A DNA stretch of 64,000 nucleotides, taken from positions 47,810-111,809 of the forward strand of contig CACZFI010000002.1 in NCBI GenBank assembly GCA_902780405.1, written 5' to 3'. This stretch comes from an uncultured Lachnospiraceae bacterium. Its GTDB lineage: Bacteria > Bacillota > Clostridia > Lachnospirales > Lachnospiraceae. Of the stretch, positions 1 to 64,000 are shown in pieces (positions within the stretch are counted from its first letter, which is position 1; every line of letters starts with the position of its first letter). Below the pieces are notes generated by a model. The model did no database searches and was not told the DNA's origin. It saw only the letters and a list, made by a program, of their open reading frames with translations. The position numbers and the translations under genes were made by a program.

Positions 1-683
1 CTCATGGCCGTCGTTACCTTCGCCGCGGAACGCTCACCGTCCTCGATCATCTTCTTCCCGAGGAAGATGGACTTGGAAAGGATGACCGCTTCCTTTCTGC
101 CCTCCTCGGACAGATAGGTATTTCTTGAACTCTTGGCAAGACCGTCCGCCTCGCGGATGATGGGACATCCGACGATCGTAAGCGGCATGTTGAGATCCTT
201 CACCATACGCTTTACCACAGCGAGCTGCTGCGCATCCTTCTCACCGAAGTAGGCACGATCCGGTCCCACAATGTTAAACAGCTTTGATACGACGGTACAT
301 ACGCCGCGGAAATGTACGGGTCTCGAAAGTCCGCAGAGTGCCTGCGTCAGTCCCGTCATGTCCACGAAGGAGCAAAATCCGTCCGTATACATCTCTTCGG
401 GTTCCGGATGAAAGATCACCGATGCGCCTGCTGCCTCGCAGAGACGTGCGTCCGCATCCAAATCTCTCGGATAGCTTGCAAGGTCTTCCGTCGGTCCGAA
501 CTGCATCGGGTTTACGAATACAGATACCACCACGCGATCATTTTCTGCCACCGCACGGTCGATCAGGCTCTTGTGTCCCTCGTGCAGATAGCCCATCGTG
601 GGGACAAGGCCCACAGATAATCCCTCGGCTCTCCAGCTCTTCACGGTTTCTCTTACATCGGAAATGGTTGTTAAGATTTTCAT
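1..683 (-). CDS. panC: Pantoate--beta-alanine ligase (N-terminal part; runs off window start)
   Basis: Translated by hand from ATG at 683: MKILTTISDVRETVKSWRAEGLSVGLVPTMGYLHEGH, the PTMGxLHxGH motif of PanC. It lies directly after panB. Confidence 0.95.
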   Translation of the reverse strand, partial: MKILTTISDVRETVKSWRAEGLSVGLVPTMGYLHEGHKSLIDRAVAENDRVVVSVFVNPMQFGPTEDLASYPRDLDADARLCEAAGASVIFHPEPEEMYTDGFCSFVDMTGLTQALCGLSRPVHFRGVCTVVSKLFNIVGPDRAYFGEKDAQQLAVVKRMVKDLNMPLTIVGCPIIREADGLAKSSRNTYLSEEGRKEAVILSKSIFLGKKMIEDGERSAAKVTTAM

Positions 684-696
684 GTTTTTCCCCTCT

Positions 697-1524
697 CTAA
701 TAAAGCTTGTCGATCACTTCGTCATCGATCTTGTATGTATGTTCAACAGTGGGATATGTTCCCGCCTTTACTTCATCGATATAGGCCTTGGTTGCCTCCT
801 TCATGGCGTCTCCGATGTTGCCGAATCGCTTCACAAACTTCGGTGTAAAGTCGGAGAACATGCCAAGAGCATCCGCATAGACAAGGATCTGTCCGTCACA
901 TCCCGCTCCCGCTCCGATTCCGATGGTCGGGATGGCTAATTTGCCGGACACCAGGGTTGCAAGCTTTTCGGGTACACATTCAAAGGTCACGGCAAATGCA
1001 CCTGCTGCCTGAACAGCCTCCGCATCCTCCACGAATTTCTTTGCCTGTGCCTCGCTCTTGCCCTGCACCTTGAATCCGCCGAAGGCATTGATACTCTGCG
1101 GTGTGAGGCCGATATGAGCCATTACGGGGATGCCGCAATCGGTGATCGCCTTGATGCGATCCGCCATCTCCACACCGCCCTCAAGCTTCACAGCCTGTGC
1201 GCGTCCTTCCTTCATCAGACGGCCTGCATTTCTCACGGCGTCTTCCACGGAAGTCTGGTATGACATAAAGGGCATATCGCACACCACAAGTGTCTCCTTG
1301 GCGCCTCTTGCCACAGCTGCACAGTGATGGATCATGTCTTCCATGGTGACCGAAATGGTATCGTCATAGCCAAGCATCACATTTCCCAGGGAATCGCCGA
1401 CCAGAAGTCCGTCAATTCCTGCCTCATCCAAAAGTTTGGCCGTAGAATAATCATATGCGGTGAGCATGGTAAGTTTCTCACCCTCTGCTTTTGCCTTTGC
1501 AAATGTAGTAACCGTCTTTTTCAT
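697..1524 (-). CDS. panB: 3-methyl-2-oxobutanoate hydroxymethyltransferase
   Basis: Motifs LTAYDY, LVGDSLG, VKLEGG, HIGLTPQ and IGIGAG; located in a pan operon. Confidence 0.97.
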
Positions 1525-2339
1525 CGCGATTCCTCCTTTATATACGAATCCCTCATCTCAATCAGTGACGCAGTCAGCGCATCATACGCTTCCTTGGAGA
1601 TTCCGGAAAGCACCTTTCTGTGTCCTTCTATGGTGGCCACATCGCCTCTTGCCACCGGGCCCGTCAACGCCTTCTGCATACCTGCGGAAAGCAGGTTTTC
1701 GGCATTGTTTTGAAAGAGCGGGCGAAGGGCTTCCTCAGCTTCCGCACGGCTCATACCGCATGCGGAAAGATTCTCCACAGCCAGACGATACAGACCGATC
1801 ACAAGGTTGCTTGCCATAACGCAGGACGCATGGTACAAAACCTTGACATCGGACGCGATCACCTTGACATTGTGTCCGAGCGCTTCAAACATACGAACCA
1901 GTTTCTCTTCGTAGGTTTTGTCTCCTTCTATTGTGATGTAACATTTGTGGAATTCTTTATACGAACCATACTTGTCGCTGGTCGCATATATGGGATGGAT
2001 CGAGTAACCGTAGACGTGGTTGCTCATACCGGAGAAAAGATGTGAGGAGCAAGCTCCGCTGGTGTGACATAAGATCTTATCCGTGACCAGATCCGGGTAG
2101 GTATCAAGCGTTCTTATCACACTTTCAATCTGACCGTCGGGTACGGTAAGAAATATGGTATCGCATGCCTCCAATAAATCTTCAAGTTTCTCGTAAGCGA
2201 GAGTTTCGGTAAATGCCGCCGCTTCCTGCGCACTTGTGTAGTGTCTGCTATAGTAGCCCGCCACTTCAAGTCCGCCATCAACAAAGTGCTTCCCAAGGGT
2301 AAAGCCCATGCGCCCGGCGCCAATCATGCCTATCCTGAT
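1521..2339 (-). CDS. Rossmann-like/DUF2520 protein, probable PanG-type ketopantoate reductase (start uncertain: ATC 2339 or ATG 2327)
   Basis: IGAGRMG Rossmann motif, [17 protein letters not shown] and LTGPVARGD motifs; overlaps the panB start. DUF2520 proteins next to panBC are known as PanG. Confidence 0.8.
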
Positions 2340-2462
2340 ACGATCACCCTCTTTCCTTTAGAATCATGCCATGCATGTATACGTAGTCTCTTTGTTCCAA
2401 AAGAAGAGTGTCATGCGATATATTTTTCCGGTACAGCTTCTTTCGAATGCCATCCAAGGCGA

Positions 2463-2491
2463 ACTATATCATACCGAATGCGCTTTGTAAA
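2463..2491 (-). promoter_or_regulatory. Sigma-A promoter of the pan operon
   Basis: TTTACA-17 nt-TATAGT with an extended TG on the minus strand, just past the hemW terminator. Confidence 0.65.
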
Positions 2492-2506
2492 TGCTTTTGT
2501 CTGTAT

Positions 2507-2544
2507 AAAAAAAAGAACACGGCAGAGGGTTATCTCTCTGCCGT
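2507..2544 (-). terminator. Intrinsic terminator after hemW
   Basis: ACGGCAGAG/CTCTGCCGT stem followed by a T-tract on the minus strand. Confidence 0.8.
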
Positions 2545-2556
2545 AATTGTTCGATA

Positions 2557-3759
2557 TTATTCTTTGTCCAGGATAAAGTCCGCCAGGATGATGTTGGAGA
2601 CATCGATTCCGCGATCGGTCAGTATGATCCGGTCTCCGATCTCCGCCATATATCCCTGCTCGATATGTCTGTTTAACACGGGTCCGTAGACCTCATAGAT
2701 ATCCTTCTTGAACCGCTCCATAAATTCTTCCCTGGATACACCGCACATCATGCGAAGACCGAGGAACATAAACTCTTCCATCCTGCTGTAGAGATAGACC
2801 GGGGTCACATTCTCACGCAGTTCTTTCATCGTGTCATTGTAGAGCATCTCAAGATTGGATGCGTCGGAAAATGCATCGGAGATCTGTTCCATCTTGCCGA
2901 TATAGGCGAGAATGTCCCTGATATTCGAAAAACGCTTGCCCTGAAAGTAGGAAGCGGCGCCGATACCGAAACCGATATACTCTCCTCCGGTCCAGTAGAC
3001 CATATTGTGTCTGCACTCGTAGCCGGATTTCGCATAATTCGAGATCTCATAGCGATCATAGCCCTTTGCACCGAGCAGCTGTTTGGTGATCTCATACATC
3101 CGTCGATCGATCATATCGGGCGGAATCTCGGAAAGAAGCTGTTCATCACGTGAAAGCGGTGTACCCTCTTCCACCTGCAGTGCGTAAGCCGAAATGTGTT
3201 CCGGTTCGAAATCAAGCACACGGGAAAGTGTCTCCACATAAGAGTGGATCGTCTGCCCGGGCAGTCCCGACATCACGTCGATATTGATATTGGTGAATCC
3301 CGCGCGACGGGCCGCATTCATGCTGGCCACGAACTGATCATAGTTGTGGATCCTGCCGAGTTTTTTTAAGATCTCATCATCCGCAGACTGAAGTCCGATG
3401 GAAAGACGGTTCACGCCTGCCTGTCTGTAACCGAGCAGTTTCTGGTGTCCCAAGGTTCCGGGGTTCGCCTCGATGGTGATCTCGGCATCCTTTTCTACCC
3501 GAAACGATCTTTTGATAAACGCAAGGATGTTCTTCACAAGAGACTCGTCCAAAAGAGAAGGCGTACCGCCTCCGATGAAGATGCTTCTTACCACATACTC
3601 GTCAGCCACAGGCTCATACAGTCTGATCTCACGGCACAGGGCATCCACGTAGCGTAGCATGGTGCCGTAGCTCTCTCCGTCAAAGGACAGGAAATCGCAG
3701 TACTTGCACTTCACGACACAAAACGGGATATGAACATATAAGCTTACATATCTGGTCAT
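2557..3759 (-). CDS. hemW: Radical SAM heme chaperone HemW (HemN-like)
   Basis: YVHIPFCVVKCKYCDF CxxxCxxC motif, GGGTPS and YEISNYA; directly follows lepA as is usual in Firmicutes. Confidence 0.92.
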   Translation of the reverse strand: MTRYVSLYVHIPFCVVKCKYCDFLSFDGESYGTMLRYVDALCREIRLYEPVADEYVVRSIFIGGGTPSLLDESLVKNILAFIKRSFRVEKDAEITIEANPGTLGHQKLLGYRQAGVNRLSIGLQSADDEILKKLGRIHNYDQFVASMNAARRAGFTNINIDVMSGLPGQTIHSYVETLSRVLDFEPEHISAYALQVEEGTPLSRDEQLLSEIPPDMIDRRMYEITKQLLGAKGYDRYEISNYAKSGYECRHNMVYWTGGEYIGFGIGAASYFQGKRFSNIRDILAYIGKMEQISDAFSDASNLEMLYNDTMKELRENVTPVYLYSRMEEFMFLGLRMMCGVSREEFMERFKKDIYEVYGPVLNRHIEQGYMAEIGDRIILTDRGIDVSNIILADFILDKE

Positions 3760-3762
3760 CTT

Positions 3763-5577
3763 TTATTCCTCGTCCAGTTTCAGGACGCTCATAAACGCTT
3801 TCTGAGGGATCTCCACGTTGCCGATCTGACGCATACGTTTCTTACCCTCTTTTTGCTTCTCAAGAAGCTTTCTCTTACGCGTGATATCACCGCCGTAGCA
3901 CTTCGCAAGGACATCCTTTCTGACGGCCTTCACGGTCTCTCTCGCGATCACCTTGCTGCCGATGGCTGCCTGGATCGGTATCTCGAATAGATGACGGGGG
4001 ATCTCACCCTTTAATTTTTCGCACATCTTTCTCCCGCGTTCGTACGCCGTATCCTTGTGCAGGATGAAGGAAAGCGCATCCACTTCCTCACGGTTGATCA
4101 GCATATCCAGTTTCACCAGATCACTTCTCACATAGCCGGAAAGCTCGTAATCAAAGGATGCATAACCTCTGGATCTGGACTTTAAGGCATCGAAGAAATC
4201 GTAAATAATCTCGTTAAGCGGAAGGTCATACTTTAAGAGTGCACGTGTCGTCTCGATGTACTCCATGCTCTTGTAGACACCTCTTCGCTCCTGGCACAGC
4301 TGCATAATAGCGCCCACATAATCCGTGGTAACCATGATCTCCGCAGCCACAAAGGGCTCCTCCATGTAGTCAATCTCCGAAGGATCCGGCAGATTGGAGG
4401 GATTGGTTAATTCGATCATGGTGCCGTCGGTCTTGTGTACGCGATATACAACGCCCGGCGCTGTCGTCACAAGATCCAAATTGTACTCTCTTTCAAGACG
4501 CTCCTGGATGATCTCCAAATGAAGCAGTCCGAGGAAACCGCATCTGAATCCGAAGCCTAAGGCGATGGACGTCTCCGGCTCATAGGAAAGTGATGCGTCG
4601 TTTAGCTGAAGTTTTTCAAGCGCGTCCCGAAGATCCGGGTACTTTGCGCCGTCTGCGGGATAAACACCGCAGTATACCATCGGGTTCACCTTCTTGTAAC
4701 CCGGCAGAGCCTCCGCGCAGGGACGGTCTGCATCGGTCACGGTATCACCCACGGTTGTATCTTTGACATTCTTCAGGCTGGCAGTGATATATCCAACCAT
4801 ACCTGCGGAAAGTTCTTCACAGGGCAGGAACTGTCCGGCGCCGAAGATGCCGACAGAAACAACCTCCGCCTCGGCACCTGTGGCCATCATGCGGATGTTG
4901 GTTCCCTTGGTTACCGAACCGTCAAAGATCCTGCAGAATATGATCACACCCTTGTAGCTGTCATACAGACTGTCGAAGATGAGCGCTTTAAGCGGTGCCT
5001 CCGGATCTCCCGTCGGTGCAGGCACCTTCTTCACGATCGCCTCAAGGACATCCTCGATGTTGATGCCGTTCTTGGCCGAGATCCGCGGTGCGTCCTGGGC
5101 CTCTATACCGATCACATCCTCAATCTCCGCAACCACTCTGTCCGGGTCCGCGGAAGGCAGATCGATCTTGTTGATGACGGGCATGACATCCAATCCGGCA
5201 TCGACTGCCAGATATACATTTGCAAGTGTCTGCGCTTCAACACCCTGCGCCGCGTCCACCACAAGCACAGCGCCCTCGCAGGCGGCAAGACTCCGGGACA
5301 CCTCGTAATTGAAGTCGACGTGTCCCGGTGTGTCGATCAGGTTGAAGATATACTCTTCCCCGTCTTTCGCCTTGTAGATGATTCTGACGCACTGTGCCTT
5401 GATGGTGATACCACGTTCACGCTCAAGGTCCATATTGTCCAAAACCTGGGCCTGCATCTCACGCTCCGTGAGCAGACCGGTCTTCTCGATGATCCGGTCT
5501 GCGAGGGTGGATTTGCCATGGTCAATGTGTGCTATGATGCTGAAGTTTCTGATCTTTTTCTGGTCCAGATGTTCCAT
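3763..5577 (-). CDS. lepA: Translation elongation factor 4
   Basis: [28 protein letters not shown] and C-terminal [24 protein letters not shown]. Confidence 0.99.
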
Positions 5578-5591
5578 GTCAATAACTCTTT

Positions 5592-6479
5592 CTAGGTAAA
5601 GTTTCCGATGAAGTCGGCAACCTTGCCGATCTTCTCTAAGGTATTTTTCTTGCCTGCCGCGGAGCCCGTACGTCCTTCGGACGCATTCTCAGTGACGTCT
5701 GTCATACCGGCAGATCCGCTGCTTGCCATCACGGGTGCCATCCAGATCTTTCCGGAGCCGCGATATACATTCACGAAGCCCTCGCCGGATACTGCGGAAC
5801 CGATCAGGCTCTTGGTGGACTTCTCCACGGTAAACTGCAGGGATCCCGACCAGGCCACTGCCATATTGCCGTCGATCCGCATCTCATCGTTGTCAAGCAC
5901 GATCTCAAAGAGCTCGTCCTGCGGTACGATACTCTCTAACGCAAGTACGCCCTGTCCCTGAAGGGAAAGGTTGAAGAGTCCCTCACCGCCCAAAACTGCG
6001 GAGGAAAGGTTCTGTCTGCTTACCACCTTCTGCTGCAGTCTGCTGTCGCATGCGAGGAAGAGTCCGTCATCAAGGACGATGCTTCCGCCCCAGGATGCTA
6101 CATCCGTAAGGAGAATGTGACGATAGGTCGGCTCCAGCATCAGCTGACCCTGGCCGGAGTAGATCGGCTTCACTGCGCTCTCACCGGTCACCTTGGATGA
6201 TACGAGTTTTCCGAGGAAGTCTCCCGCACCCTTGACGCCGGTCTGCATGTTAACATTACCTGCCATCCACTGCATTGCACCTGCCTGGATCGTATAGCTG
6301 TCGCCGCTTAAGTTGATCAGAAGCTGTCTTCTGTTGACATTCATGATCGCACTGTAGTATTCGATCTTCGCTGTGGAAAAGTTAACGCTCATATCCTTGG
6401 CGTACTCTACCACCTGCATATTGCCGAGCTGGGATTTGACCGTGACATTCCCGCTGGCAAACATTGTATTTTGAACCAT
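5592..6479 (-). CDS. AIM24 family protein (paralogue 2, with C-terminal extension)
   Basis: [28 protein letters not shown] and [13 protein letters not shown] motifs. Confidence 0.85.
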
Positions 6480-6493
6480 TGTTCTCTTCCTCC

Positions 6494-7249
6494 CTACTTA
6501 TCTGTGGGTGCCATAAGAATAGAACCTGTACCGCGATATACATTGACAAAGCCTTCACCGGATACTGCAGAACCGATCAGGCTCTTGGTGGACTTTTCTA
6601 CGGTAAACTCCAAGGATCCGGACCATGCGATCGCCATATTGCCGTCGATCTTTACAACATCGTCCTGGAGGTTAAACTGGATCAGCTCCTGCTGAGGTAC
6701 GGGGCTCTCTAAAACAGCAACGCCCTGTCCCATCAGAGAAAGGTTGAAGAGTCCCTCACCGCCCAAAACTGCGGAGGAAAGATTCTGTCTGCTTACGACC
6801 TTATCCTGTAATGTAGCGTCACAGGCAAGGAAGAGACCGTCCTGTAATACGATGGAACCCCACTGTGCAACATCCAGCATGATAATGTGCTTGTAGGTCG
6901 GCTCAAGCATCAGGAATCCCTGTCCTGTGTACTCGGGCTTTGCCATAGACTCACCGGTCACCTTGGCGGAAACCATCTTGCCGAGGAAATTTCCTGCGGT
7001 AACGCCTGTCTTCATGCTGACATTTCCGATGGTCCACTGCATGGCACCGGCCTGGATCTTGGTTGCTGTATTGTTGAGTTCTACAAGCACCTGACGCTTT
7101 TTCACGTTCATCTGTGATGCAAAGTACTCCGTCTCTGCCGAAAAAGGAGATACGGACAGGTCACGCTGATGCTCGTACACCCTGTACTGGCCGAGCTGGT
7201 TGATCATGGTCATGTTCTTGTTGTCAAAGAGATTGTTTAACTGATACAT
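6494..7249 (-). CDS. AIM24 family protein (paralogue 1)
   Basis: Same motifs as the neighbouring paralogue. Start reassigned to ATG 7249 (MYQLNN) behind an AAGGAGG RBS. Confidence 0.85.
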   Translation of the reverse strand: MYQLNNLFDNKNMTMINQLGQYRVYEHQRDLSVSPFSAETEYFASQMNVKKRQVLVELNNTATKIQAGAMQWTIGNVSMKTGVTAGNFLGKMVSAKVTGESMAKPEYTGQGFLMLEPTYKHIIMLDVAQWGSIVLQDGLFLACDATLQDKVVSRQNLSSAVLGGEGLFNLSLMGQGVAVLESPVPQQELIQFNLQDDVVKIDGNMAIAWSGSLEFTVEKSTKSLIGSAVSGEGFVNVYRGTGSILMAPTDK

Positions 7250-7346
7250 TGATTTTCCTCCTTTTTTTCCGGTCGTCCGAAGACGTCCACACATGTACCG
7301 ATATTTTACCACAAAACACATCGTTTGGGGAGATTTTTTCGACTGC

Positions 7347-9092
7347 TTAATGCTTCCACTGACTGGCAAAAAGGTCCGCGTAAAAGCCCTGTTTTTCAAT
7401 CAGTTCGTCGTGGCTTCCCTGCTCGATGATCGAGCCGTCCTTCATCACGAGAATGATGTCCGCCTCGCGAATGGTGGACAGTCTGTGCGCCACGATAAAG
7501 CTGGTCCTGCCCTGCATCATCTTGTGGAAAGCTCTCTGGATACGGATCTCGGTTCTGGTATCGATGGAACTTGTCGCCTCATCAAGTATCAGCATCGGCG
7601 GCAGATCAAGCATCACTCTGGTGATACACAGAAGCTGCTTCTGTCCCTGGGAAAGCAGTCCTCCCTCATCACCGATCTCGGTATCATACCCGTGCTCAAG
7701 CCTCCTTATAAAACTGTCCGCATGAGACATCTTCGCCGCCCGCCGGATCTCCTCATCCGGCGCGTTCGGATTTCCGTAGGCAATGTTCTCACGGATCGTT
7801 CCGCTTTTCAGCCAGGTTTCCTGCAGCACCATACCGAAGGACTTACGAAGCGAGGTGCGGTTTAGATCCGTAGTGTCCGTTCCGTCCACGGTGATACTTC
7901 CAGCATTCGGGTCATAGAAACGCATCAGCAGATTGATCAGCGTACTCTTGCCGCTGCCCGTAGGGCCGACGATGGCCACGCGCATACCGGGCTTTACGGA
8001 AAGCTGCAGTCCCTTGATCAGCTCCTTGTCCGGAACATAGGAAAAATCAACGTCGGTAAATGTGATCTCGCCCTGCGCATCCTCCAGTGTCTTTTCGTCG
8101 GGACGCACTTCCTCCGGCTTTTCATCGATCAATTCAAAGACTCTGCCCGCACAGGCGATGGCATTCTGAAGCTCCGTGATCACGGCCGAGATCTCGTTAA
8201 AAGGCTTGGTGTACTGATTCGCATAGGAACAAAACGCCGTGAGACTTCCCACGGTAAACCCGCCCCCAAGGACAGACAGCGCACCGATCACCGCCACCGT
8301 CGTATAGACGAGGCTGTTAACGAACCTGGTACTCGGATTGACCAGGGAGGAATAAAAGGTCGCGGACATACTGTCCTTCTCCAGGGTTTTATTGACCGCT
8401 TCGAAGCGCTCCTTCGCGCGATCCTCGTAAGAGAAGGCACTCACAAGTTTCTGCTCTCCCACCATCTCATCCACAAGGGCCGTCATCTCACCGCAGCTTT
8501 CCGCCTGCGCCAGGAAGAGTCTGTGGGTTTTTCTTGCGATAAAGGACGCCACGAAGAGCGACACCGGTGTAAGAACCACCACCGCAAGCGCAATGGGCAC
8601 GCTGATCATCAGCATAAATCCGAGGGTCACAAGGATGGTGACCACACCGGAAAACAGCTGCGTGAAGCCCATCAAGAGTCCGTCGGCAAAGGTTTCGACA
8701 TCCGCTACCACACGGCTTACCACATCTCCCTGCTTCCTGCTGTCCACATAGGAAAGGGGAAGCACCAGAAGATGATCGAATGCATCCACGCGGATATCCC
8801 TGACCACCGTGTAGGTGATCTTGTTGTTGATCAGATTCATCAGAAGCTGCGAGACAGCCGTGATCGCGATCACAACGGCCATCTGCACAAGGATCTCGCG
8901 GATCCTTTCAAATGAGACCGCACCCTCGGAGAGGATGCAATCGATGGCACGTCCCACAAGCACCGGTGCGTAGAGCGTCGACGCAACCGAAACAAGCGCA
9001 AGGAGCATGGAGAAAAGAACTGCCGCTTTGTGTCTTCCGATATACGCAAGAACACGCTTTAAGGTGGCTTTACTTTCCTGCTTCACGGGCAT
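7347..9092 (-). CDS. ABC exporter subunit with consensus ATPase site (type IV heterodimer)
   Basis: TM domain plus GPTGSGKS, LSQGQKQ, LDEATSSID and AHR. Start reassigned to ATG 9092 (MPVKQES) behind GAGGAGG. Confidence 0.9.
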   Translation of the reverse strand: MPVKQESKATLKRVLAYIGRHKAAVLFSMLLALVSVASTLYAPVLVGRAIDCILSEGAVSFERIREILVQMAVVIAITAVSQLLMNLINNKITYTVVRDIRVDAFDHLLVLPLSYVDSRKQGDVVSRVVADVETFADGLLMGFTQLFSGVVTILVTLGFMLMISVPIALAVVVLTPVSLFVASFIARKTHRLFLAQAESCGEMTALVDEMVGEQKLVSAFSYEDRAKERFEAVNKTLEKDSMSATFYSSLVNPSTRFVNSLVYTTVAVIGALSVLGGGFTVGSLTAFCSYANQYTKPFNEISAVITELQNAIACAGRVFELIDEKPEEVRPDEKTLEDAQGEITFTDVDFSYVPDKELIKGLQLSVKPGMRVAIVGPTGSGKSTLINLLMRFYDPNAGSITVDGTDTTDLNRTSLRKSFGMVLQETWLKSGTIRENIAYGNPNAPDEEIRRAAKMSHADSFIRRLEHGYDTEIGDEGGLLSQGQKQLLCITRVMLDLPPMLILDEATSSIDTRTEIRIQRAFHKMMQGRTSFIVAHRLSTIREADIILVMKDGSIIEQGSHDELIEKQGFYADLFASQWKH

Positions 9093-10824
9093 CCACCTCC
9101 TCTCCCTGATTCTGAGACGCGTAGATCTCCCGGTAAACTTCACAGTCAGAAAGAAGTGACGCATGATCGCCGAAACCGACGGGGCTTCCGTCGTCCAAAA
9201 CCAGAATCTTATCCGCGTGCATGATGGAGGCGGTTCGCTGCGACACAACGACAACCGTCATATCCTGAAGTTTCTCTCTCAGTGCCACGCGGAGCGCGGC
9301 ATCCGTTGCATAATCAAGTGCGGATGAGCTGTCGTCCAGGATCAGGATCTTCGGTTTTTTTACCAGTGCTCTTGCTATAGTCAGGCGCTGTTTCTGTCCG
9401 CCGGACAGATTCTTTGCTCCCTGCACCAGATGGTAGGAAAGGCCTCCCTCCTTCTCAGAAACGAAGCCGTCGCTCTGTGCGACAGAAAGCGCCTCACGGA
9501 GTTCTTCATCCGTGGCCTCGCTGTTGCCGAGTCTTAAGTTCTCCGCAATGCTTCCGGCAAAAAGCACCGCCTTCTGCGGTACCACGCCTACCATATCCCG
9601 CAGCTTTTTCTTCGGATAGGACGCCACCGGGATTCCTTCCACCAGGATTTCTCCCTCCGTTGCATCATAAAAACGCGGGATCAGATTGACCAGCGTAGAT
9701 TTTCCGGAACCCGTACCGCCGATGATACCGAGGGTTTCGCCACGCTCCACCCGAAAGGATACGTCCTCGATCGCAGGCGCTCCGCTTCCGCTGTAGGAAA
9801 ATGTCACATGATTAAACTCAATCGCGGGGGCATCGTCAGAGGGCGTAAGATCCCCGCGCTCTTCATCGGGGAACTGCTGGGAACTTGTCACGGATAAGAC
9901 ATCCGCTACACGCTTTCCGCATGCGATGGCCTTGGTCTCCGTGATGATCAGATTCGCAAGTTTCACAAGCTCGACTAAAATCTGTGACATATAATTGACC
10001 AGCGCATAGACCTCGCCCTGCTTTAAGATCCCGAGATCCACCTGCTTACCGCCCACCCAGATGATGACGGCGATCGACAGATTGATCACGACGTAAGTCA
10101 TAGGATTTAACAAAGAGGTGATCCTTCCGACGAAGAGCTGACGTTTTGTAAGTACCTCCGTCTCGCGGGCAAATTCTTCTTTCTCGCGTTCCTCCTGTCC
10201 GAAGGCACGGATCACTCTTGAGCCCGCCAGGTTCTCTCTTGTTTTTTGAAGTACACGGTCCGTATGTCCCTGCACATCCTTATACAACGGAATGGACACA
10301 AACATGATCGTAAATACAATGACCGTAAGGATCGGAAGTGCGATCAGGAACACGCGTCCCGCGCGGTGATCCACCTGCCATGCCATAAAGGTTGCGCCGA
10401 GCACGATGAAGGGGGAACGCATAAACAAGCGCAGAAAGAGATTTACGCCTGTCTGCATCTGATTGACGTCTCCCGTCATTCGTGTGATCAGTGTCGCGCT
10501 TCCGAGTCGGTCGATCTCCGTGTATGACAGTGTTTCAATGTGCGAAAAGAGATCCCTTCTCAGATTCGCACCGAAGCGCATGGCACATTTGGCCGAAAAA
10601 AACTGTGCCGTCACGGAACAGGTAAGGCCGATCAGGCCGAGTGCGATCATCAAAAGTCCCATCCGAAGGATGTAGCCCCTGTCACCGCCGCCGATACCCC
10701 GATTGATGATGCCTGCCATCACCAGCGGGATCAACAGCTCAAAGGCCGCTTCGAGCATCTTAAAGAGCGGCGCAAGAATCGCTCTCGCTCTATCCTGTTT
10801 TAAATAACGTGTGAAGATTTTCAT
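9070..10824 (-). CDS. ABC exporter subunit with degenerate ATPase site
   Basis: TM domain plus GGTGSGKS and LSGGQKQR. Walker B is LDDSS (no catalytic Glu) and the switch is SQR (no His), a TM287/288-type pattern. Confidence 0.9.
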   Translation of the reverse strand: MKIFTRYLKQDRARAILAPLFKMLEAAFELLIPLVMAGIINRGIGGGDRGYILRMGLLMIALGLIGLTCSVTAQFFSAKCAMRFGANLRRDLFSHIETLSYTEIDRLGSATLITRMTGDVNQMQTGVNLFLRLFMRSPFIVLGATFMAWQVDHRAGRVFLIALPILTVIVFTIMFVSIPLYKDVQGHTDRVLQKTRENLAGSRVIRAFGQEEREKEEFARETEVLTKRQLFVGRITSLLNPMTYVVINLSIAVIIWVGGKQVDLGILKQGEVYALVNYMSQILVELVKLANLIITETKAIACGKRVADVLSVTSSQQFPDEERGDLTPSDDAPAIEFNHVTFSYSGSGAPAIEDVSFRVERGETLGIIGGTGSGKSTLVNLIPRFYDATEGEILVEGIPVASYPKKKLRDMVGVVPQKAVLFAGSIAENLRLGNSEATDEELREALSVAQSDGFVSEKEGGLSYHLVQGAKNLSGGQKQRLTIARALVKKPKILILDDSSSALDYATDAALRVALREKLQDMTVVVVSQRTASIMHADKILVLDDGSPVGFGDHASLLSDCEVYREIYASQNQGEEVDAREAGK

Positions 10825-10890
10825 GATTGACGAACGCCTCCGACATCCGATACAATAAGACCGAAGTAATTATGAAATGAGGTATCTATC

Positions 10891-11187
10891 ATGGGTATGA
10901 CAAATCCCGAGGAAGAAGACAAGGTCACACTGACACTTGACGACGGCTCCACGGTAAACTGTGATGTAATCGCCATCTTTCCCGTACAGGGCAAGGACTA
11001 TATCGCACTCCTGCCCGATCGCGTAATCGACGGATACGAGGAGGACGATGTCTTCCTGTATCGCTACAAGGAGCTTTCCGGCGATGACATCGAACTTACG
11101 CCGCTTGACGACGATGAAGAATACGAAATCGTCGCCGACGCATTTGATGAGTTGCTCGACGAAGAAGAATTCAACGAGCTCTCATAG
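10891..11187 (+). CDS. DUF1292 domain protein (acidic)
   Basis: VTLTLDDG, YIALLP and DDEEYEIVADAF pattern. It is the only clear plus-strand gene in the window. Confidence 0.8.
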   Translation: MGMTNPEEEDKVTLTLDDGSTVNCDVIAIFPVQGKDYIALLPDRVIDGYEEDDVFLYRYKELSGDDIELTPLDDDEEYEIVADAFDELLDEEEFNELS

Positions 11188-11191
11188 TCAG

Positions 11192-11224
11192 AAAAAAGCA
11201 GCATCGTACGATGCCGCTTTTTTT
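11192..11224. terminator. Bidirectional terminator between convergent genes
   Basis: AAAAAAGCAGCATCGTACGATGCCGCTTTTTTT hairpin with A and T tracts. Confidence 0.85.
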
Positions 11225-11231
11225 ATGCTGT

Positions 11232-11738
11232 TTAGGCGTTGGCGCCACAGCACTTCTTGTATTTCTTTCCGCTTCCGCAAGGGCAGGGATCGTTTCTTCC
11301 TACCTTGGGCGGCTTCACGATCGTGTGTGAAGACTTCTCTGTCTTGTAGAGTTCCTTCTGCTTCTCCTTGGAGAGGATGGCATCCCACTCGGGAAGTGTG
11401 TAAAGCCACTCCGCATTGCATCCCACCATGTTCATATAGAGCTTGTCGGGATCGAAATCGAGAGATACCTCGCTGTCCTCTGTGATCTCCTCTAAGTTGT
11501 TGGAGGAAAGAAGGCTATCATCGATACCGTCCAAGAAACCGATCATAAGCTCGGTGGTCATATCGTACTTCTCCGCAAGTTCCTTCACGGTGCCTGTAAC
11601 TACCGTCTTCGGATCGGCAAGAAGCTGCTCATAAACTGCCTTTTCCTTCTGGAAGTAATTCAGCCAAAACTGCTTTCCTTCCGGTGTTCTATCATCCAGA
11701 CCGTATGCGTGGTCTCTCCAATCTTTAAGTAAACCCAT
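11232..11738 (-). CDS. SEC-C metal-binding domain protein
   Basis: C-terminal [21 protein letters not shown]. Confidence 0.9.
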
Positions 11739-11770
11739 GGTTCTTATCTCCTTGTCAGTTATTCTTACGT

Positions 11771-11799
11771 AGTATAGCAGAATTGCACTTGAATCGCAA
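11771..11799 (-). promoter_or_regulatory. Sigma-A promoter of the SEC-C gene
   Basis: TTGCGA-17 nt-TATACT with an extended TG. Confidence 0.6.
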
Positions 11800-11835
11800 G
11801 CGTGAATTGCCTGCTTTTAAATGCCAAACATATTC

Positions 11836-12543
11836 CTAAAATCCTTCGACAACCCCTACGGAAATCATCCGGTTACATGCAGCAAATAGGTCTGTTCCCG
11901 GACTTCCGTTCCAGTTTCTTCCTGCGACCAGGCGGTAGGTCTTCGTACCGTCCGCATCCTCCTCTTCTTCATAAGCATCCCTGTAAAAAGGATCATAGGA
12001 GACCTTGCAGTCCCAAAGGATTCCCCCGCATGCGGACAGATCGCAGGCAGGGAAATTGACATTCCAGATGCGGTTTTTGGAGAGCGGCTTCTGTATGCAT
12101 TCGGCAAGGATCCGGTCGATGTAAGCCCTTGTTACTTCATCCTGCTCCTCGTCGTTCTGTGAAAATGCGATGGCAGGCACGCCGAGACATGAGGCCTCAA
12201 GTGCGGATCCGACCGTCGCCGAATATGCGATATCCGCACTGATGTTGTAGCCCCGGTTGATACCGGTAAGCACAAGATCCGGCTTTTCATGCATCAGCTT
12301 TAAGATGCCGACTCTTACGGCGTCGACCGGTGAGCGGTCACAGGCGTAAGCTGTAACACCGGGTACAGGAAAGTCGTAAGGTGTAAGGCGTACCGGTTCG
12401 GTAAATGTATAGCTCCTCGACATAGCGCTTCTGCCCCCGTCGGGAGCGACCACATATACTTCTCCGATCTTTTTCGCCGTTTCCGCAAGCAGTCTGATCC
12501 CGCAGGAATCGATTCCGTCATCATTCGTGATCAGTATTCTCAT
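11836..12543 (-). CDS. surE: 5'/3'-nucleotidase SurE
   Basis: RILITNDDG, VVAPDGGRSAMS, GINRGYN and YSATV (variant of YSGTV). Confidence 0.92.
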   Translation of the reverse strand: MRILITNDDGIDSCGIRLLAETAKKIGEVYVVAPDGGRSAMSRSYTFTEPVRLTPYDFPVPGVTAYACDRSPVDAVRVGILKLMHEKPDLVLTGINRGYNISADIAYSATVGSALEASCLGVPAIAFSQNDEEQDEVTRAYIDRILAECIQKPLSKNRIWNVNFPACDLSACGGILWDCKVSYDPFYRDAYEEEEDADGTKTYRLVAGRNWNGSPGTDLFAACNRMISVGVVEGF

Positions 12544-12859
12544 CGCTTACCTCTTTTTCTTCATCGACGTCTTCCGACGCTTCGTCTGTTTCAAGCATGG
12601 TACCGACCATCTTCGCGTACTTCTCGTCATAGTTGTCGGAAAGCAGTCGTCCGATCCACAGAAAGGCGTAGATCAGTACGGGCATCACCATCATCAGATA
12701 GATGCATCCCATAAAATACTTACTGCCCATGATTCCCGTCACGATCACAGCGACGATCATGGCGATGATCAGTACAACCGATATCACTGCCATCACACGC
12801 AGGATGGGCTTTTTTCGCATTTTTTCGTAGAATCTTGTATCCTGTTCCATCATACTCAC
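12521..12859 (-). CDS. Small membrane protein (two TM helices, acidic tail)
   Basis: Two hydrophobic segments; abuts the trkA stop and overlaps the surE start. Confidence 0.7.
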   Translation of the reverse strand: MSMMEQDTRFYEKMRKKPILRVMAVISVVLIIAMIVAVIVTGIMGSKYFMGCIYLMMVMPVLIYAFLWIGRLLSDNYDEKYAKMVGTMLETDEASEDVDEEKEVSDENTDHE

Positions 12860-14227
12860 CTATACAAATACATCATTCAGGGTTCGCACCCGGTTTTTGG
12901 TATCGTTGACAACCGTAACCCGGTCGCCCTCCTTGATGCAGTTTTCCCCGCGGGGAAGGACCAGTTCTCCGTCTCTTACAATGGAGATGACAAGGGAATT
13001 CTTTCGCATGTTCATCGTCGGATCCGCGAAGGGAACCCCCAGTTTCTTAAAGCCCGCATTTGCGGTAAAAAGAAGCAGTTCCGCCTTTCCCGATGCGATG
13101 GACATATAGCGTTCGATCTCGTTGGAATCCTCACTGATCTCGATATCACGCACAAATTTCATGATCTTTCCGACCGCGATCTCCGCGTGCGAAAGTGCAA
13201 TATCCAGATTCACCTTATGCAGCAGTGGCAGGTTGCCCGTGGAATTGATACGTGTCAGGATCGACGGTACATTTTGCGACCATGCGTACATACTTGTGAT
13301 CACGTTGGTTGCATCCTCGTCCGTCAGAGACAGGAAGGCGTCCGCCTTGCCGATCTTTTCATGCTCTAAGATCTCATCCATCTCTCCGTCACCCAAAGAT
13401 ACATGGATGGACGGATAAGCTTCCATCAGTTCACGGCAACGTCCCAAATCCTCCTCGATCACGGTGATATCCTTCTTTTCCGGAAGGAGCATATCCACCA
13501 GATACTTGGTTGTGGCACCGCCGCCCATGATCATCACGCGCTTGGCAGCATTTCTTACCACACCGATCCTCTGCAGCAGCGGCAGAATCTGCGTATCCCA
13601 GCCGATGAGTCCGAGACGATCTCCCTCCGAAATCACGCAGTCGCCCTTCGGAATGATGACCTTGCCGGCGCGAAGGACAAAAGAGATCACGATATCCGCA
13701 TGAAGCTCGCGCTTGATCTCGGCCACACTCTTTCCGGCAAGCGGTGAATCGGGGATGACGGCCAGTGTGATCATACGTGTCTTTTCAACAAAGGCGCCCT
13801 CCGACTTGGCATAACTCGGAAAACCGATGGAGCTGGCCGCAAGTTCTGCCATGGCATAGCTGGGGTTTAATATGTAATCAATGTTATACTCCTTCTCAAT
13901 CTCTTTGCGCTTGCCCGCAAAATCGGGCTGTTCCACACGCGCCACGGTATGCAGCGTACCGACGGCTCTTGCCTCCACGCAGTTTAATATGTTGATCTCG
14001 TCCACAGGTGTCACCGCAATCATCACATCTGCGGAGTCCGCTCCCGCGGCAAGCAGTGTCTCCTTGGACGCACCGCTTCCGACGATACCATTCACACTGT
14101 ATCTGTCCGTAATCTTTTCGACAAGATCCTTCTGCTTGTCGATCACCGTCACGTCATAACCGCTTTGTGTAAGCGCCTTCACCAGGGCGGTTCCGACCCT
14201 GCCGCATCCTGCAATGATAATTTTCAT
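12860..14227 (-). CDS. trkA: TrkA-type RCK (NAD-binding) regulatory protein
   Basis: MKIIIAGCGRVG and a second Rossmann motif VMIMGGG; tandem TrkA-N/TrkA-C architecture, 455 aa. Confidence 0.88.
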   Translation of the reverse strand: MKIIIAGCGRVGTALVKALTQSGYDVTVIDKQKDLVEKITDRYSVNGIVGSGASKETLLAAGADSADVMIAVTPVDEINILNCVEARAVGTLHTVARVEQPDFAGKRKEIEKEYNIDYILNPSYAMAELAASSIGFPSYAKSEGAFVEKTRMITLAVIPDSPLAGKSVAEIKRELHADIVISFVLRAGKVIIPKGDCVISEGDRLGLIGWDTQILPLLQRIGVVRNAAKRVMIMGGGATTKYLVDMLLPEKKDITVIEEDLGRCRELMEAYPSIHVSLGDGEMDEILEHEKIGKADAFLSLTDEDATNVITSMYAWSQNVPSILTRINSTGNLPLLHKVNLDIALSHAEIAVGKIMKFVRDIEISEDSNEIERYMSIASGKAELLLFTANAGFKKLGVPFADPTMNMRKNSLVISIVRDGELVLPRGENCIKEGDRVTVVNDTKNRVRTLNDVFV

Positions 14228-14230
14228 AAG

Positions 14231-15529
14231 CTAAACCCTCTCTGTTCTGCTCTTCTTCATACGTTCCGATTTGTGCTTCTCGATCGCAAGATAAACCTTC
14301 TTTACGGTAAGTCCCTGCACAAGTACGGTGAAGAAGATGGTCGCATAGGTTACATTCATGAATATGTGATAGATATCCTCCGGGAGGAATTTGTCGGTTC
14401 CCATGGCAAGCGCCAGCGAAAGTCCGCCTTTCAATGCCGACCATGACATCAGCGTCACAAACTCTCCCATCGTGTAGTTACCGGGAAGTTTTCGCATCCC
14501 CGTAAGAACACTGCTTAATGCCACACCGCAAACGCGTGCGAACAGATTGACGAACAGCGAAGCGGGAACGATCACCCAGAAATACTCACAGAGTTTGACA
14601 TTTAATACCGTCAGTCCGATCATGACAAAGAGCACGGAATTGAGCAAACTCTCCACGATCTCCCAAAAGATCTTGTACTGCTCTTCAAAATCAATCACAA
14701 CCGCCTGCCGCTCCATCTTGCCGAAGGCCCAGGAAAAATACATACCGCAGAGCACGGATGCGATCACGCCCGAGCAGCCCAAATGCTCGCAGAGAATGTA
14801 GACAACGGATACATCCAGCAGTGAAATGCAGATATACATGATCGGCTGTCTGGTCAGTTTGATCAGATTAAACATCAGGAAGGATACTCCGAGTGCGATG
14901 GCTGCCGCTCCGAGGATCTCTCTTATCATCAGGACCGTAAACAAGGTTCTGTTATTCTGAAGGACCAGTCCTCTCATAAAAAGGAACAGTACCACGCCGG
15001 TTCCGTCATTGAACAGCGATTCATTTTCAATCACGGAGCATACATTCTTGGAAAGACCGATCTTGTTCAGGATACCGGTCGCAGCGATCGGGTCCGTGGG
15101 TGAAACCACGCATCCGAGCAAAATGCAGACCGTAAATCTCATGGGAATGTGAATCAGTTTTGCGATCGCAAAGAAAACGGTTCCGTAGACAAGGGATGAT
15201 ACCAGTGTCGTAAGAAGCGCAAGCAGGCTGATGGCCTTGATGTTCTCCCTGAACTTGTACAGATTCACCTTGCCTGCGCCGGAAAACAGCATGAAGCAAA
15301 GCACCCCGTCGATCAGGTACTCTTCAAAGCCGAAGTTTCCTATGCTTCCGATCGTATGAAGCAGGGATTCGTTGCCGATCCCCTTGGCGATCAGAAGCAG
15401 GATCACGGAAAAAAGCATGGAAAAGAGCAGGATCGCAATATCACTCTGCATATGGAGTATTCTCTCGTTTAAAATGCCGATCACGACGATCAACGTCAGT
15501 ATGATGATCAGTAAAACAAGTACGTTCAT
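14231..15529 (-). CDS. CPA1/NhaP-family cation:proton antiporter
   Basis: About 12 TM segments; SPTDPIA, IENESLFNDG and KGGLSLALA motifs. Confidence 0.9.
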   Translation of the reverse strand: MNVLVLLIIILTLIVVIGILNERILHMQSDIAILLFSMLFSVILLLIAKGIGNESLLHTIGSIGNFGFEEYLIDGVLCFMLFSGAGKVNLYKFRENIKAISLLALLTTLVSSLVYGTVFFAIAKLIHIPMRFTVCILLGCVVSPTDPIAATGILNKIGLSKNVCSVIENESLFNDGTGVVLFLFMRGLVLQNNRTLFTVLMIREILGAAAIALGVSFLMFNLIKLTRQPIMYICISLLDVSVVYILCEHLGCSGVIASVLCGMYFSWAFGKMERQAVVIDFEEQYKIFWEIVESLLNSVLFVMIGLTVLNVKLCEYFWVIVPASLFVNLFARVCGVALSSVLTGMRKLPGNYTMGEFVTLMSWSALKGGLSLALAMGTDKFLPEDIYHIFMNVTYATIFFTVLVQGLTVKKVYLAIEKHKSERMKKSRTERV

Positions 15530-15546
15530 GCTCTCACCTCTGTATC

Positions 15547-16821
15547 TTACTCATAACGAAGTGCGTCAATGGGGCTTAGATTCGCCGCCTTTAATGAAGG
15601 GATAAACCCGAACACGATACCGATCACGGTTGAAAAGGCAACCGAGATGGCAATGGCTGCACCGCTTATAGCAACCGGCATGCCGGCCACATTGGATATC
15701 AGGTACGCCAGTCCGACGCCGCCCGACACACCGATGAGACCTCCGATACTCGTAAGCACGGCAGCCTCGGTAAGAAACTGTCCGAGGATCACGGACTTTC
15801 TTGCGCCAAGCGCCTTCTTTAAACCGATTTCTCTGGTACGCTCCGTTACGGACACCAGCATGATGTTCATAACGCCGATACCGCCGACGATCAGGGAAAT
15901 GCTTGCGATCCAGATCAGCTGGCGGCTCGTGGACTCACTGACCTCCTGCATCTGCTTCGCCTTCTCAAGGAGGTCCTGACTGCGGTACTTATACCCGTTC
16001 TCTCCCTGATTCTCGGAATTGGTATTCGTAAAATGATCGTTTAAAATATCCGCGGTCTTCTTGCCCGCTTTGGTCATATCATCCGTACTGCGGGGCTTTA
16101 CGATGATATTGTAGGGCTCATCAAAGCCGAAGATCATCGGCCAGTCAACGTCCGGCACAAAGATACGTCCGCCCGCGCTGTCACCGTAGTAGGTCTCCCA
16201 GTCTTCGATGCTTGTGATCTTCGGGGTAAATGTATCCGTCTGCTCCACAACGCCGATCACCACATACGGATCACCCTTGATCTCAATGGTTTTTCCGATC
16301 GGGCTCTCTCCCGTCGTCACCGTGGAAGCCGCCGTAGCATCGAGAATCGCAAATTTCATGTAACGGTCATAGTCTCGATCCGTAAACAGTCTTCCGGCCG
16401 TAAGCGTATAACCTGCAAGGGACAGGTAGTCCGGATCCGCGCCGATTAGACTCACGCCCTCTAATCCGATATCCCCGCAGTTGATACCATCGTACATACT
16501 GCCGATCCTGTAGGAAGCAACACCCGTAACCTCGTCCACCGCAAGGATCTCCGCTTTGATATTCTCGTCCACAACGGGAACATAGCTCGGCCGCGTGTCA
16601 TTGCCCGATGCATAAGGCCACTCGCCCTGCATCAGCTTGATCTCCACATTGCTGTTGCCGGAGCCGACCAGGTTTTCCTTGATCTGCTGACTTGTCCCCT
16701 TGATTGTGGAAACGATGGCTATGATCGCTGCAATACCGATGATGATACCGAGCATCGTAAGCAGGGATCTCAATTTGTGAGACCATATTCCCTGAAATGA
16801 TAGTCTGATGTTTTCGAGCAT
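15547..16821 (-). CDS. MacB/FtsX-type ABC permease (YknZ-like)
   Basis: LRSLLTMLGIIIG, GIGVMNIMLVSVTERTREIG and PIDALRYE. Confidence 0.93.
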   Translation of the reverse strand: MLENIRLSFQGIWSHKLRSLLTMLGIIIGIAAIIAIVSTIKGTSQQIKENLVGSGNSNVEIKLMQGEWPYASGNDTRPSYVPVVDENIKAEILAVDEVTGVASYRIGSMYDGINCGDIGLEGVSLIGADPDYLSLAGYTLTAGRLFTDRDYDRYMKFAILDATAASTVTTGESPIGKTIEIKGDPYVVIGVVEQTDTFTPKITSIEDWETYYGDSAGGRIFVPDVDWPMIFGFDEPYNIIVKPRSTDDMTKAGKKTADILNDHFTNTNSENQGENGYKYRSQDLLEKAKQMQEVSESTSRQLIWIASISLIVGGIGVMNIMLVSVTERTREIGLKKALGARKSVILGQFLTEAAVLTSIGGLIGVSGGVGLAYLISNVAGMPVAISGAAIAISVAFSTVIGIVFGFIPSLKAANLSPIDALRYE

Positions 16822-16839
16822 CTTGTCTCTCCTGAAAAA

Positions 16840-18330
16840 TTAATATAAATCCGATGTGGATTTGATCACGCATCGCACGCCGTCTTCCGCATCTACCATG
16901 TAAGGGATCGCCAGGTAATCATCATAGGTAATTCCCTCCTTGATCTCGGTCAGGTAACCGCCGATGATACGACCGCGTTTTACATAGGTTTTGCGCAGGA
17001 AACCTGCGTCATTTTTCATTACATAATAACGATTGCCCTCGCGCTTGACAAAGGCGTTCACGATGCAGATGGTACTGCCGTTTCCTTCCCCTTCCGGAGC
17101 ATTATCCTCCATACCGATCTCCGGGAAGATATCCTCTGCCGCATCCGAATAGGTCGCATCCGTATAGGTTGCATAACCTGCGTCCGTAGGTGATGCGTCC
17201 GTGTAAGTCGCAACCGGCTGTACATCTCCCGTCGCGGAAGGATCAACGGAAGCCTCGGCCGCTTCCTTTGAGGAAGGGAGCGAAATCTCCATGTACATAT
17301 TCTGAGATAAGCCTGTGGTGTCACCCATAATGGCGATCTTCACCGGATAATAGGACTCCACGCGCCCGCCGTAACCGTATCCGCCGCCGTCTTCCACGGG
17401 CATTTCGGATACCTCGGTTACAATACCTGTATAGTTCATACCCATGTCATAGCAGAACATGGAAACCTCTGCTCCCTTCGGAACTTTTGCAAGGGACAGT
17501 TCTCCCACATTCGCAGTTACCGTATAGCCGTTTTCCCCACCGAGTACGATGAGCGGCTTGTTCTCGGCTGCTGCCGTATCGGGGTCGTTGACCTCCTTCA
17601 CAATGCCGGAAAAATTGGCGTAGACATCGCCGTTCGCCGCCTGATAAGCCTGGATTTCATAGGCCACCTCCTGCAGCTGATAAGCGATCACCAGATCCTC
17701 GATCTGCTGTTCTTTCGCCTTGATTGCCTCGTTGATCTCCTCCTGCGTCATAGCATCCGGATCATCCTCGGGCACGGATTCCTGCTCCTGCGGTGTCTGA
17801 TTTGCATCTGCCGGAGCGCTTTGATCGGCACTTGCATCCGTACCGGTTGCCGTGGGATCCACAGGTGTCTCCGTCGTAGCCTCGGTCGGTGCCTCCGTCG
17901 TAGGGGGCTTTTTCTCGACTGGCTTTTTGTTTCTTAATTCCTCGAGTTCTACCTGGGCAAGTTCGATGTTGGCTCTTGCGATTTCAACCTCGGACGCCTT
18001 TAAATCAAGGGCGATCTGCTGCTTGCTCGTATCGAAACTCATGATCACCGATCCCGCTTTTACATGATCGCCGGCCTTCACCTTGATCTCATCTACCACG
18101 GAATCTCCGTTTATATACACCTTCTGCTCCTGATTTACGGATACGTATCCGTTCACGACATCGGAGCCGCCCCACATATCGGGGTCGTATGCAAGCTCCG
18201 ATACAGGGTATACATCTATAGTTCTTTTGTTTTGATTATGCAGTTTTAGGCGATGCAGTCCGTAGATACCAAATGCGATAAAGCCTGCGGAAAAAAGGAC
18301 TGCGATCAGAATCTTCAGCCACTTCTTCAT
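16840..18330 (-). CDS. HlyD/MacA-like membrane-fusion adaptor 2
   Basis: N-terminal TM, lipoyl motif VDEIKVKAGDHVKAG, coiled coil with a low-complexity insert, and ANFSGIVKEV. Confidence 0.8.
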   Translation of the reverse strand: MKKWLKILIAVLFSAGFIAFGIYGLHRLKLHNQNKRTIDVYPVSELAYDPDMWGGSDVVNGYVSVNQEQKVYINGDSVVDEIKVKAGDHVKAGSVIMSFDTSKQQIALDLKASEVEIARANIELAQVELEELRNKKPVEKKPPTTEAPTEATTETPVDPTATGTDASADQSAPADANQTPQEQESVPEDDPDAMTQEEINEAIKAKEQQIEDLVIAYQLQEVAYEIQAYQAANGDVYANFSGIVKEVNDPDTAAAENKPLIVLGGENGYTVTANVGELSLAKVPKGAEVSMFCYDMGMNYTGIVTEVSEMPVEDGGGYGYGGRVESYYPVKIAIMGDTTGLSQNMYMEISLPSSKEAAEASVDPSATGDVQPVATYTDASPTDAGYATYTDATYSDAAEDIFPEIGMEDNAPEGEGNGSTICIVNAFVKREGNRYYVMKNDAGFLRKTYVKRGRIIGGYLTEIKEGITYDDYLAIPYMVDAEDGVRCVIKSTSDLY

Positions 18331-19106
18331 GCTTCACTGTCCTCCGATGTCTGCTCTTCTTCCGATGCTTCCTTTTCTTCCCTTGTATCCTCTGCAGGTG
18401 TTTCCTGTTCGGAAGCCACATGCTTCTTCGGTGCATCCGTGCCTTCGTAAAGCTCGCCGTCAATGATACGGATTACACGCTTGGCACAGGAAGCAATCTC
18501 GGGAGAGTGTGTGATCATGATGATGGTCACTCCGTTTTGATGGAGTTCATCAAAGATCTGCATCACCTGCTCGCCGGACTTGGTGTCAAGTGCACCCGTA
18601 GGCTCGTCCGCAAGCAAAATCTTCGGCTGATTCACCATGGCTCTTGCAATCGCCACACGCTGCTTTTGTCCTCCGGAAAGCTGGGTCGGCTTGAAGTTGA
18701 CGCGATCCGCCAGATCGACCATCTCAAGCATCTTTAAGCTTCTCTCTCTGCGCTCCTTCTTTCCGGCCTTGGCATACTGCATCGGAAGTCCGACATTGTC
18801 TAAAGCCGACTGTCTGGGAAGCAGATTAAAATTCTGGAATACGAATCCGATCTCCTTGTTTCTGATGGCGGAGAGTTCGCGATCCTTGCACTTCTCGATC
18901 TCATATCCGTCCAGCAGATAGGTGCCCTCCGTCGGCTTGTCGATGCATCCGATGATGTTCATCAGCGTCGACTTACCGGATCCCGAAGGTCCCATGATGG
19001 CTACATATTCTCCCTCGTCAATGGATAGATTGATATCCTTTAAGACCGGGATCTCCATGCTGCCCTGTATATATGTTTTGTAGATATTCTTCAGTTCAAG
19101 TAACAT
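18327..19106 (-). CDS. MacB/LolD-type ABC ATPase
   Basis: GPSGSGKS, LSGGQKQRVAIAR and ADEPTGALD. Confidence 0.95.
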   Translation of the reverse strand: MLLELKNIYKTYIQGSMEIPVLKDINLSIDEGEYVAIMGPSGSGKSTLMNIIGCIDKPTEGTYLLDGYEIEKCKDRELSAIRNKEIGFVFQNFNLLPRQSALDNVGLPMQYAKAGKKERRERSLKMLEMVDLADRVNFKPTQLSGGQKQRVAIARAMVNQPKILLADEPTGALDTKSGEQVMQIFDELHQNGVTIIMITHSPEIASCAKRVIRIIDGELYEGTDAPKKHVASEQETPAEDTREEKEASEEEQTSEDSEA

Positions 19107-20444
19107 TTATTCACCATCCGCCGGTGTATCTTCCGGCATACCCTCCGATGTTTCCTCAGGCATATCCTGCGGCATCTCATCCGGCATCTCAAAATCCGTC
19201 ATGTCGAGATCCTGCGCACCGGGATCCATATTCATCTCACCCGACTCTGCCACATCTTCCATATTTCTGGTTGTCTTCATGCCTTCCTTGATACGATCCT
19301 CCGGAAATGCAATGTAGTCTGACTTGGAAAGTCCGGATACGATCTCGTAACGAAGCATAACATCATCAAACGCACCGAGTTCCACCTTGGTCTTATGAAT
19401 CTTTCCGTCCTTGCCTTCCTTCCAGACATAAGCGCCGCTCTCATCCTGCATGATGTAGTAATCATCAAGCCAGAGTCCGTCCTTCTTTTCTCCCTGTCCG
19501 AGGTCCTGCTCCACGTACACGTGCTGACCGAGCATCAGTCCGTCTACGGAATCGAGATCCACATAGAAGGGATACTTTGTGGTGGTCTCACCGCCGCCGT
19601 AGTATCCGCCGTCATTTTGTATGGGATGCTCCAGGTCGATCATGCTGATTGTGCCGTGCCAGGTCATGGTGTCACCGATACGCGGAGTGATGATGACCGG
19701 TGTGCCCACCGTCAGACTTCTTGCATTGGTCTCATCTGCCGTAGCCTTGATTCTGTACTGGCCCTTCGCCATAATCTTGATATAAGCGCTTCCCGTATCA
19801 GCAGCATTGGTACCGCCATCCATCGGGATTGCGGAATTGTCGCTGCTTTCTTCCTTCTTGGTTCCGTCGTTGATATCCTTGATGATTCCGTCCATGGGAG
19901 ATACCACGACGACATTCTCCATGGCAGCCTTCTGACGATCGATCTCGAGCTGCTTTGCGGATACATCGTAATTTGACTGGTTGATCTGGATCTCCAGATT
20001 CTGGATCTGCGCCGTGTAAACCATTCTGTGATCTGCCGGTGCCTCATCCCTTTCCTTCGCAAGTTCATTGATCTGATCATAGATGGTGCTGATGCCGTTG
20101 TTCAGACTGGTGAGTTCAAGCTCAAGCTGACGGAGCTTCAGTTCCATCTCCTCCATGTCATACTCGAACAGCTTGTCTCCGGTCTTGACTTCATCCTCCA
20201 CCTTCACATAGACCTGCTTAACCTTCTTGTCGGCGTCTTTGTTGATGGACTTCGTCTCCTGAGGATCCACCACGCCCATATAGCGGTTATCGGAGATGCC
20301 TCCGCCAGTGATGGCCGCAACCGTCTCAACGTAGACCATGCCTTCCTCGGATGCACCGCCTCTGTGTCTGATATAATAAATGCCTCCCACTACGCCGCCT
20401 GCGATAAGAAGCAGTATGATGATCGTGATTATGACTTTTTTCAT
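19107..20444 (-). CDS. HlyD/MacA-like membrane-fusion adaptor 1
   Basis: N-terminal TM MKKVIITIIILLL (start 20444, ATGA overlap with rarA), VKVEDEVKTGD and SPMDGII. Confidence 0.82.
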   Translation of the reverse strand: MKKVIITIIILLLIAGGVVGGIYYIRHRGGASEEGMVYVETVAAITGGGISDNRYMGVVDPQETKSINKDADKKVKQVYVKVEDEVKTGDKLFEYDMEEMELKLRQLELELTSLNNGISTIYDQINELAKERDEAPADHRMVYTAQIQNLEIQINQSNYDVSAKQLEIDRQKAAMENVVVVSPMDGIIKDINDGTKKEESSDNSAIPMDGGTNAADTGSAYIKIMAKGQYRIKATADETNARSLTVGTPVIITPRIGDTMTWHGTISMIDLEHPIQNDGGYYGGGETTTKYPFYVDLDSVDGLMLGQHVYVEQDLGQGEKKDGLWLDDYYIMQDESGAYVWKEGKDGKIHKTKVELGAFDDVMLRYEIVSGLSKSDYIAFPEDRIKEGMKTTRNMEDVAESGEMNMDPGAQDLDMTDFEMPDEMPQDMPEETSEGMPEDTPADGE

Positions 20445-21778
20445 GTGTCGCTTTCTCCTGTATCCTCTTTGATATACTTCATCCATTCCCTGATGTCGCT
20501 TTCCCGACCCAAAGTCCCCGGATGATAAAATGTACTGCCCACAAGCTCATCGGGCAGATACTGCTGTTTAACATAATGGTTCGGAAAGTCGTGTGCATAC
20601 TGATAGCCCACATTTCCGAGATTTGCGGATCCGGAATAATGTGCATCGCGAAGATGTGCGGGAACCCGCGCATCCCTCGCATCCCTCACGGCACCGTTCG
20701 CCGCAAAGATCGCATTGACCACGGCATTGCTCTTCGGCGCAGTCGCCACATAGATCGCCGCATGCGCCAGTATGATCTGGGACTCGGGAAGTCCGATCCG
20801 CTCAACTGCCTGTGCACAGGCGGTTGCCACCACGATGGCCTGCGGGTCTGCCATCCCCACATCCTCGCTGGCACAGATCATGATCCTTCTGGCGATAAAT
20901 TTCACATCTTCACCGGCATAAAGCATCTTTGCAAGATAGTACACTGCCGCATCCGGATCGGAGCCACGCATACTCTTGATGAATGCCGATATCGTATCGT
21001 AGTGGTTGTCTCCGTCCTTCTCATAGCGGAGATTGCGTCTCTGGATACACTCTTCCGCAACCGAAAGATCGATCACAATCTTGCCGCTTTCCTCATCGCG
21101 TGCGGTAGAAAGCACCGCAAGTTCCACTGCATTTAATGCCGTCCTTGCATCTCCCTCGGAGACATCCGCCAGAAAGTCGGCAGCCTCGTCGGTGATCACC
21201 GCCTGGTATGCACCCATACCCTTCTCCGTATCATTCACCGCGCGCAGGATCAGTTTTTTCACATCTTCTGCTGAAAGCGGTTCCAGACGAAAGATGGTGG
21301 ATCGCGAGATCAAAGCGGAGTTTACCTCAAAGTAGGGATTCTCCGTCGTGGCTCCGATCAGGATCACCGTGCCGTCTTCCACATAGGGAAGCAGGAAGTC
21401 CTGCTGCGCCTTGTTGAAGCGGTGAATCTCGTCCACAAAAAGAATGGTCCTCTTACCGAACTGGGAAAGCTGATCTGCAGCAAACGCAACCACATCCGCG
21501 ATATCTTTTTTGCCGGAGGTTGTGGCATTGATCTGGCGGAAGTTCGCTGCGGTGGTTGCCGCAATAACCATCGCAAGGGTGGTCTTGCCCGTGCCGGGAG
21601 GTCCGTACAATAGAATAGAGGAGAGCTTATCGGCCTTTATAACACGATAAAGGAGCTTATCCTTTCCAAGAATATGCTCCTGCCCTACAATCTCCTCTAG
21701 AGTCGAAGGGCGAAGACGTCCCGCTAACGGTGCCTCCCCCTTCATATTCTGTTCTTTCATGTATGAAAACAGGTCCAT
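20441..21778 (-). CDS. rarA: Replication-associated recombination protein A (MgsA)
   Basis: PLAGRLRP, GPPGTGKTT, VDEIHRFNK, GATTENP and SAFIKSMRGSD. Start reassigned to MDLFSY. Confidence 0.95.
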   Translation of the reverse strand: MDLFSYMKEQNMKGEAPLAGRLRPSTLEEIVGQEHILGKDKLLYRVIKADKLSSILLYGPPGTGKTTLAMVIAATTAANFRQINATTSGKKDIADVVAFAADQLSQFGKRTILFVDEIHRFNKAQQDFLLPYVEDGTVILIGATTENPYFEVNSALISRSTIFRLEPLSAEDVKKLILRAVNDTEKGMGAYQAVITDEAADFLADVSEGDARTALNAVELAVLSTARDEESGKIVIDLSVAEECIQRRNLRYEKDGDNHYDTISAFIKSMRGSDPDAAVYYLAKMLYAGEDVKFIARRIMICASEDVGMADPQAIVVATACAQAVERIGLPESQIILAHAAIYVATAPKSNAVVNAIFAANGAVRDARDARVPAHLRDAHYSGSANLGNVGYQYAHDFPNHYVKQQYLPDELVGSTFYHPGTLGRESDIREWMKYIKEDTGESDT

Positions 21779-21779
21779 C

Positions 21780-22169
21780 TTACTGAAGTCCGAGTTTCTT
21801 GATGATCGTATCAAACTTTATGATATCGATCGGTTTACACATGTATTCTTCGTAATCATCACTCGCAATGGAGGAGTCGAATCCTTCATCAAGTGCACTG
21901 ATCATAATCACTTTGCATCTGGAGTCTCTGGCGAGACCGAGTTTTCTTTCCGCATCGCGGATGGATGCAAGGGCCTTGTAGCCATCGATCTTCGGCATCA
22001 TGATATCCATACATACAAGATCAAAACGCTCACCGGAGCCTGCTGCCTCAACAAAAGAATTCACGGCTGCGATTCCGTCTCTTGCAAGCACTACCTCCCC
22101 ATATTTTGATAACAGCTTCTGCATGAATTTTCCACTGGCGATATCGTCTTCAGCCACCAAAACCTTCAT
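21780..22169 (-). CDS. Single-domain CheY-like response regulator
   Basis: VAEDD, MDIMMP (phospho-Asp), ISA and KP motifs; no output domain. Confidence 0.9.
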   Translation of the reverse strand: MKVLVAEDDIASGKFMQKLLSKYGEVVLARDGIAAVNSFVEAAGSGERFDLVCMDIMMPKIDGYKALASIRDAERKLGLARDSRCKVIMISALDEGFDSSIASDDYEEYMCKPIDIIKFDTIIKKLGLQ

Positions 22170-22179
22170 AGTGCACCTC

Positions 22180-22767
22180 CTATATGGCAATCAATTCGAA
22201 CCACTTATTGAGAAATCCCATAAACTCCTGTTTGAAGGTCGTCTTGATGTATACGATCCTTCGCTTCAGGATGTAGGCCATCAGCACACCCGTCACCTGT
22301 GTCGCAAGATCAAATCCGCTGAACAAGGTGGTGATCTCATGCTCCGCGATTGCTTTGTCAAAAAGCTCTTCCAGGAACAGCTGGCGCTCCGTGATACACT
22401 TCGTGATCTTCTCACGGGTGTCCGCATTGTGCAGCAGTTCCTCGTACTGAAGCATCAGTGTCGAGATGGCATAGTAGTTCTCATAATAGGTCGCGTATGC
22501 CTCAAAATAGTCCTTGATCTTTTGGATATTCGTCACCTGCTTCGCACTCACCGTCTGACGGATACTGTTGTCGAACCTGGCATAGTAGTCCACAACCTCC
22601 ACCAGAACCTCATTGATACTGCCGAAGTATCTGTAGAGAAGTGCGTCGGACATGTTCTCCTTGAGGGCCAGATTGTGTGTGGTCAAAGAAGATAGTCCGG
22701 AGTCGCTGATAATCTCAACCGCAGAGGATATGATTCTGTCTTTTCTCGATACAAAACTGTCGTTCAT
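22180..22767 (-). CDS. TetR/AcrR family regulator
   Basis: N-terminal HTH IISSAVEIISDSG...LYRYF. Confidence 0.88.
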   Translation of the reverse strand: MNDSFVSRKDRIISSAVEIISDSGLSSLTTHNLALKENMSDALLYRYFGSINEVLVEVVDYYARFDNSIRQTVSAKQVTNIQKIKDYFEAYATYYENYYAISTLMLQYEELLHNADTREKITKCITERQLFLEELFDKAIAEHEITTLFSGFDLATQVTGVLMAYILKRRIVYIKTTFKQEFMGFLNKWFELIAI

Positions 22768-22810
22768 GACGTCTCTCCTCCCCCGCAAGTCATCCTATAA
22801 ATCACCACTT

Positions 22811-22839
22811 ATTTTATGCCATTTATCCGCCTTTGTCAA
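22811..22839 (-). promoter_or_regulatory. Near-consensus sigma-A promoter ahead of tetR
   Basis: TTGACA-17 nt-TAAAAT. Confidence 0.8.
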
Positions 22840-22867
22840 TCAAGATGCGGTATTTGAAGACAAAAGG

Positions 22868-22902
22868 AAAACAGGCGGAAACGCTGATGTTTCCGCCTGT
22901 TT
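22868..22902 (-). terminator. Terminator after the cold-shock gene
   Basis: AAACAGGCGGAAAC/GTTTCCGCCTGTTT inverted repeat. Confidence 0.8.
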
Positions 22903-22935
22903 ATTGCATTTAATCTATGAAAAGTTAAATACAAA

Positions 22936-23139
22936 TTACTGTACGACTGTTACGTTGGTTGCCTGAGGGCCCTTCTCGCCGTCTACAACGTCGAACTCAA
23001 CGGTCTGATTCTCTTCAAGTGTCTTGAATCCTTCCATGTTAAGGCCGGTGAAATGTACGAATACATCCTTGCCTGTCTCGTCTGTGATGAATCCAAAGCC
23101 CTTCTGGTTGTTAAACCACTTTACAGTTCCTTTCGTCAT
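22936..23139 (-). CDS. cspA: Cold-shock protein
   Basis: [16 protein letters not shown] and DVFVHF (RNP1/RNP2 motifs). Confidence 0.95.
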
Positions 23140-23218
23140 GATACTTCCTCCAAAAAAAATTATGCTGGCGTATTCACGCTTCTTGAAGTATAGCACATTT
23201 GGAAACCCCCTTCAAGCC

Positions 23219-24112
23219 TCACAATGTCATTTTCATGCCCACGGTGTCAAAATGATACACTGAATCTGATAAATAATCCATTTCGGATACCACGGAGCGG
23301 TTAATCTCATAAACCATCCTCTCCAAACCTTCGCGATCCGGAAAGCTTTTCTCCGGCACCAAAAGCAACTCATGCACACTGGAAGGGAGGATATAAAAGT
23401 CCTCTCCCACTTCCCTGCTCGCAAGTTCCATTGCCTCGGGAAGAAGCATGGAAGTTGCACCGTTGATGTTGCTGGTATTCGTAAGCACGTAGATTCCCGT
23501 CTCGGCTCCTTCCGGCACAGGACAAGCCCCTTCCGTAAGGAGTCTTGCAATCAGAGTATCCAACCGCTCGATCCTCGGCGGAAACAGTTTTAAGGTGTTA
23601 ACCTTCGCGAGTTCAAAGAGATGATCGACATCCTCTCCCCACTTGACTAAGTCGCTGTTTTCCACCGCCGTGGAAGATACGCCGTCCCCCGAGACTTTGG
23701 TCAGATACCTGAAGGTGACCGCAAGATCATGGAAGAGGATATACGGCATATTCCGCAGGGATGGTTCATTCTTTTTGTAGTTCACCACTCTTAAAAACAC
23801 ATGGTCTTCATATGCATCCTTTGAAAAGTCCGCATACTCTCCTTCGGAGAGAACGGATGATGCTCTCCGATACTCCGCAGCGATCTCTGCAAGCACGGTT
23901 TCCATAGACGCTCCGCTTTCGTACATGGAGTAATAGTACTCCATGTAAATGTTTGGTGCCACAGGCGCATCCTTCTTCCTTAGCATAAGGCCCTGCAGTA
24001 AAACACCGTTGTTCTTCTCAATCGGTCGCACCGATACGTCCTCGAAATCACAATCGAGGAGATAGTCGCCGATCTCATCGACGACAGCATTCAAAAATTC
24101 TTTATAATCCAT
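23219..24112 (-). CDS. DUF5688 family protein
   Basis: KNNGVLLQGL, APNIYMEYY, VLTNTSNINGA, YILPSSVHE and YLSDSVY pattern recognised from memory. Confidence 0.75.
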   Translation of the reverse strand: MDYKEFLNAVVDEIGDYLLDCDFEDVSVRPIEKNNGVLLQGLMLRKKDAPVAPNIYMEYYYSMYESGASMETVLAEIAAEYRRASSVLSEGEYADFSKDAYEDHVFLRVVNYKKNEPSLRNMPYILFHDLAVTFRYLTKVSGDGVSSTAVENSDLVKWGEDVDHLFELAKVNTLKLFPPRIERLDTLIARLLTEGACPVPEGAETGIYVLTNTSNINGATSMLLPEAMELASREVGEDFYILPSSVHELLLVPEKSFPDREGLERMVYEINRSVVSEMDYLSDSVYHFDTVGMKMTL

Positions 24113-24204
24113 AGTTTGTCCCCATACATAAAAACAGATCCAATTGCTTTCGTATCGGGAATTCGGGAAATATGGGCGAATCGCCCATGACTGATGATGG
24201 TTCG

Positions 24205-24233
24205 ATTATACTCCTCCACCGCCGTTTAGGCAA
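24205..24233 (-). promoter_or_regulatory. Sigma-A promoter of the DUF5688 gene
   Basis: TTGCCT-17 nt-TATAAT. Confidence 0.7.
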
Positions 24234-24314
24234 GAAAAAAACACACGACACATCCGGAATCCGGCACAAGGCAGGATCGTCTGTATCGTGTGTTATGATA
24301 GATCGGTTTTTATA

Positions 24315-25244
24315 TTACTCTGTGAAGATCGGTGTTGAGTAGTAACGGTCACCGCTGTCCGGAAGCAATGCTACGATCACCTTGCCTGCATTCTCCGGCT
24401 TCTTGGCATACTCGATTCCCGCATGAAGCGCAGCGCCCGAGGAGATTCCCACGGAGATGCCCTCCTTCTTTGCAAGAAGCTTAGCAGCTTCGAATGCATC
24501 CTGAGATGCCGCCTTAAACACTTCATCATACACCTTCGTGTTTAATACGTCGGGCACAAAACCGGCACCGATACCCTGGATCTTGTGCGGTCCCGCATGT
24601 CCTTCGGAAAGAACCGGCGAATCCTCAGGCTCCAAAGCAACGATCTTTACATCGGACTTCTGCTCCTTTAAATACTCACCGACACCGGTTACCGTACCGC
24701 CGGTACCGACACCTGCGATAAAGATATCCACCTTGCCCTCGGTGTCCTTCCAAATCTCGGGACCCGTGGTTGCCTTGTGAATTGCCGGATTGGCCGGATT
24801 GACAAACTGTCCGGGAATGAAGGAATTCGGGATTTCCTTTGAGAGCTCTTCTGCCTTGGCAATCGCACCCTTCATACCCTTGGCACCCTCGGTTAGTACA
24901 AGTTCGGCGCCGTATGCTTTAAGGATGTTTCTTCTCTCCACACTCATCGTCTCGGGCATAGTGAGGATGATGCGATACCCCTTCGCAGCGGCGATGGACG
25001 CAAGTCCGATACCTGTATTTCCGCTGGTAGGTTCAATGATAACGGAACCTTCTTTTAATACACCCTTCTCTTCCGCGTCTTCGATCATGGCCTTGGCCAC
25101 ACGATCCTTCACGCTTCCCGCAGGATTTAAGTACTCGAGTTTCACAAGCAAGGTTGCCTGAAGTCCGAGTTCCTTTTCGATATTGGTAAGCTCCACGAGG
25201 GGCGTGTTACCGATCAGTTCCGTAGCTCCTTTGTAAATTCCCAT
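24315..25244 (-). CDS. cysK: Cysteine synthase A
   Basis: [28 protein letters not shown] and HKIQGIGAG. Start reassigned to MGIYKG. Confidence 0.96.
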
Positions 25245-25260
25245 AAAAAATCCTTCCTTT

Positions 25261-26544
25261 CTATTTTGCTGCCGCAAAGCCTCTCTCAAGGTCGGCAATG
25301 ATATCGTCAATATGCTCCGTACCGATGGAAAGACGGATGGTATTTCTCTTGATTCCCTGGTCGAGAAGTTCCTCGTCGGAAAGCTGCGAATGCGTTGTAG
25401 ACGCAGGATGGATCACAAGTGACTTCACATCTGCAACATTCGCAAGGAGGGAGAAGATCTGTAACGCATCGATAAATTTCCATGCCTCTTCCTGTCCGCC
25501 CTTGATATCAAAGGTGAAGATGGAACCGCCTCCGTTCGGGAAATACTTCTCATAAAGCGCATGGTCCGGATGGTCCGGAAGTGACGGATGGGATACATGC
25601 TCAACCTGCGGATGCTTGGAAAGGAACTCTACCACCTTGGCCGCATTCTCTGCGTGACGCTCAAGACGAAGCGACAGTGTCTCAACACCCTGAAGCAGCA
25701 AAAATGCGTTGAATGGTGAAATGGTTGCACCCGTGTCACGAAGCAGGATCGCACGGATGAATGTAACGAACGCTGCAGGTCCTACCGCATCATAGAAAGA
25801 TACACCATGATAGCTGGGGTTCGGTGCTGCGATGTTCGGATACTTTCCGCTTGCCTTAAAATCAAACTTGCCGGACTCTACTATAATACCGCCTAATGTG
25901 GTTCCGTGTCCACCGATAAATTTGGTTGCGGAGTGAACTACGATATCTGCGCCGTGCTCGATGGGACGGATCAGGTAAGGTGTGCCGAAAGTATTATCGA
26001 TCACAACCGGAAGTCCGTGCTTGTGTGCAAGTTCGGATACCGCATCAATATCGGGGATATCACTGTTGGGGTTGCCGAGGGTCTCAAGGAAGATGGCTCT
26101 CGTATCCTCTGTGATCGCTGCCTCAACCTCTGCGAGATCATGTACATTGACGAAGGTTGTCTTGATACCGTACTGCGGAAGTGTGTGTGCAAGCAGGTTA
26201 TAGGTACCTCCGTAGATGGTCTTCTGCGCCACAATGTGACCGCCGTTGGCTGCAAGCGCCTGGATCGTATAGGTAATGGCTGCCGCGCCGGATGCAAGGG
26301 CAAGCGCTGCGCTTCCGCCCTCTAAAGCTGCCAGTCTCTTCTCTAACACATCCTGTGTGGAGTTTGTGAGACGTCCGTAGATATTTCCGGCATCCGCAAG
26401 TCCGAAACGGTCTGCAGCATGCTTGCTGTTATGGAATACATAAGATGTGGTCTGGTAGATGGGTACCGCTCTGGAATCGGTAGCGGGATCCGCCTCTTCC
26501 TGTCCTACGTGTAACTGTAATGTTTCAAATCTGTAATCACTCAT
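25261..26544 (-). CDS. metY: O-acetylhomoserine aminocarboxypropyltransferase (sulfhydrylase)
   Basis: [34 protein letters not shown] and IRLSIGTE. Confidence 0.93.
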
Positions 26545-26580
26545 TTTTAAAATCTCCTTTTCATCCTATATCTCTGTAAA

Positions 26581-26709
26581 TCAGTTTTCTATCATCTCTC
26601 GGCGTTGACAGCTGCAACATCCGAATACCTTTTCCGTGTACTCTGCCTTGCGGCAACACATTCGATCAAGCCATAAGCTGCATGTCCTATATCCGGTTCT
26701 GGGTTCCAT
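26581..26709 (-). CDS. Unannotated 42-aa Cys-rich peptide (leader/first cistron of metY-cysK)
   Basis: Hand translation: MEPRTGYRTCSLWLDRMCCRKAEYTEKVFGCCSCQRREMIEN*. AAAGGAGG lies 8 nt upstream of the ATG. The ORF is below the ORF-track length cut-off. Confidence 0.65.
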   Translation of the reverse strand: MEPRTGYRTCSLWLDRMCCRKAEYTEKVFGCCSCQRREMIEN

Positions 26710-26760
26710 GTCTTCCGCCTCCTTTTTTCATGTTTCGGTTCATTTCTTAAGGACAGGCTT

Positions 26761-26795
26761 ATCTTATCATCAACAACCTACTAAGTCAATAGGTT
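26761..26795 (-). promoter_or_regulatory. Promoter TTGACT-17-TAAGAT with an overlapping palindromic operator AACCTAyT-N5-ArTAGGTT
   Basis: -10 at 26761-26766 and -35 at 26784-26789; the dyad at 26775-26795 covers the -35. Confidence 0.7.
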
Positions 26796-26854
26796 TAATA
26801 GGCTCAGGCTATAGCGAATTCGGATAACTTGTTATAGGCGATTCCTATATACCA

Positions 26855-26898
26855 AAAAAGGCCCGGAACACGCTACCTTTGTAACGTGTCCGGACCCG
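26855..26898 (-). terminator. Terminator after the hydrogenase-MCP gene
   Basis: GGGTCCGGACACGTTAC...GTAGCGTGTTCCGGGCC followed by TTTTTT on the minus strand. Confidence 0.75.
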
Positions 26899-26908
26899 TA
26901 ATGCTTTG

Positions 26909-28879
26909 TCAGATACCGGCAGCCTCCTGGCTGTCCTTGACCAGTTTCTGAAGTACAACCCGTACCTCCTCCACAGTCTCGGAAATGCTGTTGGTGGAAT
27001 CGGAGATTTCCTCGGTCGAAGCGGCAAGTTGGCCGATCTTATCCTTCACACTCTCCACGATGTCGAGCAGCTGGGATGTCTCGCCTGCAATATAGCTGAT
27101 GGCATCCTGAATGTTGCTGTTCGCCTGTCCGCTGCTTTCCGCCGTCTCCTTGGAATCGGCCGCTAAGTTGTTGATCTCACCTGCGACAACCGCAAATCCC
27201 CTGCCTGCCTCACCCGCTCTTGCAGCCTCGATCGAAGCATTCAGCGCAAGCAGATTGGTCTGGTTGGCGATATCCACGACTTTGTCGTTGTTAGCCGTAA
27301 GTTCTTTTAAAGCGCCCGTGATATTGCCGATGGAATCGTTCAGTTTCTCGCAGAAGCTCGTGACACTTGTCATCTCCTCGGAGATGGAAGCGCTTTGCTT
27401 TGCGTTGTTTTCATTACCCTCGGACATACCGCTGATGGACTCGCGAAGTTCGCCGAACCTCTCGTTGATATCCTCCACGATGTGATAGATCTCATCGCGC
27501 TGCGCATTTAAGACAGCTCTCTCGTGCTCCACCATATCCTGTGCTTCCACCTTCTCAAGTTCCACGAGATCCTTCAGGTAGTGCACACAGTTGTCCTTGT
27601 GATTAAAGCCGTTGTAGATGGCCGTCGCCATCATCTTGCAGCTGTCGTAACCGCAGCAGGAACAGTTGATCTTTCTGGATGCATCGGTCAGCTTGTGCAT
27701 ATCCGTAAAGATTCTGTCGAGTTCCGCAGGTGACGGCGTCTTGTAAGTACACTGCGCCGACCTGTCGGTATAGTTGCGGATATAATCCTCAAGCTTCAAG
27801 TGCTCGAACTGCTTGTTTAACGCAGCCAGCCTCTTCTCCGGTGTAAGTGTCCTTGACCATACGCTCTTCTTGTCGTTCTTCTTGACACTCTCCTGAATGT
27901 CATGGATGTGATAAAGCGGATCATCACAGTCCGTCACCGCGGGATCCGTGGCCGTACCGCAGATACATCCGTTCTCGCAGTTTAGAGCGTCCACGAACAG
28001 ATAAGGCGTTCTGCCGCCCTTGATTCTGTCGGCGTTCTTCTCTAAGTAGTGGTACATCTTCTTCTCGCCCTCAATCTGGCGGATGAAGACTTCGTTGCCG
28101 AGAAGCCAGTAGACGTTCTCCTTCAGGCCGCCGGGCATCGGATAGATCGAACCGAGACCGTACTCGATCTCATCCTTGATGGGATCCCCCATCAGGTTGT
28201 GGCTCTTCACATACTTCATCAGATGGTCAAATGTGACGTTGTACCGAATGTAGCCCTTGGTGTTCGGATCGGCGATCTCCATCTTCTTGGCGATACAGGG
28301 ACTGATAAACGCGAACTGATCCGTGATCCCAAGTTCTTTTCTCGCATAGATGGCAGCGCACATCATCGGACTGTGCACGGGAAACAGCTTCGGAAGAAGC
28401 TCCGGCAGATAGCGCTCGATATAACCCACCACCGCGGGACAGGGCTGGGAGATGCCGCCTAAGTAGTTGTGTTTCTGAATGTAGTTAATATAACCCCAAG
28501 TTGTGATATCAGCACCGAACGAAACGCTGATCAATCTGTTCACGCCGAGTTTCTTTAAACCACCCAATACTCTCTCGTAATCCCTCGGGTAGTCTGCGAG
28601 AAACGCCGGTGCAATCAGTACGGATATCCTTTCACCCCTCTTTAACGCCTCAAAGAATTCCTCCGTGTCGTCACGGAATTCTCTTGCATGATGCTCACAG
28701 GCATCAAAGCAGGCGCCGCACGAAATGCATCTGTCCTTGTCTACTTCTATACGGGACACCCCGTTTGCGTCAGCTTCCGTCGAGACGCAAGCTCCCATAC
28801 AACTACAGGCACTGATACACTTGTTGCAGCCTACACAATTTTCATTTGTGTAGACCAAAGATTCCTTTCCGAATTCCAT
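26909..28879 (-). CDS. [FeFe]-hydrogenase-like domain fused to a methyl-accepting chemotaxis signalling domain (putative group C2 sensory hydrogenase)
   Basis: Two CxxCxxCxxxC ferredoxin motifs; H-cluster-like motifs [15 protein letters not shown] and [10 protein letters not shown]; extra FeS motif [10 protein letters not shown]...NC; MCP core [27 protein letters not shown]. Confidence 0.85.
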
Positions 28880-28920
28880 ATGAAGTACACCTCCGCAAGT
28901 TATATAAACACACAGAATTA

Positions 28921-29979
28921 TTATAAATCAAACGATTTTATTTCGCAAAGAAAATCTGCATATGCGCGCATTTCCTCATCGGTTCCGATGGAGATACGAA
29001 GGAAGTTGTCGATGCGCGGTTTGTCAAAATATCGAACCAGAAAACCGGCCTCTTTCGAACGTGCGAAGATCTCCTTCGCCGGGATCGTCGGATGAGACGC
29101 AAAGACAAAATTTGCGGAAGAAGGAAGCACGGTATAGCCCGCCTTGCGAATAGCCTCGGCAAAAGCCTCACGTGTCTTTATAACCTTATCTACCGTTTCT
29201 TTAAAATACGCATCATCCCGAATACTCTCCACACCGTAGATGATGGAGGGACGGTTCATTGTATAAGAATTGTAAGAATACTTAACGTCATTTAAGTAGG
29301 CGATCATCTTCTCGCTTCCGATGGCATATCCGATCCGAAGTCCCGCCATGGAGCGTGATTTGGAAAATGTACGAACCACCAGAAGGTTCTCGAATTCATC
29401 CAAAAGCGTAAGGGCCGAAGTTCCGCCGAAGTCAATGTAAGCCTCATCTACGATCACAACCACATTCGGGTTCTTGGAGATGATGGAACGAACATCCTCA
29501 ATCGGAAGCGCAATGCCCGTGGGCGCATTGGGATTGGGGAAGACGATACCTCCGCACTCCCGTGCGTAGTCCGCCGGATCGATCCTGTAATCCCCGGTTA
29601 AGGGAATGGTCTCAAAAGGAATCTCCAGCATATCTGCCCATACATCATAAAATGAATAGGTGATATCCGGGAAGAGAATCTTCTTTCCGCTGTGAAAGAA
29701 TGTCATAAAAGCCATGGCAAGCACGTCGTCCGATCCGACGCCGACAAATACACGCTTGTCGCTTACGCCGTGATACTCTGCGATCGCATGCACAAGATCC
29801 GATGCCGTGGGATCCGGATAGAGCCTTAAAGCATCAAACGAAAGCGCTGCCGCCTCAACCTTCGGTGAAGGCGGGTACGGATTCTCGTTGGTATTTAATT
29901 TTACATAGGTCCGTTCCTTCGGCTGCTCGCCGGGAGTATACGGAACAACTTTTCGTACATTTGCTTCCCAAGTTGACAT
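28921..29979 (-). CDS. hisC: Histidinol-phosphate aminotransferase
   Basis: [26 protein letters not shown] and [15 protein letters not shown]. Confidence 0.93.
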
Positions 29980-30015
29980 AATATTCTCTCCTATCCGCGA
30001 CCCGCGTAAATAATC

Positions 30016-30837
30016 TTACGCAAGTGCCAAGAAATAAACCAGAAGTGCTGCACCGAGCACGATGCGATATACACCGAAGACGGTGAAGTCATGCTTCTTG
30101 ATATAAGCCATCAGGAACTTGATCACGAGCAAGGATACAAGGAACGCAACCGCGCATCCCACACCCAGAATCAAAAGCTCATGTCCGGTAAATGCAAAAC
30201 CAAACTTTAAGAGCTTGATAAAGGAAAGTCCGAACATAACGGGTACTGCCAGGAAGAAGGTAAACTCCGCTGCCGCTACTCTCGATACACCGATTAATAA
30301 AGCACCGATGATGGTGGCGCCGGATCTCGATGTACCGGGAATGATTGCAAGTACCTGGAAGAGTCCGATGATCAACGCAATCTTATAAGTGATGTCCGAA
30401 AGTTCAAGCACCTTCGGCTCGCGCTTCTTGTTCCAAGCCTCAATCACGATGAACAAGATACCGTAGAAGATCAAAGCTGCCGCAATCACCACGGGTGTTT
30501 CCAAATGTTCCTCGATCCAGTCGTCAAACAGAAGTGTTACGACGGTTCCGGGGATGCAGGCCACAACGACCTTGAACCAGATAGACCAGACGTCCTTCTT
30601 CATACAGGGCTTCTTGTCTTCGGTAAGTCCGAACGGCCACATTTTCTTGATAAAGGTAAGTACCACCGCAAGGATGGCGCCGAGCTGGATTACGACGAAG
30701 AACATTTCCTTGAACTCGTCGCTCGCCGATAATTTAATAAACTCATCCACGAGGAGCATGTGTCCCGTACTGCTTATGGGGAGCCACTCCGTGATACCCT
30801 CAACGATACCGAGGATGATGACTTTTAAAAGTTCCAT
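30016..30837 (-). CDS. uppP: Undecaprenyl-diphosphatase (BacA)
   Basis: [17 protein letters not shown] and PGTSRSGAT. Confidence 0.96.
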
Positions 30838-30849
30838 ACTGCTGCCTCA

Positions 30850-31923
30850 CTATCCTTCGTTCATCTGTGTCAGCTTCGCTGCCTGATCGGCTGCGGTCAG
30901 CGCATCCAAGATCTCCTGGATATCGCCATTCATGATCTGGTCGATCTTGTAAAGCGTCAGCTTGATGCGGTGGTCCGTCACACGACCCTGCGGGAAGTTG
31001 TAGGTACGAATCTTCTCGGAACGGTCTCCCGTACCGATCTGGCTTCTTCTTGCCTCCGCCTCTGCGTCATGAGCCTTCTGCTGCTCGATATCATAGAGCT
31101 TTGCACGAAGGAGTGCGAAAGCCTTCTCCTTGTTCTGGAGCTGAGACTTCTCTGTCTGGCTGTAGATTACGATTCCCGTCGGGAAATGTGTCAGTCGTAC
31201 TGCGGAATCCGTGGTGTTGACGCACTGTCCGCCGTTACCGGACGCACGCATAACATCGATACGGATATCCTTCTCGTCGATCTTCACGTCGATGTCCTCC
31301 GCCTCGGGAAGCACAGCAACGGAGATGGTTGAGGTATGGATACGTCCTCCGGACTCGGTCTCGGGCACACGCTGTACACGGTGCACACCACTCTCGTACT
31401 TAAGCACGGAGTAAGCGCCCTTGCCGTTTACCTTAAATGTCACGGACTTCATACCGCCGATGCCGATCTCCTCGAGTTCGAGAAGCTCGTACTTCCAGCC
31501 GCGTCCTTCAATATAATGGATATACATTCTGTAGATCTCGGCAGCGAAAAGGCAGGACTCATCTCCACCCGCGCCGGCACGAATCTCCACGATGACGTTC
31601 TTGTCGTCATTCGGGTCCTTGGGAAGAAGCAGGATTTTCAGCTCATTTGAAGTTGTCTCCACCTTCTCCTTCGCCTCGTTAAGCTCCTCCTTGATCATCT
31701 CGCGCATGTCCTCGTCTTTTTCTGCATCGAGCATCTCGAGGCTGTCCGCGATTGTCTGATTTGCTTCCTTGTATTCAAGATACTTCGCCACGATGGGTGC
31801 AATATCACTCTGCTCCTTCATCAGCTTGCGGAAACGATCCGCATCCGAAGCCACGTCGGGGCTTGCGAGTTCGCCTTCCACCTCGTCCAGTCTGGCTACC
31901 AAATCTTCCAAACGGTCAAACAT
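30850..31923 (-). CDS. prfA: Peptide chain release factor 1
   Basis: PET motif, GNGGQCVN (GGQ) and [14 protein letters not shown]. Confidence 0.97.
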
Positions 31924-31943
31924 AAATCATCCTCCAAATTCTT

Positions 31944-32804
31944 CTATCTGCATCTCGCCGATACGATGCGGTCAAGTCCCGCATAGTCTTTCATCACGGC
32001 GATCTCATCATAACCTGCTCTTCTTAATATCTCCGGCACCGTCTCACCCTGATCGAATCCGATCTCAAAGATGATCCGTCCGTTCTCACGAAGAAATCCC
32101 GTGGCTTCCTCCGCAATCCTTTCATAGTATACGAGTCCCGACGCATCCCCGTCAAGGGCAAGATGGGGCTCGTGGTCTTTTACTTCCGGCTCAAGTTTCC
32201 CGATCTCCTCCGACGGAATGTACGGCGGGTTCGACAGGATCAGGTCAAATGTATCCTCCCCGAAACCGTCGAACAGATCCGACTTCACAATCCGCACCGA
32301 GGGTGCCAGTCGGTCACGGTTTTTCGCAGCAACGGAAAGTGCCTCGTAGGATATATCCGAAAGCATCACATCATCCGAAAAGCCGGCCTTCTCTCGCATC
32401 AGGTGGTACGCGATGCCGATGCATCCCGAACCCGTGCATAGGTCAAGTACCGACAAAGACTTTTTCTCCGGGAAATGTACCGACGCCTGGCGTACCGCTT
32501 CTTCCACGAGAAGTTCCGTCTCAGGTCTCGGGATTAAAACACCCGGTGCCACGTCAAACTCATAACCCATAAAGTCCTGGCGTCCCACCAAGTACTGGCA
32601 GGGAATCCTGGTTGCTCTTTTTTCTATCAAATTCAGGTAAGCTTCTTCCGCGGAAATCTCAGCTTCTTCTTCATAATGAAGCATCAAGTCTGAATACTTA
32701 AATCCCACCACATGCGCAAGCAGGATCTTCGCATCCGTATCTTCCGTGATGCCCGCTTCATGAAGTCTGTCATTCCCCTTCCGGAGAAGTTCCTTCAGTT
32801 TCAT
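31944..32804 (-). CDS. prmC: Release-factor glutamine methyltransferase
   Basis: LIPRPETE, DLCTGSG and SNPPY. Confidence 0.95.
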   Translation of the reverse strand: MKLKELLRKGNDRLHEAGITEDTDAKILLAHVVGFKYSDLMLHYEEEAEISAEEAYLNLIEKRATRIPCQYLVGRQDFMGYEFDVAPGVLIPRPETELLVEEAVRQASVHFPEKKSLSVLDLCTGSGCIGIAYHLMREKAGFSDDVMLSDISYEALSVAAKNRDRLAPSVRIVKSDLFDGFGEDTFDLILSNPPYIPSEEIGKLEPEVKDHEPHLALDGDASGLVYYERIAEEATGFLRENGRIIFEIGFDQGETVPEILRRAGYDEIAVMKDYAGLDRIVSARCR

Positions 32805-33723
32805 CAAGTACGACTCCCTGTTCCTTCAAATACGCCCTCCAGTCAAGGACAGCCTCAACAGATGCGATGGCGACCTCAACCATATCGGGATCCGGTTCTC
32901 TCGTGGTAAGTCTCTGTACCCAGAGTCCCGGCTTGCTTAAGGTATTGGCACATACATTTTCATGTGCACCCGCGTAGCGGATAAACTCATAAGAGATGCC
33001 CGCAATCAGCGGCACAAGCAAGATGCGGAGCACAAGCCTCAGCCACATGGTTCGTGTGGTGATGCACATAAACACCAGAATACTCACGAACATAACGATG
33101 AATAAAAAGCTGGTACCGCAGCGCTTGTGAAAACGTGTATGCTTCATTACATTTTCCACGGTAAGTGCTTCGCCGTGCTCAAGACAATTGATGGTCTTAT
33201 GCTCAGCACCGTGGTACATGAATGTCCGCTTGATGTCCTCCATCAAGGAGATCACAGCCACGTAACCGAGGAAGATTGCAAGGCGGATCACGCCTTCAAT
33301 CAAACCGATCAATACATGATTATCTATGACCTTTTCAAGCATGCCCGCAATCCATGCCGGAAGCAGCATGAAAAGACCGACTGCAAGAACGACAGACAGT
33401 GCAACGGTTCCATAAAGCGCCCAGTCCGTACCGCTCTTCTTCTCTTTCTTCTGATCCTCTTCTTCCTCGTCGAAGAAAGAAGCGGAATATGTAAGTGTCT
33501 TCGTACCGATCACAAGGGACTCGATGAAGCTCACCACACCGCGCACGATGGGAAGTTTCGCAATAACATTCTTCTCCGCCGCGGGGGTGAAGTTGTTGCC
33601 GCTTACCTCGATCTCCTTATCCGGTTTTCTGACTGCCACCGCGTACTTGCCACCGTTGCGCATCATTACGCCTTCGATGACGGCCTGTCCGCCGATGGTA
33701 ATCTTCTTTGATTCTTCCTTCAT
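32770..33723 (-). CDS. DUF1385 membrane protein
   Basis: IGGQAVIEGVMM, YHGAEHK and HKRCGTSF; usual position between rpmE and prmC. Confidence 0.88.
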   Translation of the reverse strand: MKEESKKITIGGQAVIEGVMMRNGGKYAVAVRKPDKEIEVSGNNFTPAAEKNVIAKLPIVRGVVSFIESLVIGTKTLTYSASFFDEEEEDQKKEKKSGTDWALYGTVALSVVLAVGLFMLLPAWIAGMLEKVIDNHVLIGLIEGVIRLAIFLGYVAVISLMEDIKRTFMYHGAEHKTINCLEHGEALTVENVMKHTRFHKRCGTSFLFIVMFVSILVFMCITTRTMWLRLVLRILLVPLIAGISYEFIRYAGAHENVCANTLSKPGLWVQRLTTREPDPDMVEVAIASVEAVLDWRAYLKEQGVVLDETEGTSPEGE

Positions 33724-33755
33724 GTCACTCACCAAAAAAACTGCCGATTCACAAG

Positions 33756-33786
33756 AAAAGGACCTGCTACCGTCGTAACAAGTCCT
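33756..33786 (-). terminator. Terminator after rpmE
   Basis: AGGACTTGTTAC/GTAGCAGGTCCT stem followed by TTTT. Confidence 0.65.
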
Positions 33787-33807
33787 GATTTCTTATACGA
33801 ATCAATC

Positions 33808-34014
33808 TTATGCCTGTGTAACACCGTACTTACGGTTGAACTTATCGATTCTACCTCTTGCCTGAGCAGCCTTCTGCTGGCCTGTGTAGAATGAATGGCA
33901 CTTGGAACAGATTTCCACGTGGATCTCTTCCTTGGTAGAACCTGTTACGAATTCGTTTCCGCAGTTACATACAACCTTTGCCTGATAGTACTCAGGATGG
34001 ATGCCTTCTCTCAT
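33808..34014 (-). CDS. rpmE: 50S ribosomal protein L31 (Zn-binding type)
   Basis: [23 protein letters not shown] and [11 protein letters not shown]. Confidence 0.97.
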
Positions 34015-34074
34015 GTCTTTCACCTCTTAATTATACTACTGTAAACGATCCCGACCGTTATAACAGCAAGTGAT

Positions 34075-34103
34075 AGTTTACCACAGAAAATCGCTATATG
34101 CAA
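34075..34103 (-). promoter_or_regulatory. rpmE promoter
   Basis: TTGCAT-17 nt-TAAACT with an extended TG. Confidence 0.65.
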
Positions 34104-34135
34104 GCGTTTTTTAGCGGAATTCACAAGATGCACTC

Positions 34136-34264
34136 CACCGGACACATACTTGTTTCAGGGGACGCTCCCGCTTCGATCTCACACGCAGCGGTACTAAGCT
34201 CAGCTGATGCTTCGCTAAGTGCCGGCGTGTTCGGCGACCCCGTTCAACAAGCATGTGTCCGGTG
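34136..34264 (+). repeat. Structured dispersed repeat, copy 1 (REP/MITE-like)
   Basis: Terminal inverted repeat CACCGGACACATACTTGTT...AACAAGCATGTGTCCGGTG; the interior is nearly identical to the reverse complement of 48195-48321. Confidence 0.85.
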
Positions 34265-34294
34265 TCGCTGTATTTCTGGATTCTGTAACACTTT

Positions 34295-34317
34295 CGTAAT
34301 GGGGTCAGGCACCTTTT
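34295..34317. repeat. 23-bp direct repeat, copy A (CGTAATGGGGTCAGGCACCTTTT)
   Basis: Identical to 34629-34651. Confidence 0.95.
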
Positions 34318-34581
34318 TGTTCCTTCATTTTTCTATATAGTTCTGCTAATTCCAACAATTCAATTCCCAGTCCATCTTCATGATTCCATGAATCAACTAT
34401 CACCCTAGGATATAACAAAGGCAGACATTTGCGTATCATTGTTTTTTCTAACTCTTTTAAGATGCTAATCAATTGTGTTTTGTTTTTTTTTGCTTCTACC
34501 AAGTTCAACAGCTTCTATTTCTAATTTTAGCTTTTGTTGAATCTCCATGTTTTTTTTCTTGAAGTCGGCTTCTAATGACAT
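34305..34581 (-). pseudogene. AT-rich ~91-aa ORF split by a +1 frameshift at an A9 tract
   Basis: GGAGG RBS and ATG at 34581. As read, it stops at 34465 after 38 aa. Deleting one A of the A9 tract (34483-34491) joins it to the 34305-34508 frame, whose TGA lies inside repeat A. Confidence 0.65.
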
Positions 34582-34628
34582 TTAATCAAATCCTCCAAAT
34601 CATTTATGTACCACTGCCTTGCACCACC

Positions 34629-34651
34629 CGTAATGGGGTCAGGCACCTTTT
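34629..34651. repeat. 23-bp direct repeat, copy B
   Basis: Identical to 34295-34317. Confidence 0.95.
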
Positions 34652-34705
34652 CTCGGCACTTTTTCTCGCTAAATTATACTAACAGCACATTTCTATTTTC
34701 TGTTT

Positions 34706-34975
34706 CTAGTTAGGAATTCTCATAATAAACGCTTTTAAAGCTTTTTCCCCTTTTTCACTTAATAATAACTCTAATGCTGTCTTTCCATCAAATTTCCGAA
34801 GCGGAGTATTAAACCAGTCGCCCCCATTATTCCCTATTATCGAATAAACCGCATTTATCACATCCTGAGGAACACCCTTGATTATAATATCGACTTTATC
34901 GAAACAATTAGCAAAATCTATCCAATCATCATCATTGTATTCATCATAGAAAAAATCAATCATATTCAATGTCAA
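34706..34975 (-). CDS. Small AT-rich protein with an Xre/MbcA/ParS-like C-terminal motif (start uncertain)
   Basis: DWFNTPLRKFDGKTALELLLSEKGEKALKAFIMRI resembles the WLxxPxxxLGGxxPLxLL...G...RI toxin-binding consensus. Confidence 0.55.
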   Translation of the reverse strand: MTLNMIDFFYDEYNDDDWIDFANCFDKVDIIIKGVPQDVINAVYSIIGNNGGDWFNTPLRKFDGKTALELLLSEKGEKALKAFIMRIPN

Positions 34976-34976
34976 T

Positions 34977-35105
34977 TCACCCCCACTTGGTTATATTATC
35001 AATCAACTCCTGTTTATTCATATTTTCAAATATGTATATTCCTTGCCAAAGCCTGTCAATTCCATCTTTCCAGTTTTCATATTCACTCTTGTTAGCCTGC
35101 TCCAT
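34977..35105 (-). CDS. Possible 42-aa ORF or gene remnant
   Basis: Hand translation: MEQANKSEYENWKDGIDRLWQGIYIFENMNKQELIDNITKWG*. Weak AAGGA RBS; fills the gap between the ATPase and the MbcA-like ORF. Confidence 0.35.
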   Translation of the reverse strand: MEQANKSEYENWKDGIDRLWQGIYIFENMNKQELIDNITKWG

Positions 35106-35123
35106 TCTGAATCTATTTCCTTC

Positions 35124-36173
35124 TCAAAACGCTTCCAGCTTACGCTTGACAAACTCCGAAAACCTCGGCAGTTTAACGGATAATACGCCCCATTGCGAGT
35201 CATCAATGACACCTTTATTGGCGAGGCGTTCCTTGTACTGAGAGAATTCGTTTTTCTTCTGTCCGGTCAGTTCTAAAAGCTCCGCTGTCTTCATAGATTC
35301 CTTCTGTGCGATAAAGCTCATGAAGAAGCGATCCTTCTCCGACATCTCAGCCCAGATTTTATTATAGACATAAGCCTCCAGTGCTTCGTCGAAGTGCATG
35401 AGCACATCCTCCGTAAGCTTGTGTTCTTCGCTGTCCCATACGTACTTACCAAGTGCCTGATACGCAAACGGATAACCCTTGGTTTGTCTTGCCAACTCTC
35501 CGGCCTCGTCTTCGCCGATACCTAGTGTGTCGCGATAGCTGTTTTTCATGGCAACAAAATTGAGTGGTGCCATGTGATACTTCGGCGCTCTGTAAAGGAA
35601 TGTCAGATTCTTCTCATCTTCAAGATTGTGGATGTTCTCATACAATCCCGCCATAACCAGATAAATTGGCAGTTCCTGTCGCACCATAATCTGAAAGCTT
35701 CCCGCAAATTGTTTCATGGATGCAGTATTACACACCTCATCAACAGTAACCAGCAAGCGCTTATTCTTCTTTTTCATTTCCGTAAGAATCTTCTCTAATG
35801 CTGCTTCGATGTCTGCGGTCGGCGGTACATTTTTCACAGAAACACCGATTCCGAAAGCCGAGAGATTGATTCCCTTTTCGAAAAACTTTTTGAAATCGCC
35901 GTCATGATCATAAATCTTGGCAACCAGACTGTTCAACATATCCCTTTCCGTGTTGAGTCCGATTACAATCCAGTCTTTCTGCTCGCGAATGCGACTCTCG
36001 ATTGCTGTCATCGTGACTGTTTTTCCGGATCCGCGCACACCGCACAGCATAAAGCACTGATTCTGCACAATGTCGGATTCCAACTCATCCACTATCTCAT
36101 CCACGACCAGCCCTCGTTCAATATACTGATGTGGTTTTCTTCCGAAAGATAAAACATACGGATTCTTATCCAT
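35124..36173 (-). CDS. Accessory AAA+/P-loop ATPase with a probable C-terminal winged helix
   Basis: NPYVLSFG, CGVRGSGKT, VTVDEV, TKGYPFAYQ and C-terminal FSQYKERLANKGVI. Confidence 0.85.
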   Translation of the reverse strand: MDKNPYVLSFGRKPHQYIERGLVVDEIVDELESDIVQNQCFMLCGVRGSGKTVTMTAIESRIREQKDWIVIGLNTERDMLNSLVAKIYDHDGDFKKFFEKGINLSAFGIGVSVKNVPPTADIEAALEKILTEMKKKNKRLLVTVDEVCNTASMKQFAGSFQIMVRQELPIYLVMAGLYENIHNLEDEKNLTFLYRAPKYHMAPLNFVAMKNSYRDTLGIGEDEAGELARQTKGYPFAYQALGKYVWDSEEHKLTEDVLMHFDEALEAYVYNKIWAEMSEKDRFFMSFIAQKESMKTAELLELTGQKKNEFSQYKERLANKGVIDDSQWGVLSVKLPRFSEFVKRKLEAF

Positions 36174-36199
36174 AATACTCGCCTCATTTCTGTTCTGCT

Positions 36200-36284
36200 T
36201 ATATACTTTTCATACTCTTATATACTTCTATATACTTTATATACTCTTATATACTTTTGAATTCATTATATACTCTTATATACT
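36200..36284. repeat. Array of seven TATATACT octamers at ~9-10 bp spacing
   Basis: Copies start at 36200, 36219, 36229, 36238, 36248, 36267 and 36277, with a partial CATACT at 36211. Confidence 0.9.
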
Positions 36285-36307
36285 TTTTTGTCAATCGAAC
36301 AGAATCT

Positions 36308-36348
36308 AAAAAACACTGCATCATTCCGCACGGAAACGATGCAGTGTC
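36308..36348 (-). terminator. rho terminator
   Basis: ACACTGCATC...GATGCAGTGT stem followed by TTTTT on the minus strand. Confidence 0.8.
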
Positions 36349-36353
36349 AAAGA

Positions 36354-37913
36354 TTACTTGCGCATTAAAGCCTTCTTTACGTGGTACACGAATTCTTTGT
36401 TATCTTTGGTGCGGGAGAAGAGTTTTAGGATCTCGTCGGTGTACTCTTCGGCCTTGGCGCCGGAGATGGCCTTGTGGATCAGATTCACAGCTTCCTGCTC
36501 TTCTTCGGTGAGAAGGAGGTCTTCGCGTCTGGTTCCGGAGCGCGTGATGTCGATGGCCGGGAAGATACGCTTCTCGGACAGCTTTCTGTCAAGAACGAGT
36601 TCCATGTTACCGGTACCCTTGAATTCCTCGAAGACAACGTCATCCATACGGCTTCCGGTCTCAACAAGTGCGGTTGCAAGGATGGTGAGACTTCCTCCCT
36701 CGCGCATGTTACGGGCCGCACCGAAGAACCGCTTCGGCATATGCAGTGCCGCCGGATCAAGTCCGCCGGAAAGTGTACGTCCGCTGGGCGGAACGGTCAG
36801 GTTGTAGGCTCTGGCGAGTCTGGTGATGGAATCAAGCAGGATGACCACATCCTGTCCGTGCTCCACGAGACGCTTGGCGCGCTCGATCACCATCTCGGAT
36901 ACACGCTTATGATGCTCGGGAAGCTCATCAAAGGTCGAGTAGATCACCTCTACATTATCTCCCTCGATGGACTCACGGATATCCGTAACCTCCTCGGGTC
37001 GCTCGTCGATCAAAAGAACGATCAAATGCATGTCTTTATTGTTGCGGCTGATGCACTTCGCGATCGCCTTAAGGAGTGTCGTCTTACCGGCTTTCGGCGG
37101 CGAAACGATCATACCTCTCTGTCCCTTACCGATAGGAGAAAGAATGTCTACGATACGAACCGCCACGGAAGCACCGGGCACATCCATATGAATCCTGTCA
37201 TCCGGGAAGATGGGCGTTAAATCCTCGAAAGGTGTACGCTTTGCAGCCACAGAGGGCTTGTATCCGTTCACATGTCTGATATAAAGGAGCGCAGAGAACT
37301 TCTCGCTCTGTGTCTTGATGCGGATGGGTCCGCCGATAATATCGCCCTTCTTTAAGGCAAATTTCTTGATCTGTACGGGTGATACATAGACATCGCGATC
37401 GCCGGGCAGGTAATTGGCGCTTCGTATGAATCCGTAACCCTCGTTCATAACCTCGAGGATACCGTCAGCCTCTTCGCCACTGTCTAAGTTGGCATTATAC
37501 TCCTGACCGTCATAGATTTTGATATCCGTATCCCCGTCCGGTGTCTCGGGCTCTAAGTTTCTCTGCTCCTGATAGTTCCTGTCCTCGGTCTGTACATGAC
37601 GCAGGATGGTCTTCTCCGTACGCTGCTCAGGACGTCGCTCCGCACGGTCGCTCTCGGAAACAGCCGCACGTTTTTTATCGGCGGGGCGCTGCTCTGCCGG
37701 CTTTTCGGTAGCAGGTCTTCCGGTCGTACGCCTTTTTTCTGCAGGCTTTTCGGACACAGTTTCCTCCTGCGCCTGGTTTCTCTTGGCAAACATCATCTCA
37801 ACATTGGTGAGAAGTTCTACAAGTTCGCCTTTTTTAAGGGTGGTGATACCACGAATCCCCTTCTCCTTTGCGAGTTCACGCAACTCGGCAAGGGACATCT
37901 TGTTGTAGTCCAT
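36354..37913 (-). CDS. rho: Transcription termination factor Rho
   Basis: [30 protein letters not shown] and [10 protein letters not shown]; N-terminal charged insert. Start reassigned to MDYNKMS behind AAAGGAG. Confidence 0.97.
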
Positions 37914-38021
37914 ATGATCTCCTTTATGTAATTCCAAAAAAAGTTTGTATGGGTAACGTAAGAACTCTGATTTAGATAAGATGAGTCTAACACAAATAAA
38001 AGAAAAGGTCTACTAAAATAT

Positions 38022-38609
38022 TTACTCCGGAAGCAATTCTTCGATCAGGTTCCAGATCTCGTCACGGCCCTGTTTTGTCTGGGACGAAAACGGAATGATG
38101 ACTGTATCTTCACCTGCCCCGAGTGTCTTTCTAATCTCGCTCACACACTTAAGAAGCTGGCTTCTCTTGATCTTGTCCAGCTTGGTTGCAATGATGATGG
38201 GCTCCCAGCCGTTCGCCACGATCCAGTCATACATTTGCTTGTCATTCTCACCGGGTTTGTGGCGGATATCGATCAGCAAAAAAACGCGTCTCAACTCCTT
38301 GGAGCGGGACAGATAACGCTCGATCATCTTCCCCCACTTCGCGCGCTGTTCCTTACTCACCTGCGCGTAGCCGTATCCGGGAAGGTCAACAAAATAAAAC
38401 TTCTCATTGATCTTGTAGAAGTTGATGGTCTGGGTCTTACCCGGCGCGGAGGACGTTCTTGCGAGTGCCTTGCGATTCAATAAACCGTTGATTAAAGAAG
38501 ATTTGCCGACATTGGATTTGCCGGCAAATGCTATCTCTGGTAATGGATTTTCAGGCAGCGTGCTTGTAACGCCACATACAGTTTCAAGCTCTGCTGATTT
38601 GATCTTCAT
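38022..38609 (-). CDS. engB: Ribosome biogenesis GTPase YihA/YsxC
   Basis: GKSNVGKSSLIN, PGKTQT, DLPGYG and TKLD. Confidence 0.96.
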   Translation of the reverse strand: MKIKSAELETVCGVTSTLPENPLPEIAFAGKSNVGKSSLINGLLNRKALARTSSAPGKTQTINFYKINEKFYFVDLPGYGYAQVSKEQRAKWGKMIERYLSRSKELRRVFLLIDIRHKPGENDKQMYDWIVANGWEPIIIATKLDKIKRSQLLKCVSEIRKTLGAGEDTVIIPFSSQTKQGRDEIWNLIEELLPE

Positions 38610-38614
38610 CTTTC

Positions 38615-39913
38615 TTATGCGATGCCGCTGGCATCTCTCTTTCTGACATGTCTGTGGAATGTCAGTTTCTTGTTTCTGGGTTCCTCAAGGTAGGTGATCT
38701 CAGGCTCTGCGCCCTCTTCCACAACCGCCTTGGTAATAACTACCTTGTCGATCAGCTCGTTCGTGGGAACTTCGTACATCTGATCCATAACAATGCGCTC
38801 CATAATGGCGCGGAGTCCTCTGGCACCGGTCTTTCTGGTCATGGCCTCCTTCGCAATGGCGCGAAGCGCATCCTCTTCAAACTCAAGCGTAACGCCATCA
38901 AGTTCAAAGAGCTTCTTGTACTGCTTACAGATGGCAGACTTCGGCTCGGACAGAATCCGCATCAAAGCCTCCTCATCGAGCAGATCAAGTGTAACCGTAA
39001 CCGGAACACGTCCGATAAACTCGGGGATCAATCCGTACTTGATAAAGTCCTCGGGAAGTACCTTTCGAAGGGTATCTCCAAGCTTCGCATCGGTTCTGTC
39101 GGAACCGAGTTCTGCAGCGAAACCGATGGACTTCTTGCCGATACGGTTGTCGATGATCTTCTCAAGACCTTCAAATGCACCACCGCAGATAAAGAGGATA
39201 TTCGTTGTATCAATCTGAATAAACTCCTGCTGAGGATGCTTTCTTCCGCCCTGGGGCGGCACGGAGGCAACCGTACCCTCCATAATCTTTAAGAGTGCCT
39301 GCTGAACGCCTTCACCCGAAACATCTCTGGTGATGCTGACGTTCTCGGACTTCTTTGTGATCTTATCGATCTCGTCAATATAGACGATACCATGCTCAGC
39401 CCTGTCAATGTCATAATCCGCTGCCTGGATGAGCTTTAAGAGGATGTTCTCCACATCCTCACCCACATAACCGGCCTCGGTCAGTGTGGTTGCGTCCGCG
39501 ATGGCAAAGGGAACATTCAGAAGCTTTGCAAGTGTCTGTGCAAGGTAAGTCTTACCTGAACCCGTAGAACCAAGCATCAGGATGTTGCTCTTCTGGAGCT
39601 CAACATCAAAATCCTTGTCAGACAGAATTCTCTTGTAGTGATTATAAACTGCTACGGAGAGAATCTTCTTGGCCTGCTCCTGTCCGATCACATACTCATC
39701 AAGGAATTCCTTGATCTCCTTCGGACGAAGCAGATTGATGTCGGTGTCGATATCGTCCGCAAACTCATCCTGGATGATCTCGGAACAAATGTCGATACAC
39801 TCGTCACAAATATATACATTCGGGCCCGCAATCAGCTTGCGAACCTGCTCCTGTGTCTTATTACAGAAGGAGCAGCGGATCTTCTTTCTTTCTTCGGTAC
39901 TACGTCCTGCCAT
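38615..39913 (-). CDS. clpX: ATP-dependent Clp protease ATPase ClpX
   Basis: Zn-binding CSFC...[27 protein letters not shown] and RKTGARGL. Confidence 0.98.
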
Positions 39914-39931
39914 GATTACCTCTAATCCGAT

Positions 39932-41218
39932 TTATACTTCCTTTGCGTTTGCAGAAAGGAAATCAAGTGCCTTGCGGGATGCAAGCTCCTTCTTCAAGGA
40001 TGCAAGTTCCTTCTCGCCCATGATCTCTTTTAACTTCTCGGGCTCCATCTGATAGCTCTCGCCGAGAACCTTAAGCTCCTCATCCACATCAGCATCGGAA
40101 ACCTCGATCTTTTCTGTCTCTACTACCTTCTCAAGCACAAGGCTGGTCTTGATTCTTGCGATCGCATCCGGCTTTACACGCTCAAGCATATCTTCCTTGG
40201 AAGTCTTCATCAGACGGAGATAATCCTCCATGCGAAGTCCCTGGTACATCATATTCTGAGCGAACTCATCGTAGATACGCTCCTGATAGTACTCTACCAT
40301 CGGCTCGGGAATATCAACTTCTGCTGAATCAGCAAGCTTCTCTACTACCTTCGCCTCGATCTGACGCTTTACTTCTCTTTCCTTCTTCACCTCAAGGATC
40401 TTCTTCACATCCTCCTTGTAAGCATCGAAGGTGTCAAACTCAGATACATCCTCAGCAAACTCATCGTTTAACTCGGGAAGCTCTGTCTCTGTGATTGCCT
40501 TTAAATTTACCTTAAATACAGCGGGCTTGCCTGCAAGATCCGTTGCATGATAATCCTCGGGGAATGTAACGTTCACGTCGAAGGAATCACCGATGTTCTT
40601 GCCTACGATCTGATCCTCGAAGGTATCGATGAAGGAATGAGAACCAAGTGTAAGCTTGTAGTCCTCAGCCTTACCGCCCTCGAACTGCTCGCCGTCCACA
40701 TAGCCGTCAAAGTCGATCACAACTTCGTCGTCAAGCTTGGCTGCGCGATCGGTTACCTCAACCTTGCGTCCGTTCTCCTTCTGGGTCTTTAAGATCTCAG
40801 CCATAACCTCATCATCGGTAACAGCCTTGTCAATCTTCTCAATCTCGATGCCCTTGTACTCACCGATCTTGATCTCCGGCTTTAAGGCAACGGTTGCTGT
40901 ATAAATGAAGGGCTTGCCCTTCTCGATCTGTACAACATCAATCTCAGGTCTTGAAACGATCTCCTCCTCACAGGCATCCACCTCTTCGGGGTAGGTCTGA
41001 CCGATCAGCTCATTTGCTGCATCCTCGTAGAATACAGCAGGGCCGTACATCTTCTCGATAAACTGCTGGGGCACCTTGCCCTTGCGGAATCCGGGTACGG
41101 AAAAACGTCCCTTGTTTTTATTGTAAGCTGCCGTTACAGCCTTTGAAAAATCCTCTGCGGGAACCTCGATGGTAAGCTTCGCCATACTGCCGTCAAGCTT
41201 CTCAAGTGTTGCACTCAT
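39932..41218 (-). CDS. tig: Trigger factor
   Basis: PGFRKGKVP and FKBP-like domain IDFDG...FEGG. Confidence 0.96.
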   Translation of the reverse strand: MSATLEKLDGSMAKLTIEVPAEDFSKAVTAAYNKNKGRFSVPGFRKGKVPQQFIEKMYGPAVFYEDAANELIGQTYPEEVDACEEEIVSRPEIDVVQIEKGKPFIYTATVALKPEIKIGEYKGIEIEKIDKAVTDDEVMAEILKTQKENGRKVEVTDRAAKLDDEVVIDFDGYVDGEQFEGGKAEDYKLTLGSHSFIDTFEDQIVGKNIGDSFDVNVTFPEDYHATDLAGKPAVFKVNLKAITETELPELNDEFAEDVSEFDTFDAYKEDVKKILEVKKEREVKRQIEAKVVEKLADSAEVDIPEPMVEYYQERIYDEFAQNMMYQGLRMEDYLRLMKTSKEDMLERVKPDAIARIKTSLVLEKVVETEKIEVSDADVDEELKVLGESYQMEPEKLKEIMGEKELASLKKELASRKALDFLSANAKEV

Positions 41219-41283
41219 GTCTTAATATATCCTCCTATTTCTATGGTTTCTGAAAATCAACTCATGAATTATATCATAAGTCC

Positions 41284-44200
41284 CTATTTTCGTCCATACT
41301 TTTTCATTTTGCGTGAAAGTACCACTGCTCCTGCGCCCGAAACGCTCATCATGAAGACGATCAGCATGATCGGTGCCATATCTCCGGTCTTCGGTGAATC
41401 TGCGGATCCCATGTATCCGTAAAGTACAGGCTCATTGGTTGCCGTCTTTGAAGGTGTTACCGTTGCATCCTTGGACTTATTGCCGGAATCTGAGGACCCG
41501 CCGTTGCCTCCGTTGCCGGGATCGGGGTTTGTCTTGCCCTTCTCGTGTGAGGTAAAGAGTGCCGCAATCACGGTGTCACCGGTAATCTTGTCGTACGCCT
41601 TGTCCCATCTTTCGAATGTGTAGGTGTACTTATCCGTAGCCTTCTTGGTCGGCGTCTTGGTGGGCGGCGTAGCTGCCTTGCCCTCCTGTACGGTTTCCGT
41701 CTTCATCACGGCACCGTCACCATCAACCCACTTCACCGTGTAGTTCTTCGGATTCGGCTTCTCTACTTTGTAAAGCGCATATACCGAGAACATATTGGTG
41801 CGGATGGAAATCTCATCGTGTGTCAGTGTCACAGACTCATAATCATCACCGCTGATGAAGGTGTATCCGTCCTCACTGTTGCCGTGCAGGGATGCCACAT
41901 AGATGGTCTGACCTGCCAGGTCGCCGAGCGGGAATGTCACCGTGATCGGCTCATAGAGATGATCGAGGAAGCAGGGTGTTTCATTTACATGAACGCCGTT
42001 CCTGTCGATAACTTCCTTCACGATGGTAAGCTCAATGTATCTTACGATCTGAGCATCTTTGCCGACACCGTCATCCAGAGCCTTCTTGGCAACACCGCTC
42101 ACATCCACATACTTTGCATGAAGCGTGATCTTGATGGAACCTCCGTTGGCTACAACCTGCTCATCGTCGGGTGTGACATTGCCCTTGTAAAGCGCGGTGT
42201 TGTAAATCTTCTCGAGTCCGTCTACCGTAAGTTCCACGTCTCCGTCATCAAGCTCAACCGCAGTGCTCTTGCCCTGATTCAGAATGAGATGCACGCCGTT
42301 CTTGGTGCCGTAATCGGTCGGATAAGTGATTCCCTCGTTTGCAACGGTCACCGACTGCTCGGAATTAAGGCTTCCGTCTGTTGCAACGATTCTGTAGGAT
42401 CCGGCAGGAATGTCATCGAAGAAGAATGCCGTATTGTCCGCATCCGTGATCTTCGCTCCCGCTACAGCCGTGTTGCCTTTGTAAAGGCTTACATAGATCG
42501 GGAAGTTCTTAAATGCATCATCCGTGCCGGTTGCATAATCCGCAGTGCCTCGGATGGTAGTACCCTTATCGTAATTCAATGTCTTGAAGGATCCGGATAC
42601 CACGATCTCTTCATTGGACGTCTTGGTCTTGGCATGTACGCGATAATCGTAAGTGGTATCCGCCTTAAGTCCCGTCCAGTTGTTGGTCAGGTGCAGACCG
42701 CTTCCGGTAGCTTCCTTGTTCACAAGTGCCGAACGATATGCGGATTCGGACCTCTTCTTGAACTCGATGTAGCATCCGCTCTCATCGATGTCGTCGGATC
42801 CCTTCACAACATCTGCCTCGATGTGTGCGCCGCTTGTGGTGATGGCACTTACAGGTGATACTGTCATGGAAAGCGGTGTGAATACCACTTCATCCGACTT
42901 GTTGCCTGCAATATCGTATGCGTAGATGGTGTAGGTGTTGTTACCTGCTGCGGTAAAGCTTCCTGTGATCAGTCCGTCGTTTTCATCAACGTGAATCGGT
43001 GTGTCATTGACATAAACCTTGGTTGCATCCGGTCCGCTCACCTGGTCTGTTACTCGGAAGTTCACGGTGACATTGCCATCCGCTACTACCGAGCTTGTGA
43101 TCTCTACCTTCGGGAGCTCGGTGTCCACCTTCAAGGTCTTAGTCGCCTTTAAGCTCTCAACGCCGGACTGGCTCACTGCATAAGCCTCAATGCTTACCTC
43201 GCCCTGCTTGTCCACTGTGAAGGACTTTGTGGCCGTGGTAAATGTATCGGAGTCGGAATTGGCTCCCTTGTTGTAGATCACCTTGTAGTGTGTGGTGACA
43301 GCCGTATTGTCCGCGGTCATGGTTGTGGAATTTACGGTTGCCTTCGGTGCCTCGGTAATATACCAGCTGTCATTACCGAGCTTACCCTCGCCCTGAAGTT
43401 CCACGTCGATGGTCGGTGTCTCGGGCGGTGTATTGGAAATCTTGTTGAATGTCTTTACCTTGGTGGCTTGATTGCCGGCCTTATCGGTAGCAACGATGGT
43501 GTAGCTGCCGTTCTTGGTAATGGTGTAGGTATACGCACTCTCCGCCGTCCAGGACTTTAAGAGGTGGGTATCATCAATTGTCAATCCATCGTACAGCTTT
43601 ACGCTATCCACGCCGGACTCGTTGGCAGGCTCGGTTACCGTAAAATTCAAGTTGATCTGCTGCTTGAACTCCGTGGAATCCACATCTTCTCCCGCGTCAA
43701 TGGTCGGCTCGTTCGGGTCATACATAAATGAACCGACGGAATCCGTAGTGTAGGAGTTGCCTGCGTTGTCATATACGACACCCTGCGCACTGTAGGCACC
43801 GGCCTCGGTATAACCGAGTGTCTTGGAGAAGGTATAACCTGTTACCTTTCCGTAATCCTTCTTGGCTGAAGCGCCTGCTTCGGTTACTGTCTCGGTTGTG
43901 GTGTCTGTTGCACCGGAGGGAAGTGTGATCTTCCACTCAAACTTGTTAAGACCGCTGGCATCATCCGTAGCCGCAGCCGCAAATGTAAGGTCATTGTACC
44001 AGATGGGGCTGTCCGGCGTGGAAGCGCTTGCCGGCGCTCCGTCTGAAGATGCACTGATCGTCGTACCGACGATAGTGTTTTCCACGATCCACTCATAGTA
44101 AGGATCGCCGGGTTTTACAGATTCGTTGGCATTGCCGGTGTTGAGTTTTAATTTACTTGCTTCGGAAGGGATTCCGAGTTCATTCTTCGCATATACGATC

Positions 44201-47200
44201 AGCTGGCCCCTGTCACCGGATCCGATGGAGAAGTTGAATGTATAACAGTCTCCTGCCTTCGTCGGATTCTTGATCACAGATTCCTTGTTGCCCACCTTGC
44301 TGCCGGACTCATCAAGGAAGTAGTAATAAAGTTCCGTACACTGGCTTCCGCTGGTCTCATAGGTCACACTGAAGTTTAAGCCGGACATATTATTATAATA
44401 TGCACCGAAGGTAAGTCCGGGTGCGAAGAAATTCGGCTTACCGGGATTCACTTCGTATGCTACCAGTCTCGGCATATCGGGATCGATATTGATGTTGGTA
44501 AGTGTTACCTTGGTCGCAACCGCATGATCTGCGGAATTGTAAAGCAGGAAGTCAATGGTTGCATTCGTCAGTTCTTCATTGATAAAGATCTGACCGGAAA
44601 GACCTGTCTCTGCTGCCGAATGGGTTGTACCCTGTGCAATGTCGGATCCTGTTCCGTTCATGGAAAGAAGTCGGATCTTGTCGTACTTGGTCGTATCCTT
44701 CGGTGTGATGGTAAGACTTCCATAGTAACCGTTCACGGGAGTCTCTGCGATCTCGTAGAAATTCTCGCCGGGGTCACGGGAAACATTCACTGTCTGAGAA
44801 TTCACAACCGTTACGGCATAGTTACCGTCCGTTGCAAATGTCGGTGTTACGGTGTAGCTGGATTCCGCAGGTGCGTACAGATTGCTCTGCAGATGATTCC
44901 ATGAAGACTGCGGATTCATACCCAGGTAATTGGTAAGGAATGCATCCGGATCCGCATCATACAGATCTCTTTCGGATGCCGCAAGTTTGGTCTTGTCCTG
45001 AACACGAACAATATAGTCCGGGTTGTCCTGTCCGAAGAGGATGTCGTTCGAAGCGCCTGTCGGAAGCTCCGTGGTCACCTTGACGGGTGCCTGGTCTACG
45101 GTGGCGATTCCGTCCGTCACGATGGTACCACCGCTTACGCCTGTAAGTTCATAGTAATCGGAGATGTCATTGTCCGATCCGTCCAATGCATGAAGCACGG
45201 CGCCGGTCAGTGTCAGGCTCTTGCCCGTACCCGCATCTTTGCCGCGTTCGCTTCCGTTATCATTCAAAGTTGCCTGTGAATCGTAGGTCACATAAACCTT
45301 GTCATTATTCACCGTAGCCGCGCCGGTAACTTTAGCGGTCGCATTAACGGAGATTGTATTCAGTCCGTCGTAAGTCTTTGAAGGTGCATCCGTTCCGCCG
45401 TTGCCGCTGAATACGGTCGTGCTGTCTAAGGCCACCTGTCTCTTGTTGATGGTGATTGTGATCGTAAGCGGTGTGCCCGTACCACCCTCGATCTCGTTCG
45501 GGTCTCTTGCGACCGCGTCGAGTGTCAGAACGTCCGTCTTGTTGGGTGTACCGGAAACGGTATATGCGTTGGTTGCACCGGTTACTCCGAGCCCATAGGT
45601 ACCTAAGGTAGATACGTCTCCGGCATCGAGTTCGATCGTTACATCCTCGCTGGCTGTACCGCCGTTCTTGTAACGTGCGGAAATCGTATGTGTGGATCCG
45701 GTCTCGCCGTAGGTATAGTCGAGGCTTGCGGTTCCGACCTGCGGCTCCCCGTCTACCAAAAACTCTAGCTGTCTGTACTCCCATACACCGACTAAGGTGA
45801 CACCGCCGACATTCTGATCCACGGTAGGATCAGCGCCGTTCACCGTAAGGCCGTTCACCGTGTTCACAGTGGCGTTCGCGATCAGGTCCGTACCTGTGGA
45901 AATTCTCCAGCCTGCCAGATAGTATGCAGGGTTCTTGCAGTAAGATGCCACCGATTCCGCTGTGGGAAGTGTTGCGGTCGAACCGTAATTATAAGTAGCA
46001 TCGGAAAGGAATTCCTGGCTGCCCGATGCGGAAAGATCGTCAATTTCGTCTGCATCGAAGAGCTGGAATCGAAGATCCACAGACTTCGGCGACCATTTGG
46101 ATGTAAACTCAACCACGTTGTTCTCGGAAGTTACGGCAAATGTCTCGCCGATGGCATGAAAGGCGTTGCCGTTGATACCTGTGAAGTTCCATCCGAAACG
46201 ATAGTAATTATATGTAGCAGCGTTGCCTACGGTGTAGTTCACGCTGGGTTTTGTCTTTCCGAAGTTCTCGGAAGACTCGGGAACGGGAAGTTCGATCACA
46301 ACCGGATTGTCATAAGCTTCCGTTGCGTTGTTTCCGTCGTCCTCAAGTCCATCGGAAATGTTAAGTGTATATTTGGTTCTTGAAACAGAGAAATAATAGT
46401 TTAACTCATAGATCTTGCTGTTGGTGGTACCACAGGAAACCGTCGTTGCCGAAGAGTTCTGTGCCGTACTGAATGCCTGATCCGTATAAAGGTAGTTCGT
46501 TCCGTCCGCCTTGTCTACCTTAAAGTAGTCCGCACTGTAGCCTGCATCCGCAAGGAGCTGAGCTGCGGGACGGAATGTAAGGGTTGCGATACGGGGCTTG
46601 TTGGTCTCTCCGTTATCTTCATAGCTTACGACAGCCGTATCATCCGTAAAGACGGTTCTCTTGCCGGCATCCGCCGTAACTAAGATGTAGTTGATCTTTA
46701 CGTCGTCGAGACCGTCCGTTCTGCCTGCGACATTCTTGGTCTCCGCAGACAAGCCAAAAGCAGAGGCAAGTGCATCCTCTGTAGTGGTATCGGAATCGGT
46801 TGTATTTGTATCGTTGGAGGTGTCGGCAGCGGGATCGTCTGCCACATCGATGACATTGTCGTCAAGTCCGTCGGAAAGATCTATGTTATCGGTATCGCTA
46901 TTTGAGGTGTTGGTATCGTCGGTTGTTAAGGCAGTGTCAGTTGCAGGATCTGCGGGATCGGTTACTTCGGACTCATCTTCCGCTGCCGCTTCGGTTGTCT
47001 CTTCCGTAGCGGTATCGAGTCCTTCCATGGATGCAGAGGACGTCAAAAACAGAGACTGTGTGATAAGAAGCGTCATCACAAGTACAGAAACTACAAGCTT
47101 CCGTCCGTTCCCCTTTCCCCAGTAGATCATATGCGAGATTGCGGTGATCACCGCAACCAAAGCAAGCGTCGGATAAACCAGGATCCGATGCTTCTTGCCG

Positions 47201-47241
47201 ACATCAAGCAGCCTTTTAACAATTCTGTCTTTCATACCCAT
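41284..47241 (-). CDS. ~1985-aa sortase-anchored multidomain surface protein
   Basis: N-terminal hydrophobic leader, acidic linker, InlB B-repeat-like units, YDG-like PSKTYDG, Ig/FN3-like segments (WTGLKADTTYDYRV), and C-terminal SPKTGD plus TM plus basic tail. Confidence 0.88.
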   Translation of the reverse strand: MGMKDRIVKRLLDVGKKHRILVYPTLALVAVITAISHMIYWGKGNGRKLVVSVLVMTLLITQSLFLTSSASMEGLDTATEETTEAAAEDESEVTDPADPATDTALTTDDTNTSNSDTDNIDLSDGLDDNVIDVADDPAADTSNDTNTTDSDTTTEDALASAFGLSAETKNVAGRTDGLDDVKINYILVTADAGKRTVFTDDTAVVSYEDNGETNKPRIATLTFRPAAQLLADAGYSADYFKVDKADGTNYLYTDQAFSTAQNSSATTVSCGTTNSKIYELNYYFSVSRTKYTLNISDGLEDDGNNATEAYDNPVVIELPVPESSENFGKTKPSVNYTVGNAATYNYYRFGWNFTGINGNAFHAIGETFAVTSENNVVEFTSKWSPKSVDLRFQLFDADEIDDLSASGSQEFLSDATYNYGSTATLPTAESVASYCKNPAYYLAGWRISTGTDLIANATVNTVNGLTVNGADPTVDQNVGGVTLVGVWEYRQLEFLVDGEPQVGTASLDYTYGETGSTHTISARYKNGGTASEDVTIELDAGDVSTLGTYGLGVTGATNAYTVSGTPNKTDVLTLDAVARDPNEIEGGTGTPLTITITINKRQVALDSTTVFSGNGGTDAPSKTYDGLNTISVNATAKVTGAATVNNDKVYVTYDSQATLNDNGSERGKDAGTGKSLTLTGAVLHALDGSDNDISDYYELTGVSGGTIVTDGIATVDQAPVKVTTELPTGASNDILFGQDNPDYIVRVQDKTKLAASERDLYDADPDAFLTNYLGMNPQSSWNHLQSNLYAPAESSYTVTPTFATDGNYAVTVVNSQTVNVSRDPGENFYEIAETPVNGYYGSLTITPKDTTKYDKIRLLSMNGTGSDIAQGTTHSAAETGLSGQIFINEELTNATIDFLLYNSADHAVATKVTLTNINIDPDMPRLVAYEVNPGKPNFFAPGLTFGAYYNNMSGLNFSVTYETSGSQCTELYYYFLDESGSKVGNKESVIKNPTKAGDCYTFNFSIGSGDRGQLIVYAKNELGIPSEASKLKLNTGNANESVKPGDPYYEWIVENTIVGTTISASSDGAPASASTPDSPIWYNDLTFAAAATDDASGLNKFEWKITLPSGATDTTTETVTEAGASAKKDYGKVTGYTFSKTLGYTEAGAYSAQGVVYDNAGNSYTTDSVGSFMYDPNEPTIDAGEDVDSTEFKQQINLNFTVTEPANESGVDSVKLYDGLTIDDTHLLKSWTAESAYTYTITKNGSYTIVATDKAGNQATKVKTFNKISNTPPETPTIDVELQGEGKLGNDSWYITEAPKATVNSTTMTADNTAVTTHYKVIYNKGANSDSDTFTTATKSFTVDKQGEVSIEAYAVSQSGVESLKATKTLKVDTELPKVEITSSVVADGNVTVNFRVTDQVSGPDATKVYVNDTPIHVDENDGLITGSFTAAGNNTYTIYAYDIAGNKSDEVVFTPLSMTVSPVSAITTSGAHIEADVVKGSDDIDESGCYIEFKKRSESAYRSALVNKEATGSGLHLTNNWTGLKADTTYDYRVHAKTKTSNEEIVVSGSFKTLNYDKGTTIRGTADYATGTDDAFKNFPIYVSLYKGNTAVAGAKITDADNTAFFFDDIPAGSYRIVATDGSLNSEQSVTVANEGITYPTDYGTKNGVHLILNQGKSTAVELDDGDVELTVDGLEKIYNTALYKGNVTPDDEQVVANGGSIKITLHAKYVDVSGVAKKALDDGVGKDAQIVRYIELTIVKEVIDRNGVHVNETPCFLDHLYEPITVTFPLGDLAGQTIYVASLHGNSEDGYTFISGDDYESVTLTHDEISIRTNMFSVYALYKVEKPNPKNYTVKWVDGDGAVMKTETVQEGKAATPPTKTPTKKATDKYTYTFERWDKAYDKITGDTVIAALFTSHEKGKTNPDPGNGGNGGSSDSGNKSKDATVTPSKTATNEPVLYGYMGSADSPKTGDMAPIMLIVFMMSVSGAGAVVLSRKMKKYGRK

Positions 47242-47442
47242 ACCTTTCACCTCAAAATGTACTGATACTCTGCCTTATAAGCACTAAAACGCGGGCATAA
47301 ATGCCCACACTGACTCAATAGTATAAGACATTTTACCATATTGCAACAAAAAATAAAATACTTTTTTATAAGATTTATACCAAATATAGTATCTTTTTTG
47401 ATTCAGGTTCGGATATTTTGTAGTTTTGCTTCCGGATTCGGA

Positions 47443-47922
47443 CTATGCGGGATAGTTCAATCTCTCGTCCGTGATCCCGGTTAAAACTTCATCGAGGAAC
47501 TTCCCGGCAAGAAACTTCGCCATCGGAAGGTTCATGTCCCGGAAATTGCCGCAGTCATGCGGGGTTGCGCCCGGTACTTCTCCCTCGAAATCAGCCATGA
47601 AACGATACATTTCCGTCATCAGCGGCACGATCTCCTCAGAAGTAAGGTCCCCGGCAAGGATCACGTAGAATCCCGTGCGGCAGCCCATCGGGCCGAAGTA
47701 GATGACGCGGTCCTTCCACTCTGCATGATTGCGGAGGAAGGTTGCACCCAGATGCTCCATGGTGTGGATCTCCGCGGTGTTCATGACCGGCTCGTAATTC
47801 GGACGGGTCATACGGATATCAAACGTCGTAAGGACGTGCCCCTCCACACTGTCTTTTCTTGAAACGTACACGCCTGGAAGAAGGCGTTCGTGATCTATTG
47901 TAAAACTTGCTATCTTTTCCAT
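47443..47922 (-). CDS. luxS: S-ribosylhomocysteine lyase (AI-2 synthase)
   Basis: MEKIASFTIDH, HTMEHLG, GPMGCRTGFY and CGN. Start reassigned to 47922. Confidence 0.96.
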   Translation of the reverse strand: MEKIASFTIDHERLLPGVYVSRKDSVEGHVLTTFDIRMTRPNYEPVMNTAEIHTMEHLGATFLRNHAEWKDRVIYFGPMGCRTGFYVILAGDLTSEEIVPLMTEMYRFMADFEGEVPGATPHDCGNFRDMNLPMAKFLAGKFLDEVLTGITDERLNYPA

Positions 47923-47957
47923 AATATATACTCCTGTGTGTATTGACGCGTCACTGT

Positions 47958-48175
47958 GCGCCTTGCATATGCCGACTGCCTTGCCGGACACGTTCGCACT
48001 AAGGTGGTAGGAATCCTGACGGATTCCCATGAAGTCGCTCAAAGCCGCGACGGGCTGTCTGCATCATAGATGCAGACCTGATTCCGCACGCAGCGGACGC
48101 TAAGCTCGAAAGAACCTCGCTAAGCGCCGGCGGCTCCACATTGTCCTTGCAATGCAGCCGCATACGCATCGGCGC
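47958..48175 (+). repeat. Structured dispersed repeat, copy 3 (expanded, with extra internal hairpins)
   Basis: Outer stem GCGCC...GGACA / TGTCC...GGCGC; core CGCAGCGGACGCTAAGCTC...CTCGCTAAGCGCCGGCG. Confidence 0.75.
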
Positions 48176-48194
48176 AGGACGACATTTCAGCGAT

Positions 48195-48321
48195 ACCTGT
48201 CATATGCTTGTTGAACGGGGTCGCCGAACACGCCGGCACTTAGCGAAGCTTCAGCTGAGCTTAGTACCGTTGCGTGTGAGATCGAAGCGAAAGCGTCCCC
48301 TGAGGCAAGCGTATGACAGGT
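48195..48321 (-). repeat. Structured dispersed repeat, copy 2
   Basis: Reverse complement of the copy 1 interior; own terminal stem ACCTGTCATATGCTTG/CAAGCGTATGACAGGT. Confidence 0.85.
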
Positions 48322-48382
48322 GAGCGCCAAGCGAATCATCTACATATCTTATCGGTAGCGGCCGCCCCTGATATTAGGCAGA

Positions 48383-49075
48383 TCACAGATTCTTCACAAT
48401 TTCGGTCACAAGCGCAACACTGTGCGCGATGGCTTTACGTTCGAAGGACGGATAGTCTTCCGTTGCGGAATCGTCCGCCTTGTCGGAGATTGCCCTAATC
48501 ACCAGAAAGGGAATGCCGTTAAGGTAAGCAGCCTGCGCGATCGAAGCGCCCTCCATCTCTGTACAATCGCCGTGAAAGGTGTCAAGAATACGCTGCTTGG
48601 TCGCTTTGTCCGAGATAAACTGATCACCGGAAACCACGCGACCCACAAAGGTCTTGATATCCGGATTGACACGTTCATTGCAGTCCTTTGCAAGGGAAAG
48701 CAGTTTTTCGTCTGCAGTGAAGGTAGACTGCTTCATTCGGGGGATCACGCCGGGCTTGTAACCGAAGCCCGTAGCATCCATATCATGCTGCAACGCATCC
48801 TTTGACAAAACGATATCTCCGATATCAATAGCCGCATTGAGGCTGCCTGCGATACCGGTATTGATCACAGCATCTACGCCGTAGGTATCTGCAAGGATCT
48901 GCGTACAGCAGGCTGCATTGACCTTACCGATGCCGCTTCGCACGATCACGACATCCTTACCGCAAAACTTGCCTCGGTTAAATTCCATGGATGCGATGGT
49001 CCTTACTTCGACATCCGTCATTTGCTCTTTTAATTTGGACACTTCTTCGTCCATGGCGCCGATAATTCCTACCAT
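48383..49075 (-). CDS. mtnN: MTA/SAH nucleosidase (Pfs)
   Basis: GIIGAMDEE, SGIGKVNAA, SGDQFI, EMEGAS and IRAISDKAD. Confidence 0.96.
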   Translation of the reverse strand: MVGIIGAMDEEVSKLKEQMTDVEVRTIASMEFNRGKFCGKDVVIVRSGIGKVNAACCTQILADTYGVDAVINTGIAGSLNAAIDIGDIVLSKDALQHDMDATGFGYKPGVIPRMKQSTFTADEKLLSLAKDCNERVNPDIKTFVGRVVSGDQFISDKATKQRILDTFHGDCTEMEGASIAQAAYLNGIPFLVIRAISDKADDSATEDYPSFERKAIAHSVALVTEIVKNL

Positions 49076-49098
49076 ATGTACCTCCTATATACACGCGC

Positions 49099-49237
49099 CA
49101 GTCGGCGAGCAGGTTGTGTTGCCTGGACACGCTTGCGCTAAATTCAGCTCGCAGCGGTACTAGGCTCGACAATACCTCGCCAAGTACCGGCGGCTTCATG
49201 TTGTCCTGGCAACGCAACCACTCGCCGCCCGACACTG
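49099..49237 (+). repeat. Structured dispersed repeat, copy 4 (fills the mtnN 5' region)
   Basis: Stem GGCGAG..GGTTGTGTTGCC.GGACA / TGTCC.GGCAACGCAACC.CTCGCC; core CGCAGCGGTACTAGGCTC...CTCGCCAAGTACCGGCG. Confidence 0.8.
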
Positions 49238-49254
49238 TATTATATGTCTTGTTA

Positions 49255-49283
49255 AAAACAAACCCCCGATAATTATCGGGGGT
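49255..49283 (-). terminator. Terminator of the butyrate operon
   Basis: ACCCCCGATAATTATCGGGGGT hairpin followed by a T-rich run on the minus strand. Confidence 0.8.
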
Positions 49284-49301
49284 CTGAATGATTTGTTTGA
49301 A

Positions 49302-50345
49302 TTACTTTGCTGCCATCTCAGCCTTTAATGCTGCTGTAAGTGCAGGAACGATCTTGTTTAAGTCGCCGACTACACCGTAGTCTGCTACATCGAAGATCGG
49401 AGCATCCGCATCCTTGTTGATTGCGATGATGATGTCGGACTCTTCCATACCTGCAACGTGCTGGATAGCACCGGAGATACCGATTGCAAAGTATACGTTC
49501 GGACGTACGGTCTTACCGGTCTGTCCTACCTGGAGATCCTTCGGCTTCCAACCGGAATCTACAACTGCACGAGAGCAGGATACCTGTCCGCCAAGTACCT
49601 CAGCGAGATCCTCAAGGATCTTGAAGTTCTCGGGGCTTCCTACGCCACGTCCGCCGGATACAAGGATCTTGGCATCCATGATATCTACGGTATCGGATAC
49701 AGCCTTAACTACGTCAAGGATCTCAACGTAACGGTTGTTCTCGGTAAAGCCGGGATTGTACTCGATTACTTCTGCCTTCGCACCCTCGATCTTGTCGATC
49801 TTCTGCATAACGCCGGGACGTACGGTTGCCATCTGAGGACGGTTGTCCGGGCAAGCGATGGTTGCGATGGTGTTTCCGCCGAATGCAGGACGGGTCATAA
49901 GCAGCTGATTGTGCTTCTGCTCCTGATTCGGAATCGGGTTGATCGGGAAATCACCGATCTCAAGAGATGTACAGTCTGCTGTAAGACCGGTTGCAACTCT
50001 TGCGGATACGGTCGGGCCTAAGTCACGACCGATTGCTGTAGCACCGACAAGCATGATGTCGGGCTTGTACTCGTTGATAACAGATGCCAGTGCATGTGCA
50101 TAAGGCTCTGTACGATATGTCTCAAGTGCGGGATCATCCACTACGATGACCTTATCTGCGCCGTAAGCTGCAAGCTCGTCAGCAAGGCTCTTTACGTCCT
50201 TACCGAGGAGAACTGCGGTTACGTCAGTGTTCAAATCCTTTGCCAGGTCTCTTGCCTTGCCGAGCAGTTCGAAAGCGATACCGCTTAACTGATTATCTAC
50301 CTGCTGAGCGAAGACATAGACGCCCTTATATTCTTCTAATCCCAT
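49302..50345 (-). CDS. etfA: Electron transfer flavoprotein alpha subunit
   Basis: TRPAFGGN, SGGRG, QVGQTGKTVRP and GISGAIQH. Confidence 0.96.
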   Translation of the reverse strand: MGLEEYKGVYVFAQQVDNQLSGIAFELLGKARDLAKDLNTDVTAVLLGKDVKSLADELAAYGADKVIVVDDPALETYRTEPYAHALASVINEYKPDIMLVGATAIGRDLGPTVSARVATGLTADCTSLEIGDFPINPIPNQEQKHNQLLMTRPAFGGNTIATIACPDNRPQMATVRPGVMQKIDKIEGAKAEVIEYNPGFTENNRYVEILDVVKAVSDTVDIMDAKILVSGGRGVGSPENFKILEDLAEVLGGQVSCSRAVVDSGWKPKDLQVGQTGKTVRPNVYFAIGISGAIQHVAGMEESDIIIAINKDADAPIFDVADYGVVGDLNKIVPALTAALKAEMAAK

Positions 50346-50379
50346 GATATTCTTCCTTTCTGGTTATTTCCTGCGCTCA

Positions 50380-51162
50380 TTAGATGATGTGCTTTTCTTT
50401 CATCTTGCCTACGATGTAAGCAACAGACTCTTCGGGGTCAACGTTCACCTTCTCGCCGCTTCCCTTACGTACCTTGTCGGAAGCCTTTGCGATCTTGGTC
50501 GGTGAACCCTTTAATCCGAGGTTCGCATCATCAACATCTACGAGGTTCGCTCTGCCCCAGGTTGTGATCTCTGCATCAAGTGCATCGAAGATTCCGCCGG
50601 GAGTCATGTAACGAGGATCGTTCAGCTCGGAAAGAGCTGTGATGAGTGCGGGCATCTTAGCCTTTACCATGTGATATCTGTCTTCATACTGACGCTTAAC
50701 TACTACGGAGTCACCCTCGATCTTGATCTCCTCAGCATAGGAGATAACGGGAAGTCCGAGGTGCTCTGCGATCTGAGGTCCTACCTGTGCGGTATCGCCG
50801 TCGATTGCCTGACGACCTGTGATGATGAGGTCATAATCAAGATTTCTGATCGCACCTGCAAGTGTGGTGGAAGTAGCCCATGTATCGGCACCGCCGAGTA
50901 CACGATCGGTTACAAGGATACCCTTGTCAGCGCCCATAGCCATAGCCTCGCGAAGAACATCCTCTGCCTTCGGAAGGCCCATGGTGATAACGGTAACTTC
51001 AGCGCCGTACTGATCCTTTAAGCGAAGTGCTGCCTCAAGGCCGGCCTTGTCATCCGGGTTCATGATTGTGAGCATTGCTGCTCTATTTAATGTACCGTCC
51101 GGGTTGAACTGAACGCCGCCCTTGGTATCCGGTACCTGCTTTACACATACTATAACCTTCAT
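50380..51162 (-). CDS. etfB: Electron transfer flavoprotein beta subunit
   Basis: CVKQVPDT, NPDD, GADTWATS and GRQAIDGDTAQVGP. Confidence 0.96.
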   Translation of the reverse strand: MKVIVCVKQVPDTKGGVQFNPDGTLNRAAMLTIMNPDDKAGLEAALRLKDQYGAEVTVITMGLPKAEDVLREAMAMGADKGILVTDRVLGGADTWATSTTLAGAIRNLDYDLIITGRQAIDGDTAQVGPQIAEHLGLPVISYAEEIKIEGDSVVVKRQYEDRYHMVKAKMPALITALSELNDPRYMTPGGIFDALDAEITTWGRANLVDVDDANLGLKGSPTKIAKASDKVRKGSGEKVNVDPEESVAYIVGKMKEKHII

Positions 51163-51172
51163 GTCGTACCTC

Positions 51173-52339
51173 CTACTTTAAAATGTTTGCAGAGATGACC
51201 ATGCGCTGTACTTCGGAAGTACCCTCGTAGATCTCTGTGATCTTGGCATCTCTCATCATACGCTCTACATCGTACTCACGGATGTAGCCGTAACCGCCGT
51301 GTAACTGAACAGCCTTGGTGGTAACTTCCATAGCGATCTCTGCTGCTGCAAGCTTTGCCATAGCTGCCTCTACGGAGTAAGAGGTCTTGTGGTCAATCTG
51401 ATACTGTCCCTTCGCCATAGCTGCCTTGTATACGAGAAGCTTTGCAGCCTCTACCTTGGTAGCCATATCAGCAAGCTGGAACTGTGTATTCTGGAACTGA
51501 GCGATGGAACGTCCGAACTGCTTTCTCTCCTTCACATACTCGATGGTACGCTCGAGAGCGCCCTCAGCAAGGCCGAGTGCCTGAGCAGCGATTCCGATAC
51601 GTCCGCCGTCAAGGGTGTGCATAGCGATGTTGAATCCCTTGCCCTTCGCACCGAGGAGGTTCTCCTTCGGGATACGGCAATCCTGGAAAATAAGCTCATA
51701 AGTAGATGATCCGCGGATACCCATCTTATTCTCCTTCGTACCGAAGGTGAATCCGGGTGTACCCTTCTCTACGATAAATGCAGAGATCTCTTTCATGGTC
51801 TTGCCACGCTTCTCAACAGTACCGGTAACTGCGATCACGATATAGATATCAGCTTCCTTACCGTTGGTGATGAAGCACTTGGAACCGTTTAATACCCACT
51901 CATCGCCGTCAAGAACAGCCTTGGTCTGCTGACCCTGGGCATCGGTACCTGCGCCGGGCTCGGTAAGACCGAATGCACCGAGCTTCTCGCCCTTTGCAAG
52001 GGGTACTAAGTACTTCTGCTTCTGCTCTTCTGTACCGTAAGTCTGGATCGGGTCTGCACACAGGGATGTATGTGCGGAAACGATAACGCCTGTAGTACCG
52101 CAAACCTTGGAGAGCTCCTCTACACACATAACGTATGTAAGGGGATCACATCCCTGTCCGCCGTACTCCTTCGGAATGGGGATTCCGAGGAAGCCGTACT
52201 TCGCCATCTTATCTACAGTCTCTCTCGGGAATTTCTCTGTCTCATCAACTTCCTGAGCGAGAGGCTTCACTTCGTTCTCTGCAAATTCTCTGAAGAGAGT
52301 CTGCGCCATTTCATACTTTTTGTCTAAAGCGAAATTCAT
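51173..52339 (-). CDS. bcd: Butyryl-CoA dehydrogenase
   Basis: [31 protein letters not shown] and [10 protein letters not shown]; operon context. Confidence 0.93.
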
Positions 52340-52418
52340 CTTTTATGTTTCCTCCATATACTATTCGATATCGCTCTAAGCCGCGACGGGCTCCTTCGGT
52401 CAGGGACCGAAAGCAGTT

Positions 52419-53258
52419 TTACTTGCTGTAATCGAAGAAACCGATGCCGGTCTTCTTACCAAGCTTCTTCTCTTCTACCATCTTCACAAGAAGGGGTGCC
52501 GGAGCGTACTTGTCATCGCCGGTCTCCTTATGAAGTACCTGCATGATAGCGAGGCAGATGTCAAGGCCGATCAGGTCGCCAAGATGAAGAGGTCCCATGG
52601 GATGGGATGCGCCGAGCTGCATAGCAACATCGATATCTTCTGCGGAAGCGGTACCTGCATCAAGTACATTGATTGCTTCGTTGATCATGGGGATGAGGAT
52701 ACGGTTTACTACGAAACCGGGAGCTTCCTTCACCTCAACGGGTGTCTTGCCGATCTCGGTAGCGATCGCCTTGATCTTATCAACCATCTCCTGAGGTGTA
52801 TTCTCGCCCTTGATAACCTCAACGAGCTTCATACGGTCAGCAGGGTTGAAGAAATGCATACCGATCATCGGACGATCAAGACCCTCACCGATCTTGGTGA
52901 TGGAAAGAGATGATGTGTTGGATGCAAACATGCAGTCCTTCTTAACAATGCTCTGAAGAGACTTGAAGATGTTCTTCTTGATCTCAAGATCCTCTAAAGC
53001 AACTTCTACAACAAGATCGCAGTCAGTGCAGATGTCCTGAAGACCTGTGGTAACCTTACCAAGGATCTCGTCTGCCTTCTCCTGTGTGATCTTCTCCTTG
53101 CTTACAAGGAACTTCATGTTCTTCTCGATCTTTGCCTTACCGCCGTCAGCGAACTCCTGCTTGATGTCACAGAGTCTAACCTCGTAGCCGTCTGTCATGG
53201 CAAAAGCCTGTGCGATACCGGAACCCATGGTTCCTGCGCCGATAACTCCTACTATCAT
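52419..53258 (-). CDS. hbd: 3-hydroxybutyryl-CoA dehydrogenase
   Basis: GAGTMGSG, SNTSS, GMHFFNP, PGFVVNR and HPMGP. Confidence 0.95.
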   Translation of the reverse strand: MIVGVIGAGTMGSGIAQAFAMTDGYEVRLCDIKQEFADGGKAKIEKNMKFLVSKEKITQEKADEILGKVTTGLQDICTDCDLVVEVALEDLEIKKNIFKSLQSIVKKDCMFASNTSSLSITKIGEGLDRPMIGMHFFNPADRMKLVEVIKGENTPQEMVDKIKAIATEIGKTPVEVKEAPGFVVNRILIPMINEAINVLDAGTASAEDIDVAMQLGASHPMGPLHLGDLIGLDICLAIMQVLHKETGDDKYAPAPLLVKMVEEKKLGKKTGIGFFDYSK

Positions 53259-53286
53259 CTTTCGTCCTCCTAATGATATATAATGA

Positions 53287-54078
53287 TTACTTATTCTGGA
53301 AGGGTACTACCTTCAATTTCTTTTCTTTGTCCTTCTCGAGGAAGTTTGCCATGCCGGCCTTCTGATCCTCTGTCTCGAAGCAGTCGCCGAAAAGCTTCTC
53401 TTCGATCACAACAGCGGAATCGATATCTGTCTGAAGTCCGTCATTGATAGCCTTCTTGCAGTTTCTAACAGCGATGGGAGCATTGGCTGCGATACCTGCT
53501 GCCATCTTCTTCGCTGCGGGAAGGAGTTCCTCAAGGGGATAAACCGCATTCACAAGACCGATACGATATGCCTCGTCTGCCTTGATATTTCTTGCGGTAT
53601 AGATCAACTGCTTTGCCATACCCGGAGATACAAGTCTTGCAAGTCTCTGTGTGCCGCCGAAGCCCGGTGTGATACCGAGACCTACCTCGGGCTGACCGAA
53701 AACGGCATTCTCGGAGCAGATACGGATATCACAGCTCATGGAAATTTCACAGCCGCCGCCTAAAGCGAAGCCGTTCACTGCTGCGATCACGGGGATGGGG
53801 AACTTCTCGATCTTTAAGAAGATGTCGTTGCCCTTCTTGCCGAAAGCCTCGCCCTCAGCCTTGGTCAGTGTGCTCATCTCTCCGATGTCGGCACCTGCCA
53901 CGAAAGACTTCTCTCCTGCGCCTGTTAAGATCACGCATCTGGTGGTCTCAAGATCGATGGCATCAAATGTGTCGGATAACTCCTCAAGTACCTGAGAATT
54001 CAGTGCATTTAAAGCCTTCTGGCGATCGATGGTTACGATGCCGACAAAGCCTTCCTGCTCATATTTCACAAATTCCAT
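53287..54078 (-). CDS. crt: Crotonase (3-hydroxybutyryl-CoA dehydratase)
   Basis: KALNALN, FVAGADI, GFALGGGCE and QPEVGLGITPGFGGTQRL. Confidence 0.95.
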   Translation of the reverse strand: MEFVKYEQEGFVGIVTIDRQKALNALNSQVLEELSDTFDAIDLETTRCVILTGAGEKSFVAGADIGEMSTLTKAEGEAFGKKGNDIFLKIEKFPIPVIAAVNGFALGGGCEISMSCDIRICSENAVFGQPEVGLGITPGFGGTQRLARLVSPGMAKQLIYTARNIKADEAYRIGLVNAVYPLEELLPAAKKMAAGIAANAPIAVRNCKKAINDGLQTDIDSAVVIEEKLFGDCFETEDQKAGMANFLEKDKEKKLKVVPFQNK

Positions 54079-54090
54079 AGTGTTCCTCCG

Positions 54091-55287
54091 TTAGTCTCTC
54101 TCAACGATGGTTGCACAACCCATACCACCGCCGATGCAAAGTGTAGCAAGACCCTTCTTTAAGTCCATATCTTCCATCTCGTGAAGAAGGGTAACAAGGA
54201 TACGGCATCCTGAAGCACCTACCGGATGGCCGAGTGCGATCGCACCGCCGCGGGGATTGAGCTGCTTTTCTACATCGATGCCGAGGTCCTTACCTACTGC
54301 TACGGACTGTGCAGCAAATGCCTCGTTTGCCTCGATCACATCAAAGTCTTCGATCTTGTAATCAACCTTTGCCATAGCCTTCTTGGTTGCAGCTACGGGT
54401 CCGATACCCATGATGGTGGGATCAACACCTGCAAGTGCGCCTGCTACAAATGTAGCCATGGGCTTAACGCCAAGCTCCTTTGCCTTTTCCTCGGAAAGGA
54501 GAACGACTGCTGCTGCACCGTCGTTGATACCGGATGCATTGCCGGCGGTTACATAACCATCGGGATTGATGGCTCTCATGCGGGAAAGGCCTTCAGCAGT
54601 GATGCCCTCACGAGGTCCCTCATCGGTATCGAATACTACGGTCTCTTTCTTCTTCTTAATCTCTACGGGAACAATCTCTCTCTTGAAAGCGCCCTCAGCT
54701 CTTGCCTTGCAAGCCTTCTGCTGGCTGTTGGCTGCGAACTCGTCGAGCTCTTCGCGGGTAAGTCCCCACTGCTCAGCGATGTTGTCAGCGGTCTTGATCA
54801 TATGATAATCATTGAAGGCATCCCAAAGCGCATCCTTCACCATGGTGTCAACAAGTGCGCCCTGGCTCTGGCTGGGCCAAGTCATACGGTAGCCGTAACG
54901 TCCCTGAGGGATTGCGTAAGGTGCCATGGACATGTTCTCCATACCACCTGCTACTACGATGTCCGCATCTCCTGCCTGGATCATCTGCGCTGCCATGTTC
55001 ACACAGTTAAGACCTGAACCACATACAACGTTCACGGTAACTGCGGGTGTCTCGATGGGAAGTCCTGCCTTGATAGATGACTGACGAGCCACATTCTGGC
55101 CAAGACCTGCCTGGATTACACAACCCATGTACACGTGATCAACAGCCTCGGGAGCAACTCCTGCTCTGTTTAAAGCTTCCTTGATAACGATTGCGCCAAG
55201 TTCAGCTGTAGGGGTTGTGGAAAGGGATCCACCCATAGTACCGATTGCTGTACGGCAAGCGCCTGCTAAAACTACCTTTTTTGCCAT
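54091..55287 (-). CDS. thlA: Acetyl-CoA acetyltransferase (thiolase)
   Basis: NVVCGSG (catalytic Cys), [24 protein letters not shown] and LCIGGGMG. Confidence 0.96.
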
Positions 55288-55319
55288 GCCAAATTCCTCC
55301 GTATTTGATATTTTATTTG

Positions 55320-55379
55320 CGAGATATGATATCTCGACACGACTATCGCTATTTTATCATAATTTAAAATCATGCGCAA
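55320..55379 (-). promoter_or_regulatory. Butyrate operon promoter (TTGCGC-17-TAAAAT, extended TG) with a downstream 17-bp palindrome
   Basis: -35 at 55374-55379, inside the mreB 3' end; -10 at 55351-55356; CGAGATAT-G-ATATCTCG at 55320-55336. Confidence 0.6.
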
Positions 55380-56403
55380 TAAGAGAATCCTTAAGCATCG
55401 GTTCTTCCACTTCTGTCTCATCACGCACATAGGCTTTTGCAAGTCCTGCACCCGTTGCCACAAGGAGTTCCGGGTTTTCCACGGTCCTCACTTTGGTTCC
55501 GATCCGCTCTTCGATCAGACGGTTCATTCCGTAAATCTTTGATCCGCCGCCGGCTAAGATAATACCGAAATCGGCTATGTCCGCAACCATCTCCGGTGTG
55601 GTGGATTCGAGTACATTTCGAATGGCTTCGATGATCTGATCCGTCACCTCGGACGTTGCGTCCATCAGTTCCGAAGATTTCACCTGGGCTTTGATGGGAA
55701 GACCTCTCACAAGTTCCTTGCCTCTCGCGTAGCCCACCGCATCCCGCTCTCTTGGATACACCGCGCCGATCTCGTGTTTTAATAGTTCCGCGGATGTCGG
55801 GCCGAGCCAAACATTGTGGCGTTTCCTCATATATTTAATGATGGCTTCATCGTACGCCTGGCCGGCCGCCTTGATGGAAACCGATGTCTCGATTCCGCCC
55901 CTTGATACCACTGCGATATCCGTGGTACCCGCGCCGATGTCCACGATCATGTAGCCAAACGCCGTATCAATGTCGATGCCGAGTCCCACCGCAGCCGCAA
56001 AGGGTTCCTGCAGAACATACACCATCTTTGCTCCGGTTCGGTACACCGCATCGATCACGGCACGTTTTTCAACCTCGGTAGCACCCGAGGGAAGGGACAC
56101 GCAAATCGTCGGTTTTCCCCAGATGCGTCGCTTGGCGATGGCTGATTTTACATAGACCTTCAGCATGCGCTCCGCAAGGGTAAGTTCCGATATCACGCCC
56201 TTTTCGATCGGGCAGCACACTTCGATGCCTTCCGGCGTCTTGCCAATCATCTTCTTCGCCTTGTTACCGACCGCGATCAGCCGTTTCTCCCTGTTGCCCT
56301 CATAGGCAACAACCGAAGGCTGGTTGACCACGATCCCCTTATCCCTGATATAGATCACGGTATTCGCTGTTCCAAGATCGATTCCGATATCGATATTTAC
56401 CAT
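55357..56403 (-). CDS. mreB: MreB/Mbl actin-like paralogue (no mreCD nearby)
   Basis: IGIDLGTANT, PSGATEVEKRA, EPFAAA, DIGAGTTD and LAGGGS. Confidence 0.88.
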   Translation of the reverse strand: MVNIDIGIDLGTANTVIYIRDKGIVVNQPSVVAYEGNREKRLIAVGNKAKKMIGKTPEGIEVCCPIEKGVISELTLAERMLKVYVKSAIAKRRIWGKPTICVSLPSGATEVEKRAVIDAVYRTGAKMVYVLQEPFAAAVGLGIDIDTAFGYMIVDIGAGTTDIAVVSRGGIETSVSIKAAGQAYDEAIIKYMRKRHNVWLGPTSAELLKHEIGAVYPRERDAVGYARGKELVRGLPIKAQVKSSELMDATSEVTDQIIEAIRNVLESTTPEMVADIADFGIILAGGGSKIYGMNRLIEERIGTKVRTVENPELLVATGAGLAKAYVRDETEVEEPMLKDSLIAHDFKL

Positions 56404-56427
56404 AATAGTTCCTCCGTATCAAACCGC

Positions 56428-56474
56428 AAAAAAACACCGATGTACATCGTATGATACACATCGGTGTTGTTTTT
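56428..56474 (-). terminator. Terminator between the coiled-coil gene and mreB
   Basis: AACACCGATGT...ACATCGGTGTT stem with a T-tract. Confidence 0.8.
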
Positions 56475-59400
56475 ACTTGAAGTCAGCGCCGATCAGTTTC
56501 TTCTTGCTGTCACGTGCTTCGCACTTCACCATCGCATCGTCGATGGCCTTGATCATACGGTCGATATTACCCGTCTCCATTGTCTTAAGAATGTTGCTCA
56601 GTGTGCTTTCTACCGTGTCATCCTGTCCAAAGCCTCTCTGTGAGATATACTCCTTGGCGATGGTAACCATCTCCTTGGGTGTGAGATTGTTGATCTCAAC
56701 CTGATGAGGAAAGTTTCCGGAAAGTGCCGCGCCTTCGATCATACGAAGTACGGATTCCTTCTCACCGGTCAGGATCACTGACACGTCGTTCGCATTGCTG
56801 CCTGCAAGCTTCATGATGTTCGCCATCTTGTCGGGAAGAATGCTTCCTGCGTTCTCGACCACCATGCATGCGCCGGCAAGCTTCTTCATAGCTTCACCGA
56901 GTTTCTCGTCATTTAACTTGTTTAAGGTCTTGGCTGCGATCTTACCGATCGTCTTGGATTTGCAGATGCCCATATCATAGAAGCTTCTCGCAAAATCCTC
57001 ACCACAGGTCACAAGACCGAAACCGTGCTCGCCGAGCAGTGCGATATTCTTATTCTCCGCGGGGTTCGCTGCGATCGCGGAAAATGCACCGGTGAGCGGA
57101 GCAGCCACTCTGTCGATCTTGGTGTACTTTACAAGATAGTATGCCGCAAGCGGAAGCTCGCCTTCATCGGAGGGAAGTGTAAGATCGATCTTGATCTTAT
57201 CCGCATCCTCAACAGCCTTATCTGCTTCTGCACCTGCCTTCTTGGCAGCCTCAAGCGCCTTCTCGGCAGCTTCAACGGCCTTCTTAGCCTCGGTTTTTCT
57301 TGCATCCGCTGCTGCGGTTGCCTTCTTGGCAGCCTCGTCAGCAATCTTTGAAACCTCAGCCTCTGCCTTCTTTCTTTCTTCGTCGGCAGCCTTGATCTTC
57401 GCTGTTTCGATCTTCTTTAACGCTTCGTCGGCCTTCTTCGCAGCAACTTCCTTTGCAGCCTTGGTTGCATCGGCAACCTGCTTCTCTACGTCGGCCTCAG
57501 CCATCTGTCTTGCCTTGTCGGCAGCAGTCTTTTTCGCCTCCTCGGCAGCAGTTTTCTGTCTGGTAACTGCTTCCTCGGCACGCTTGATCTCTTCGTCTGC
57601 TCTCTTATCGACAGCGGCAATATGATCCTCGGCTACCTGTGCGCTTCTCTTTGCGTCGTCTACAGCCTTGGTCTTTGATTCTACTTCTTTGTTCTTTTCT
57701 TCAACAGCCTTCTTGGCAGCCACAACAGCTTTCTCAGCTTCTGCAACTGCAGCCTCTGCATCCGTTACAACCTTCTTTGCCGTCTCAAGATCCTTCTCGG
57801 CAGCAGCAATCTTGGCCTTGCCTGCTTCTGCTTCTTTTCTCGCTTCGGCTTTTTCTTTCTCTGTAGCCTGCTTTGCGGACATTACGCCTGCTTCTGCTGC
57901 GGCTACAGCCTTCTCTGCTTCTTCGGCGGCTTTCTTTTCTGCTTCGGCAACCTTGGCACCTACGCCGGCCTCAGCCTTCTTTCTTGCTTCCTCGGCAGTC
58001 TTCTTGGCCTCAGCCTCTGCGGCGGCGATCTCTGCATCCGCAGTCTTCTGTGCCTCTGCGGCAGCCTTCTCTACGGCAGCTGCAACCTTGGAATCAATAT
58101 CCTTCTTGGCAGCCTCTGTTGCCTCGTCGGATGCTTTCTTTACTTCATCCGCTACGGCCTTGTCGATATCCGCAACAGCCTTCTTGGCATCTTCAAGCTG
58201 CTTCGCAGCCTCTTCAATCTGCTTCTTGGCAGCGTCGGCAGCCTTAAGTGCTACTTCCTTGGCTTTAGCTCTTGCCTCTGCCTCTGCCTTTTTATGAGCC
58301 TCTTCTGCAGCCTTTCTCTTCTCTTCGGCTGCGGCCTTTCTCTTCGCCTCTTCTTCTGCCTTTTTCTTTGCGTCCTCTTCTGCACGCTTTGCGGCAGCAT
58401 CCGCAGCTTTCTTCTTGGCAGCCGCTTCCGCAATTCTGCGCTCCTGCTCGTTGGCACGCTTCTCGGCCTCAGCGAAACGCTTGCGCTTCTCTTCTTCCTT
58501 CTTGAGGCGCTCTTCTTCTTTCTTCATGCGCTCGGCAGCACGCTTTGCAGCGGGATCGTCTGCCATCTTGGCTTCCTGTGCCTTGCGCTCTTCTTCCTGC
58601 TTCTTTTCCTTTGCAGCACGCTCTGCGCTGTCGTCAAAGCCGGCAAGCTTGGAAATTTCTGCACCGAGCGCATCGTCATCGTCGTCATCGAGGTCGTACA
58701 TGCTCTTTACATCACCTGTAGGAGTGGTACGGTTCGGTACGATGCTGATAATGTCGTCCGGATTCATTTCCTTGGGTTTGGACTTTTCGGTCTGTGTCCA
58801 CTTTGCATCCTCGGAGATGATGGTTGTGTCGCCTTCCTTGGTGAAGCCTGTCTCCTCTACCGGAGCCTCTTCGCCATCGATCACGCGCACATTGCCTTCG
58901 GCGCCTTCAACCTTCTGGGGACGAAGCTTTGCTTTCGCTTCATCATCCTTCTTGGCCTCCGCTGCCTTTTTGGCAGCTGCCTCCTTCGTCGCCTTGTCCG
59001 CAGCCGCTTTCGCTGCAGCTTCCTTCGCAGCTTTTTCTGCAGCTGCCTTCTCGGCTGCTGCCTTGTCCTCGTCGGAGATCTTCAGCTTCAAGCCTGTCTT
59101 CTTCGGCTCTTCCTTCTTCTCGGGCTCAGCCTTCTTTTCAGGCTCCGCCTTCTTTTCGGGTTCTGCCTTCTTTTCAGGCTCTGCCTTCTTTTCCTCGGTC
59201 GGAGGAACGGATGCTGCCGACTCCTTGTTCTCTTCGGTCAGCTCGATACCCATCTCAGCCGCATGTTTCTTACGCTTCTTCTCCTCGATTTTCGCGAGTT
59301 CTTCCGGGGAAAGCGTTTTGTACTTCGGCTTATCGGACTCCGACTTGGAAGAAGTCTTCACTCCGGAAGCCGCAAGTGCTTCCTGTTCCTTCTGCGCTTT

Positions 59401-59478
59401 TGCAGCTTTGGCCGCCTTCTCTTTCTCGACCTGTGCTCTTACCGCTGCAATGAGAGCTTCTCTTTGATCTATAGCCAT
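56473..59478 (-). CDS. 1001-aa Ala/Lys/Glu-rich helical protein with a C-terminal degenerate AAA-like domain
   Basis: EKKAEP repeats and a long TolA-like K/E/A helix. The C-terminal NIALLGEHGFG...FARSFY...VVENAG...VILTG segment resembles a SpoVK/CbbX-type AAA without Walker A Lys. Confidence 0.7.
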   Translation of the reverse strand: MAIDQREALIAAVRAQVEKEKAAKAAKAQKEQEALAASGVKTSSKSESDKPKYKTLSPEELAKIEEKKRKKHAAEMGIELTEENKESAASVPPTEEKKAEPEKKAEPEKKAEPEKKAEPEKKEEPKKTGLKLKISDEDKAAAEKAAAEKAAKEAAAKAAADKATKEAAAKKAAEAKKDDEAKAKLRPQKVEGAEGNVRVIDGEEAPVEETGFTKEGDTTIISEDAKWTQTEKSKPKEMNPDDIISIVPNRTTPTGDVKSMYDLDDDDDDALGAEISKLAGFDDSAERAAKEKKQEEERKAQEAKMADDPAAKRAAERMKKEEERLKKEEEKRKRFAEAEKRANEQERRIAEAAAKKKAADAAAKRAEEDAKKKAEEEAKRKAAAEEKRKAAEEAHKKAEAEARAKAKEVALKAADAAKKQIEEAAKQLEDAKKAVADIDKAVADEVKKASDEATEAAKKDIDSKVAAAVEKAAAEAQKTADAEIAAAEAEAKKTAEEARKKAEAGVGAKVAEAEKKAAEEAEKAVAAAEAGVMSAKQATEKEKAEARKEAEAGKAKIAAAEKDLETAKKVVTDAEAAVAEAEKAVVAAKKAVEEKNKEVESKTKAVDDAKRSAQVAEDHIAAVDKRADEEIKRAEEAVTRQKTAAEEAKKTAADKARQMAEADVEKQVADATKAAKEVAAKKADEALKKIETAKIKAADEERKKAEAEVSKIADEAAKKATAAADARKTEAKKAVEAAEKALEAAKKAGAEADKAVEDADKIKIDLTLPSDEGELPLAAYYLVKYTKIDRVAAPLTGAFSAIAANPAENKNIALLGEHGFGLVTCGEDFARSFYDMGICKSKTIGKIAAKTLNKLNDEKLGEAMKKLAGACMVVENAGSILPDKMANIMKLAGSNANDVSVILTGEKESVLRMIEGAALSGNFPHQVEINNLTPKEMVTIAKEYISQRGFGQDDTVESTLSNILKTMETGNIDRMIKAIDDAMVKCEARDSKKKLIGADFK
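59104..59193 (-). repeat. In-frame 18-bp tandem repeat (EKKAEP x4 plus EKKEEP)
   Basis: Read directly from the DNA and protein. Confidence 0.9.
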
Positions 59479-59522
59479 CGGCTATATCCTCCTTTCGGTA
59501 ACGTAACCCCTATCAAATATGA

Positions 59523-62078
59523 TTATCTGTTGTCTTTCAGTTTTCGCAGAGTCTCCCTCATTTCCCTGCTCACCTTAAGACTGTTCTTTAACGCTGTCCT
59601 GTCACGTTTTGCGGTGTGTGCTTCTCGCTCAACACGCTCGGCAGGCTTTTGTTCTTGCCTCGGCTCCGGCTTTGTTTCCGGCTTTGCCTCTTGCATCGGC
59701 ACCTGCTTCGGTACTGTCTGTGCGGGTGTTACCTTCTTTCCGCTGTCGATTTCAATACCCAGTGATTTAAGCAGTTCTTCCGCTTCCTGCTGCAGCCTGC
59801 GTTCCTTCTCGAGATTCTCGTTCAGAGTCTCGTTGCTCTTTTCAACGATATCACCGAAGTGATTCTCAACATCCTTGTACTCCTTGTGATAGTTCGGGAA
59901 CAGGGATGAACGAAACACCGGATAATCCAGTTTTTTCTTCTTATAACTGATATTAAACGTATTCGGATCGTATGCCGGCTCGGGTTCTTCCTCGAATTCT
60001 TCGACTGTTTCGGGTTCGGGCTCTTCCTCGTACTCCTCGACTGTTTCGGGTTCGGGTTCTTCTTCGTACTCCTCGACTGTTTCGGGTTCAGGCTCTGCCT
60101 CGAATTCTTCGACTGTCTCGGGCTCGGGTTCTTCTTCGTACTCCTCGACTGTCTCGGGCTCGGGCTCTGCCTCGAATTCTTCGACTGTCTCGGACTCGGG
60201 TTCTTCCTCGTACTCCTCAACTGTTTCGGGTTCGGGTTCTTCCTCGTACTCCTCGGCTGTTTCGGGCTCGTCTTCGATTAGTTCGCCCTCGTATACATAA
60301 TCCGGATCGGGTTCCGGCGCTTCATACTCAAACTGCGGTGCTACCTCAGGTTCTGCCTCCGGCTCGAATGTTTCTTCCGGTTCTGCTTCTTCCTCGAATT
60401 CCGCTTCTTCCTCGAATTTCGCTTCTTCCTCGAATTCTGCTTCTTCCTCCGGCTCCGCTTCTACCTCGGGTTCCTCGGATGTTTCGGGAATATCATCCTC
60501 TATCCAAGGTTCGGATTCATCCGTAAAGTCTTCCTTCGGCTCATCCTCTTCCCAGGCCTCATAATCACTCTCGGAAGGCTCTGTCACGGATGCTTCAACA
60601 TCCTCTGTGATGCTTTCGGAAGTCTCGTCGGGCTCGGCTGTTTCAAATGCTTCCCCGGTAGATTCCTCGATGTCTCCGAACTCATCATCCTCATCCCAAT
60701 CGCCGAAGTCGTCAAACTCTTCGTCGGTATCACTTTCGATATCCTCAAGCTCAACAGACTCCACGATGGCGGACGATCTGGGAGGGTGCGCCGGTACGAA
60801 AGGTTCGTCAGTATCTTCGGCCGTGTCTGTGTCGGACGCTTCGGTCTCCGGTGCCTCGCTTGCCTCCTCGACTTTCTCCTCTATGTTTTCATCTTCGATC
60901 ACCACCGCATCGGGTACGCTGTTCACCCAATCGGGATCCGGATCGGATTCGGTAATATCCTCCGGGTCATCAGACTCGGAAGTTGTTTCTTCCGTACGCT
61001 CTGTTGCTTCCGTATCAACTTCCTCGGATACCTCGGAAGTTTCCTCAGGCTCGGTCTCAGGCGCGTCCTGATGATCGCTCTCGGATGCCTGCGGAGCGGC
61101 TTCGGCATTCTTTTCGGATGCGTTGTCCGATTCCGTTACCTCAAGCACGTCATCGTCCTCGCTCTTTTTGCGTCTGCCGAACACTTTGCTGAAGAGACCT
61201 TTTTTTTCTGTCTCTTCCGATACTTCTTCCAGTACACGCTCGCCTTCTCCGTCCTCAGCGGATGCATCGGATTCGGACTCGGCTCTCGCTTCTCTTCTGG
61301 CCTGCTCTCGCAGAAGCTTTTTCATCTGCCTCTTGGAAATCTGCTCGTAGAGGCTATCCACCTCCTCGGTGATTTCCGCTTCAACGGGATGCTGGCGCAG
61401 ATCATCGGCCTCGAATAATTTGGCCTCAATCTTTCTTAAATCCTCTTCCGAAGGAGAATCATCTTCCGAAGTCTCCGTCGCATATACGCGAAAATGTGCT
61501 TCGGCATCTTCACTTCCTTCGAGGATTGCTCGCATCAATTCTGCATTCGCGCTGTTTTTGAAGGTAGCTTCGTATAACTCAGCGATCTCTTCGGCGCGGT
61601 TTTTCTTGTCGCGCAGGACGTAGATGAGGAAAAGCTCGTAGCTCCACTCATAGTCCATCGTATGCGCATAGGTGCTTCCGAGGATCTCGGAAAGCGTTTC
61701 AAGGTCATTCCCCGTGGCTTTCTCGTGCAGGTAGTCGGCCAGTTTGGTGTCCGCGCCGTCCTGTCCCGCCTCAAAGAGATAGATCTCGTAGTAGCGTTCT
61801 GCCAACTCGGGGTAACCGATACGATAGTATAAATCCATCAAAAGCATGATGACGCGCTTGCTCTCCGGTGCCAGATTCCTGGACATCAGGAGGGTGCGTC
61901 TTGCTTTTTTCAGTTTATTGTTCTTGATGTAGATTTCGCCACAGAGGCGTAAAAACTGCGGATTGAGCGACTTGGACAGATCCTGACTTTCGATGATGTC
62001 CAATGCCAGACTGTATTCTCTTTGACTTGCCAGCTCTTTGATCTTATTGACGCTGGCCATACTCAACCCGGAGCTCAT
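59523..62078 (-). CDS. ~850-aa extremely acidic protein with a TPR-like helical N-terminus (start 62078 or 62060)
   Basis: N-terminal YSLALDII...RLCGEIY...LAERYYE helical repeats; Glu/Asp/Pro-rich centre with tandem repeats; basic C-terminus. Confidence 0.75.
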   Translation of the reverse strand: MSSGLSMASVNKIKELASQREYSLALDIIESQDLSKSLNPQFLRLCGEIYIKNNKLKKARRTLLMSRNLAPESKRVIMLLMDLYYRIGYPELAERYYEIYLFEAGQDGADTKLADYLHEKATGNDLETLSEILGSTYAHTMDYEWSYELFLIYVLRDKKNRAEEIAELYEATFKNSANAELMRAILEGSEDAEAHFRVYATETSEDDSPSEEDLRKIEAKLFEADDLRQHPVEAEITEEVDSLYEQISKRQMKKLLREQARREARAESESDASAEDGEGERVLEEVSEETEKKGLFSKVFGRRKKSEDDDVLEVTESDNASEKNAEAAPQASESDHQDAPETEPEETSEVSEEVDTEATERTEETTSESDDPEDITESDPDPDWVNSVPDAVVIEDENIEEKVEEASEAPETEASDTDTAEDTDEPFVPAHPPRSSAIVESVELEDIESDTDEEFDDFGDWDEDDEFGDIEESTGEAFETAEPDETSESITEDVEASVTEPSESDYEAWEEDEPKEDFTDESEPWIEDDIPETSEEPEVEAEPEEEAEFEEEAKFEEEAEFEEEAEPEETFEPEAEPEVAPQFEYEAPEPDPDYVYEGELIEDEPETAEEYEEEPEPETVEEYEEEPESETVEEFEAEPEPETVEEYEEEPEPETVEEFEAEPEPETVEEYEEEPEPETVEEYEEEPEPETVEEFEEEPEPAYDPNTFNISYKKKKLDYPVFRSSLFPNYHKEYKDVENHFGDIVEKSNETLNENLEKERRLQQEAEELLKSLGIEIDSGKKVTPAQTVPKQVPMQEAKPETKPEPRQEQKPAERVEREAHTAKRDRTALKNSLKVSREMRETLRKLKDNR
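59979..60266 (-). repeat. In-frame 36-bp tandem repeat, 8 units (PETVEEY/FEE/AEPE)
   Basis: Eight contiguous 12-aa units with no spacers. Confidence 0.92.
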
Positions 62079-62100
62079 AATGTCACCTCAAACAACTTAC

Positions 62101-63198
62101 TTATCGACCCTCAAATACCTTCTCGACCTTCTCGATAACGGTATCTTTCATATTGCCTCTGGTCCGCTCATACTGCAGGCCGGATTCCATGATCTCGAGG
62201 AGTTCCATACGGTACTCACTGTCAATATCTTTGATATTGTCCATCAGGATGTCTTTGATCTCGATGACATATTCCTTCTCTTTCATCTTGTCGATCATCT
62301 CATCCGGATTGAATCTTGATGTACTCTTGATATCTTCCTGCTTACGTCCGCAGACCACGCACTCGTCTGTGCCGGCTTCATTGACGTAACCGCAGTTACA
62401 TGTCCAGATCATACCGTCGGTTCTGTACTTCTCAACAGCATCGATGCCGCGCTTCTCCTTGAGCGCCGCAAGTCTGTGTAACGGCATGGTGACATTGATC
62501 GGTGTGTCATTGCATGCGTAGACGCCTCTGGTGGTTACATACTTGGAAATGATCACCTTGGCATCCTTGATCAAAGGAATGTCCTTCGCGGGAAGTTTGC
62601 ACTCTACAGCCTGAGACTCGATCTGAGTGATATTACCCTTCTCGAAGGTAAAGTCCATATTCTTGATGAGCATCTTCTCCTCGTAGAGGTTGGTAAGTTC
62701 CACATCCGCGCGGATTGCAAGAATGTCATCCTGATTGTAATTGTAAAATGTAACCTGAAGCTCTACGTCCTTATTGAGTCCCTTTAAAGCTACCTTCACC
62801 GGTCTCGGAACAAGGCGATTGTAGTAGTTGCTTACGTAGAGTTCCTTGATTACCGTCTTATCCTTGGATACGGTCTTTCTGAGCTTGACAGCCATGCCGG
62901 AAGCAATGGTACCAACGGAATTTCCGGAAAACGGTGTATAGTTAAGTGCAAGTCCGATCACCGCGTCAGCCCCCCGCTTCTCGGCGATCTTCTCGAGTTT
63001 TTCTATGTTGGATTCGTTCAAAGCCTCCAACTTGCTGGTAAGCTTATCGCTTTCCTGGTCGGACATATCCGTGATGTTCTGTACGATTCCCTTGAAGAAG
63101 TTGGTACCAAGAACTGTTTGAACACTGACAAATCCGAGATACTCAGAAATTTCGTAGCCATCAAAGCCGTTGGTGGCCGTCATCATAACTTTGCTCAT
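62101..63198 (-). CDS. YbjQ/UPF0145-domain protein with a C-terminal zinc ribbon
   Basis: N-terminal TATNGFDGYEISEYLG...GADAVIG; WTCNCGYVNEAGTDECVVCG. Confidence 0.78.
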   Translation of the reverse strand: MSKVMMTATNGFDGYEISEYLGFVSVQTVLGTNFFKGIVQNITDMSDQESDKLTSKLEALNESNIEKLEKIAEKRGADAVIGLALNYTPFSGNSVGTIASGMAVKLRKTVSKDKTVIKELYVSNYYNRLVPRPVKVALKGLNKDVELQVTFYNYNQDDILAIRADVELTNLYEEKMLIKNMDFTFEKGNITQIESQAVECKLPAKDIPLIKDAKVIISKYVTTRGVYACNDTPINVTMPLHRLAALKEKRGIDAVEKYRTDGMIWTCNCGYVNEAGTDECVVCGRKQEDIKSTSRFNPDEMIDKMKEKEYVIEIKDILMDNIKDIDSEYRMELLEIMESGLQYERTRGNMKDTVIEKVEKVFEGR

Positions 63199-63258
63199 TG
63201 AAATACCCTCCATATATTTGTGTACTCACATACCCGAAAATTATATCATATTTCGGTC

Positions 63259-63768
63259 TTAATTAAAAGCACTTTTAACATTTGTATTCTCGTACAAACG
63301 ATAGTAAAACTCTACGGAAAAATACGTGTGTTCCTCGCTGTCTCCGATGAGTTTCCAGTCGGGATGTTCGTCTAAATTCGGGAAGTACGTATCCGCTTCA
63401 TAGGTGTATTCTACCTTGGTCACATGCGCATATTTGCAGTACGGAAGCAGCATCTCATACACCTTGCCTCCGCCGACACAGAAGATGTCCCTGCCCTCAA
63501 ACTCCGCAAGTTTCTCAAACAGTTCCTCCTTCGAATGTACGACGATACCACCCCTCACGCTGAAGTTTTTGTCACGCGTCAGGATGATATTCTCCCTGCC
63601 CTTTAAGGGCATCCCGTTCGGGAAGGTCGCAAGCGTCTTTCTGCCGAGCACGATCACGCCGCCCATCGTGATCTGCTGAAAATGTTTCAGGTCCTCGGGG
63701 ATGGAGACATGCTGTCTTCCTTTGTTGCCGATAGCCCAGTGATTATCTACTACTACAATAAGATCCAT
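63259..63768 (-). CDS. folA: Dihydrofolate reductase
   Basis: IVVVDNHWAIG, DLKHF, LGRKT, PLKGRENIILTR, VGGGKVY and ADTYFP. Confidence 0.95.
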   Translation of the reverse strand: MDLIVVVDNHWAIGNKGRQHVSIPEDLKHFQQITMGGVIVLGRKTLATFPNGMPLKGRENIILTRDKNFSVRGGIVVHSKEELFEKLAEFEGRDIFCVGGGKVYEMLLPYCKYAHVTKVEYTYEADTYFPNLDEHPDWKLIGDSEEHTYFSVEFYYRLYENTNVKSAFN

Positions 63769-63789
63769 ATGATTTCCTCTCCAAAAAAA

Positions 63790-64000
63790 TTATACTGCAA
63801 TGGGGATATTCTTTACCTGCGGTCCGGTCACATAATCCTCAATCGTAAAGTCATCCGGCGTAAACGCATAGAAGTCCTTCACCTCGGGATTCAAGGTTAC
63901 CTTCGGCGCCGGATGCGTCTCGCGGGTGATCAGTTCTTTCACGATGGGGATGTGTCTGTCGTAAATGTGCGCATCCGCGATCACGTGCACGAGTTCGCCG
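63790..64000 (-). CDS. thyA: Thymidylate synthase (C-terminal part; runs off window end)
   Basis: ADAHIYDRH...DFYAF...IPIAV, directly upstream of folA. Confidence 0.93.
   Translation of the reverse strand, partial: GELVHVIADAHIYDRHIPIVKELITRETHPAPKVTLNPEVKDFYAFTPDDFTIEDYVTGPQVKNIPIAV

Follow-up and report, generated by a model that had tools for sequence, protein, structure and literature searches.

A cysteine-rich leader ORF upstream of metY-cysK in a Lachnospiraceae bacterium probably belongs to a family of leaders marked by an in-frame CGA-AUG codon pair

The locus analyzed here lies within a 64,000-nucleotide stretch of contig CACZFI010000002.1 from an uncultured Lachnospiraceae bacterium (hereafter, the window), where a candidate promoter region, a short ORF (sORF) missing from the gene track, and the genes metY and cysK follow one another on the reverse strand (Table 1). 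Translation confirms the original prediction that an ORF for a 42-residue, six-cysteine product had been missed at 26581-26709, and its further claims also hold: the start codon is preceded at 8 nt by a strong Shine-Dalgarno (SD) sequence (AAAGGAGG, 26725..26718), the stop codon lies 36 nt before the metY ATG (26544), and the downstream genes are metY and cysK, as judged from their matches to TIGR01326 and TIGR01139, with the cysK start adopted from the gene call on a conspecific contig (L081). The product, MEPRTGYRTCSLWLDRMCCRKAEYTEKVFGCCSCQRREMIEN, carries its cysteines at C10, C18, C19, C31, C32, and C34. Given the Cys frequency of the window itself (1.3%), six Cys in 41 residues have a probability of 1.7e-5; under random codons it is 2e-3. 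Cys and Met together make up 21% of the sORF. Its neighbors are a hydrogenase-like MCP and metY, and its 5' UTR, which includes the SD sequence, is ~45 nt long. Gene callers left the sORF uncalled on three conspecific contigs, an exact-product look-up with the window peptide gave no match, and a direct peptide homology search returned no candidates.

Table 1. Coordinates of the features at the metY-cysK locus of the window.
Feature	Position	Strand	Remarks
Leader sORF	26581..26709	(-)	ATG at 26709; 42 codons + stop; 6 Cys, 3 Met
sORF Shine-Dalgarno AAAGGAGG	26718..26725	(-)	8 nt 5' of ATG
Putative core stall module CGA-AUG-UGU-UGC (R16 M17 C18 C19)	26653..26664	(-)	CGA-ATG invariant in ~50 loci
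Second Cys cluster GGA-UGU-UGC-AGC-UGU (G30 C31 C32 S33 C34)	26608..26622	(-)	compared with L025 and family A
Spacer, 36 nt, including metY Shine-Dalgarno GGAG (26557..26554)	26545..26580	(-)	
metY, O-acetylhomoserine sulfhydrylase, 427 aa	25261..26544	(-)	TIGR01326, 632 bits
cysK, cysteine synthase A, 309 aa	24315..25244	(-)	TIGR01139, 452 bits
Sigma-70-like promoter TTGACT-17 nt-TAAGAT with TG extension	26761..26789	(-)	promoter scan, 9/12 matches
Palindrome AACCTA-N9-TAGGTT overlapping the -35 hexamer	26775..26795	(-)	read from the sequence

The operon promoter had been predicted at 26761-26789, and a promoter scan does report a site there, but it found two sites where 1.4 are expected, so that the site taken alone is not above chance. 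Its -35 hexamer, however, lies in a conserved palindrome, and the position of the promoter relative to this palindrome is kept in relatives: a ACCTATTGACAtAGTAGGT box is present upstream of metY in most orthologous loci, with or without an sORF, and a single variant (A->G at 26782) is found among conspecifics. The palindrome is a probable transcription-factor operator, to which a CymR-like (Rrf2) factor may bind; in L043 an Rrf2 gene lies next to the locus. Orthologous metY loci with the operator and a short UTR, and with no sORF between them, are numerous (L007, L011, L032, L033, L037, L043, L070, L078, and L080), which indicates that the leader is dispensable and has been lost repeatedly.

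For comparison of upstream regions we fetched 80 loci with MetY orthologues (82-92% identity) from rumen and gut Lachnospiraceae, Oscillospiraceae, Treponema, Anaerovibrio, and Atopobacter. In about 50 of them metY is preceded by an sORF with an in-frame CGA-ATG (Arg-Met) pair, 12-16 and most often 15 codons from the start, and Cys codons adjoin this pair. A conserved leader is thus present before orthologous genes, but what is conserved in it is not the number of cysteines, which ranges from 0 to 6; it is the CGA-Met pair at a set distance from the start, with one or more Cys codons beside it. Nor does the presence of Cys codons follow that of the downstream gene more than loosely, as there are loci with cysK and no Cys codons in the sORF (L073, L075, and L079) and loci with Cys codons and no cysK (L066 and L067).

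The family can be described as M-x14-15-Arg(CGA)-Met with adjacent Cys, the pair following the start by 15-16 codons and a Cys codon being no more than 2-3 codons away. The window sORF shares several of these features: it is located between the conserved promoter/operator and metY, its in-frame CGA-AUG is directly followed by two Cys codons (C18 and C19), and its CGA is 15 codons from the start codon, the commonest spacing among Lachnospiraceae relatives. Fifty leaders, with the window excluded, were used to build a DNA profile, and both strands of the whole window (128 kb) were searched with it; the top nhmmer match, of modest significance (E = 0.01, 12 bits), is 26734..26645, an ungapped match that places the SD sequence, the ATG, and CGAATG all in register. 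The extended GGAGGCG of the window SD sequence likewise recurs in relatives, a 16-nt stretch, TGTTGCCGCAAGGCAG, is common to the window and L074, and GGATGTTGCAG is common to the window and L025. A second nhmmer match, at 44583-44622 ('CCRM'), which falls within a 1988-aa ORF of the opposite strand, was rejected as chance. Judged from its sequence, the second Cys cluster of the window is the homologue of a module, 'CGA-UGU-UG(A/C)', with which the sORFs of relatives end, except that its CGA has become GGA: L025 reads 'CGA TGT TGC AGA TAA' at this point, with respect to which the window stop codon is displaced, and CGATGTTGA is conserved in family A. We therefore hold it highly probable that the window sORF is homologous to the leader family upstream of metY and metQ, of which it would be a divergent Lachnospiraceae member.

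The family extends well beyond these loci. A word search with the sORF peptide profile gave 38 proteins, and an exhaustive HMM search gave 137 clusters (50% identity representatives, E<=1e-3), most of which conform to the consensus M..[FW]..L[LV][RH].N[FY]R[CF]G-R-M (for example, MKNYFEKLVRANFRFGRMC..); residue 17 is R in 120/133 members. One cluster (P0016, ~600 contigs) is located upstream of metY, as are P0036, P0001, and P0004, the last with a Met-type ABC transporter following metY, and P0038 is found between metI and metQ, with its stop codon 18 nt 5' of metQ. Isolates with such leaders include Lachnospiraceae YSD2013 and AB2028 (family A), Oribacterium NK2B42, and Faecalibacterium. The family is rich in Cys (6.0%) and non-initiator Met (5.5%) relative to a background of 1.3% and 2.6%, respectively, and the C-termini of its members are unrelated. 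The N-terminal consensus ..F..L[LV]RxN[FY]R[CF]G is absent from the window peptide (MEPRTGYRTCSLWLD) and is also missing in other Lachnospiraceae members. No family member matched a Pfam or NCBIfam model, none of 20 related leaders matched Rfam, and the family motif strings did not occur in the open literature searched; the family thus appears to be a large and previously undescribed set of leader ORFs preceding Met/Cys genes. A DNA-pattern scan of metagenomes (CGAATGTGYTGY..CGNAARRC) was discarded, as the matches listed, from soil and other metagenomes, were all chance ones.

Two kinds of constraint can be separated within these sORFs. Each of the conserved positions (Leu, Val, Arg, Arg, and Gly) is encoded by 3-6 synonymous codons across 16 distinct loci (4-6 for Leu, Arg, and Gly), including switches between CGN and AGR, which means that selection acts on the amino acids; in most family members the N-terminal peptide is accordingly strongly conserved at the amino acid level, beyond the needs of a leader that merely counts codons. 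From the SD sequences and this family-level synonymous variation we infer that the family sORFs are translated. The Arg residue before Met, by contrast, is encoded by CGA in 13/15 non-Lachnospiraceae loci and in essentially all Lachnospiraceae members, although the share of CGA among Arg codons is just 1.9% for 75 metY genes and 5.6% for the long ORFs of the window. Across 54 distinct sORFs, which are not phylogenetically independent, Met or Cys comes next after CGA in 82/90 cases, versus 11/163 for the other five Arg codons (P = 3e-44), and still in 30/38 when the anchoring R-M pair is left out; additional CGAATG/CGATGY motifs in the leaders are inside the sORF and in frame in 27/30 cases. 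Some sORFs repeat the unit, as in L074 (CGA-AUG-UGC, CGA-UGU-UGC, and CGA-UGU-UGA) or in the Faecalibacterium type with three CGA-AUG units. CGA is decoded via an inefficient I:A wobble, and the codon-pair bias points to a function at the level of decoding, in which CGA would sensitize the ribosome to the codon that follows. Since the hallmark of the family is Arg(CGA)-Met and not the Cys count, Met is at least as likely as Cys to be a signal.

What such a sensor might control is suggested by ~30 leaders of the Lachnospiraceae and intermediate types, in which three elements 3' of R-M can pair with each other. Element 1 comprises the codons just after R-M (nnC-UCC-CGG-GCA), element 2 (UGCCCGGGAG) is located ~100 nt downstream of element 1, and element 2 is followed by its own complement (element 3) and a U-run, such that elements 2 and 3 form an intrinsic terminator. 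The RNAalifold consensus is the helix between elements 1 and 2, with 10 pairs, 5 of them with compensatory changes; when a 5-bp extension (AUGGC:GCCAU) is included, double changes are seen in 9/15 pairs, a number reached in 0/500 shuffles. In this helix 90% of cells are paired, compared with 23-52% when the partner is slid, and the terminator is also present in every member that supports the helix. Because of this covariation, the apparent 'NSRA..MAG' motif reflects conservation of RNA, not of protein. For the same reason a T-box-like reading of AUGGCC was rejected, as AUGGCC pairs with GCCAU with covariation; a pairing of CGAAUG with CAUUUG beside element 2 was rejected as well, its topology not being nested.

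To relate ribosome position to the choice of fold, a ribosome was represented in 27 leaders by an unpaired block from P-12 to P+14. In this masking model, the antiterminator has a mean probability of ~0.6 when the A site holds one of the Cys codons before CGA, 0.40 when it holds CGA, and 0.09 when it holds AUG; over the next ten codons after AUG it is 0.00, and the terminator reaches 0.93. The model thus predicts that a stall at the Cys codons would free the antiterminator and that a ribosome 1-11 codons further on would force termination. Ribosome-free leaders have the two folds near balance, many of them favoring the antiterminator, and termination under replete conditions needs timing assumptions in what is an equilibrium model. 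Cys codons are found just before R-M in 119/133 attenuator-type members; in 55 other members Cys is found just after R-M, at the first position in 23/51. Among members that lack a terminator, the sORF core is complementary to the downstream RBS in L074, L077, L073, and L095 (z<-2.4), with UGUUGUUCC pairing with GGAACAACA in L095 (z ~ -3), and the sORF ends near the RBS of the next gene in L095, L097, and L077. This suggests a second, translational mode of control in terminator-less members.

None of these outputs is visible in the window copy. A terminator scan and folding gave no intrinsic terminator in 26545-26760, no antiterminator pair of the CUCCCGGGCA/UGCCCGGGAG type and no CCCGGG-type elements were found in the window by inspection and folding, and the leader folds no better than shuffled sequences (z=-0.15 and -1.4). 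The suggestion that alternative structures might form over the metY RBS likewise found no support, the best duplex between the sORF and the RBS (-4.2 kcal/mol, z=+1.4) giving no indication of sequestering. As the original prediction had noted, there is no T-box or S-box: Rfam scans of 26000-27200 at E<=10 and of the whole window at gathering scores matched nothing. The window copy is therefore either a sensor without visible output or a relic. An output might come from Rho, from mRNA decay, or from ribosome traffic that stops 36 nt short of metY; the most likely one is a weak translational effect of the ribosome traffic, or none.

The sORF frame is intact in three conspecific contigs (L081-L083) and in one sheep-gut contig, with R4K, L14R, and S33C as the only changes, the last of which (AGC->TGC) turns CCSC into CCCC and adds a seventh Cys. 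All three substitutions are non-synonymous, as would fit a leader whose peptide is unimportant but also drift. The most polymorphic stretch among conspecifics is the spacer (26545..26580), which is more variable than the sORF.

Taken together, we propose that the window ORF is a translated cis-acting leader of a family that precedes metY and, at least once, metQ. The sensor would be the ribosome itself, which would meet a rare, slowly decoded CGA and then Met and Cys codons at codons 16-19, and would dwell there when Met-tRNA or Cys-tRNA is scarce. In relatives, the position of the dwell would select between antiterminator and terminator (i.e., transcription attenuation) or, alternatively, would unmask the RBS of the next gene (i.e., translational attenuation); in the window, only the sensor half would remain, with most control then perhaps exerted via the conserved promoter operator. 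The composition of the downstream enzymes is in accordance with such a scheme. The window MetY has no Cys and only its initiator Met among 427 residues, CysK has 0 Cys and 5 Met, and 75 MetY orthologues contain 0.04% Cys and 0.24% Met, against 1.3% and 2.6% in the window proteome; enzymes free of Cys and almost free of Met can be translated under sulfur-amino-acid starvation, and a sulfur-rich leader before a sulfur-free enzyme is what would be expected if the leader measures the supply of Cys-tRNA and Met-tRNA. The idea of a Cys-sensing leader that gates metY-cysK thus fares unevenly: it gains from the conserved family, from Cys/Met codons in relatives placed where a stall would free a covariation-supported antiterminator, and from the composition of the enzyme, but the window lacks terminator, antiterminator, and RBS duplex, and the role of Met is no less central than that of Cys. 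Whether a translated, Cys/Met-responsive leader still acts in cis in the window is, in our estimate, evenly poised, with stalling, the direction of the effect, and an effect in the organism all being presumed. More tentatively, the family may represent a new class of ribosome-based sensors of sulfur amino acids, widespread in Clostridia and Spirochaetes, in which an inefficiently decoded CGA in the P site sensitizes AUG or UGU to the supply of Met-tRNA or Cys-tRNA, the stall is tuned or gated by the LLRxNFR[C/F]GRM peptide, which might bind a metabolite, and the platforms (terminator, RBS masking, or neither) are interchangeable; we regard this as possible but rather unlikely.

The main competing possibility is that the window sORF descends from an attenuator whose terminator and antiterminator have been deleted, leaving the operon controlled only at the promoter through a palindrome-binding factor. 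Neither of the expression platforms of relatives was found in the window, its N-terminal consensus is lost, its second CGA is mutated to GGA, its stop codon is displaced relative to L025, and its three polymorphisms all change the peptide; the many operator-only orthologous loci moreover imply that sORF loss is frequent. Against such decay, the window copy still has its strong SD sequence, a frame of 42 codons without interruption, the spacing of exactly 15 codons, and CGA-AUG-UGU-UGC, one polymorphism gains a seventh Cys instead of losing one, and the downstream spacer varies more than the sORF. Terminator-less relatives whose sORF ends near the next RBS (L095, L097, and L077), with the translational mode they suggest, also argue against reading the absence of a terminator as loss of function, and we consider a pure relic a tenable but rather unlikely account. 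Much less probable is a chance ORF in a 5' UTR. The sORF is short, is passed over by gene finders, and has no direct peptide homologue, but an excess of Cys (P=2e-3 to 2e-5), a strong SD sequence, an in-register match to the family profile, and stretches of 11-16 nt in common with other metY leaders make a chance origin very unlikely indeed.

Two further explanations assign the function to the peptide. In one of them, the motif ..F..LLRxNFR[C/F]G-R-M would respond to a metabolite (Met, SAM, Cys, or homocysteine) by arresting the ribosome at R-M, and the arrested ribosome would cover the antiterminator strand such that the end product switches the operon off. The 18-residue N-terminus is indeed conserved at the amino acid level, with R17 in 120/133 members, and three sORFs (L073, L075, and L079) end R-M-stop; in the masking model, element 1 is hidden by a ribosome that has Met in its P site, so that termination results, and the antiterminator preference of many ribosome-free leaders would make an active 'off' signal sensible. 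Lachnospiraceae members, however, have lost the peptide consensus while keeping the RNA switch and gaining Cys/Met codons, the F/C alternation two residues before Arg tracks the type of expression platform, and the strict use of CGA, together with recurring in-frame CGA-UGU and CGA-AUG pairs, points to decoding and not to the peptide. An arrest peptide is thus possible for the family but inapplicable as such to the window copy, from which the motif is absent, and overall we consider it improbable. In the other, the sORF would encode a free-standing small Cys-rich protein (binding metal or sulfide, or redox-active) or a RiPP/SCIFF-like precursor. Six Cys in 42 residues and co-transcription with sulfur-assimilation genes are what recommend this idea, which the original prediction had offered as an alternative in the form of a small metal- or sulfide-binding protein, but it finds no support: the peptide matches no NCBIfam or Pfam model at E<=10, including SCIFF (TIGR03973), no radical-SAM maturase is encoded nearby, the Cys count in the family runs from 0 to 6, and in relatives RNA pairing dictates what follows R-M, a region otherwise unconserved, with unrelated C-termini. 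Such a protein is accordingly a highly improbable product of the locus, and the translated leader remains our preferred reading.

Leader-peptide attenuation is considered rare in Firmicutes, where the textbook regulators of Met and Cys genes, and the usual controls of metY and cysK, are the S-box (SAM-I) and T-box riboswitches and CymR. The same genes are concerned here, and relatives share the terminator/antiterminator logic of the riboswitches, but the sensor is a translated ORF and no Rfam match was found in the window or in 20 related loci. Metabolite-sensing arrest peptides such as TnaC, SpeFL, and the SAM-sensing MTO1 region of plant CGS1 resemble the family in that a conserved peptide, constant in length, precedes a metabolic operon, and some family members end R-M-stop; in contrast, the window copy lacks the conserved peptide and arrest in the family is hypothetical. 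To our knowledge, a codon-specific (CGA) constraint is foreign to the TnaC, SpeFL, and CGS1 systems.

The closest general parallel is provided by the classical leader-peptide transcription attenuators of Proteobacteria (trpL, hisL, pheL, thrL, and leuL). In common with these, there is a short, SD-led ORF in the 5' leader with codons for the pathway's own amino acids and, in relatives, a terminator with a competing antiterminator, the 5' strand of which lies within the ORF. The window itself has the SD-led ORF in the leader of an amino-acid operon and the clustered Met/Cys codons, and lacks the intrinsic terminator and the ribosome-covered antiterminator helix. The original prediction had cautioned that Cys-codon control is not established in Firmicutes; precedents do exist outside them (10.1101/834739; PMC1262725; PMC8632094). 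Closest in detail is uORFC-8-2, the cysS leader in Rhodobacterales, with tandem Cys codons at 14-15, as in Lachnospiraceae members (PMC8632094). Cys leader sORFs without terminators are found upstream of cys operons in Actinobacteria (Seliverstov et al. 2005, PMC1262725), and polycysteine leaderless sORFs have been studied experimentally in mycobacteria (Canestrari et al., bioRxiv 10.1101/834739); for these systems it has been proposed or demonstrated that ribosomes pausing in the Cys tract open up a structure covering the next RBS (10.1101/834739; PMC1262725). The present sORFs are similar in being Cys-rich, in preceding operons of Cys metabolism, and in having no intrinsic terminator in the window, and an RBS duplex is seen in four terminator-less relatives, but they have a 5' UTR and a strong SD sequence instead of being leaderless, their Cys codons are few and tied to CGA-AUG (CC and CCSC, with no long run, in the window), the window has no RBS-sequestering duplex, and there is no sequence relationship.

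Leader-peptide attenuation as such, and Cys-codon leaders before cys genes, are thus known already. New compared with the classical attenuators and uORFC-8-2 are the phyla (Bacillota and Spirochaetota) and genes (metY, cysK, and metQ), the dual reading of Met and Cys codons, the invariant pairing of a rare CGA with the sensor codon, the conserved 18-aa N-terminal peptide in most members, and the interchangeable platforms. The interest of the window locus lies mainly in the family that was reached from it, a large one of translated leaders before metY and metQ in anaerobes that abound in rumen and gut, among them those with Faecalibacterium-type genomes, with features that lend themselves to experiment: the invariant CGA-AUG/CGA-UGU pair, the conserved nascent peptide, and a sulfur-free enzyme behind a sulfur-rich leader. 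The family bears on codon-pair effects in bacterial decoding, on how attenuation can depend on the ribosome when transcription runs ahead of translation, and on what unannotated small ORFs do in microbiomes; the window copy adds the caution that a sensor may outlast a lost switch.

As to transcription, rumen metatranscriptome contigs gave zero depth over the window leader and only cross-mapping to the conserved metY. RNA-seq reads of a cultured relative indicate that the leader of L062 is transcribed, with apparent leader:metY depth ratios of ~3:1, 1:1.2, and 1:5 in three samples, which allow no reading in terms of regulation, as a divergent stretch (940-968) breaks the mapping.

Both enzymes of the operon are poor in sulfur-containing residues. 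The 427-residue MetY contains no Cys and only the initiator Met, and CysK has no Cys and five Met; the background composition of the window is 1.3% Cys and 2.6% Met. The Cys/Met scarcity of MetY is common to 75 orthologues among the fetched loci. These sulfur-assimilation enzymes are a case of extreme sulfur sparing.

In the leaders of three Treponema MAGs (L010, L066, L067), a conserved hairpin, GGCUGAAAG-NCC-UUUAGCC, overlaps the sORF stop codon (UAG), and an alternative pairing, CUUUUC:GAAAG, uses the codons directly 3' of the Cys codons; together, the predicted structures look like a third kind of expression platform, besides terminator/antiterminator and RBS pairing with the sORF core. 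RNA-seq of a cultured relative (runs X32-X34 on L062:560-1500) shows transcription of its sORF-bearing leader. Relative to metY, leader depth differs strongly among three samples of unspecified conditions (∼3:1, 1:1.2, and 1:5), which could reflect regulated read-through, but a divergent stretch breaks the mapping.

Among conspecifics (contigs L081-L083 and sequencing run X2), the sORF carries the polymorphisms R4K, L14R, and S33C (window sites 26613 and 26669), all three non-synonymous, with S33C converting CCSC to CCCC; sequence varies more in the 36-nt spacer 5' of metY than in the sORF itself. On a sheep-gut contig from run X2, the metY start abuts the operator region (26547/26776) and the 228-nt leader is skipped, with a match of only 21 nt on the shorter side; this contig probably comes from a related organism that lacks the leader rather than from a deletion variant of the window species.

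The palindrome over the -35 element recurs at most metY loci, whether the sORF is there or absent, and farther 5' of metY, boxes of the TTATAG/CTATAA and TTATC-N7-GATAA types are repeated among loci. At one locus (L043), the end of an Rrf2-like (CymR/IscR family) gene lies immediately 5' of the palindromic boxes. These conserved boxes at and upstream of the metY promoter are probably a transcription factor operator. MetY identity is 82-92% across MAGs labelled Lachnospiraceae, Oscillospiraceae, Treponema, Anaerovibrio, Atopobacter, and Mycoplasmatota (L001-L080), which suggests that the metY(-cysK) cassette has been transferred horizontally with its leader among rumen/gut anaerobes, or that contigs have been mis-binned.

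Features in and around the metY-cysK operon (window positions)
Feature	Position	Strand	Description
DUF5688 protein gene	23219-24112	-	270 bits; next after cysK
cysK	24315-25244	-	
metY	25261-26544	-	
ACCTA-N9-TAGGT	26775-26795	-	palindrome covering -35
GTTATCCGAATTCGCTATAG	26811-26830		palindrome upstream of promoter
TATAGG-AATCG-CCTATA	26833-26849		palindrome upstream of promoter
Terminator	~26897-26854		strong; closes the 656-aa fusion gene
Gene 5' of metY leader	26909-28879	-	656 aa; 4Fe-4S/[FeFe]-hydrogenase large-subunit-like N-terminal part fused to methyl-accepting chemotaxis signalling domain

The hydrogenase-like/chemotaxis fusion may be a chemoreceptor for H2 or redox state. On conspecific contig L081, the DUF5688 gene is followed by genes for a cold-shock protein and a TetR-type protein. 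Elsewhere in the window, the minus strand carries a very long, 1988-aa ORF (41284-47250).

Follow-up and report, generated by a model that had tools for sequence, protein, structure and literature searches.

Can a fermenting bacterium steer by hydrogen gas? The question is raised by a gene of a rumen Lachnospiraceae that encodes, in one polypeptide of 656 aa, an [FeFe]-hydrogenase module and the signalling hairpin of a chemoreceptor (MCP). The balance of rumen fermentation and the yield of methane are governed by the partial pressure of H2, and we know of no receptor demonstrated to let a fermenter move in response to it. As the input of this receptor is a complete [FeFe]-hydrogenase module of the sensor type, the cell that carries it may do so. 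The gene is unsurprising in itself, as its class had already been catalogued and abounds in Lachnospiraceae of the rumen and gut. This class, group C2 or ‘Chemotactic (putative)’, was entered in the catalogue in 2016 by Sondergaard, Pedersen & Greening (PMC5037454), and its members are regularly tallied in surveys of the rumen (PMC10811737). The features discussed below are collected in Table 1; the window is the whole stretch of 64 000 nt (64 kb) that was analysed.

Table 1. Features of the hydrogenase/MCP fusion gene and its upstream region, numbered from the first letter of the window
Feature	Residues	Position	Strand	Basis
Hydrogenase/MCP fusion gene, whole		26909..28879	(-)	656-aa ORF and Pfam domains; stop codon 26909-26911
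N-terminal 2x[4Fe-4S] ferredoxin domain	9-70	28670..28855	(-)	Pfam Fer4/Fer4_7; C15, C18, C21, C25 and C51, C54, C57, C61
H-domain, [FeFe]-hydrogenase fold	71-400	27680..28669	(-)	PF02906; TIGR04105; pLDDT about 85-95; Foldseek
Motif L1, SQPCP	144-148	28436..28450	(-)	Alignment to 8a6t TSCCP
SPMMCAA	170-176	28352..28372	(-)	Alignment to 8a6t
Motif L2, SPCIAKKME	193-201	28277..28303	(-)	8a6t, orthologue and 130-module alignments
Motif L3, 12 residues	297-308	27956..27991	(-)	8a6t, orthologue and 130-module alignments
C-terminal FeS motif, Cx2Cx4Cx16C	403-432	27584..27673	(-)	PF04060; C406, C409, C414, C431
MCP signalling hairpin	433-656	26912..27583	(-)	PF00015; N-arm helix right after C431
Kinase-control tip	541-566	27182..27259	(-)	50-orthologue conservation; alignment to known receptors
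Promoter-like site, TTGCGA-17-TATAAT		28920..28948	(-)	Inside hisC 3' end; consensus scan 10/12

The polypeptide runs from a 2x[4Fe-4S] ferredoxin domain through the H-domain to a Cx2Cx4Cx16C motif and from there directly into a short MCP hairpin. The first-pass annotation had described just such a protein, soluble, with two [4Fe-4S] motifs, H-cluster motifs, an extra FeS motif and a C-terminal MCP hairpin but no PAS domain between the modules, and its description holds throughout. Fer4/Fer4_7 match residues 14–66, Fe_hyd_lg_C (PF02906) matches residues 85–308 (E=1e-29, 104 bits versus a cut-off of 22), all three H-cluster motifs are present, and MCPsignal (PF00015) matches residues 535–652 (E=2e-25, 90 bits versus a cut-off of 35). 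The FeS family PF04060 scores 21.1 bits on the C-terminal motif, just below its cut-off of 23, and exceeds the cut-off in several relatives. No PAS family is found among the best 25 of the 42 Pfam families with E<=1, and residues 433–534 are covered in Pfam by coiled-coil-type chance matches only. No transmembrane segment is apparent, the maximum 19-residue Kyte–Doolittle mean being 1.2. The AlphaFold model matches the solved [FeFe]-hydrogenases DdH, CpI, HydABC and CbA5H through its H-domain, with a Foldseek probability of 1.00 and a target-normalised TM-score of up to 0.64; the MCP half of this monomer model is of low confidence (pLDDT 45–70).

The resemblance to a hydrogenase-fused receptor is well beyond chance. 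All 16 cysteines that serve as cluster ligands (eight in the ferredoxin domain, four at the H-cluster and four in the C-terminal motif) are invariant in 51 orthologues of 50–83% identity, and the H-cluster ligands C147, C195, C301 and C305 are invariant in 130 representative modules as well. The surroundings of the H-cluster are different from those of a catalytic enzyme. HMMER pairs ISQPCP with TSCCP of 8a6t, a solved group A enzyme, which places Pro146 at the position of the proton-relay Cys (C299 of CpI), as had been proposed for this gene from the start, and makes Cys147 the ligand of [4Fe-4S]H. Pro occupies this position in 39 of 40 MCP-fused representatives and in most of the clade. In L2, Ser193 replaces CpI M353, Cys195 is the ligand, and Lys198 and Glu201, the equivalents of Lys358 and Glu361, are kept, while an A-P-A stretch is likewise conserved. 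In L3, Asp297 stands for Glu and Leu299 for CpI M497, with Cys301 and Cys305 as ligands; Asp297 is invariant and, by published residue numbers, probably corresponds to Glu289 of TamHydS. The SPMMCAA stretch keeps the S-P of the group A ‘SPQQIFG’ stretch and adds a clade-specific cysteine, Cys174, which is invariant in the 51 orthologues and present in about 92% of the 130 sensor modules. The 8a6t residues read as E279, E282 and R286 pair with a gap, Gly129 and Tyr133. By alignment, the group A proton relay is absent, with Pro for C299 and Ser and Leu for the two pocket methionines. The relay Cys, the Glu/Glu/Arg pathway and Met353/Met497, which mark the catalytic groups A and B, are all missing, and the scores against the catalytic NCBIfam models fall short of their cut-offs (TIGR04105, 147 bits versus 450; TIGR02512, 83 versus 406). 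Whatever their output, the 130 representative modules share the Pro/Ser/Leu signature and retain Lys and Glu.

Which sensory group does the fusion belong to? Group C2 is defined by a sensory [FeFe]-hydrogenase linked to an MCP, here within one polypeptide, and the sensory signature together with the MCP domain supports, at the level of sequence, the earlier assignment to this group of putative chemotactic sensors. The two enzymes with which it may be compared are TmHydS of Thermotoga maritima, a sensory [FeFe]-hydrogenase of group C or M2f (PMC10055695), and TamHydS of Thermoanaerobacter mathranii, a putative sensory enzyme of group D or M2e (PMC8163306, PMC10407848, PMC13104023). The fusion shares with group C the 2x[4Fe-4S] domain, an H-domain devoid of the relay Cys and the Cx2Cx4Cx16C motif but not the PAS domain that follows the cluster; with group D it shares the absence of PAS, a hydroxyl residue (Ser193) at M353 and the same Cx2Cx4Cx16C motif. 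Since TamHydS, more than TmHydS, resembles the fusion in its active-site signature (Ser353, Leu497) and in lacking PAS, ‘C2’ is here an architecture-based label, and placement in C or D rests on published residue numbers. Pro at C299 and Ser at M353 are variants found in about 10% and about 32%, respectively, of group C sequences (PMC10055695). The proton path of group D comprises Glu252, Glu289, Ser249 and Asp265 in TamHydS numbering (PMC8163306), and a fingerprint of TamHydS residues found no match among the 270 proteins compared. Group C2 had also been called barely characterised at the bench, and this agrees with the literature searched, the coverage of which is incomplete: it held no experimental work on [FeFe]-hydrogenase/MCP fusions, nor on GGDEF- or HD-GYP-linked [FeFe] sensors.

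The hairpin is joined to the last cluster in a regular manner. In the model a helix begins at residue 432, right after C431, and the helices modelled are 432–488, 495–554, 556–617 and 622–653. Of 186 MCP fusions, 136 have a distance of 126 residues, or 18 heptads, from the last Cys to the tip Glu; smaller classes have 119 or 129 residues. The kinase-control tip, which ends in [RK]GFAVVA, hardly varies among 50 orthologues, aligns to the receptor tips of T. maritima and E. coli and is of the canonical type that contacts CheA and CheW. The C-arm is 99 residues long here and 84–99 residues overall, corresponding to 12–14 heptads (a heptad class by length only), and such a short hairpin may not fit the arrays formed by the other receptors of the host. 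No methylation pair conserved in the outer heptads was found in the orthologues and wider MCP fusions; the one Glu pair that is conserved, E623-E624 of ‘AASTEEI’, lies some 66 residues away from the tip. E501-E502 was rejected as a methylation site, this Glu pair not being conserved. Cys510 in the N-arm was likewise dropped as a redox site, for although invariant in close orthologues it occupies merely a small-residue core position in the wider fusions.

The genes hydE, hydG and hydF lie directly beside the orthologue in three of 50 relatives’ loci (L006, L007 and L015), in three different arrangements, and all score far above the NCBIfam equivalog cut-offs. No other partner gene recurs, the best other cluster being present in 11 of 51 loci, and the rarity of the hydEFG adjacency in an otherwise unconserved neighbourhood counts against a role in H2 sensing. 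Other MCP genes occur in the flanks of four relatives. The 64-kb window holds no hydEFG, cheA, cheW or flagellar genes, and neither it nor the flank of any relative contains a second hydrogenase or sensor paralogue. Carriers of the fusion include Butyrivibrio, Pseudobutyrivibrio and Roseburia, all of which are motile flagellates. Among the cultured ones are Butyrivibrio sp. MC2013, Pseudobutyrivibrio ruminis and the Lachnospiraceae bacteria G11 and COE1.

The same hydrogenase module is found with other outputs. Among its 150 nearest representatives at 50% identity it is fused to an MCP in 42, to a histidine kinase in 44 and to GGDEF with or without EAL in 38, and more rarely to HD-GYP (2) or PP2C (3). 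PAS-bearing relatives of the module are 40–47% identical. The outputs are interleaved on the module tree, where well-supported branches require the MCP label to change at least 15 times, and the clade of our fusion (95% support) contains four histidine kinases and two GGDEF proteins besides itself. The PAS-less module is thus a portable input domain, interchangeable across outputs.

The fusion gene is transcribed in rumen samples: contigs of 228–288 nt with zero mismatches to it are present in three bovine metatranscriptomes. An independent contig of 7.5 kb from a rumen metagenome encodes exactly the same protein among the same neighbours. Every DNA run in which the locus was found is either a metagenome or a run whose organism is unstated or coded and which holds one-fifth of the words or less, and none is isolate-like. 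A Shine–Dalgarno sequence, GGAGG, lies 8 nt 5' of the ATG at 28879. The promoter-like site is a consensus match only, and shuffled sequence holds at least as many such sites. No terminator-like site was found directly 3' of the stop codon, and a search of the whole window with Rfam at gathering thresholds found no riboswitch or other RNA between the fusion gene and metY.

Taken together, these features are best explained if the fusion is, as seems probable, a cytoplasmic and presumably dimeric chemoreceptor with a complete sensory-type [FeFe]-hydrogenase as its input, for which we infer a role in sensing H2. The [2Fe] subcluster would be installed by HydE, HydF and HydG, after which H2 would be bound and slowly split, as in TmHydS and TamHydS, both of which bind a functional H-cluster and react with H2 (PMC10055695, PMC8163306). 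The H-cluster and the accessory clusters would thereby change state and so alter the C-terminal cluster domain, whose last ligand, Cys431, would cap an unbroken helix that reaches the hairpin tip after exactly 18 heptads. If this helix shifted or rotated, control of the CheA kinase would change and swimming would be biased relative to H2. A butyrate fermenter would most plausibly use this to leave regions of inhibitory H2 or to approach organisms that consume H2. Since electrons can pass between the ferredoxin domain and the cell, what is signalled may be H2 measured against the ferredoxin pool rather than H2 alone. TamHydS's C-terminal cluster undergoes no reduction under 1 atm H2 and responds to strong reductants (PMC13104023), which makes a simple redox relay doubtful and suggests that the signal would be conformational.

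This behaviour of the TamHydS cluster, which answers strong reductants rather than H2, also suits a different reading, in which the protein is a general sensor for redox or energy taxis. Its FeS clusters would report the reduction of the ferredoxin pool, or O2, the H-cluster site would act simply as an additional redox centre, and the physiological cue would be something other than H2. The invariant ferredoxin-type entry domain is consistent with such a sensor, as is the soluble, cytoplasmic nature of the fusion, which recalls the energy sensors Aer and Aer2 matched by its MCP half in NCBIfam and the PDB. A general redox sensor would, however, have no need for a full set of H-cluster ligands or for the Lys and Glu by which the [2Fe] site is held, and these are kept across hundreds of diverged modules; hydEFG adjoin the orthologue in three relatives, and TmHydS and TamHydS do react with H2. 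We regard a general redox sensor as rather unlikely.

Loss of all three canonical pocket residues, C299, M353 and M497, raises the further question of whether an H-cluster is formed at all. A group A enzyme with the M497L substitution did not retain the [2Fe] site (PMC10055695), and the four cysteines might, as in Nar1, bind a [4Fe-4S] cluster only, damage to which would then let the receptor respond to O2, NO or iron status. TamHydS, however, forms a working H-cluster with the same Ser353 and Leu497 (PMC8163306), and conservation of Lys358, Glu361 and the A-P-A stretch, together with the maturase genes adjoining three orthologues, makes a Nar1-type receptor improbable. A third reading accepts sensing by the hydrogenase module but has it feed a separate chemosensory pathway for some function other than swimming, or has the fusion act as an unmethylated modulator in cytoplasmic arrays. 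The short C-arm lacking a conserved methylation pair in its outer heptads is compatible with either, and the sister modules that drive c-di-GMP turnover or two-component systems have outputs of lifestyle rather than steering. Against this, the tip is canonical and nearly invariant, the carriers Butyrivibrio, Pseudobutyrivibrio and Roseburia are motile flagellates and four relatives have further MCP genes close by, so that an output unconnected to flagella is highly doubtful. Finally, a catalytic hydrogenase with an incidental coiled-coil tail has the complete fold and ligands in its favour and is almost certainly wrong, given the missing proton pathway, the scores far below the catalytic cut-offs, an MCP domain well above its own and the swapping of the module among signalling outputs.

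Returning to the fusion as an H2 receptor, a wider proposal can be entertained tentatively. The PAS-less module with Pro, Ser, Leu and Asp might serve throughout the Clostridia as a universal H2 input domain of the plug-in kind, signalling mechanically because its last cluster ligand is set in heptad register with the first helix of the output, be it an MCP, the DHp of a kinase or the stalk of a GGDEF protein. If true, natural fusions would answer how PAS-less, ‘group D-like’ sensory hydrogenases signal, and the fusion would rank with the first chemoreceptors to sense H2 directly. HydDB groups C1, C2 and C3 would then not be separate lineages but reflect a repeated swapping of outputs on a single sensor lineage, and the c-di-GMP-linked and HD-GYP-linked [FeFe] sensors would be further, uncatalogued output types. 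Studies of sensory [FeFe]-hydrogenases have so far concerned stand-alone or PAS-bearing enzymes of unknown output, and the most recent study of TamHydS left the signalling route unresolved (PMC13104023). One-polypeptide fusions couple the sensor to an easily assayed output, which makes them practical test objects for the reporting of H2, through control of CheA here and through c-di-GMP turnover or autophosphorylation in the sister proteins.

In comparison with known systems, the fusion looks ordinary within HydDB group C2, with no detectable difference, being an MCP-linked sensory [FeFe]-hydrogenase of the Clostridia; what is added here is the hydEFG adjacency, the interchange of outputs, the 18-heptad register and the presence in metatranscriptomes. 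The output type, whether MCP, histidine kinase or GGDEF, does not track the phylogeny of the hydrogenase module on our tree. TamHydS is similar in its 2x[4Fe-4S] N-terminus, its Cx2Cx4Cx16C C-terminus and its lack of PAS (PMC8163306), and it likewise lacks the relay Cys and carries Ser at M353 and Leu at M497; the spacing from L1 to L3 is 154 in TamHydS, as inferred from published residue numbers, versus 153 here. By the same numbering it has Ala at C299 and Glu289 where the fusion has Pro and Asp297, and it ends after the C-terminal cluster with no output domain, whereas the fusion continues into the MCP. TmHydS also has three cluster-binding parts, has lost the group A proton pathway and shows a low-activity, sensory character, and its C-terminal cluster, again Cx2Cx4Cx16C (PMC8163306), precedes the signalling part. 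A PAS domain follows this cluster in TmHydS and not in the fusion, positions 299, 353 and 497 are Ala, Gly and Ser rather than Pro, Ser and Leu, and the published C299-to-M497 spacing is 136 versus 153 here.

Aer and Aer2, to which the MCP half is significantly similar, likewise control an MCP hairpin from a cofactor-bearing cytoplasmic input. Theirs is a PAS domain with FAD or haem, whereas the input here is a metallo-enzyme module of four clusters, and the fusion has neither HAMP nor membrane anchor and a much shorter hairpin. The regulatory [NiFe]-hydrogenases (HoxBC/HupUV with the kinase HoxJ/HupT; HydDB group 2b) also use a slowed hydrogenase as a sensor of H2, but with an unrelated metal site and fold, as separate subunits, and with transcription as the output in place of the putative taxis proposed for the fusion.

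The gene is a single ORF of 656 codons, and its product joins ferredoxin-type clusters, an [FeFe]-hydrogenase domain, a further FeS motif and an MCP hairpin in one chain (see table). This domain set, proposed in the first-pass annotation, was confirmed by Pfam and by motif positions, and each motif quoted there occurs where it was said to be. The protein has no PAS domain, none appearing among the best 25 of the 42 Pfam families at E<=1, and no membrane segment, as the highest 19-residue hydropathy mean is only 1.2; both absences had been proposed from the sequence and are borne out.

Features of the window and of related loci, with the basis of each assignment
Feature	Location	Strand	Basis or remark
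Sensor-MCP gene	26909-28879	-	
Ribosome-binding site GGAGG	8 nt ahead of ATG	-	sequence
Promoter-like site TTGCGA-17-TATAAT	within end of upstream hisC	-	consensus match
Ferredoxin-type 4Fe-4S motifs	residues 14-66		Pfam
[FeFe]-hydrogenase large-subunit domain	residues 85-308		Pfam, E=1e-29
PF04060 'putative Fe-S cluster' family	residues 403-432		Pfam, 21.1 bits, cut-off 23
MCP signalling domain	residues 535-652		Pfam, E=2e-25
Cys174 stretch	28352-28372	-	
DUF5688 protein	23219-24112	-	full length, E=3e-80
Gap	33736-35123		~1.4 kb, no ORF >90 aa
Lowest-G+C 2-kb bin	34001-36000		0.41 vs ~0.50
Weak ATPase_2-like gene	35124-36173		
1988-aa ORF	41284-47250	-	no Pfam match at E<=1e-5
Butyrate-pathway gene row	49302-55287	-	
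Acyl-CoA dehydrogenase	51173-52339	-	Pfam
Thiolase	54091-55287	-	Pfam
1001-aa ORF	56473-59478	-	no Pfam match at E<=1e-5
851-aa ORF	59523-62078	-	no Pfam match at E<=1e-5
hydE-hydG-hydF-sensor	L007:288-6345	one strand	NCBIfam equivalogs
sensor-hydE-hydG-hydF	L015:9042-14738		NCBIfam equivalogs
hydF and hydG, 2 kb downstream of sensor	L006:205-6606	opposite to sensor	NCBIfam equivalogs
Ordinary MCP genes near sensor-MCP orthologue	L003:11268-13277; L004:11677-13686; L009:15201-17321; L018:504-2513		~670-700 aa

More than 5,000 relatives of the protein are found in databases. The top 120 are 69-100% identical to it and all carry hydrogenase and MCP domains in precomputed Pfam calls; those that bear a name are called only '4Fe-4S binding protein', 'transcriptional regulator' or 'hydrogenase large subunit C-terminal domain-containing protein', and the named sources are Lachnospiraceae, Butyrivibrio, Pseudobutyrivibrio and Eubacterium. 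A relative of 50-83% identity is present in 53 species-level genomes, almost all of them rumen or gut Lachnospiraceae MAGs, together with the isolates G11 and COE1. Throughout 51 full-length orthologues the eight ferredoxin Cys, the four H-cluster Cys and the four Cys of C406-x2-C409-x4-C414-x16-C431 are invariant. Cys174 is equally invariant there and is kept in ~92% of 130 diverged sensor modules; it takes the position of Ile in the group A 'SPQQIFG', is not among the known ligands, and has as a near neighbour in sequence the Ser-Pro conserved in the H-cluster pocket. The window derives from the assembly of a bovine gut metagenome, and the gene has zero-mismatch matches to short contigs (228-288 nt) in three bovine metatranscriptomes. 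These fit transcription in vivo; residual DNA in the libraries is also possible.

The surrounding DNA includes a row of butyrate-pathway genes. Frames between and after its Pfam-confirmed genes resemble, by eye only, crotonase, 3-hydroxybutyryl-CoA dehydrogenase and EtfB/EtfA, and the row marks the host as a butyrate-forming fermenter with H2 as an end product. The gap upstream of the ATPase_2-like gene holds no Rfam RNA family, and the 2-kb bin over most of it has the lowest G+C of the window. The 1988-aa ORF has an N-terminal hydrophobic stretch, and the 1001-aa ORF, adjacent to that of 851 aa, has a Lys/Ala/Glu-rich low-complexity start.

The active site was read from a HMMER alignment to 8a6t, a solved group A enzyme. 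ISQPCP pairs with TSCCP of 8a6t, the L2 stretch with MPCIGKKFE and the 13-residue L3 stretch with VEVMACPGGCMSG, so that all four cluster-ligand Cys are present (C147, C195, C301 and C305), and the Lys and Glu of L2 are retained. Pro146 occupies the proton-relay Cys position of catalytic enzymes, as the first-pass annotation had held, while Met353 and Met497 (CpI numbering) are replaced by Ser193 and Leu299. The stretch with the Glu/Glu/Arg proton pathway of group A (CpI numbering) is paired with a gap of four residues, Gly129 and Tyr133. The NCBIfam catalytic models score far under their cut-offs (B1, 147 vs 450; group A, 83 vs 406). In an AlphaFold model made from 50 sequences the hydrogenase half reaches a pLDDT of ~85-95, and the model matches solved [FeFe]-hydrogenases with a Foldseek probability of 1.00; among the 50 Foldseek matches listed there is no group C or D structure, all solved relatives being catalytic enzymes.

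That such a pocket holds an H-cluster is plausible. Published sensory enzymes bearing like substitutions have a working H-cluster: the three pocket positions are Ala, Gly and Ser in TmHydS, the group C enzyme of Thermotoga maritima (PMC10055695), and Ala, Ser and Leu in TamHydS, the group D enzyme of Thermoanaerobacter mathranii (PMC8163306). The 64-kb window contains no hyd, che or fla gene. Indirect support is given by relatives: in each of three MAGs of rumen Lachnospiraceae the maturase genes hydE, hydG and hydF are immediate neighbours of the sensor-MCP orthologue, with a gene order that differs in every case and scores far over the NCBIfam equivalog cut-offs (e.g. HydG, 926 bits vs 312). 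By rough estimate chance alone would give ~0.3 hydEFG adjacencies in 51 loci, so these three are modest positive evidence for an H-cluster. The hydE or hydG frames called in L015 and L006 are N-terminally short, which start-codon choice or assembly may explain. Ordinary MCP genes lie no more than a few kb from the orthologue in four relatives.

The module (residues 1-440) is not confined to receptors. Searched alone against 1.84 billion cluster representatives, it gave 3,304 matches at E<=0.001 and 705 at E<=1e-30. Outputs were assigned in the best 150 of the 3,304 by Pfam on 20 and by local profile searches that started from the domains verified in these 20, PAS-bearing architectures being entered under their output domain. 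The counts were 44 histidine kinases (mostly hybrid), 42 MCPs, 38 GGDEF proteins with or without EAL, three SpoIIE/PP2C phosphatases and two HD-GYP proteins; in 21, many of them fragments, no output was detected. These representatives (P0121-P0270) include the PAS-less module joined to GGDEF-EAL, GGDEF, HD-GYP, hybrid kinases and PP2C; in one, P0124 (1495 aa), a kinase and receiver precede the module and another kinase core follows it. At locus L055 a PAS-GGDEF gene comes before the sensor-GGDEF-EAL gene, and at L056 the sensor kinase has a dCache hybrid kinase as its divergently oriented neighbour. PAS follows the FeS motif in ~21 of the 150, at 40-47% identity to the module studied here; the modules nearest to it (50-66%) are fused directly to their outputs, without PAS. 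All output types have in common the eight non-ferredoxin ligand Cys, the Lys and Glu, and the Pro/Ser/Leu/Asp signature. In a maximum-likelihood tree of 130 modules, proteins with different outputs are intermingled: 22 changes are needed to account for the MCP label, at least 15 of them forced by well-supported branches, and the protein falls in a 95%-supported clade of seven with four kinases and two GGDEF proteins. That a single input module has been connected again and again to each major class of bacterial signalling output is what a genuine sensory domain should show, and it means that subclass names based on output do not follow how the hydrogenase part has descended within this clade.

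At the junction, one helix of the AlphaFold model runs from residue 432, directly past the last cluster ligand Cys431, to the hairpin tip, with one low-confidence break (488-495). Among 186 distinct MCP fusions the distance from the Cys431 equivalent to the tip Glu is 126 residues, exactly 18 heptads, in 136; 129 in 39; 119 (17 heptads) in five; 128 in three; and 80, 178 and 434 in the remaining three. In the PAS-less kinases the linker to the phospho-accepting His is short, with clusters at 31, 34, 38 and 45 residues (small numbers, by pattern matching only). The returning arm measures 84-99 residues, or 12-14 heptads, which puts the receptor in the shortest range of lengths; the first arm extends four to six heptads further, and these connect to the cluster domain. 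The tip sequence, ending [RK]GFAVVA, is almost invariant and 'AASTEEI' is conserved ~66 residues from it; no conserved Glu/Gln pair was found in the outer heptads.

Sensing of H2 is the best-supported reading, in a scheme whose five steps we infer from an architecture and a conservation that were observed directly. HydEFG would install the [2Fe] subsite; H2 would bind and undergo slow splitting, in the manner of TmHydS and TamHydS; the change of state would be handed on to the C-terminal cluster domain; this domain, via Cys431, would displace the register-locked helix; and control of CheA would be altered at the tip. The third step is limited by TamHydS, in which the C-terminal cluster is not reduced at 1 atm H2 and a conformational rather than a redox relay is favoured by the authors (PMC13104023). 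As electrons can pass between the cell and the ferredoxin domain, what is reported may be H2 relative to the ferredoxin pool. A general redox or energy-taxis sensor is the main rival, set apart from H2 sensing chiefly by which cue dominates.

The gene is of a kind already predicted, and its existence will not surprise the specialist. In HydDB, [FeFe] group C2 bears the label 'Chemotactic (putative)' (PMC5037454), C2 genes assigned to Clostridia have been counted in rumen surveys (PMC10811737), the class is mentioned in a Clostridium survey (PMC9431212), and HydDB sensory sequences have Pro at the relay position in ~10% and Ser at M353 in ~32% (PMC10055695). The gene is therefore an ordinary member of a catalogued class, and its first interpretation, as a putative C2-type chemotactic sensor, is supported. 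A literature search, in which absence is no proof, found no experimental study of an MCP-fused member and no description of GGDEF/EAL- or HD-GYP-linked [FeFe] sensors. The family offers one-polypeptide read-outs for whether and how PAS-less sensory hydrogenases signal. Group C is defined by PAS, and group D (M2e) is its PAS-less sister with Ser/Thr at M353 (PMC8163306). By these published criteria, applied to residue numbers and descriptions alone, the module appears closer to group D, a lead that takes in its lack of PAS, Ser193, Leu299 and an L1-L3 spacing of 153, vs an inferred 154 in TamHydS and a published 136 in TmHydS. Unlike TamHydS, the module has Pro in place of Ala and Asp297 in place of Glu289.

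Follow-up and report, generated by a model that had tools for sequence, protein, structure and literature searches.

The ERIC (IRU) sequences of the Enterobacteriaceae are imperfect palindromes of ~127 bp which the repeats of this study resemble in size, in being intergenic, co-transcribed, multi-copy, non-coding and present in both orientations, and in having a best-conserved central part and compensated stem changes. However, the two occur in unrelated host lineages and have no similarity in sequence (ERIC was compared by description), and the centre of the family presented here is a three-way junction that includes a mini-hairpin with a strict GNRA loop; its arms are lineage- or locus-specific and reach ~90 bp.

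The REP and REPIN sequences of REPIN-RAYT systems are also non-autonomous, intergenic hairpin repeats, which are vertically inherited and long-lived in their lineage (PMC3116915, PMC3337134). A trans-acting factor is presumed to move them as folded single strands, and inverted doublets are frequent, as in the present family. In a REPIN, conserved REP units of 20-40 nt form the arms around a variable spacer, whereas here an apex of ~90 nt is conserved and the arms are lineage- or locus-specific; a REP/REPIN arrangement was rejected on this basis. The GTAG-type 5' tetranucleotide is replaced by GGMC. A typical REPIN-RAYT system has a single-copy RAYT gene flanked by REPs. In the present family, no transposase-like protein was enriched within 4 kb on either side of the 116 loci listed.

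The bacterial stem-loop MITEs (Correia/NEMIS, RUP, BOX, bcr1, EFAR) are similarly short, non-coding, multi-copy and strain-variable, and form stable stem-loops when transcribed. A MITE family is recognised by terminal inverted repeats that all its members share with a parent IS, together with direct target-site duplications. Repeats of that type were not found here, nor was an unambiguous target-site duplication, and the conservation gradient of MITEs is the opposite. Shared termini of the MITE type were rejected: beyond GCC...GGC the termini differ among subfamilies, and no IS partner was found. The ends of IS200/IS605 elements and the ORF-less PATEs are comparable in depending on hairpins, and perhaps also in having no target-site duplication and in carrying a target-like conserved tetranucleotide on one flank. 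They have separate left-end and right-end hairpins instead of a single large one, and no TnpA/TnpB gene was present near the repeats.

Two further hairpin systems were considered and rejected. Integron attC sites carry R''/R' boxes (GTTRRRY) at the hairpin foot, a variable apex and a uniform orientation after cassettes; the foot here reads GGMC/GCC...GGC/TR (slashes mark the element ends), the apex is conserved and the orientation is random. In the ssoA of rolling-circle plasmids, a long hairpin has both an RSB (TTATGCCGAGAAAATTT) and a CS-6 (TAGCGT) on one of its strands (PMC4598088). In the repeats, RSB-like sequence is limited to stem P2, and this stem covaries freely; TAGCGA is confined to the opposite strand, and there were no plasmid matches.

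The repeats described here are a previously undescribed, widespread family of small hairpin-forming mobile DNA elements in gut Lachnospiraceae. The original prediction of a repeated, structured, non-coding REP/MITE-like element is upheld, and on balance the copies probably constitute a non-autonomous mobile foldback DNA repeat family that is specific to the Lachnospiraceae and comparable to MITEs, REPINs and ERIC sequences.

Four copies of the repeat in the window

The window is the whole 64-kb stretch of DNA that was analysed. All four copies predicted earlier were present at their proposed positions by both core pattern and covariance model (Table 1). The core common to the four copies is described by the pattern CGCARCGGN{3,4}TARGCTCN{8,16}TCGCYAAGNNCCGG, which matched exactly four times in the window and not once in shuffled sequence (0 expected). 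A covariance model built from relatives outside the window, and then run on the 64 kb, recovered the same four sites, the next-best match being 12.7 bits (E = 0.4). The orientation of the consensus in the original prediction is referred to as the A strand, and its complement as the B strand. Every window copy was predicted to form a long hairpin from either strand (z = -3.8 to -8.4 relative to dinucleotide shuffles).

Table 1. Positions of the repeat copies and of associated features in the window
Feature	Position	Strand	Basis	Remarks
rpmE	33808-34023	-	Pfam (L31)	copy 1 lies ~120 nt upstream
Copy 1, whole hairpin	34136-34264	B (better-folding) strand on -	pattern; palindrome ends from strand-neutral arm alignment	core pattern 34184-34225 (+); covariance model 34147-34257 (-), 76.6 bits; minimum free energy -74.2 kcal/mol (-), -68.9 (+), z = -8.4 and -7.3
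Copy 1, mini-hairpin P5	34164-34171	-	sequence and model alignment	GC-GGGA-GC, GNRA loop
Copy 2, expanded variant of ~219 nt	47958-48176	-	pattern; covariance model on core only	core pattern 48089-48130 (+); apical core 48089-48132, 50.6 bits; extra hairpins ~48010-48027 and ~48048-48068; -117.6 kcal/mol (-), -100.9 (+)
Left junction direct repeat of the copy 2+3 insertion	47958-47962	+	sequence reading	GCGCC
Segment missing in the sheep-gut strain	47964-48349			joint 47963 to 48350; 386 nt skipped, 22 nt instead
Copy 3, opposite in orientation to copies 1, 2 and 4	48195-48321	B strand on +	89% identical to copy 1	core pattern 48233-48274 (-); covariance model 48201-48311 (+), 74.4 bits
Copy 3, mini-hairpin	48287-48294	+		GC-GAAA-GC
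Right junction direct repeat of the copy 2+3 insertion	48325-48329	+	sequence reading	GCGCC
Copy 4	49103-49227	-		between etfA terminator (49259-49286) and mtnN start (49075); core pattern 49150-49190 (+); covariance model 49114-49222 (-), 85.3 bits; minimum free energy -76.5 kcal/mol (-), -66.0 (+)
Copy 4, mini-hairpin	49131-49138	-		GC-GCAA-GC

In copy 2, only the apical 44 nt fit the family model (model positions 31-73), and two extra hairpins are inserted. Copies 1 and 2 had been described as nearly identical inside; the pair to which this applies is copies 1 and 3, which form a 135-nt inverted repeat with 89% complementarity. The outer stems quoted in support of that description were correct in sequence and belong to these two copies; between them, three pairs have changed with full compensation (G-C to T-A, A-T to T-A and C-G to T-A), and two further changes are one-sided.

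Copies 1, 2 and 4 are situated just upstream of a gene and on its coding strand, at 35-120 nt from rpmE, luxS and mtnN, respectively, and in the same (B) sense. This placement would suit a cis-regulatory leader or riboswitch for these three genes, a role which is already contradicted by the data and is very improbable. Across at least 125 copies, the family shows no bias in orientation or in position with respect to genes, and the neighbouring genes are unrelated to one another. The mtnN-luxS spacer of a related strain is without the elements, and neither an expression platform nor a terminator was seen. A riboswitch or 5' leader was rejected for these reasons.

Size and distribution of the family

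A pattern scan of assemblies was used to count the family, and all family-wide figures are for the matches listed; copies from related genomes are not independent observations in these counts. At least 125 pattern instances were found, at no fewer than 116 loci and in at least ~67 species-level assemblies. Almost all of the carriers among the matches listed were Lachnospiraceae, and up to 9 of the loci listed came from one MAG. Lachnospiraceae are among the most abundant bacteria in human and animal guts, and none of the RNA or repeat libraries searched covers the family, though it occurs at tens of copies per genome in many of their genera. Rfam 15 gave no matches in the 64-kb window at the gathering score, and at E<=10 only chance-level matches to unrelated families were returned for the window copies and for two typical members (L095 and L060). 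A relation to the Clostridiales-1 RNA motif (RF01699) had been proposed. The two have in common their occurrence in gut Clostridia and no tie to particular genes, but the Clostridiales-1 model gave no match, not even with the threshold at E<=10 and short stretches as input, and the proposal was abandoned. The plasmids, phages and IMG/VR searched contained no related sequence.

Conserved apex and variable arms

A typical element is a hairpin of 125-140 nt (unit of ~137 nt), with a maximum of ~260 nt. Alignment and consensus structure revealed that the apex is a conserved asymmetric module of ~90 nt, and that it is the centre, not the ends, which is kept across genera. On the B strand, the apex was predicted to form a three-way junction composed of the outer stem P1, a long arm P2-P3 and P5. 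In the long arm, a CU bulge, a U.U mismatch and two G.A pairs in tandem lie beneath a variable tip, and P5 is a 2-bp mini-hairpin under a GNRA tetraloop. The conserved core contains three GCTC tetranucleotides on the A strand. The paired arms are lineage- or locus-specific and reach ~90 perfect bp. Only in the asymmetric apical core is there evidence of purifying selection.

Among the matches listed, the P5 loop conformed to GNRA in 116/116 detectable mini-hairpins; all four bases occurred at its second position, including 23 pyrimidines, and a pyrimidine was never present at the third. A GNRA loop kept this strictly, with only purines at its third position, is an RNA signature, and fits a role of the B strand at the RNA level better than a pure DNA role. 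The repeats might then be the gene copies of a structured non-coding RNA, or module, acting via its B-strand fold; it could bind a protein, cleave itself as a ribozyme, or affect processing or stability. The covariation of the P5 closing stem agrees with this, as do the asymmetric bulges and mismatches kept across genera and the B strand folding better than the A strand in 4/4 window copies. Functional RNAs, however, need no arms of ~90 perfectly paired bp, and taken with the stem and transcription data below, such an RNA is rather unlikely. The deep conservation of the centre also counts against a mobile DNA, being unusual for MITEs, in which the ends are normally conserved.

Covariation and maintenance of the arms

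Stem covariation had been put forward as a sign of selection on structure. Paired positions do covary, and the strength of this covariation is a further argument for an RNA: 91% of cells were paired and 20/28 pairs had double changes among the matches listed, a value reached in 0/500 shuffles, and slid controls were 30-43% paired. For the arms, however, selection on structure as in an RNA proved too strong a conclusion. G.U accounted for only ~2% of cells. The outer arms of the matches listed comprised 3644 Watson-Crick pairs, 59 G.T on the A strand, 97 G.T on the B strand and 230 other mismatches; the strand test was mixed, with the arms slightly favouring B, yet with 13 A-strand G.U at one P3 position. 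Within a set of 13 closely related copies, 20/56 pairs had double changes and a one-sided change was seen in only 4 cells, and the tally of transversion-type and transition-type doubles was 30 and 33 cells. The rarity of G.U and the equal frequency of the two types of double change both argue against RNA selection.

A 15-nt block was swapped on both arms between the members of one orthologous pair (L058/L093), the flanks of which are 95-97% identical. Copies within one MAG shared only the unit of ~137 nt, beyond which they had locus-specific palindromic extensions of 7-36 bp that were 98-100% perfect. The rare G.U, the transversion-type doubles, the block swaps on both arms and the perfect locus-specific extensions together point to arm complementarity being kept largely by copying from arm to arm at the DNA level, rather than by RNA selection. 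The correction of quasipalindromes by template switching is an established mechanism (PMC7202029). The hairpin may form during replication, when template switching would copy one arm from the other; mismatch correction, the replacement of blocks on both arms and the growth of the palindrome into flanking DNA could all follow. Only pairing would be required of the arms. The family offers a natural example of compensated stem changes that arise from DNA-level arm copying, and a caveat for the use of covariation as proof of RNA function; covariation screens will mistake these repeats for structured RNAs.

Orientation and transcription

The location of the repeats was exclusively intergenic among the matches listed, and no preference for any class of flanking-gene orientation was apparent among them (35, 25, 20 and 12). 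The GC skew of the A strand was positive at 54 of the listed loci and negative at 60 (p = 0.64), and the coding strand relative to the element was divided 58:56 among them; the gene calls in this test were crude ORF calls. The local |skew| was 0.14 and tracked the coding strand at r = 0.75. A promoter-like site was detected in 5-9/109 of the copies listed, at no fixed position. The 10 nt that follow the hairpin contained 6 or more T in 13/109 listed copies on the A strand and in 3/109 on the B strand, and an intrinsic terminator was rejected because a T-run is so rare in this position.

Contigs from four rumen metatranscriptomes spanned 47965-48334 at 99-100% identity, with a depth of 0 on the flanking genes. 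This coverage of just the region of copies 2 and 3 would be expected of a discrete RNA, but the contigs do not tell the strands apart. In RNA from the mouse gut, the depth on the cores was 10-25x that of the flanking genes, which is not above the DNA copy ratio, as metagenome depth on the elements was 25-50x that of the flanks. The elements are transcribed passively along with their surroundings and bring with them neither a promoter nor a terminator nor a partner ORF. Given this lack of signals and the random orientation relative to genes and strand, approximately half of the copies would be transcribed mainly in the wrong sense for a B-strand RNA.

The spacer between two copies had a depth of 7 in the mouse-gut RNA, compared to 235-400 in the flanking genes. 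This could reflect a structural element that was domesticated by the host and functions in either orientation, as an insulator or terminator, a barrier to 3' exonucleases, or a site for a nucleoid or RNA-binding protein. ERIC-type elements have been reported to affect mRNA stability. The exclusively intergenic location, the hairpins on both strands and the retention of the core over the whole bacterial family are in keeping with domestication, which is nonetheless improbable: in addition to the rare T-runs, a function independent of orientation leaves the B-strand-specific GNRA and G.A motifs unaccounted for. That positions are not kept between species, and that copies vary between strains, speaks against their being essential to the host at particular loci.

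Strain variation and insertion sites

As only 2 pairs of loci among the matches listed had homologous flanks, nearly all copies are at non-orthologous sites. The presence/absence comparison across strains suggested with the original prediction did reveal polymorphism. Copies 2 and 3 were missing in a related sheep-gut strain that is ~89% identical on both sides (contig of 9450 nt, depth 23.9). The window has GCGCC at both junctions of the missing segment and the empty allele a single GCGCC; the assignment of this junction repeat is tentative because the empty allele is only ~89% identical. It was a single case, and no general flanking direct repeat (target-site duplication) was found around the hairpins. 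This was also the one clean comparison of a filled and an empty site, and deletion of a palindrome between GCGCC repeats would look identical, which counts against mobility.

The junction pattern given above was complete in 34/59 short copies among the matches listed, across many arm subfamilies. The left-flank tetranucleotide was G in 39, G in 32, M in 43 and C in 47 of these 59 copies, and the right end terminates in GGC. This conserved junction context suggests site-preferential insertion, as judged from the alignment of the short copies; the GGMC flank motif was absent from the window's own copies.

A tetranucleotide that is conserved on one flank only, a right end in GGC, no evident target-site duplication and a required hairpin with strand-specific motifs are what single-strand mobilisation by an HUH (Y1) enzyme such as an IS200/IS605-TnpA or a RAYT would leave, the element being a PATE- or REPIN-like passenger. 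Recognition of the hairpin, folded from the B or the A strand, would be followed by cuts after GGMC on the left and GGC on the right and by insertion 3' of GGMC. GCTC-type tetranucleotides recall repeat-binding by HUH proteins, and the three in the core are a lead only. This enzyme class is a doubtful candidate. IS200/IS605 insertions are strongly strand-biased, and no replication or GC-skew bias was found here (54:60 among the matches listed). No Y1-transposase-like gene was enriched within 4 kb of the copies, the apex of the hairpin is conserved and not the foot, and the window copies are without the flank motif.

For the non-autonomous foldback DNA favoured here, the conserved single-stranded fold of the centre would be what is recognised by a mobilising enzyme that acts in trans and has its gene at another place in the genome. 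No conserved neighbouring protein was present within 4 kb on either side of the 116 loci listed, and a mobilising enzyme, an autonomous relative, an excision product and an unambiguous target-site duplication were all without a candidate at these loci (±4 kb) and in plasmids, phages and IMG/VR. The conserved three-way junction with its strict GNRA loop offers a starting point for identifying the protein or reaction by which the element is recognised.

Mobile foldback DNA leaves the arrangement of close pairs unaccounted for, 13/15 of which were oriented as <-B B-> among the matches listed. It is conceivable, if rather speculative, that the family is a new class of mobile element organised from the centre outwards, in which a small structured core, active as ssRNA or ssDNA (for instance through recognition by, or joint action with, an enzyme of a new kind), itself moves, insertions gain their own long stem by inverted duplication of flanking host DNA, and new copies land preferentially by the TR-side of resident copies. 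In that case, the GNRA junction would have a catalytic or guide-like role instead of being a passive hairpin.

The elements create strain-level variation beside housekeeping genes, here mtnN-luxS and rpmE. In one human-gut species, the region upstream of mtnN carried a member of the family in some strains and a different element in others. Metagenome contigs end inside the elements, which break metagenome assemblies where they are located.

Four hairpin repeats in the window

The presence of four structured repeats was confirmed, as the core pattern matched four times in the 64 kb of the window and not once in 100 shuffles, and all four copies folded on either strand into a long hairpin (z -3.8 to -8.4). 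The orientation of the consensus first proposed (CGCAGCGG...CCGGCG) is here called the A strand, which is the plus strand of the window for copies 1, 2 and 4, and its complement the B strand; folding gave the lower energy for the B strand in all four copies. Compensated outer stems around nearly identical interiors were also found, but in copies 1 and 3, and not in copies 1 and 2 as the original prediction had it. Copies 1 and 3 make up a 135-nt inverted repeat (89% complementary), and their sequences are distinguished by three doubly compensated pairs, of which two are transversion-type. Copy 2 is an expanded variant in which two extra hairpins are inserted, and the covariance model of the family, R1, fits only its apical 44 nt; the matches of R1 in the window were the four copies only. 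The genes around the copies are all on the minus strand, and the order is etfA, the etfA terminator, copy 4, mtnN, copy 3, copy 2 and luxS; rpmE has copy 1 about 120 nt upstream of it.

Repeats and related features (positions in the window unless a database locus, L-number, is named)
Feature	Position	Strand	Remark
Copy 1	34136-34264		core match 34184-34225 (+)
Copy 2	47958-48176		core match 48089-48130 (+)
Copy 3	48195-48321		core match 48233-48274 (-)
Copy 4	49103-49227		core match 49150-49190 (+)
Solo TTATCGGTAGCGGCC|GCC	48349-48366		adjoins copy 3
~210-nt hairpin element	L125, about 2230-2440		also in L126, L132, L136 and others
Second foldback family	L018, 3095-3212; L026, 6945-7102		two copies, opposite orientations
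TGTAAC...GTAAT / ATTAC...GTAAC motif	34264-34317; 34628-34647		short, high-copy
Small ORFs upstream of copy 1	34305-34975	-	includes ORF 34706-34975
TTATATAC(T) repeat cluster	36198-36296		just upstream of minus-strand gene 35124-36173
Highly repetitive region	57195-60486		21-nt periodic repeats, 57195-58260; 36-nt units x9, 59941-60336
300-nt direct repeat	5733-6032; 6506-6805		79% identical, 773 nt apart

Distribution and novelty of the family

The exact core pattern was scanned against one genome per species and recovered at least 116 loci, or at least 125 instances with the window included. The matches listed came from about 67 assemblies, almost all of Lachnospiraceae (Butyrivibrio, Roseburia, Acetatifactor, Eisenbergiella, Otoolea, Clostridium symbiosum-like and other groups), with up to nine loci in one MAG. 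Cultured strains that carry the element include Otoolea muris DSM 111138, Clostridium transplantifaecale Marseille-P8228, Butyrivibrio sp. CB08 and Lachnospiraceae bacterium XBB2008. R1 returned 115 + 18 hits, corresponding to the pattern loci plus more diverged copies. The organism of the window is itself a rumen or gut bacterium. Nothing resembling the family was found in plasmid collections, phage collections or IMG/VR, and a phage- or plasmid-borne origin was ruled out on these zero hits.

No match at gathering score was obtained with Rfam 15 over the window, and scanning at permissive thresholds gave, for the four copies as for typical members, only chance-level matches to unrelated families. 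The suggested kinship with Clostridiales-1 was therefore excluded. A literature search for Lachnospiraceae repeats or RNAs of this kind found nothing relevant. As far as was checked, the repeat family is real, widespread and undescribed.

A conserved three-way junction on the B strand

In alignments of family members the apex of about 90 nt was kept across genera while the arms were not, a conservation gradient opposite to that of MITEs and REPINs. The B-strand consensus structure is a three-way junction with P1 as its outer stem. The long arm has P2 at its base, typically GAAAAACG/CGUUUUUC and freely covarying; after a CU bulge comes P3, CGG-NN(N)-CU[U.U]RGC, then two G.A pairs in tandem (GA/GA), and last a variable tip. 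P5, on the 3' side, is a 2-bp mini-hairpin, GC-GNRA-GC. Covariation of the stems was upheld in the larger alignment, with 91% of cells paired and double changes in 20 of the 28 modelled pairs; none of 500 shuffles reached the observed value, and slid controls were 30-43% paired.

The P5 loop was GNRA in all 116 recognisable mini-hairpins (GAGA in 42 copies, GAAA in 26, GCAA in 17, GGGA in 15, GGAA in 10, GCGA in 5 and GTGA in 1), all four bases occurring at position 2 and a pyrimidine never at position 3. Its closing pairs covary (GC/GC 105, GU/AC 7, AC/GU 3, AU/AU 1). Because such asymmetric, B-strand-specific features are kept throughout a bacterial family, the core is under purifying selection in single-stranded form. 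Most likely, the conserved centre of the element, with its three-way junction, serves a putative trans-acting factor as recognition module. The main rival explanation is a functional RNA from the B strand, for which the strict GNRA loop is the strongest argument; the strongest counter-argument is the random orientation of the elements.

Orientation and candidate functions

The orientation of the elements was random with respect both to GC skew (54:60) and to the coding strand (58:56), at loci where the skew was large and tracked the coding strand. The flanking genes were both on the A strand at 35 loci and both on the B strand at 25, divergent at 20 and convergent at 12. Three of the window copies sit in B sense just upstream of genes. 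Random orientation relative to the neighbours excludes a 5' leader or riboswitch, including a cis-regulatory one for mtnN, luxS and rpmE, and it argues against classical IS200/IS605-type strand-biased insertion.

Neither a promoter nor a T-run travels with the element. This rules out an independent sRNA gene and, since the hairpin has no T-run after it, an intrinsic terminator. A single-strand origin of the ssoA type was ruled out, RSB and CS-6 being absent in the required form. All-against-all clustering of 2697 ORFs from the 116 loci found no protein family enriched within +-4 kb, and the clusters near the element consisted only of generic families and spurious ORFs reading through it.

The best reading of the family is that of a non-autonomous foldback repeat that is mobile. 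It is of the REP/MITE kind, as originally proposed, and works like ERIC, REPIN and MITE elements, yet it lacks the defining features of each.

Maintenance of arm pairing

Covariation had been taken to indicate selection on structure. It is real, yet in the arms it probably arises mainly through copying at the DNA level. In a strand-neutral comparison the outer arms had 3644 Watson-Crick pairs; G.T pairs numbered only 59 (A strand) and 97 (B strand), against 230 other mismatches, and G.U pairs made up about 2% of modelled cells. Thirteen close copies from two mouse-gut genomes had double changes in 20 of 56 pairs and a one-sided change in only 4 cells; by tally, the double changes were transversion-type in 30 cells and transition-type in 33, with G.U intermediates in 4. 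The changes cluster in a 5-bp hypervariable box beside the terminal GCC/GGC. The orthologous copies at loci L058 and L093, whose flanks are 95-97% identical, differ by a 15-nt block that is non-homologous between them and occupies the same place in each arm; further out, substitutions specific to one species recur in mirrored form on the opposite arm. Six copies of one MAG have only a unit of about 137 nt in common, beyond which each carries a locus-specific palindromic extension of 7-36 bp (98-100% perfect); in other lineages the arms reach about 90 bp.

The scarcity of G.U and G.T pairs, the transversion-type double changes, the block swap on both arms and the perfect locus-specific extensions suggest that arm pairing is largely due to a DNA-level process rather than to RNA-type compensatory evolution. 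All four findings fit an established mechanism, the correction and extension of quasipalindromes by template switching in replication (PMC7202029). A need to form hairpins during mobilisation, as argued for REPINs (PMC3116915), may contribute through selection.

Ends, junctions and mobility

Hairpin ends were determined by pseudo-hairpin folding and strand-neutral arm alignment, as minimum-free-energy folds with long flanks gave spurious outer pairs. Length was 120-150 nt in 59 of the 111 copies with measurable ends (median of all, 144). The junction GGMC|GCC...GGC|TR, in which bars mark the hairpin ends, was complete in 34 of these 59 short copies, spanning unrelated arm subfamilies, and has the look of a context preferred for targeting or cleavage; none of the window copies has it. 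The solo TTATCGGTAGCGGCC|GCC beside copy 3 resembles the conserved flanks of the Otoolea/1XD21-72 subfamily (5' ..ATCGTGAGRGGGCC|GCC, 3' GGC|TACGTNATCGGCRGGCC). The flank motif TTATCG..AG.GGCC, considered as an independent repeat, matched few sites, below an interpretable number. Of the 15 pairs with a spacing under 1.5 kb, 13, window copies 2 and 3 among them, have TR-sides that face each other (<-B B->; binomial p ~1e-6 against an expectation of 25%, ignoring relatedness), and the partners are not recent duplicates of one another.

Homologous flanks were found in only two locus pairs among the 116 loci. Presence/absence across strains was observed: a contig from sheep gut that shares about 89% identity with the window lacks 47964-48349 (copies 2 and 3) and has 22 nt in its place. 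GCGCC stands at both junctions of this segment in the window and once in the empty allele. Metagenome depth over the element was 25-50x the flanking depth, and breaks in contigs fall inside the elements. In the region of copy 1, a related-strain contig diverges after 34089. An exact look-up of the mtnN protein returned the same contig alone, broken at the repeat.

The 80 metagenomic loci with mtnN homologues include a human-gut species whose strains differ upstream of mtnN: some have a diverged member of the family at this site, others a different foldback element. In a human-gut species with an mtnN 80% identical to that of the window, the hairpin element upstream of the gene is a different one, about 210 nt long; at L164 a further element of about 80 nt is nested in its apex, and at L119 the apex is deleted. 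The spacer upstream of mtnN is a hotspot for hairpin elements.

Presence in RNA

Contigs from four rumen metatranscriptomes were 99-100% identical to 47965-48334, the segment of copies 2 and 3, and covered neither luxS nor mtnN. The cores in mouse-gut RNA reached 10-25x the depth of well-expressed flanking genes, which stays within the DNA copy ratio, and the spacer between two copies was nearly silent. The elements thus occur in RNA, on contigs that carry no direction, and are probably stable there.

Other repeats

One MAG that carries the main family also has a second, unrelated foldback family, with a conserved 24-nt centre (GACAGCMTTAGGAACGTGAGCCGA), inner arms GCAAATTTG and arms of 47-67 nt. 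Metagenome depth over the TGTAAC-type motif near copy 1 rose to as much as 568 where the flanks had about 5, and many alternative joints linked its two places. One of the small ORFs upstream of copy 1 (34706-34975) had a weak match, just under the Pfam cut-off, to the Xre/MbcA/ParS antitoxin C-terminal domain. The TTATATAC(T) units, spaced at 10 and 19 nt, look iteron- or operator-like. The two parts of the 300-nt direct repeat are probably segments of two paralogous genes.

Follow-up and report, generated by a model that had tools for sequence, protein, structure and literature searches.

The closest described counterparts of the repeat studied here are the TIRYT repeats, or TIRtrons (Di Nocera et al. 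2013, PMC3733652), whose enzymes constitute RAYT group 1 (Bertels 2017, PMC5581495), which equals TnpA-Y1 subclass 2.1 (Quentin 2018, PMC6006769; PMC5581495). That such repeats are tied to TIRYT, or group 1 RAYT, genes has been known since 2013 (PMC3733652): a RAYT-like Y1/HUH gene lies between inverted copies of a long TIR that share the sequence GGGGWSAS, the repeats occur as singles, dimers and clusters, their families are only “moderately abundant”, and the TIRYTs include an Acidobacteria group (PMC3733652). Proteins of subclass 2.1 carry the signatures NH[YF]H and Y[IV]HLNP, and no REP-like sequence was found near their genes (PMC6006769). The classical REP/REPIN-RAYT systems of Escherichia and Pseudomonas consist of short extragenic hairpins with GTAG or GTGG feet, which are found as single units, in tandem or as inverted doublets, and of a single-copy Y1 gene that lies beside them. 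GTAG REPs are located mainly downstream of ORFs, to which they often donate stop codons, and for REPs a role as RNA elements has been proposed (PMC3733652). In surveys, REP sequences are described as species-specific (PMC6006769).

Small genes that alternate with repeats are known from integrons, where promoterless co-directional ORFs are each followed by an attC site (an imperfect palindrome of 57-141 nt with paired R''/L'' and L'/R' boxes, folding as single-stranded DNA) and the tyrosine recombinase IntI is encoded nearby together with attI and Pc, and from the rAID-1 arrays of Bacteroidales (Ross et al. 2019, 10.1101/471110). The latter hold small, low-GC, co-directional orphan immunity genes separated by repetitive, integron-like intergenic sequences, vary in content between strains and have a XerD-like recombinase at their 5′ end. 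Elements of the IS200/IS605 type and their miniatures, which also rely on the Y1/HUH family, carry at each end a subterminal hairpin of the same orientation, with TTAC-like tetranucleotides beside it, and show a strand or orientation bias.

We analysed a stretch of 64,000 nucleotides (hereafter, the window) from an uncultured Lachnospiraceae bacterium (GCA_902780405.1, CACZFI010000002.1:47810-111809). For 10 kb on each side, the locus is surrounded by housekeeping genes in the order tig, clpX, ysxC, rho, island, rpmE, DUF1385, prmC, prfA, uppP and hisC. The genes around the repeats are all on the minus strand, on which rho (36354-37937) and its terminator (36348-36312) are followed by a tandem TTATATACTT array (36198-36296) that overlaps a perfect consensus promoter (TTGACA-18-TATAAT) of an ATPase gene (35124-36173), then by a 42-aa ORF (34977-35105), an 89-aa ORF (34706-34975), repeat copy B, a frameshifted gene (34305-34581), repeat copy A, a hairpin element and rpmE (33808-34011), whose conserved promoter starts from about 34115. 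The hairpin element (129 nt, 34136-34264, minus strand) is dispersed, with a second copy at 48188-48322; it adjoins repeat A and stands outside the repeat family described below.

Both genes were located in about 60 related Lachnospiraceae loci, and in all but two of these the gap between rho and rpmE is 100-280 bp; in the window it is 2330 bp. In the nearest species (locus L017), similarity returns at the rpmE promoter, at about 34115. Since the gap is short in relatives and similarity resumes at this point, the comparison identifies the region between the rho terminator and the rpmE promoter (approximately 34116-36311) as a lineage-specific insertion of about 2.2 kb, a foreign-looking accessory island. 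A candidate inverted repeat at the island ends, TTTCTGGATTCTGT and ACAGAATCTAAAAA (34273 and 36299), was rejected, being of chance quality and one of many 14-nt pairs at 86%. Neither the interval between rho and rpmE nor the 10 kb on each side holds a gene for IntI, a XerD-like recombinase, an integrase or a transposase, and a tblastn search of the 64-kb window revealed no Y1, TIRYT or RAYT-like gene; to this extent, the absence of an integrase or transposase from the window noted in an earlier reading made from the sequence alone (the sequence-only reading) is borne out. In the whole window, nothing reached the Rfam gathering score (near the repeats there was one 14.5-bit chance match to Clostridiales-3), and no tRNA or tmRNA genes were found.

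The repeat pair consists of a 23-mer, CGTAATGGGGTCAGGCACCTTTT, that occurs exactly twice on the plus strand, at 34295-34317 (copy A) and 34629-34651 (copy B), 334 bp apart. No further match with up to three mismatches is present in the window, and none was obtained in 100 shuffles; the count of the 13-mer core of the repeat in the window is no higher than expected by chance. The sequence-only reading had reported this perfect pair, had placed each copy 3′ of a small low-GC ORF on the coding strand and had ascribed to copy A the last codons and stop (AAA GGT GCC TGA) of the first ORF. All three statements hold: the ORFs are on the minus strand, GC content is 0.31-0.37 over 34300-35100 versus about 0.5 around, and copy A donates GGT GCC TGA to the minus-strand ORF 34305-34508, whose protein ends in KGA. 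Copy A carries the motif GTAAT GGGGTCAGGCACC on the plus strand and reads AAAAGGTGCCTGACCCCATTACG in the mRNA sense of the minus strand. Together with a 5′ extension, GTAACACTTTC, that starts from 34284, it makes up a full “GTAAC-N6-GTAAT-core” unit lacking the 3′ ATTAC hairpin arm, and its homology to other copies of the family covers 34279-34322. Copy B lacks the GTAAC-N6 part and consists of the core alone; TTTTCTC comes next, as it does in the copies from Acidobacteria, and the copy lies 55 nt past the stop of ORF 34706-34975. The two copies belong to different sub-variants of the repeat family. Both have TTTT where the consensus has the ATTAC arm, and neither folds better than shuffled sequences on either strand (z 0.06 to 0.9; about 0). 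Both are half units, and the missing arm and the lack of a fold mark them as probable inert relics, not active substrates. A role as terminator was rejected for both, as the T-run pattern of terminators is absent. A reading of GGCAC-N5 as part of a sigma-54 promoter was discarded, since the downstream TTGC is missing from every sub-variant (judged by eye).

The gene that ends in copy A is disrupted. ORF 34305-34508 is the downstream part of a frameshifted gene (34305-34581), which is broken in an A9 run near 34480; deletion of one A from this run restores a 91-codon frame from 34581, which is 58-63% identical to a family of 86-aa proteins, with a read-through match over 95% of its length. An independent metagenome contig (L016) is 100% identical to the window over 2619 nt, the A9 run included, and the frameshift is therefore not a read error of the window assembly. 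Intact homologues end in LAELYKRWK and a stop codon, whereas the window gene continues into repeat A and ends in RKMKEQKGA. In Pseudobutyrivibrio AR14, a homologue of this gene lies in an array of small immunity-type genes (Imm70, GAD-like/Tdi1_C and DUF7957).

The ORF that precedes copy B (34706-34975, minus strand) encodes a protein of 87-89 aa with a weak Xre_MbcA_ParS_C-like match at its C-terminus. Its homologues are located immediately after RES-domain toxin genes in polymorphic-toxin loci that also hold PT-HINT, Tox-SHH, AHH, SMI1_KNR4 and DUF4303 genes; protein identity to these homologues is 74-80% and nucleotide identity is 79-84%, the latter limited to 34703-34984. By this genomic context, it is classed as an immunity (antitoxin-type) gene, and as an orphan one because no toxin gene precedes it in the window: the 42-aa ORF directly upstream (34977-35105, minus strand) shows no relation to the C-termini of RES toxins. 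The next gene upstream (35124-36173, minus strand) codes for a 349-aa P-loop ATPase whose ATPase_2/AAA_16/STAND-like matches are weak. Its family is very large in rumen Lachnospiraceae (3069 matches), and the gene represents the conserved left flank of a variable slot. A conserved module that would join the ATPase to the small ORFs was considered and rejected, as the small ORFs and the repeat are both missing from 25 loci that have an ATPase homologue. A pattern built on the ATPase 3′ end had no match in the metagenome scan.

The sequence-only reading had likened each ORF with its ribosome-binding site and repeat to an integron cassette. As in integrons, co-directional promoterless ORFs are each followed by a repeat. 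Here, however, there is no IntI, an ATPase gene being the one that precedes the slot; unlike attC, the repeat is 18-35 nt long and gives no significant fold on either strand at either copy. Where homologues of the 86-aa gene or of the immunity gene occur elsewhere, the repeat does not follow them, so ORF and repeat are not a conserved travelling unit. The repeat is in addition spread over genomes behind ordinary genes of the housekeeping type (see below). An identity with integrons or attC was therefore rejected. The cargo recalls that of rAID-1 arrays, with which the locus shares low-GC co-directional small orphan immunity genes, repetitive intergenic sequence and strain-variable content. It differs from them in the Firmicute host, in having only 2-3 genes, in the lack of a XerD-like recombinase between rho and rpmE and in the flanking 10 kb, and in its repeats, which are of the Y1-associated REP type and not specific to the array.

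Outside the window, the repeat turned out to be a large dispersed family. With one genome per species, the inner 20-mer was found at 15 loci, which belong to a Lachnospiraceae MAG, to Pseudobutyrivibrio ruminis and, more surprisingly, to a MAG of the Acidobacteria. The 18-mer GTAATGGGGTCAGGCACC retrieved 88 genome loci, 117 metagenome loci (GC 0.33 to 0.70) and two viral contigs, and in public genomes and metagenomes together it is present in 273 distinct copies. About 17 matches are expected by chance in the genome collection (2 x 596e9 / 4^18), which may account for singletons in odd phyla. The Lachnospiraceae MAGs RUI524 and CAMNGU01 carry dozens of copies, and Pseudobutyrivibrio, Butyrivibrio fibrisolvens 16/4 and others carry a few. 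Copies are single, tandem or arranged as inverted pairs. In the window's own species, three copies are known, two in the 64-kb window and one at an unrelated locus of normal GC (L122, in MAG CAMOHF01, whose Rho is 99% identical), where the first G of the repeat overlaps the stop codon TAG of an ordinary 122-aa gene.

The repeat is thus not confined to the two sites of the window. This bears on one account of the pair, namely a local event such as a target-site duplication, the ends of an IS element or a 334-bp tandem duplication, to which two perfect direct copies 334 bp apart would readily conform. The identical sequence recurs in hundreds of unrelated places and phyla, the two 334-bp periods show no other similarity, and no transposase lies between the copies. 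We therefore exclude a target duplication, IS ends or a local duplication, with hardly any doubt left.

The consensus of 147 copies, on the motif strand, is GTAAC-N6-GTAAT-GGGGTCAGGCACC-ATTAC. GTAATGG pairs with CCATTAC to form a hairpin stem, and the consensus unit folds as single-stranded DNA (z -4.1 and -3.6). The family is intergenic in 135 of 148 copies, as judged with a crude ORF caller and with copies within one genome not being independent. Between co-directional genes, by the same caller and with the same non-independence of copies, 72 copies are in the sense orientation, in which the stop of the upstream gene faces the GGCACC end (mRNA GGUGCCUGACCCCAUUAC), versus 24 in the opposite orientation. 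The TGA of the repeat itself ends a frame of at least 80 codons in 28 of the 273 distinct copies, the figures for the other two frames being 11 and 6 (again, copies within one genome are not independent). A preference for gene ends in the sense orientation and the donation of stop codons are thus features of the family and not of the window alone. Of the expectation that copies follow small ORFs in one orientation, the orientation bias stood, while the restriction to small cargo ORFs did not: copies follow housekeeping-type genes just as often. In locus L009, eight copies have the same orientation and stand behind one gene each, among others those for a HAD hydrolase, for an esterase that ends in RAGA and for the Y1 protein itself, cut short at FVEGA.

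The position of the copies could reflect a function for the host, for example a two-frame stop codon or a 3′-end RNA hairpin that stabilises or terminates transcripts, the repeat not being a mobile relic at all. The sense bias beside stop codons, the hairpin of the consensus unit and the RNA role proposed for REPs (PMC3733652) would all be in line with this. The window copies do not fold, however, and show no T-run at either site, and single-strand transposition on the template of the lagging strand would produce an orientation bias just as well (PMC6006769). We consider a host function at gene ends to be very unlikely as an explanation of the window pair.

The sequence-only reading had guessed that the core is REP-like and served in trans by a RAYT/Y1 enzyme. 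RAYT-like Y1/HUH genes adjoin copies of the repeat in 12 loci, of which six are from genomes (L006, L009, L184, L172, L176 and L180) and six from metagenomes. The proteins match Pfam Y1_Tnp (1.4e-13 and 3.8e-09) and reach 79.5 bits against a cut-off of 80 with NCBIfam REP_Tyr_transpos. The Lachnospiraceae proteins carry NHFH and YIHLNP, as expected for subclass 2.1, and GGGGTCAG, which is present in both window copies, fits GGGGWSAS. These signatures class the enzyme as a single-strand transposase of the TIRYT kind (RAYT group 1, or subclass 2.1-like). The enzyme-gene link, the subclass signatures and the GGGGWSAS fit bear out the guess of a RAYT-linked, REP-like element, the service by the enzyme being assigned by analogy.

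The likeness to TIRYT repeats extends to the occurrence of copies as singles, dimers and clusters and to the Acidobacteria subgroup, in which the Y1 gene of L006 is flanked by inverted copies. It is incomplete in several respects. The Y1 genes of the five Lachnospiraceae genome loci are flanked by direct, not inverted, copies; in place of a long TIR, the unit forms a short hairpin that has GTAA feet; RUI524 and CAMNGU01 seem to hold far more copies than “moderately abundant” families do; an identical 18-mer is shared across phyla; and a REP-like sequence had not been found near subclass 2.1 genes (PMC6006769). Compared with classical REP/REPIN systems, the repeat is likewise a short extragenic hairpin found as singles, tandems or inverted doublets beside a Y1 gene, lying mainly after ORFs and often giving the stop codon. 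Its foot, however, is GTAA(T/C), not GTAG or GTGG, its AT-rich stem (GTAATGG) encloses a GC-rich loop of 9 nt, the enzyme is of another subclass and the window copies are half units. With IS200/IS605 elements and their miniatures, the repeat shares the Y1/HUH family, subterminal hairpins oriented alike at the two ends, tetranucleotides of the TTAC type next to the hairpin and a strand or orientation bias. It differs from them in that no left and right ends are defined around the cargo, the enzyme is RAYT-like (Y...NP) and not TnpA-IS200, and mobility is only presumed. An element of the IS200/IS605 type, or a miniature of one, was rejected for the window, where copies form no hairpin and where the 334-bp unit and the slot content were found at this locus only among the DNA compared.

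Comparison of contigs defined a strain-variable slot of 799 bp (34319-35117). The stretch between the ATPase stop codon and repeat A has at least four alleles that share the ATPase flank (the window form, also found as X1; L198, with X2 and X4; X3; and X6); they come from assembled rumen metagenome contigs, which hide rare forms. Contig L198 is 98.4% identical to the window from rho to 35115 and then contains different cargo: an 87-aa gene followed by GGTGCCTGATTCCATTAC, and a 140-aa gene whose last codons, AAA GGT GCC TGA, lie within a repeat that occupies the position of copy A. The L198 cargo matched no Pfam or PADLOC family; X2 and X4 have the same junction as L198. In X3, position 34318 is joined to 35118, the 799 bp are missing, and the ATPase stop is followed by 12 nt and a single repeat (TGAGAAGGAAAAAAGGTGCC...). 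As TTCCTTC is present at both slot edges (34320 and 35117), this short allele may be a microhomology deletion and not the ancestral state. X6 departs from the window at 35111 and continues as a repeat-like stretch of opposite orientation. Three alleles are readable through (window, L198 and X3), and in these variable DNA borders the GGCACC end of repeat A within about 3 nt, and no repeat marks the left slot edge (35111-35118).

The locus is thus a multi-allelic slot, and the 334-bp unit is not invariant across strains. The comparison of the rho-rpmE interval proposed in the sequence-only reading revealed variation of content, but among the assembled contigs no allele lacking just the 334-bp unit. 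Loci of Pseudobutyrivibrio were considered as a second variable slot and rejected: their common flank of about 90 nt is itself a repeat unit, and they therefore provide no evidence of cassette exchange.

These alleles speak for a repeat-guided capture of genes, the mechanism proposed in the sequence-only reading. According to it, ORF and repeat would form cassettes, and a Y1/HUH enzyme encoded elsewhere would cut single-stranded DNA at GTAA/TTAC feet, excise repeat-bounded segments and insert them beside another repeat, building integron-like arrays of orphan immunity genes. Two independent slot alleles each have two different ORF blocks with a repeat, and in both the last ORF ends in the TGA of the repeat; variable DNA begins no more than 3 nt from repeat A, and the eight co-oriented copies of L009 each follow a gene. 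Direct copies flank the Lachnospiraceae Y1 genes, as the ends of IS200/IS605 elements do, and the unit has two TTAC/GTAA pentamers, like the cleavage and target sites of IS608 (PMC6006769). The cargo, immunity-type and low in GC, recalls rAID-1 arrays (10.1101/471110). Against capture, homologues of both cargo genes lack the repeat, and nucleotide homology stops at the gene ends (34703-34984). The missing hairpin arm, the equal frequency of the repeat after housekeeping-type genes and the unmarked left boundary also count against it, and neither an allele minus the 334-bp unit nor a circle junction was found among the assembled contigs. What stands of the proposal is the variable slot and an ORF-repeat-ORF-repeat order in a second allele; the cargo homologues, the absent hairpin arm and the want of a Y1 gene in the window speak against the rest, and we regard such cassette capture as unlikely. 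A related proposition, that TIRYT (group 1 RAYT) repeats serve in Firmicutes as attC-like joints immediately beside which a Y1/HUH enzyme acting in trans on single-stranded DNA would insert and swap small immunity genes, we hold to be a little more doubtful.

We favour, as probable, the explanation that the window pair are truncated copies of a REP/TIR-type repeat in a variable slot. The ORF-repeat appearance would then result from the habit of the family to land at gene ends, ORF plus repeat not being a mobile cassette, and the copies may have served as joints for the insertion or swapping of foreign DNA. A TIRYT-type Y1 enzyme is presumed to spread the repeat, by analogy with RAYT-REP systems. 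To our knowledge, transposition of a TIRYT repeat has never been demonstrated in the literature. The most likely route of exchange would be ordinary short-homology or illegitimate recombination beside a resident repeat copy; a Y1 enzyme acting in trans would be a less likely one. Ordinary recombination is favoured because the cargo occurs elsewhere without the repeat, the left edge bears no repeat, the copies lack the hairpin and no Y1 gene is nearby. Several points count against our explanation: the recurrence of ORF-repeat-ORF-repeat in the second allele, which is more order than plain illegitimate recombination predicts; the absence both of a Y1/TIRYT gene from the 64 kb read of the source genome and of a repeat at the left slot edge; the number of copies in the species, which at three is too low to show spreading within its genome; the surveys, in which TIRYT families were only “moderately abundant” (PMC3733652) or no REP was found near subclass 2.1 genes (PMC6006769); and the short allele, which may stem from a microhomology deletion.

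The repeats might also have arrived passively, together with the cargo from a repeat-rich donor genome with a copy behind almost all of its genes, and have played no part in the variation of the slot. Lachnospiraceae with up to eight copies per 8 kb share the habitat, the slot is low in GC and foreign-looking, the window's species has few copies, and copies A and B are different sub-variants, all of which would suit such hitch-hiking. The known relatives of the cargo carry no repeat, however; the short allele keeps one repeat without any cargo, and the position of repeat A is common to alleles with unrelated cargo. We consider this possibility improbable, and retain the view that truncated resident copies mark a variable slot.

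Of all RAYT groups, group 1 (TIRYTs, subclass 2.1) is the largest and has the widest distribution, and its cognate repeats are the least clear. One clade of these enzymes, from rumen Lachnospiraceae, can now be linked with an abundant hairpin repeat. The core sequence was searched for in the literature, where only an unrelated oligonucleotide came up, and the Lachnospiraceae family and its abundance, the identity of the 18-nt core across phyla and the place of the repeat at the edge of a variable orphan-immunity slot appear to be undescribed. Identity of the 18-nt core between very distant phyla speaks for a recognition sequence under tight constraint and provides an easy substrate for biochemistry. 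The multi-allelic orphan-immunity slot beside rho offers a natural test case for a promotion of gene exchange by REP-type repeats. Should they have no such effect, the locus would still illustrate cleanly how a gene-end repeat can pass for a cassette array; if the repeats do act as attC-like joints, integron-like arrays of orphan immunity genes would arise through an enzyme class unlike that of integrons or of rAID-1.

Small Xre-type HTH genes precede the genes for TIRYT, the RAYT-like Y1/HUH transposase that adjoins 18-mer copies in other genomes, in Lachnospiraceae (L184 2148-2705, L172 3899-4444, L176 3727-4272 and L009 1493-2056). The TIRYT proteins share the C-terminus ...ELWLPW, and the L009 gene is truncated by a repeat copy, so that its product ends ...FVEGA*. 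The 18-mer is also found, in a form identical to that of the window, in the high-GC Acidobacteria MAG fen_186 (loci L001, L002, L006, L011-L013 and L015), where its copies carry a fixed extension, TTTTCTCA-N4-AGTCTCATTTT. The TTTTCTC part of this extension is also present at window copy B (34629-34651).

Within the rho-rpmE island, the 86-aa-family gene (34305-34581, minus strand) is split by a homopolymer frameshift in an A9 run at ~34480. Since an identical A9 run was found in an independent metagenome contig, the split gene is either a genuine pseudogene or else a site of slippage. A homologue of the neighboring 89-aa gene (34706-34975, minus strand) is contained in a polymorphic-toxin/immunity locus elsewhere (L205), together with an IS110-family transposase gene (L205 1109-2287) lying inside that locus.

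The island ATPase (35124-36173, minus strand) belongs to a very large family, with 3069 proteins retrieved at E<1e-60, that is almost restricted to rumen Lachnospiraceae. Its homologues occur in many differing genomic contexts (L097-L121), among them a locus with two paralogues in tandem (L115), and only weak, STAND/mad8-like matches were obtained. The promoter upstream of the ATPase gene, a perfect TTGACA-18-TATAAT, lies within a tandem array of about nine copies of TTATATACTT (36198-36296). Indels of 1 bp and 9 bp distinguish strains in the array region. In appearance, the array resembles iterons or operators.

Another small intergenic repeat family consists of the sequence motif GAAGTCGCTCAAAGCCGCGACGGGCT and a hairpin that comes after it, and is common to the luxS upstream region of the window (48030-48056) and the rho-rpmE spacer of the nearest related species (L017 3480-3510, in the rpmE leader).

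The second dispersed element of the window, unrelated to the 18-mer repeat family, is a long hairpin of ~130 nt present in two copies (34136-34264, minus strand, and 48188-48322, plus strand); more weakly related sequences lie near 48070-48150 and 49140-49200. Identity between the two copies is 90%, and compensatory double changes distinguish their outer stems (ACCGGACACA/TGTGTCCGGT versus ACCTGTCATA/TATGACAGGT). Folding of the element gave a z of -5.6, no Rfam family was matched, and its contig depth in rumen metagenomes was in 5-25 times excess. The long hairpin element may represent a miniature mobile element; alternatively, it may be a structured RNA of an undescribed kind.
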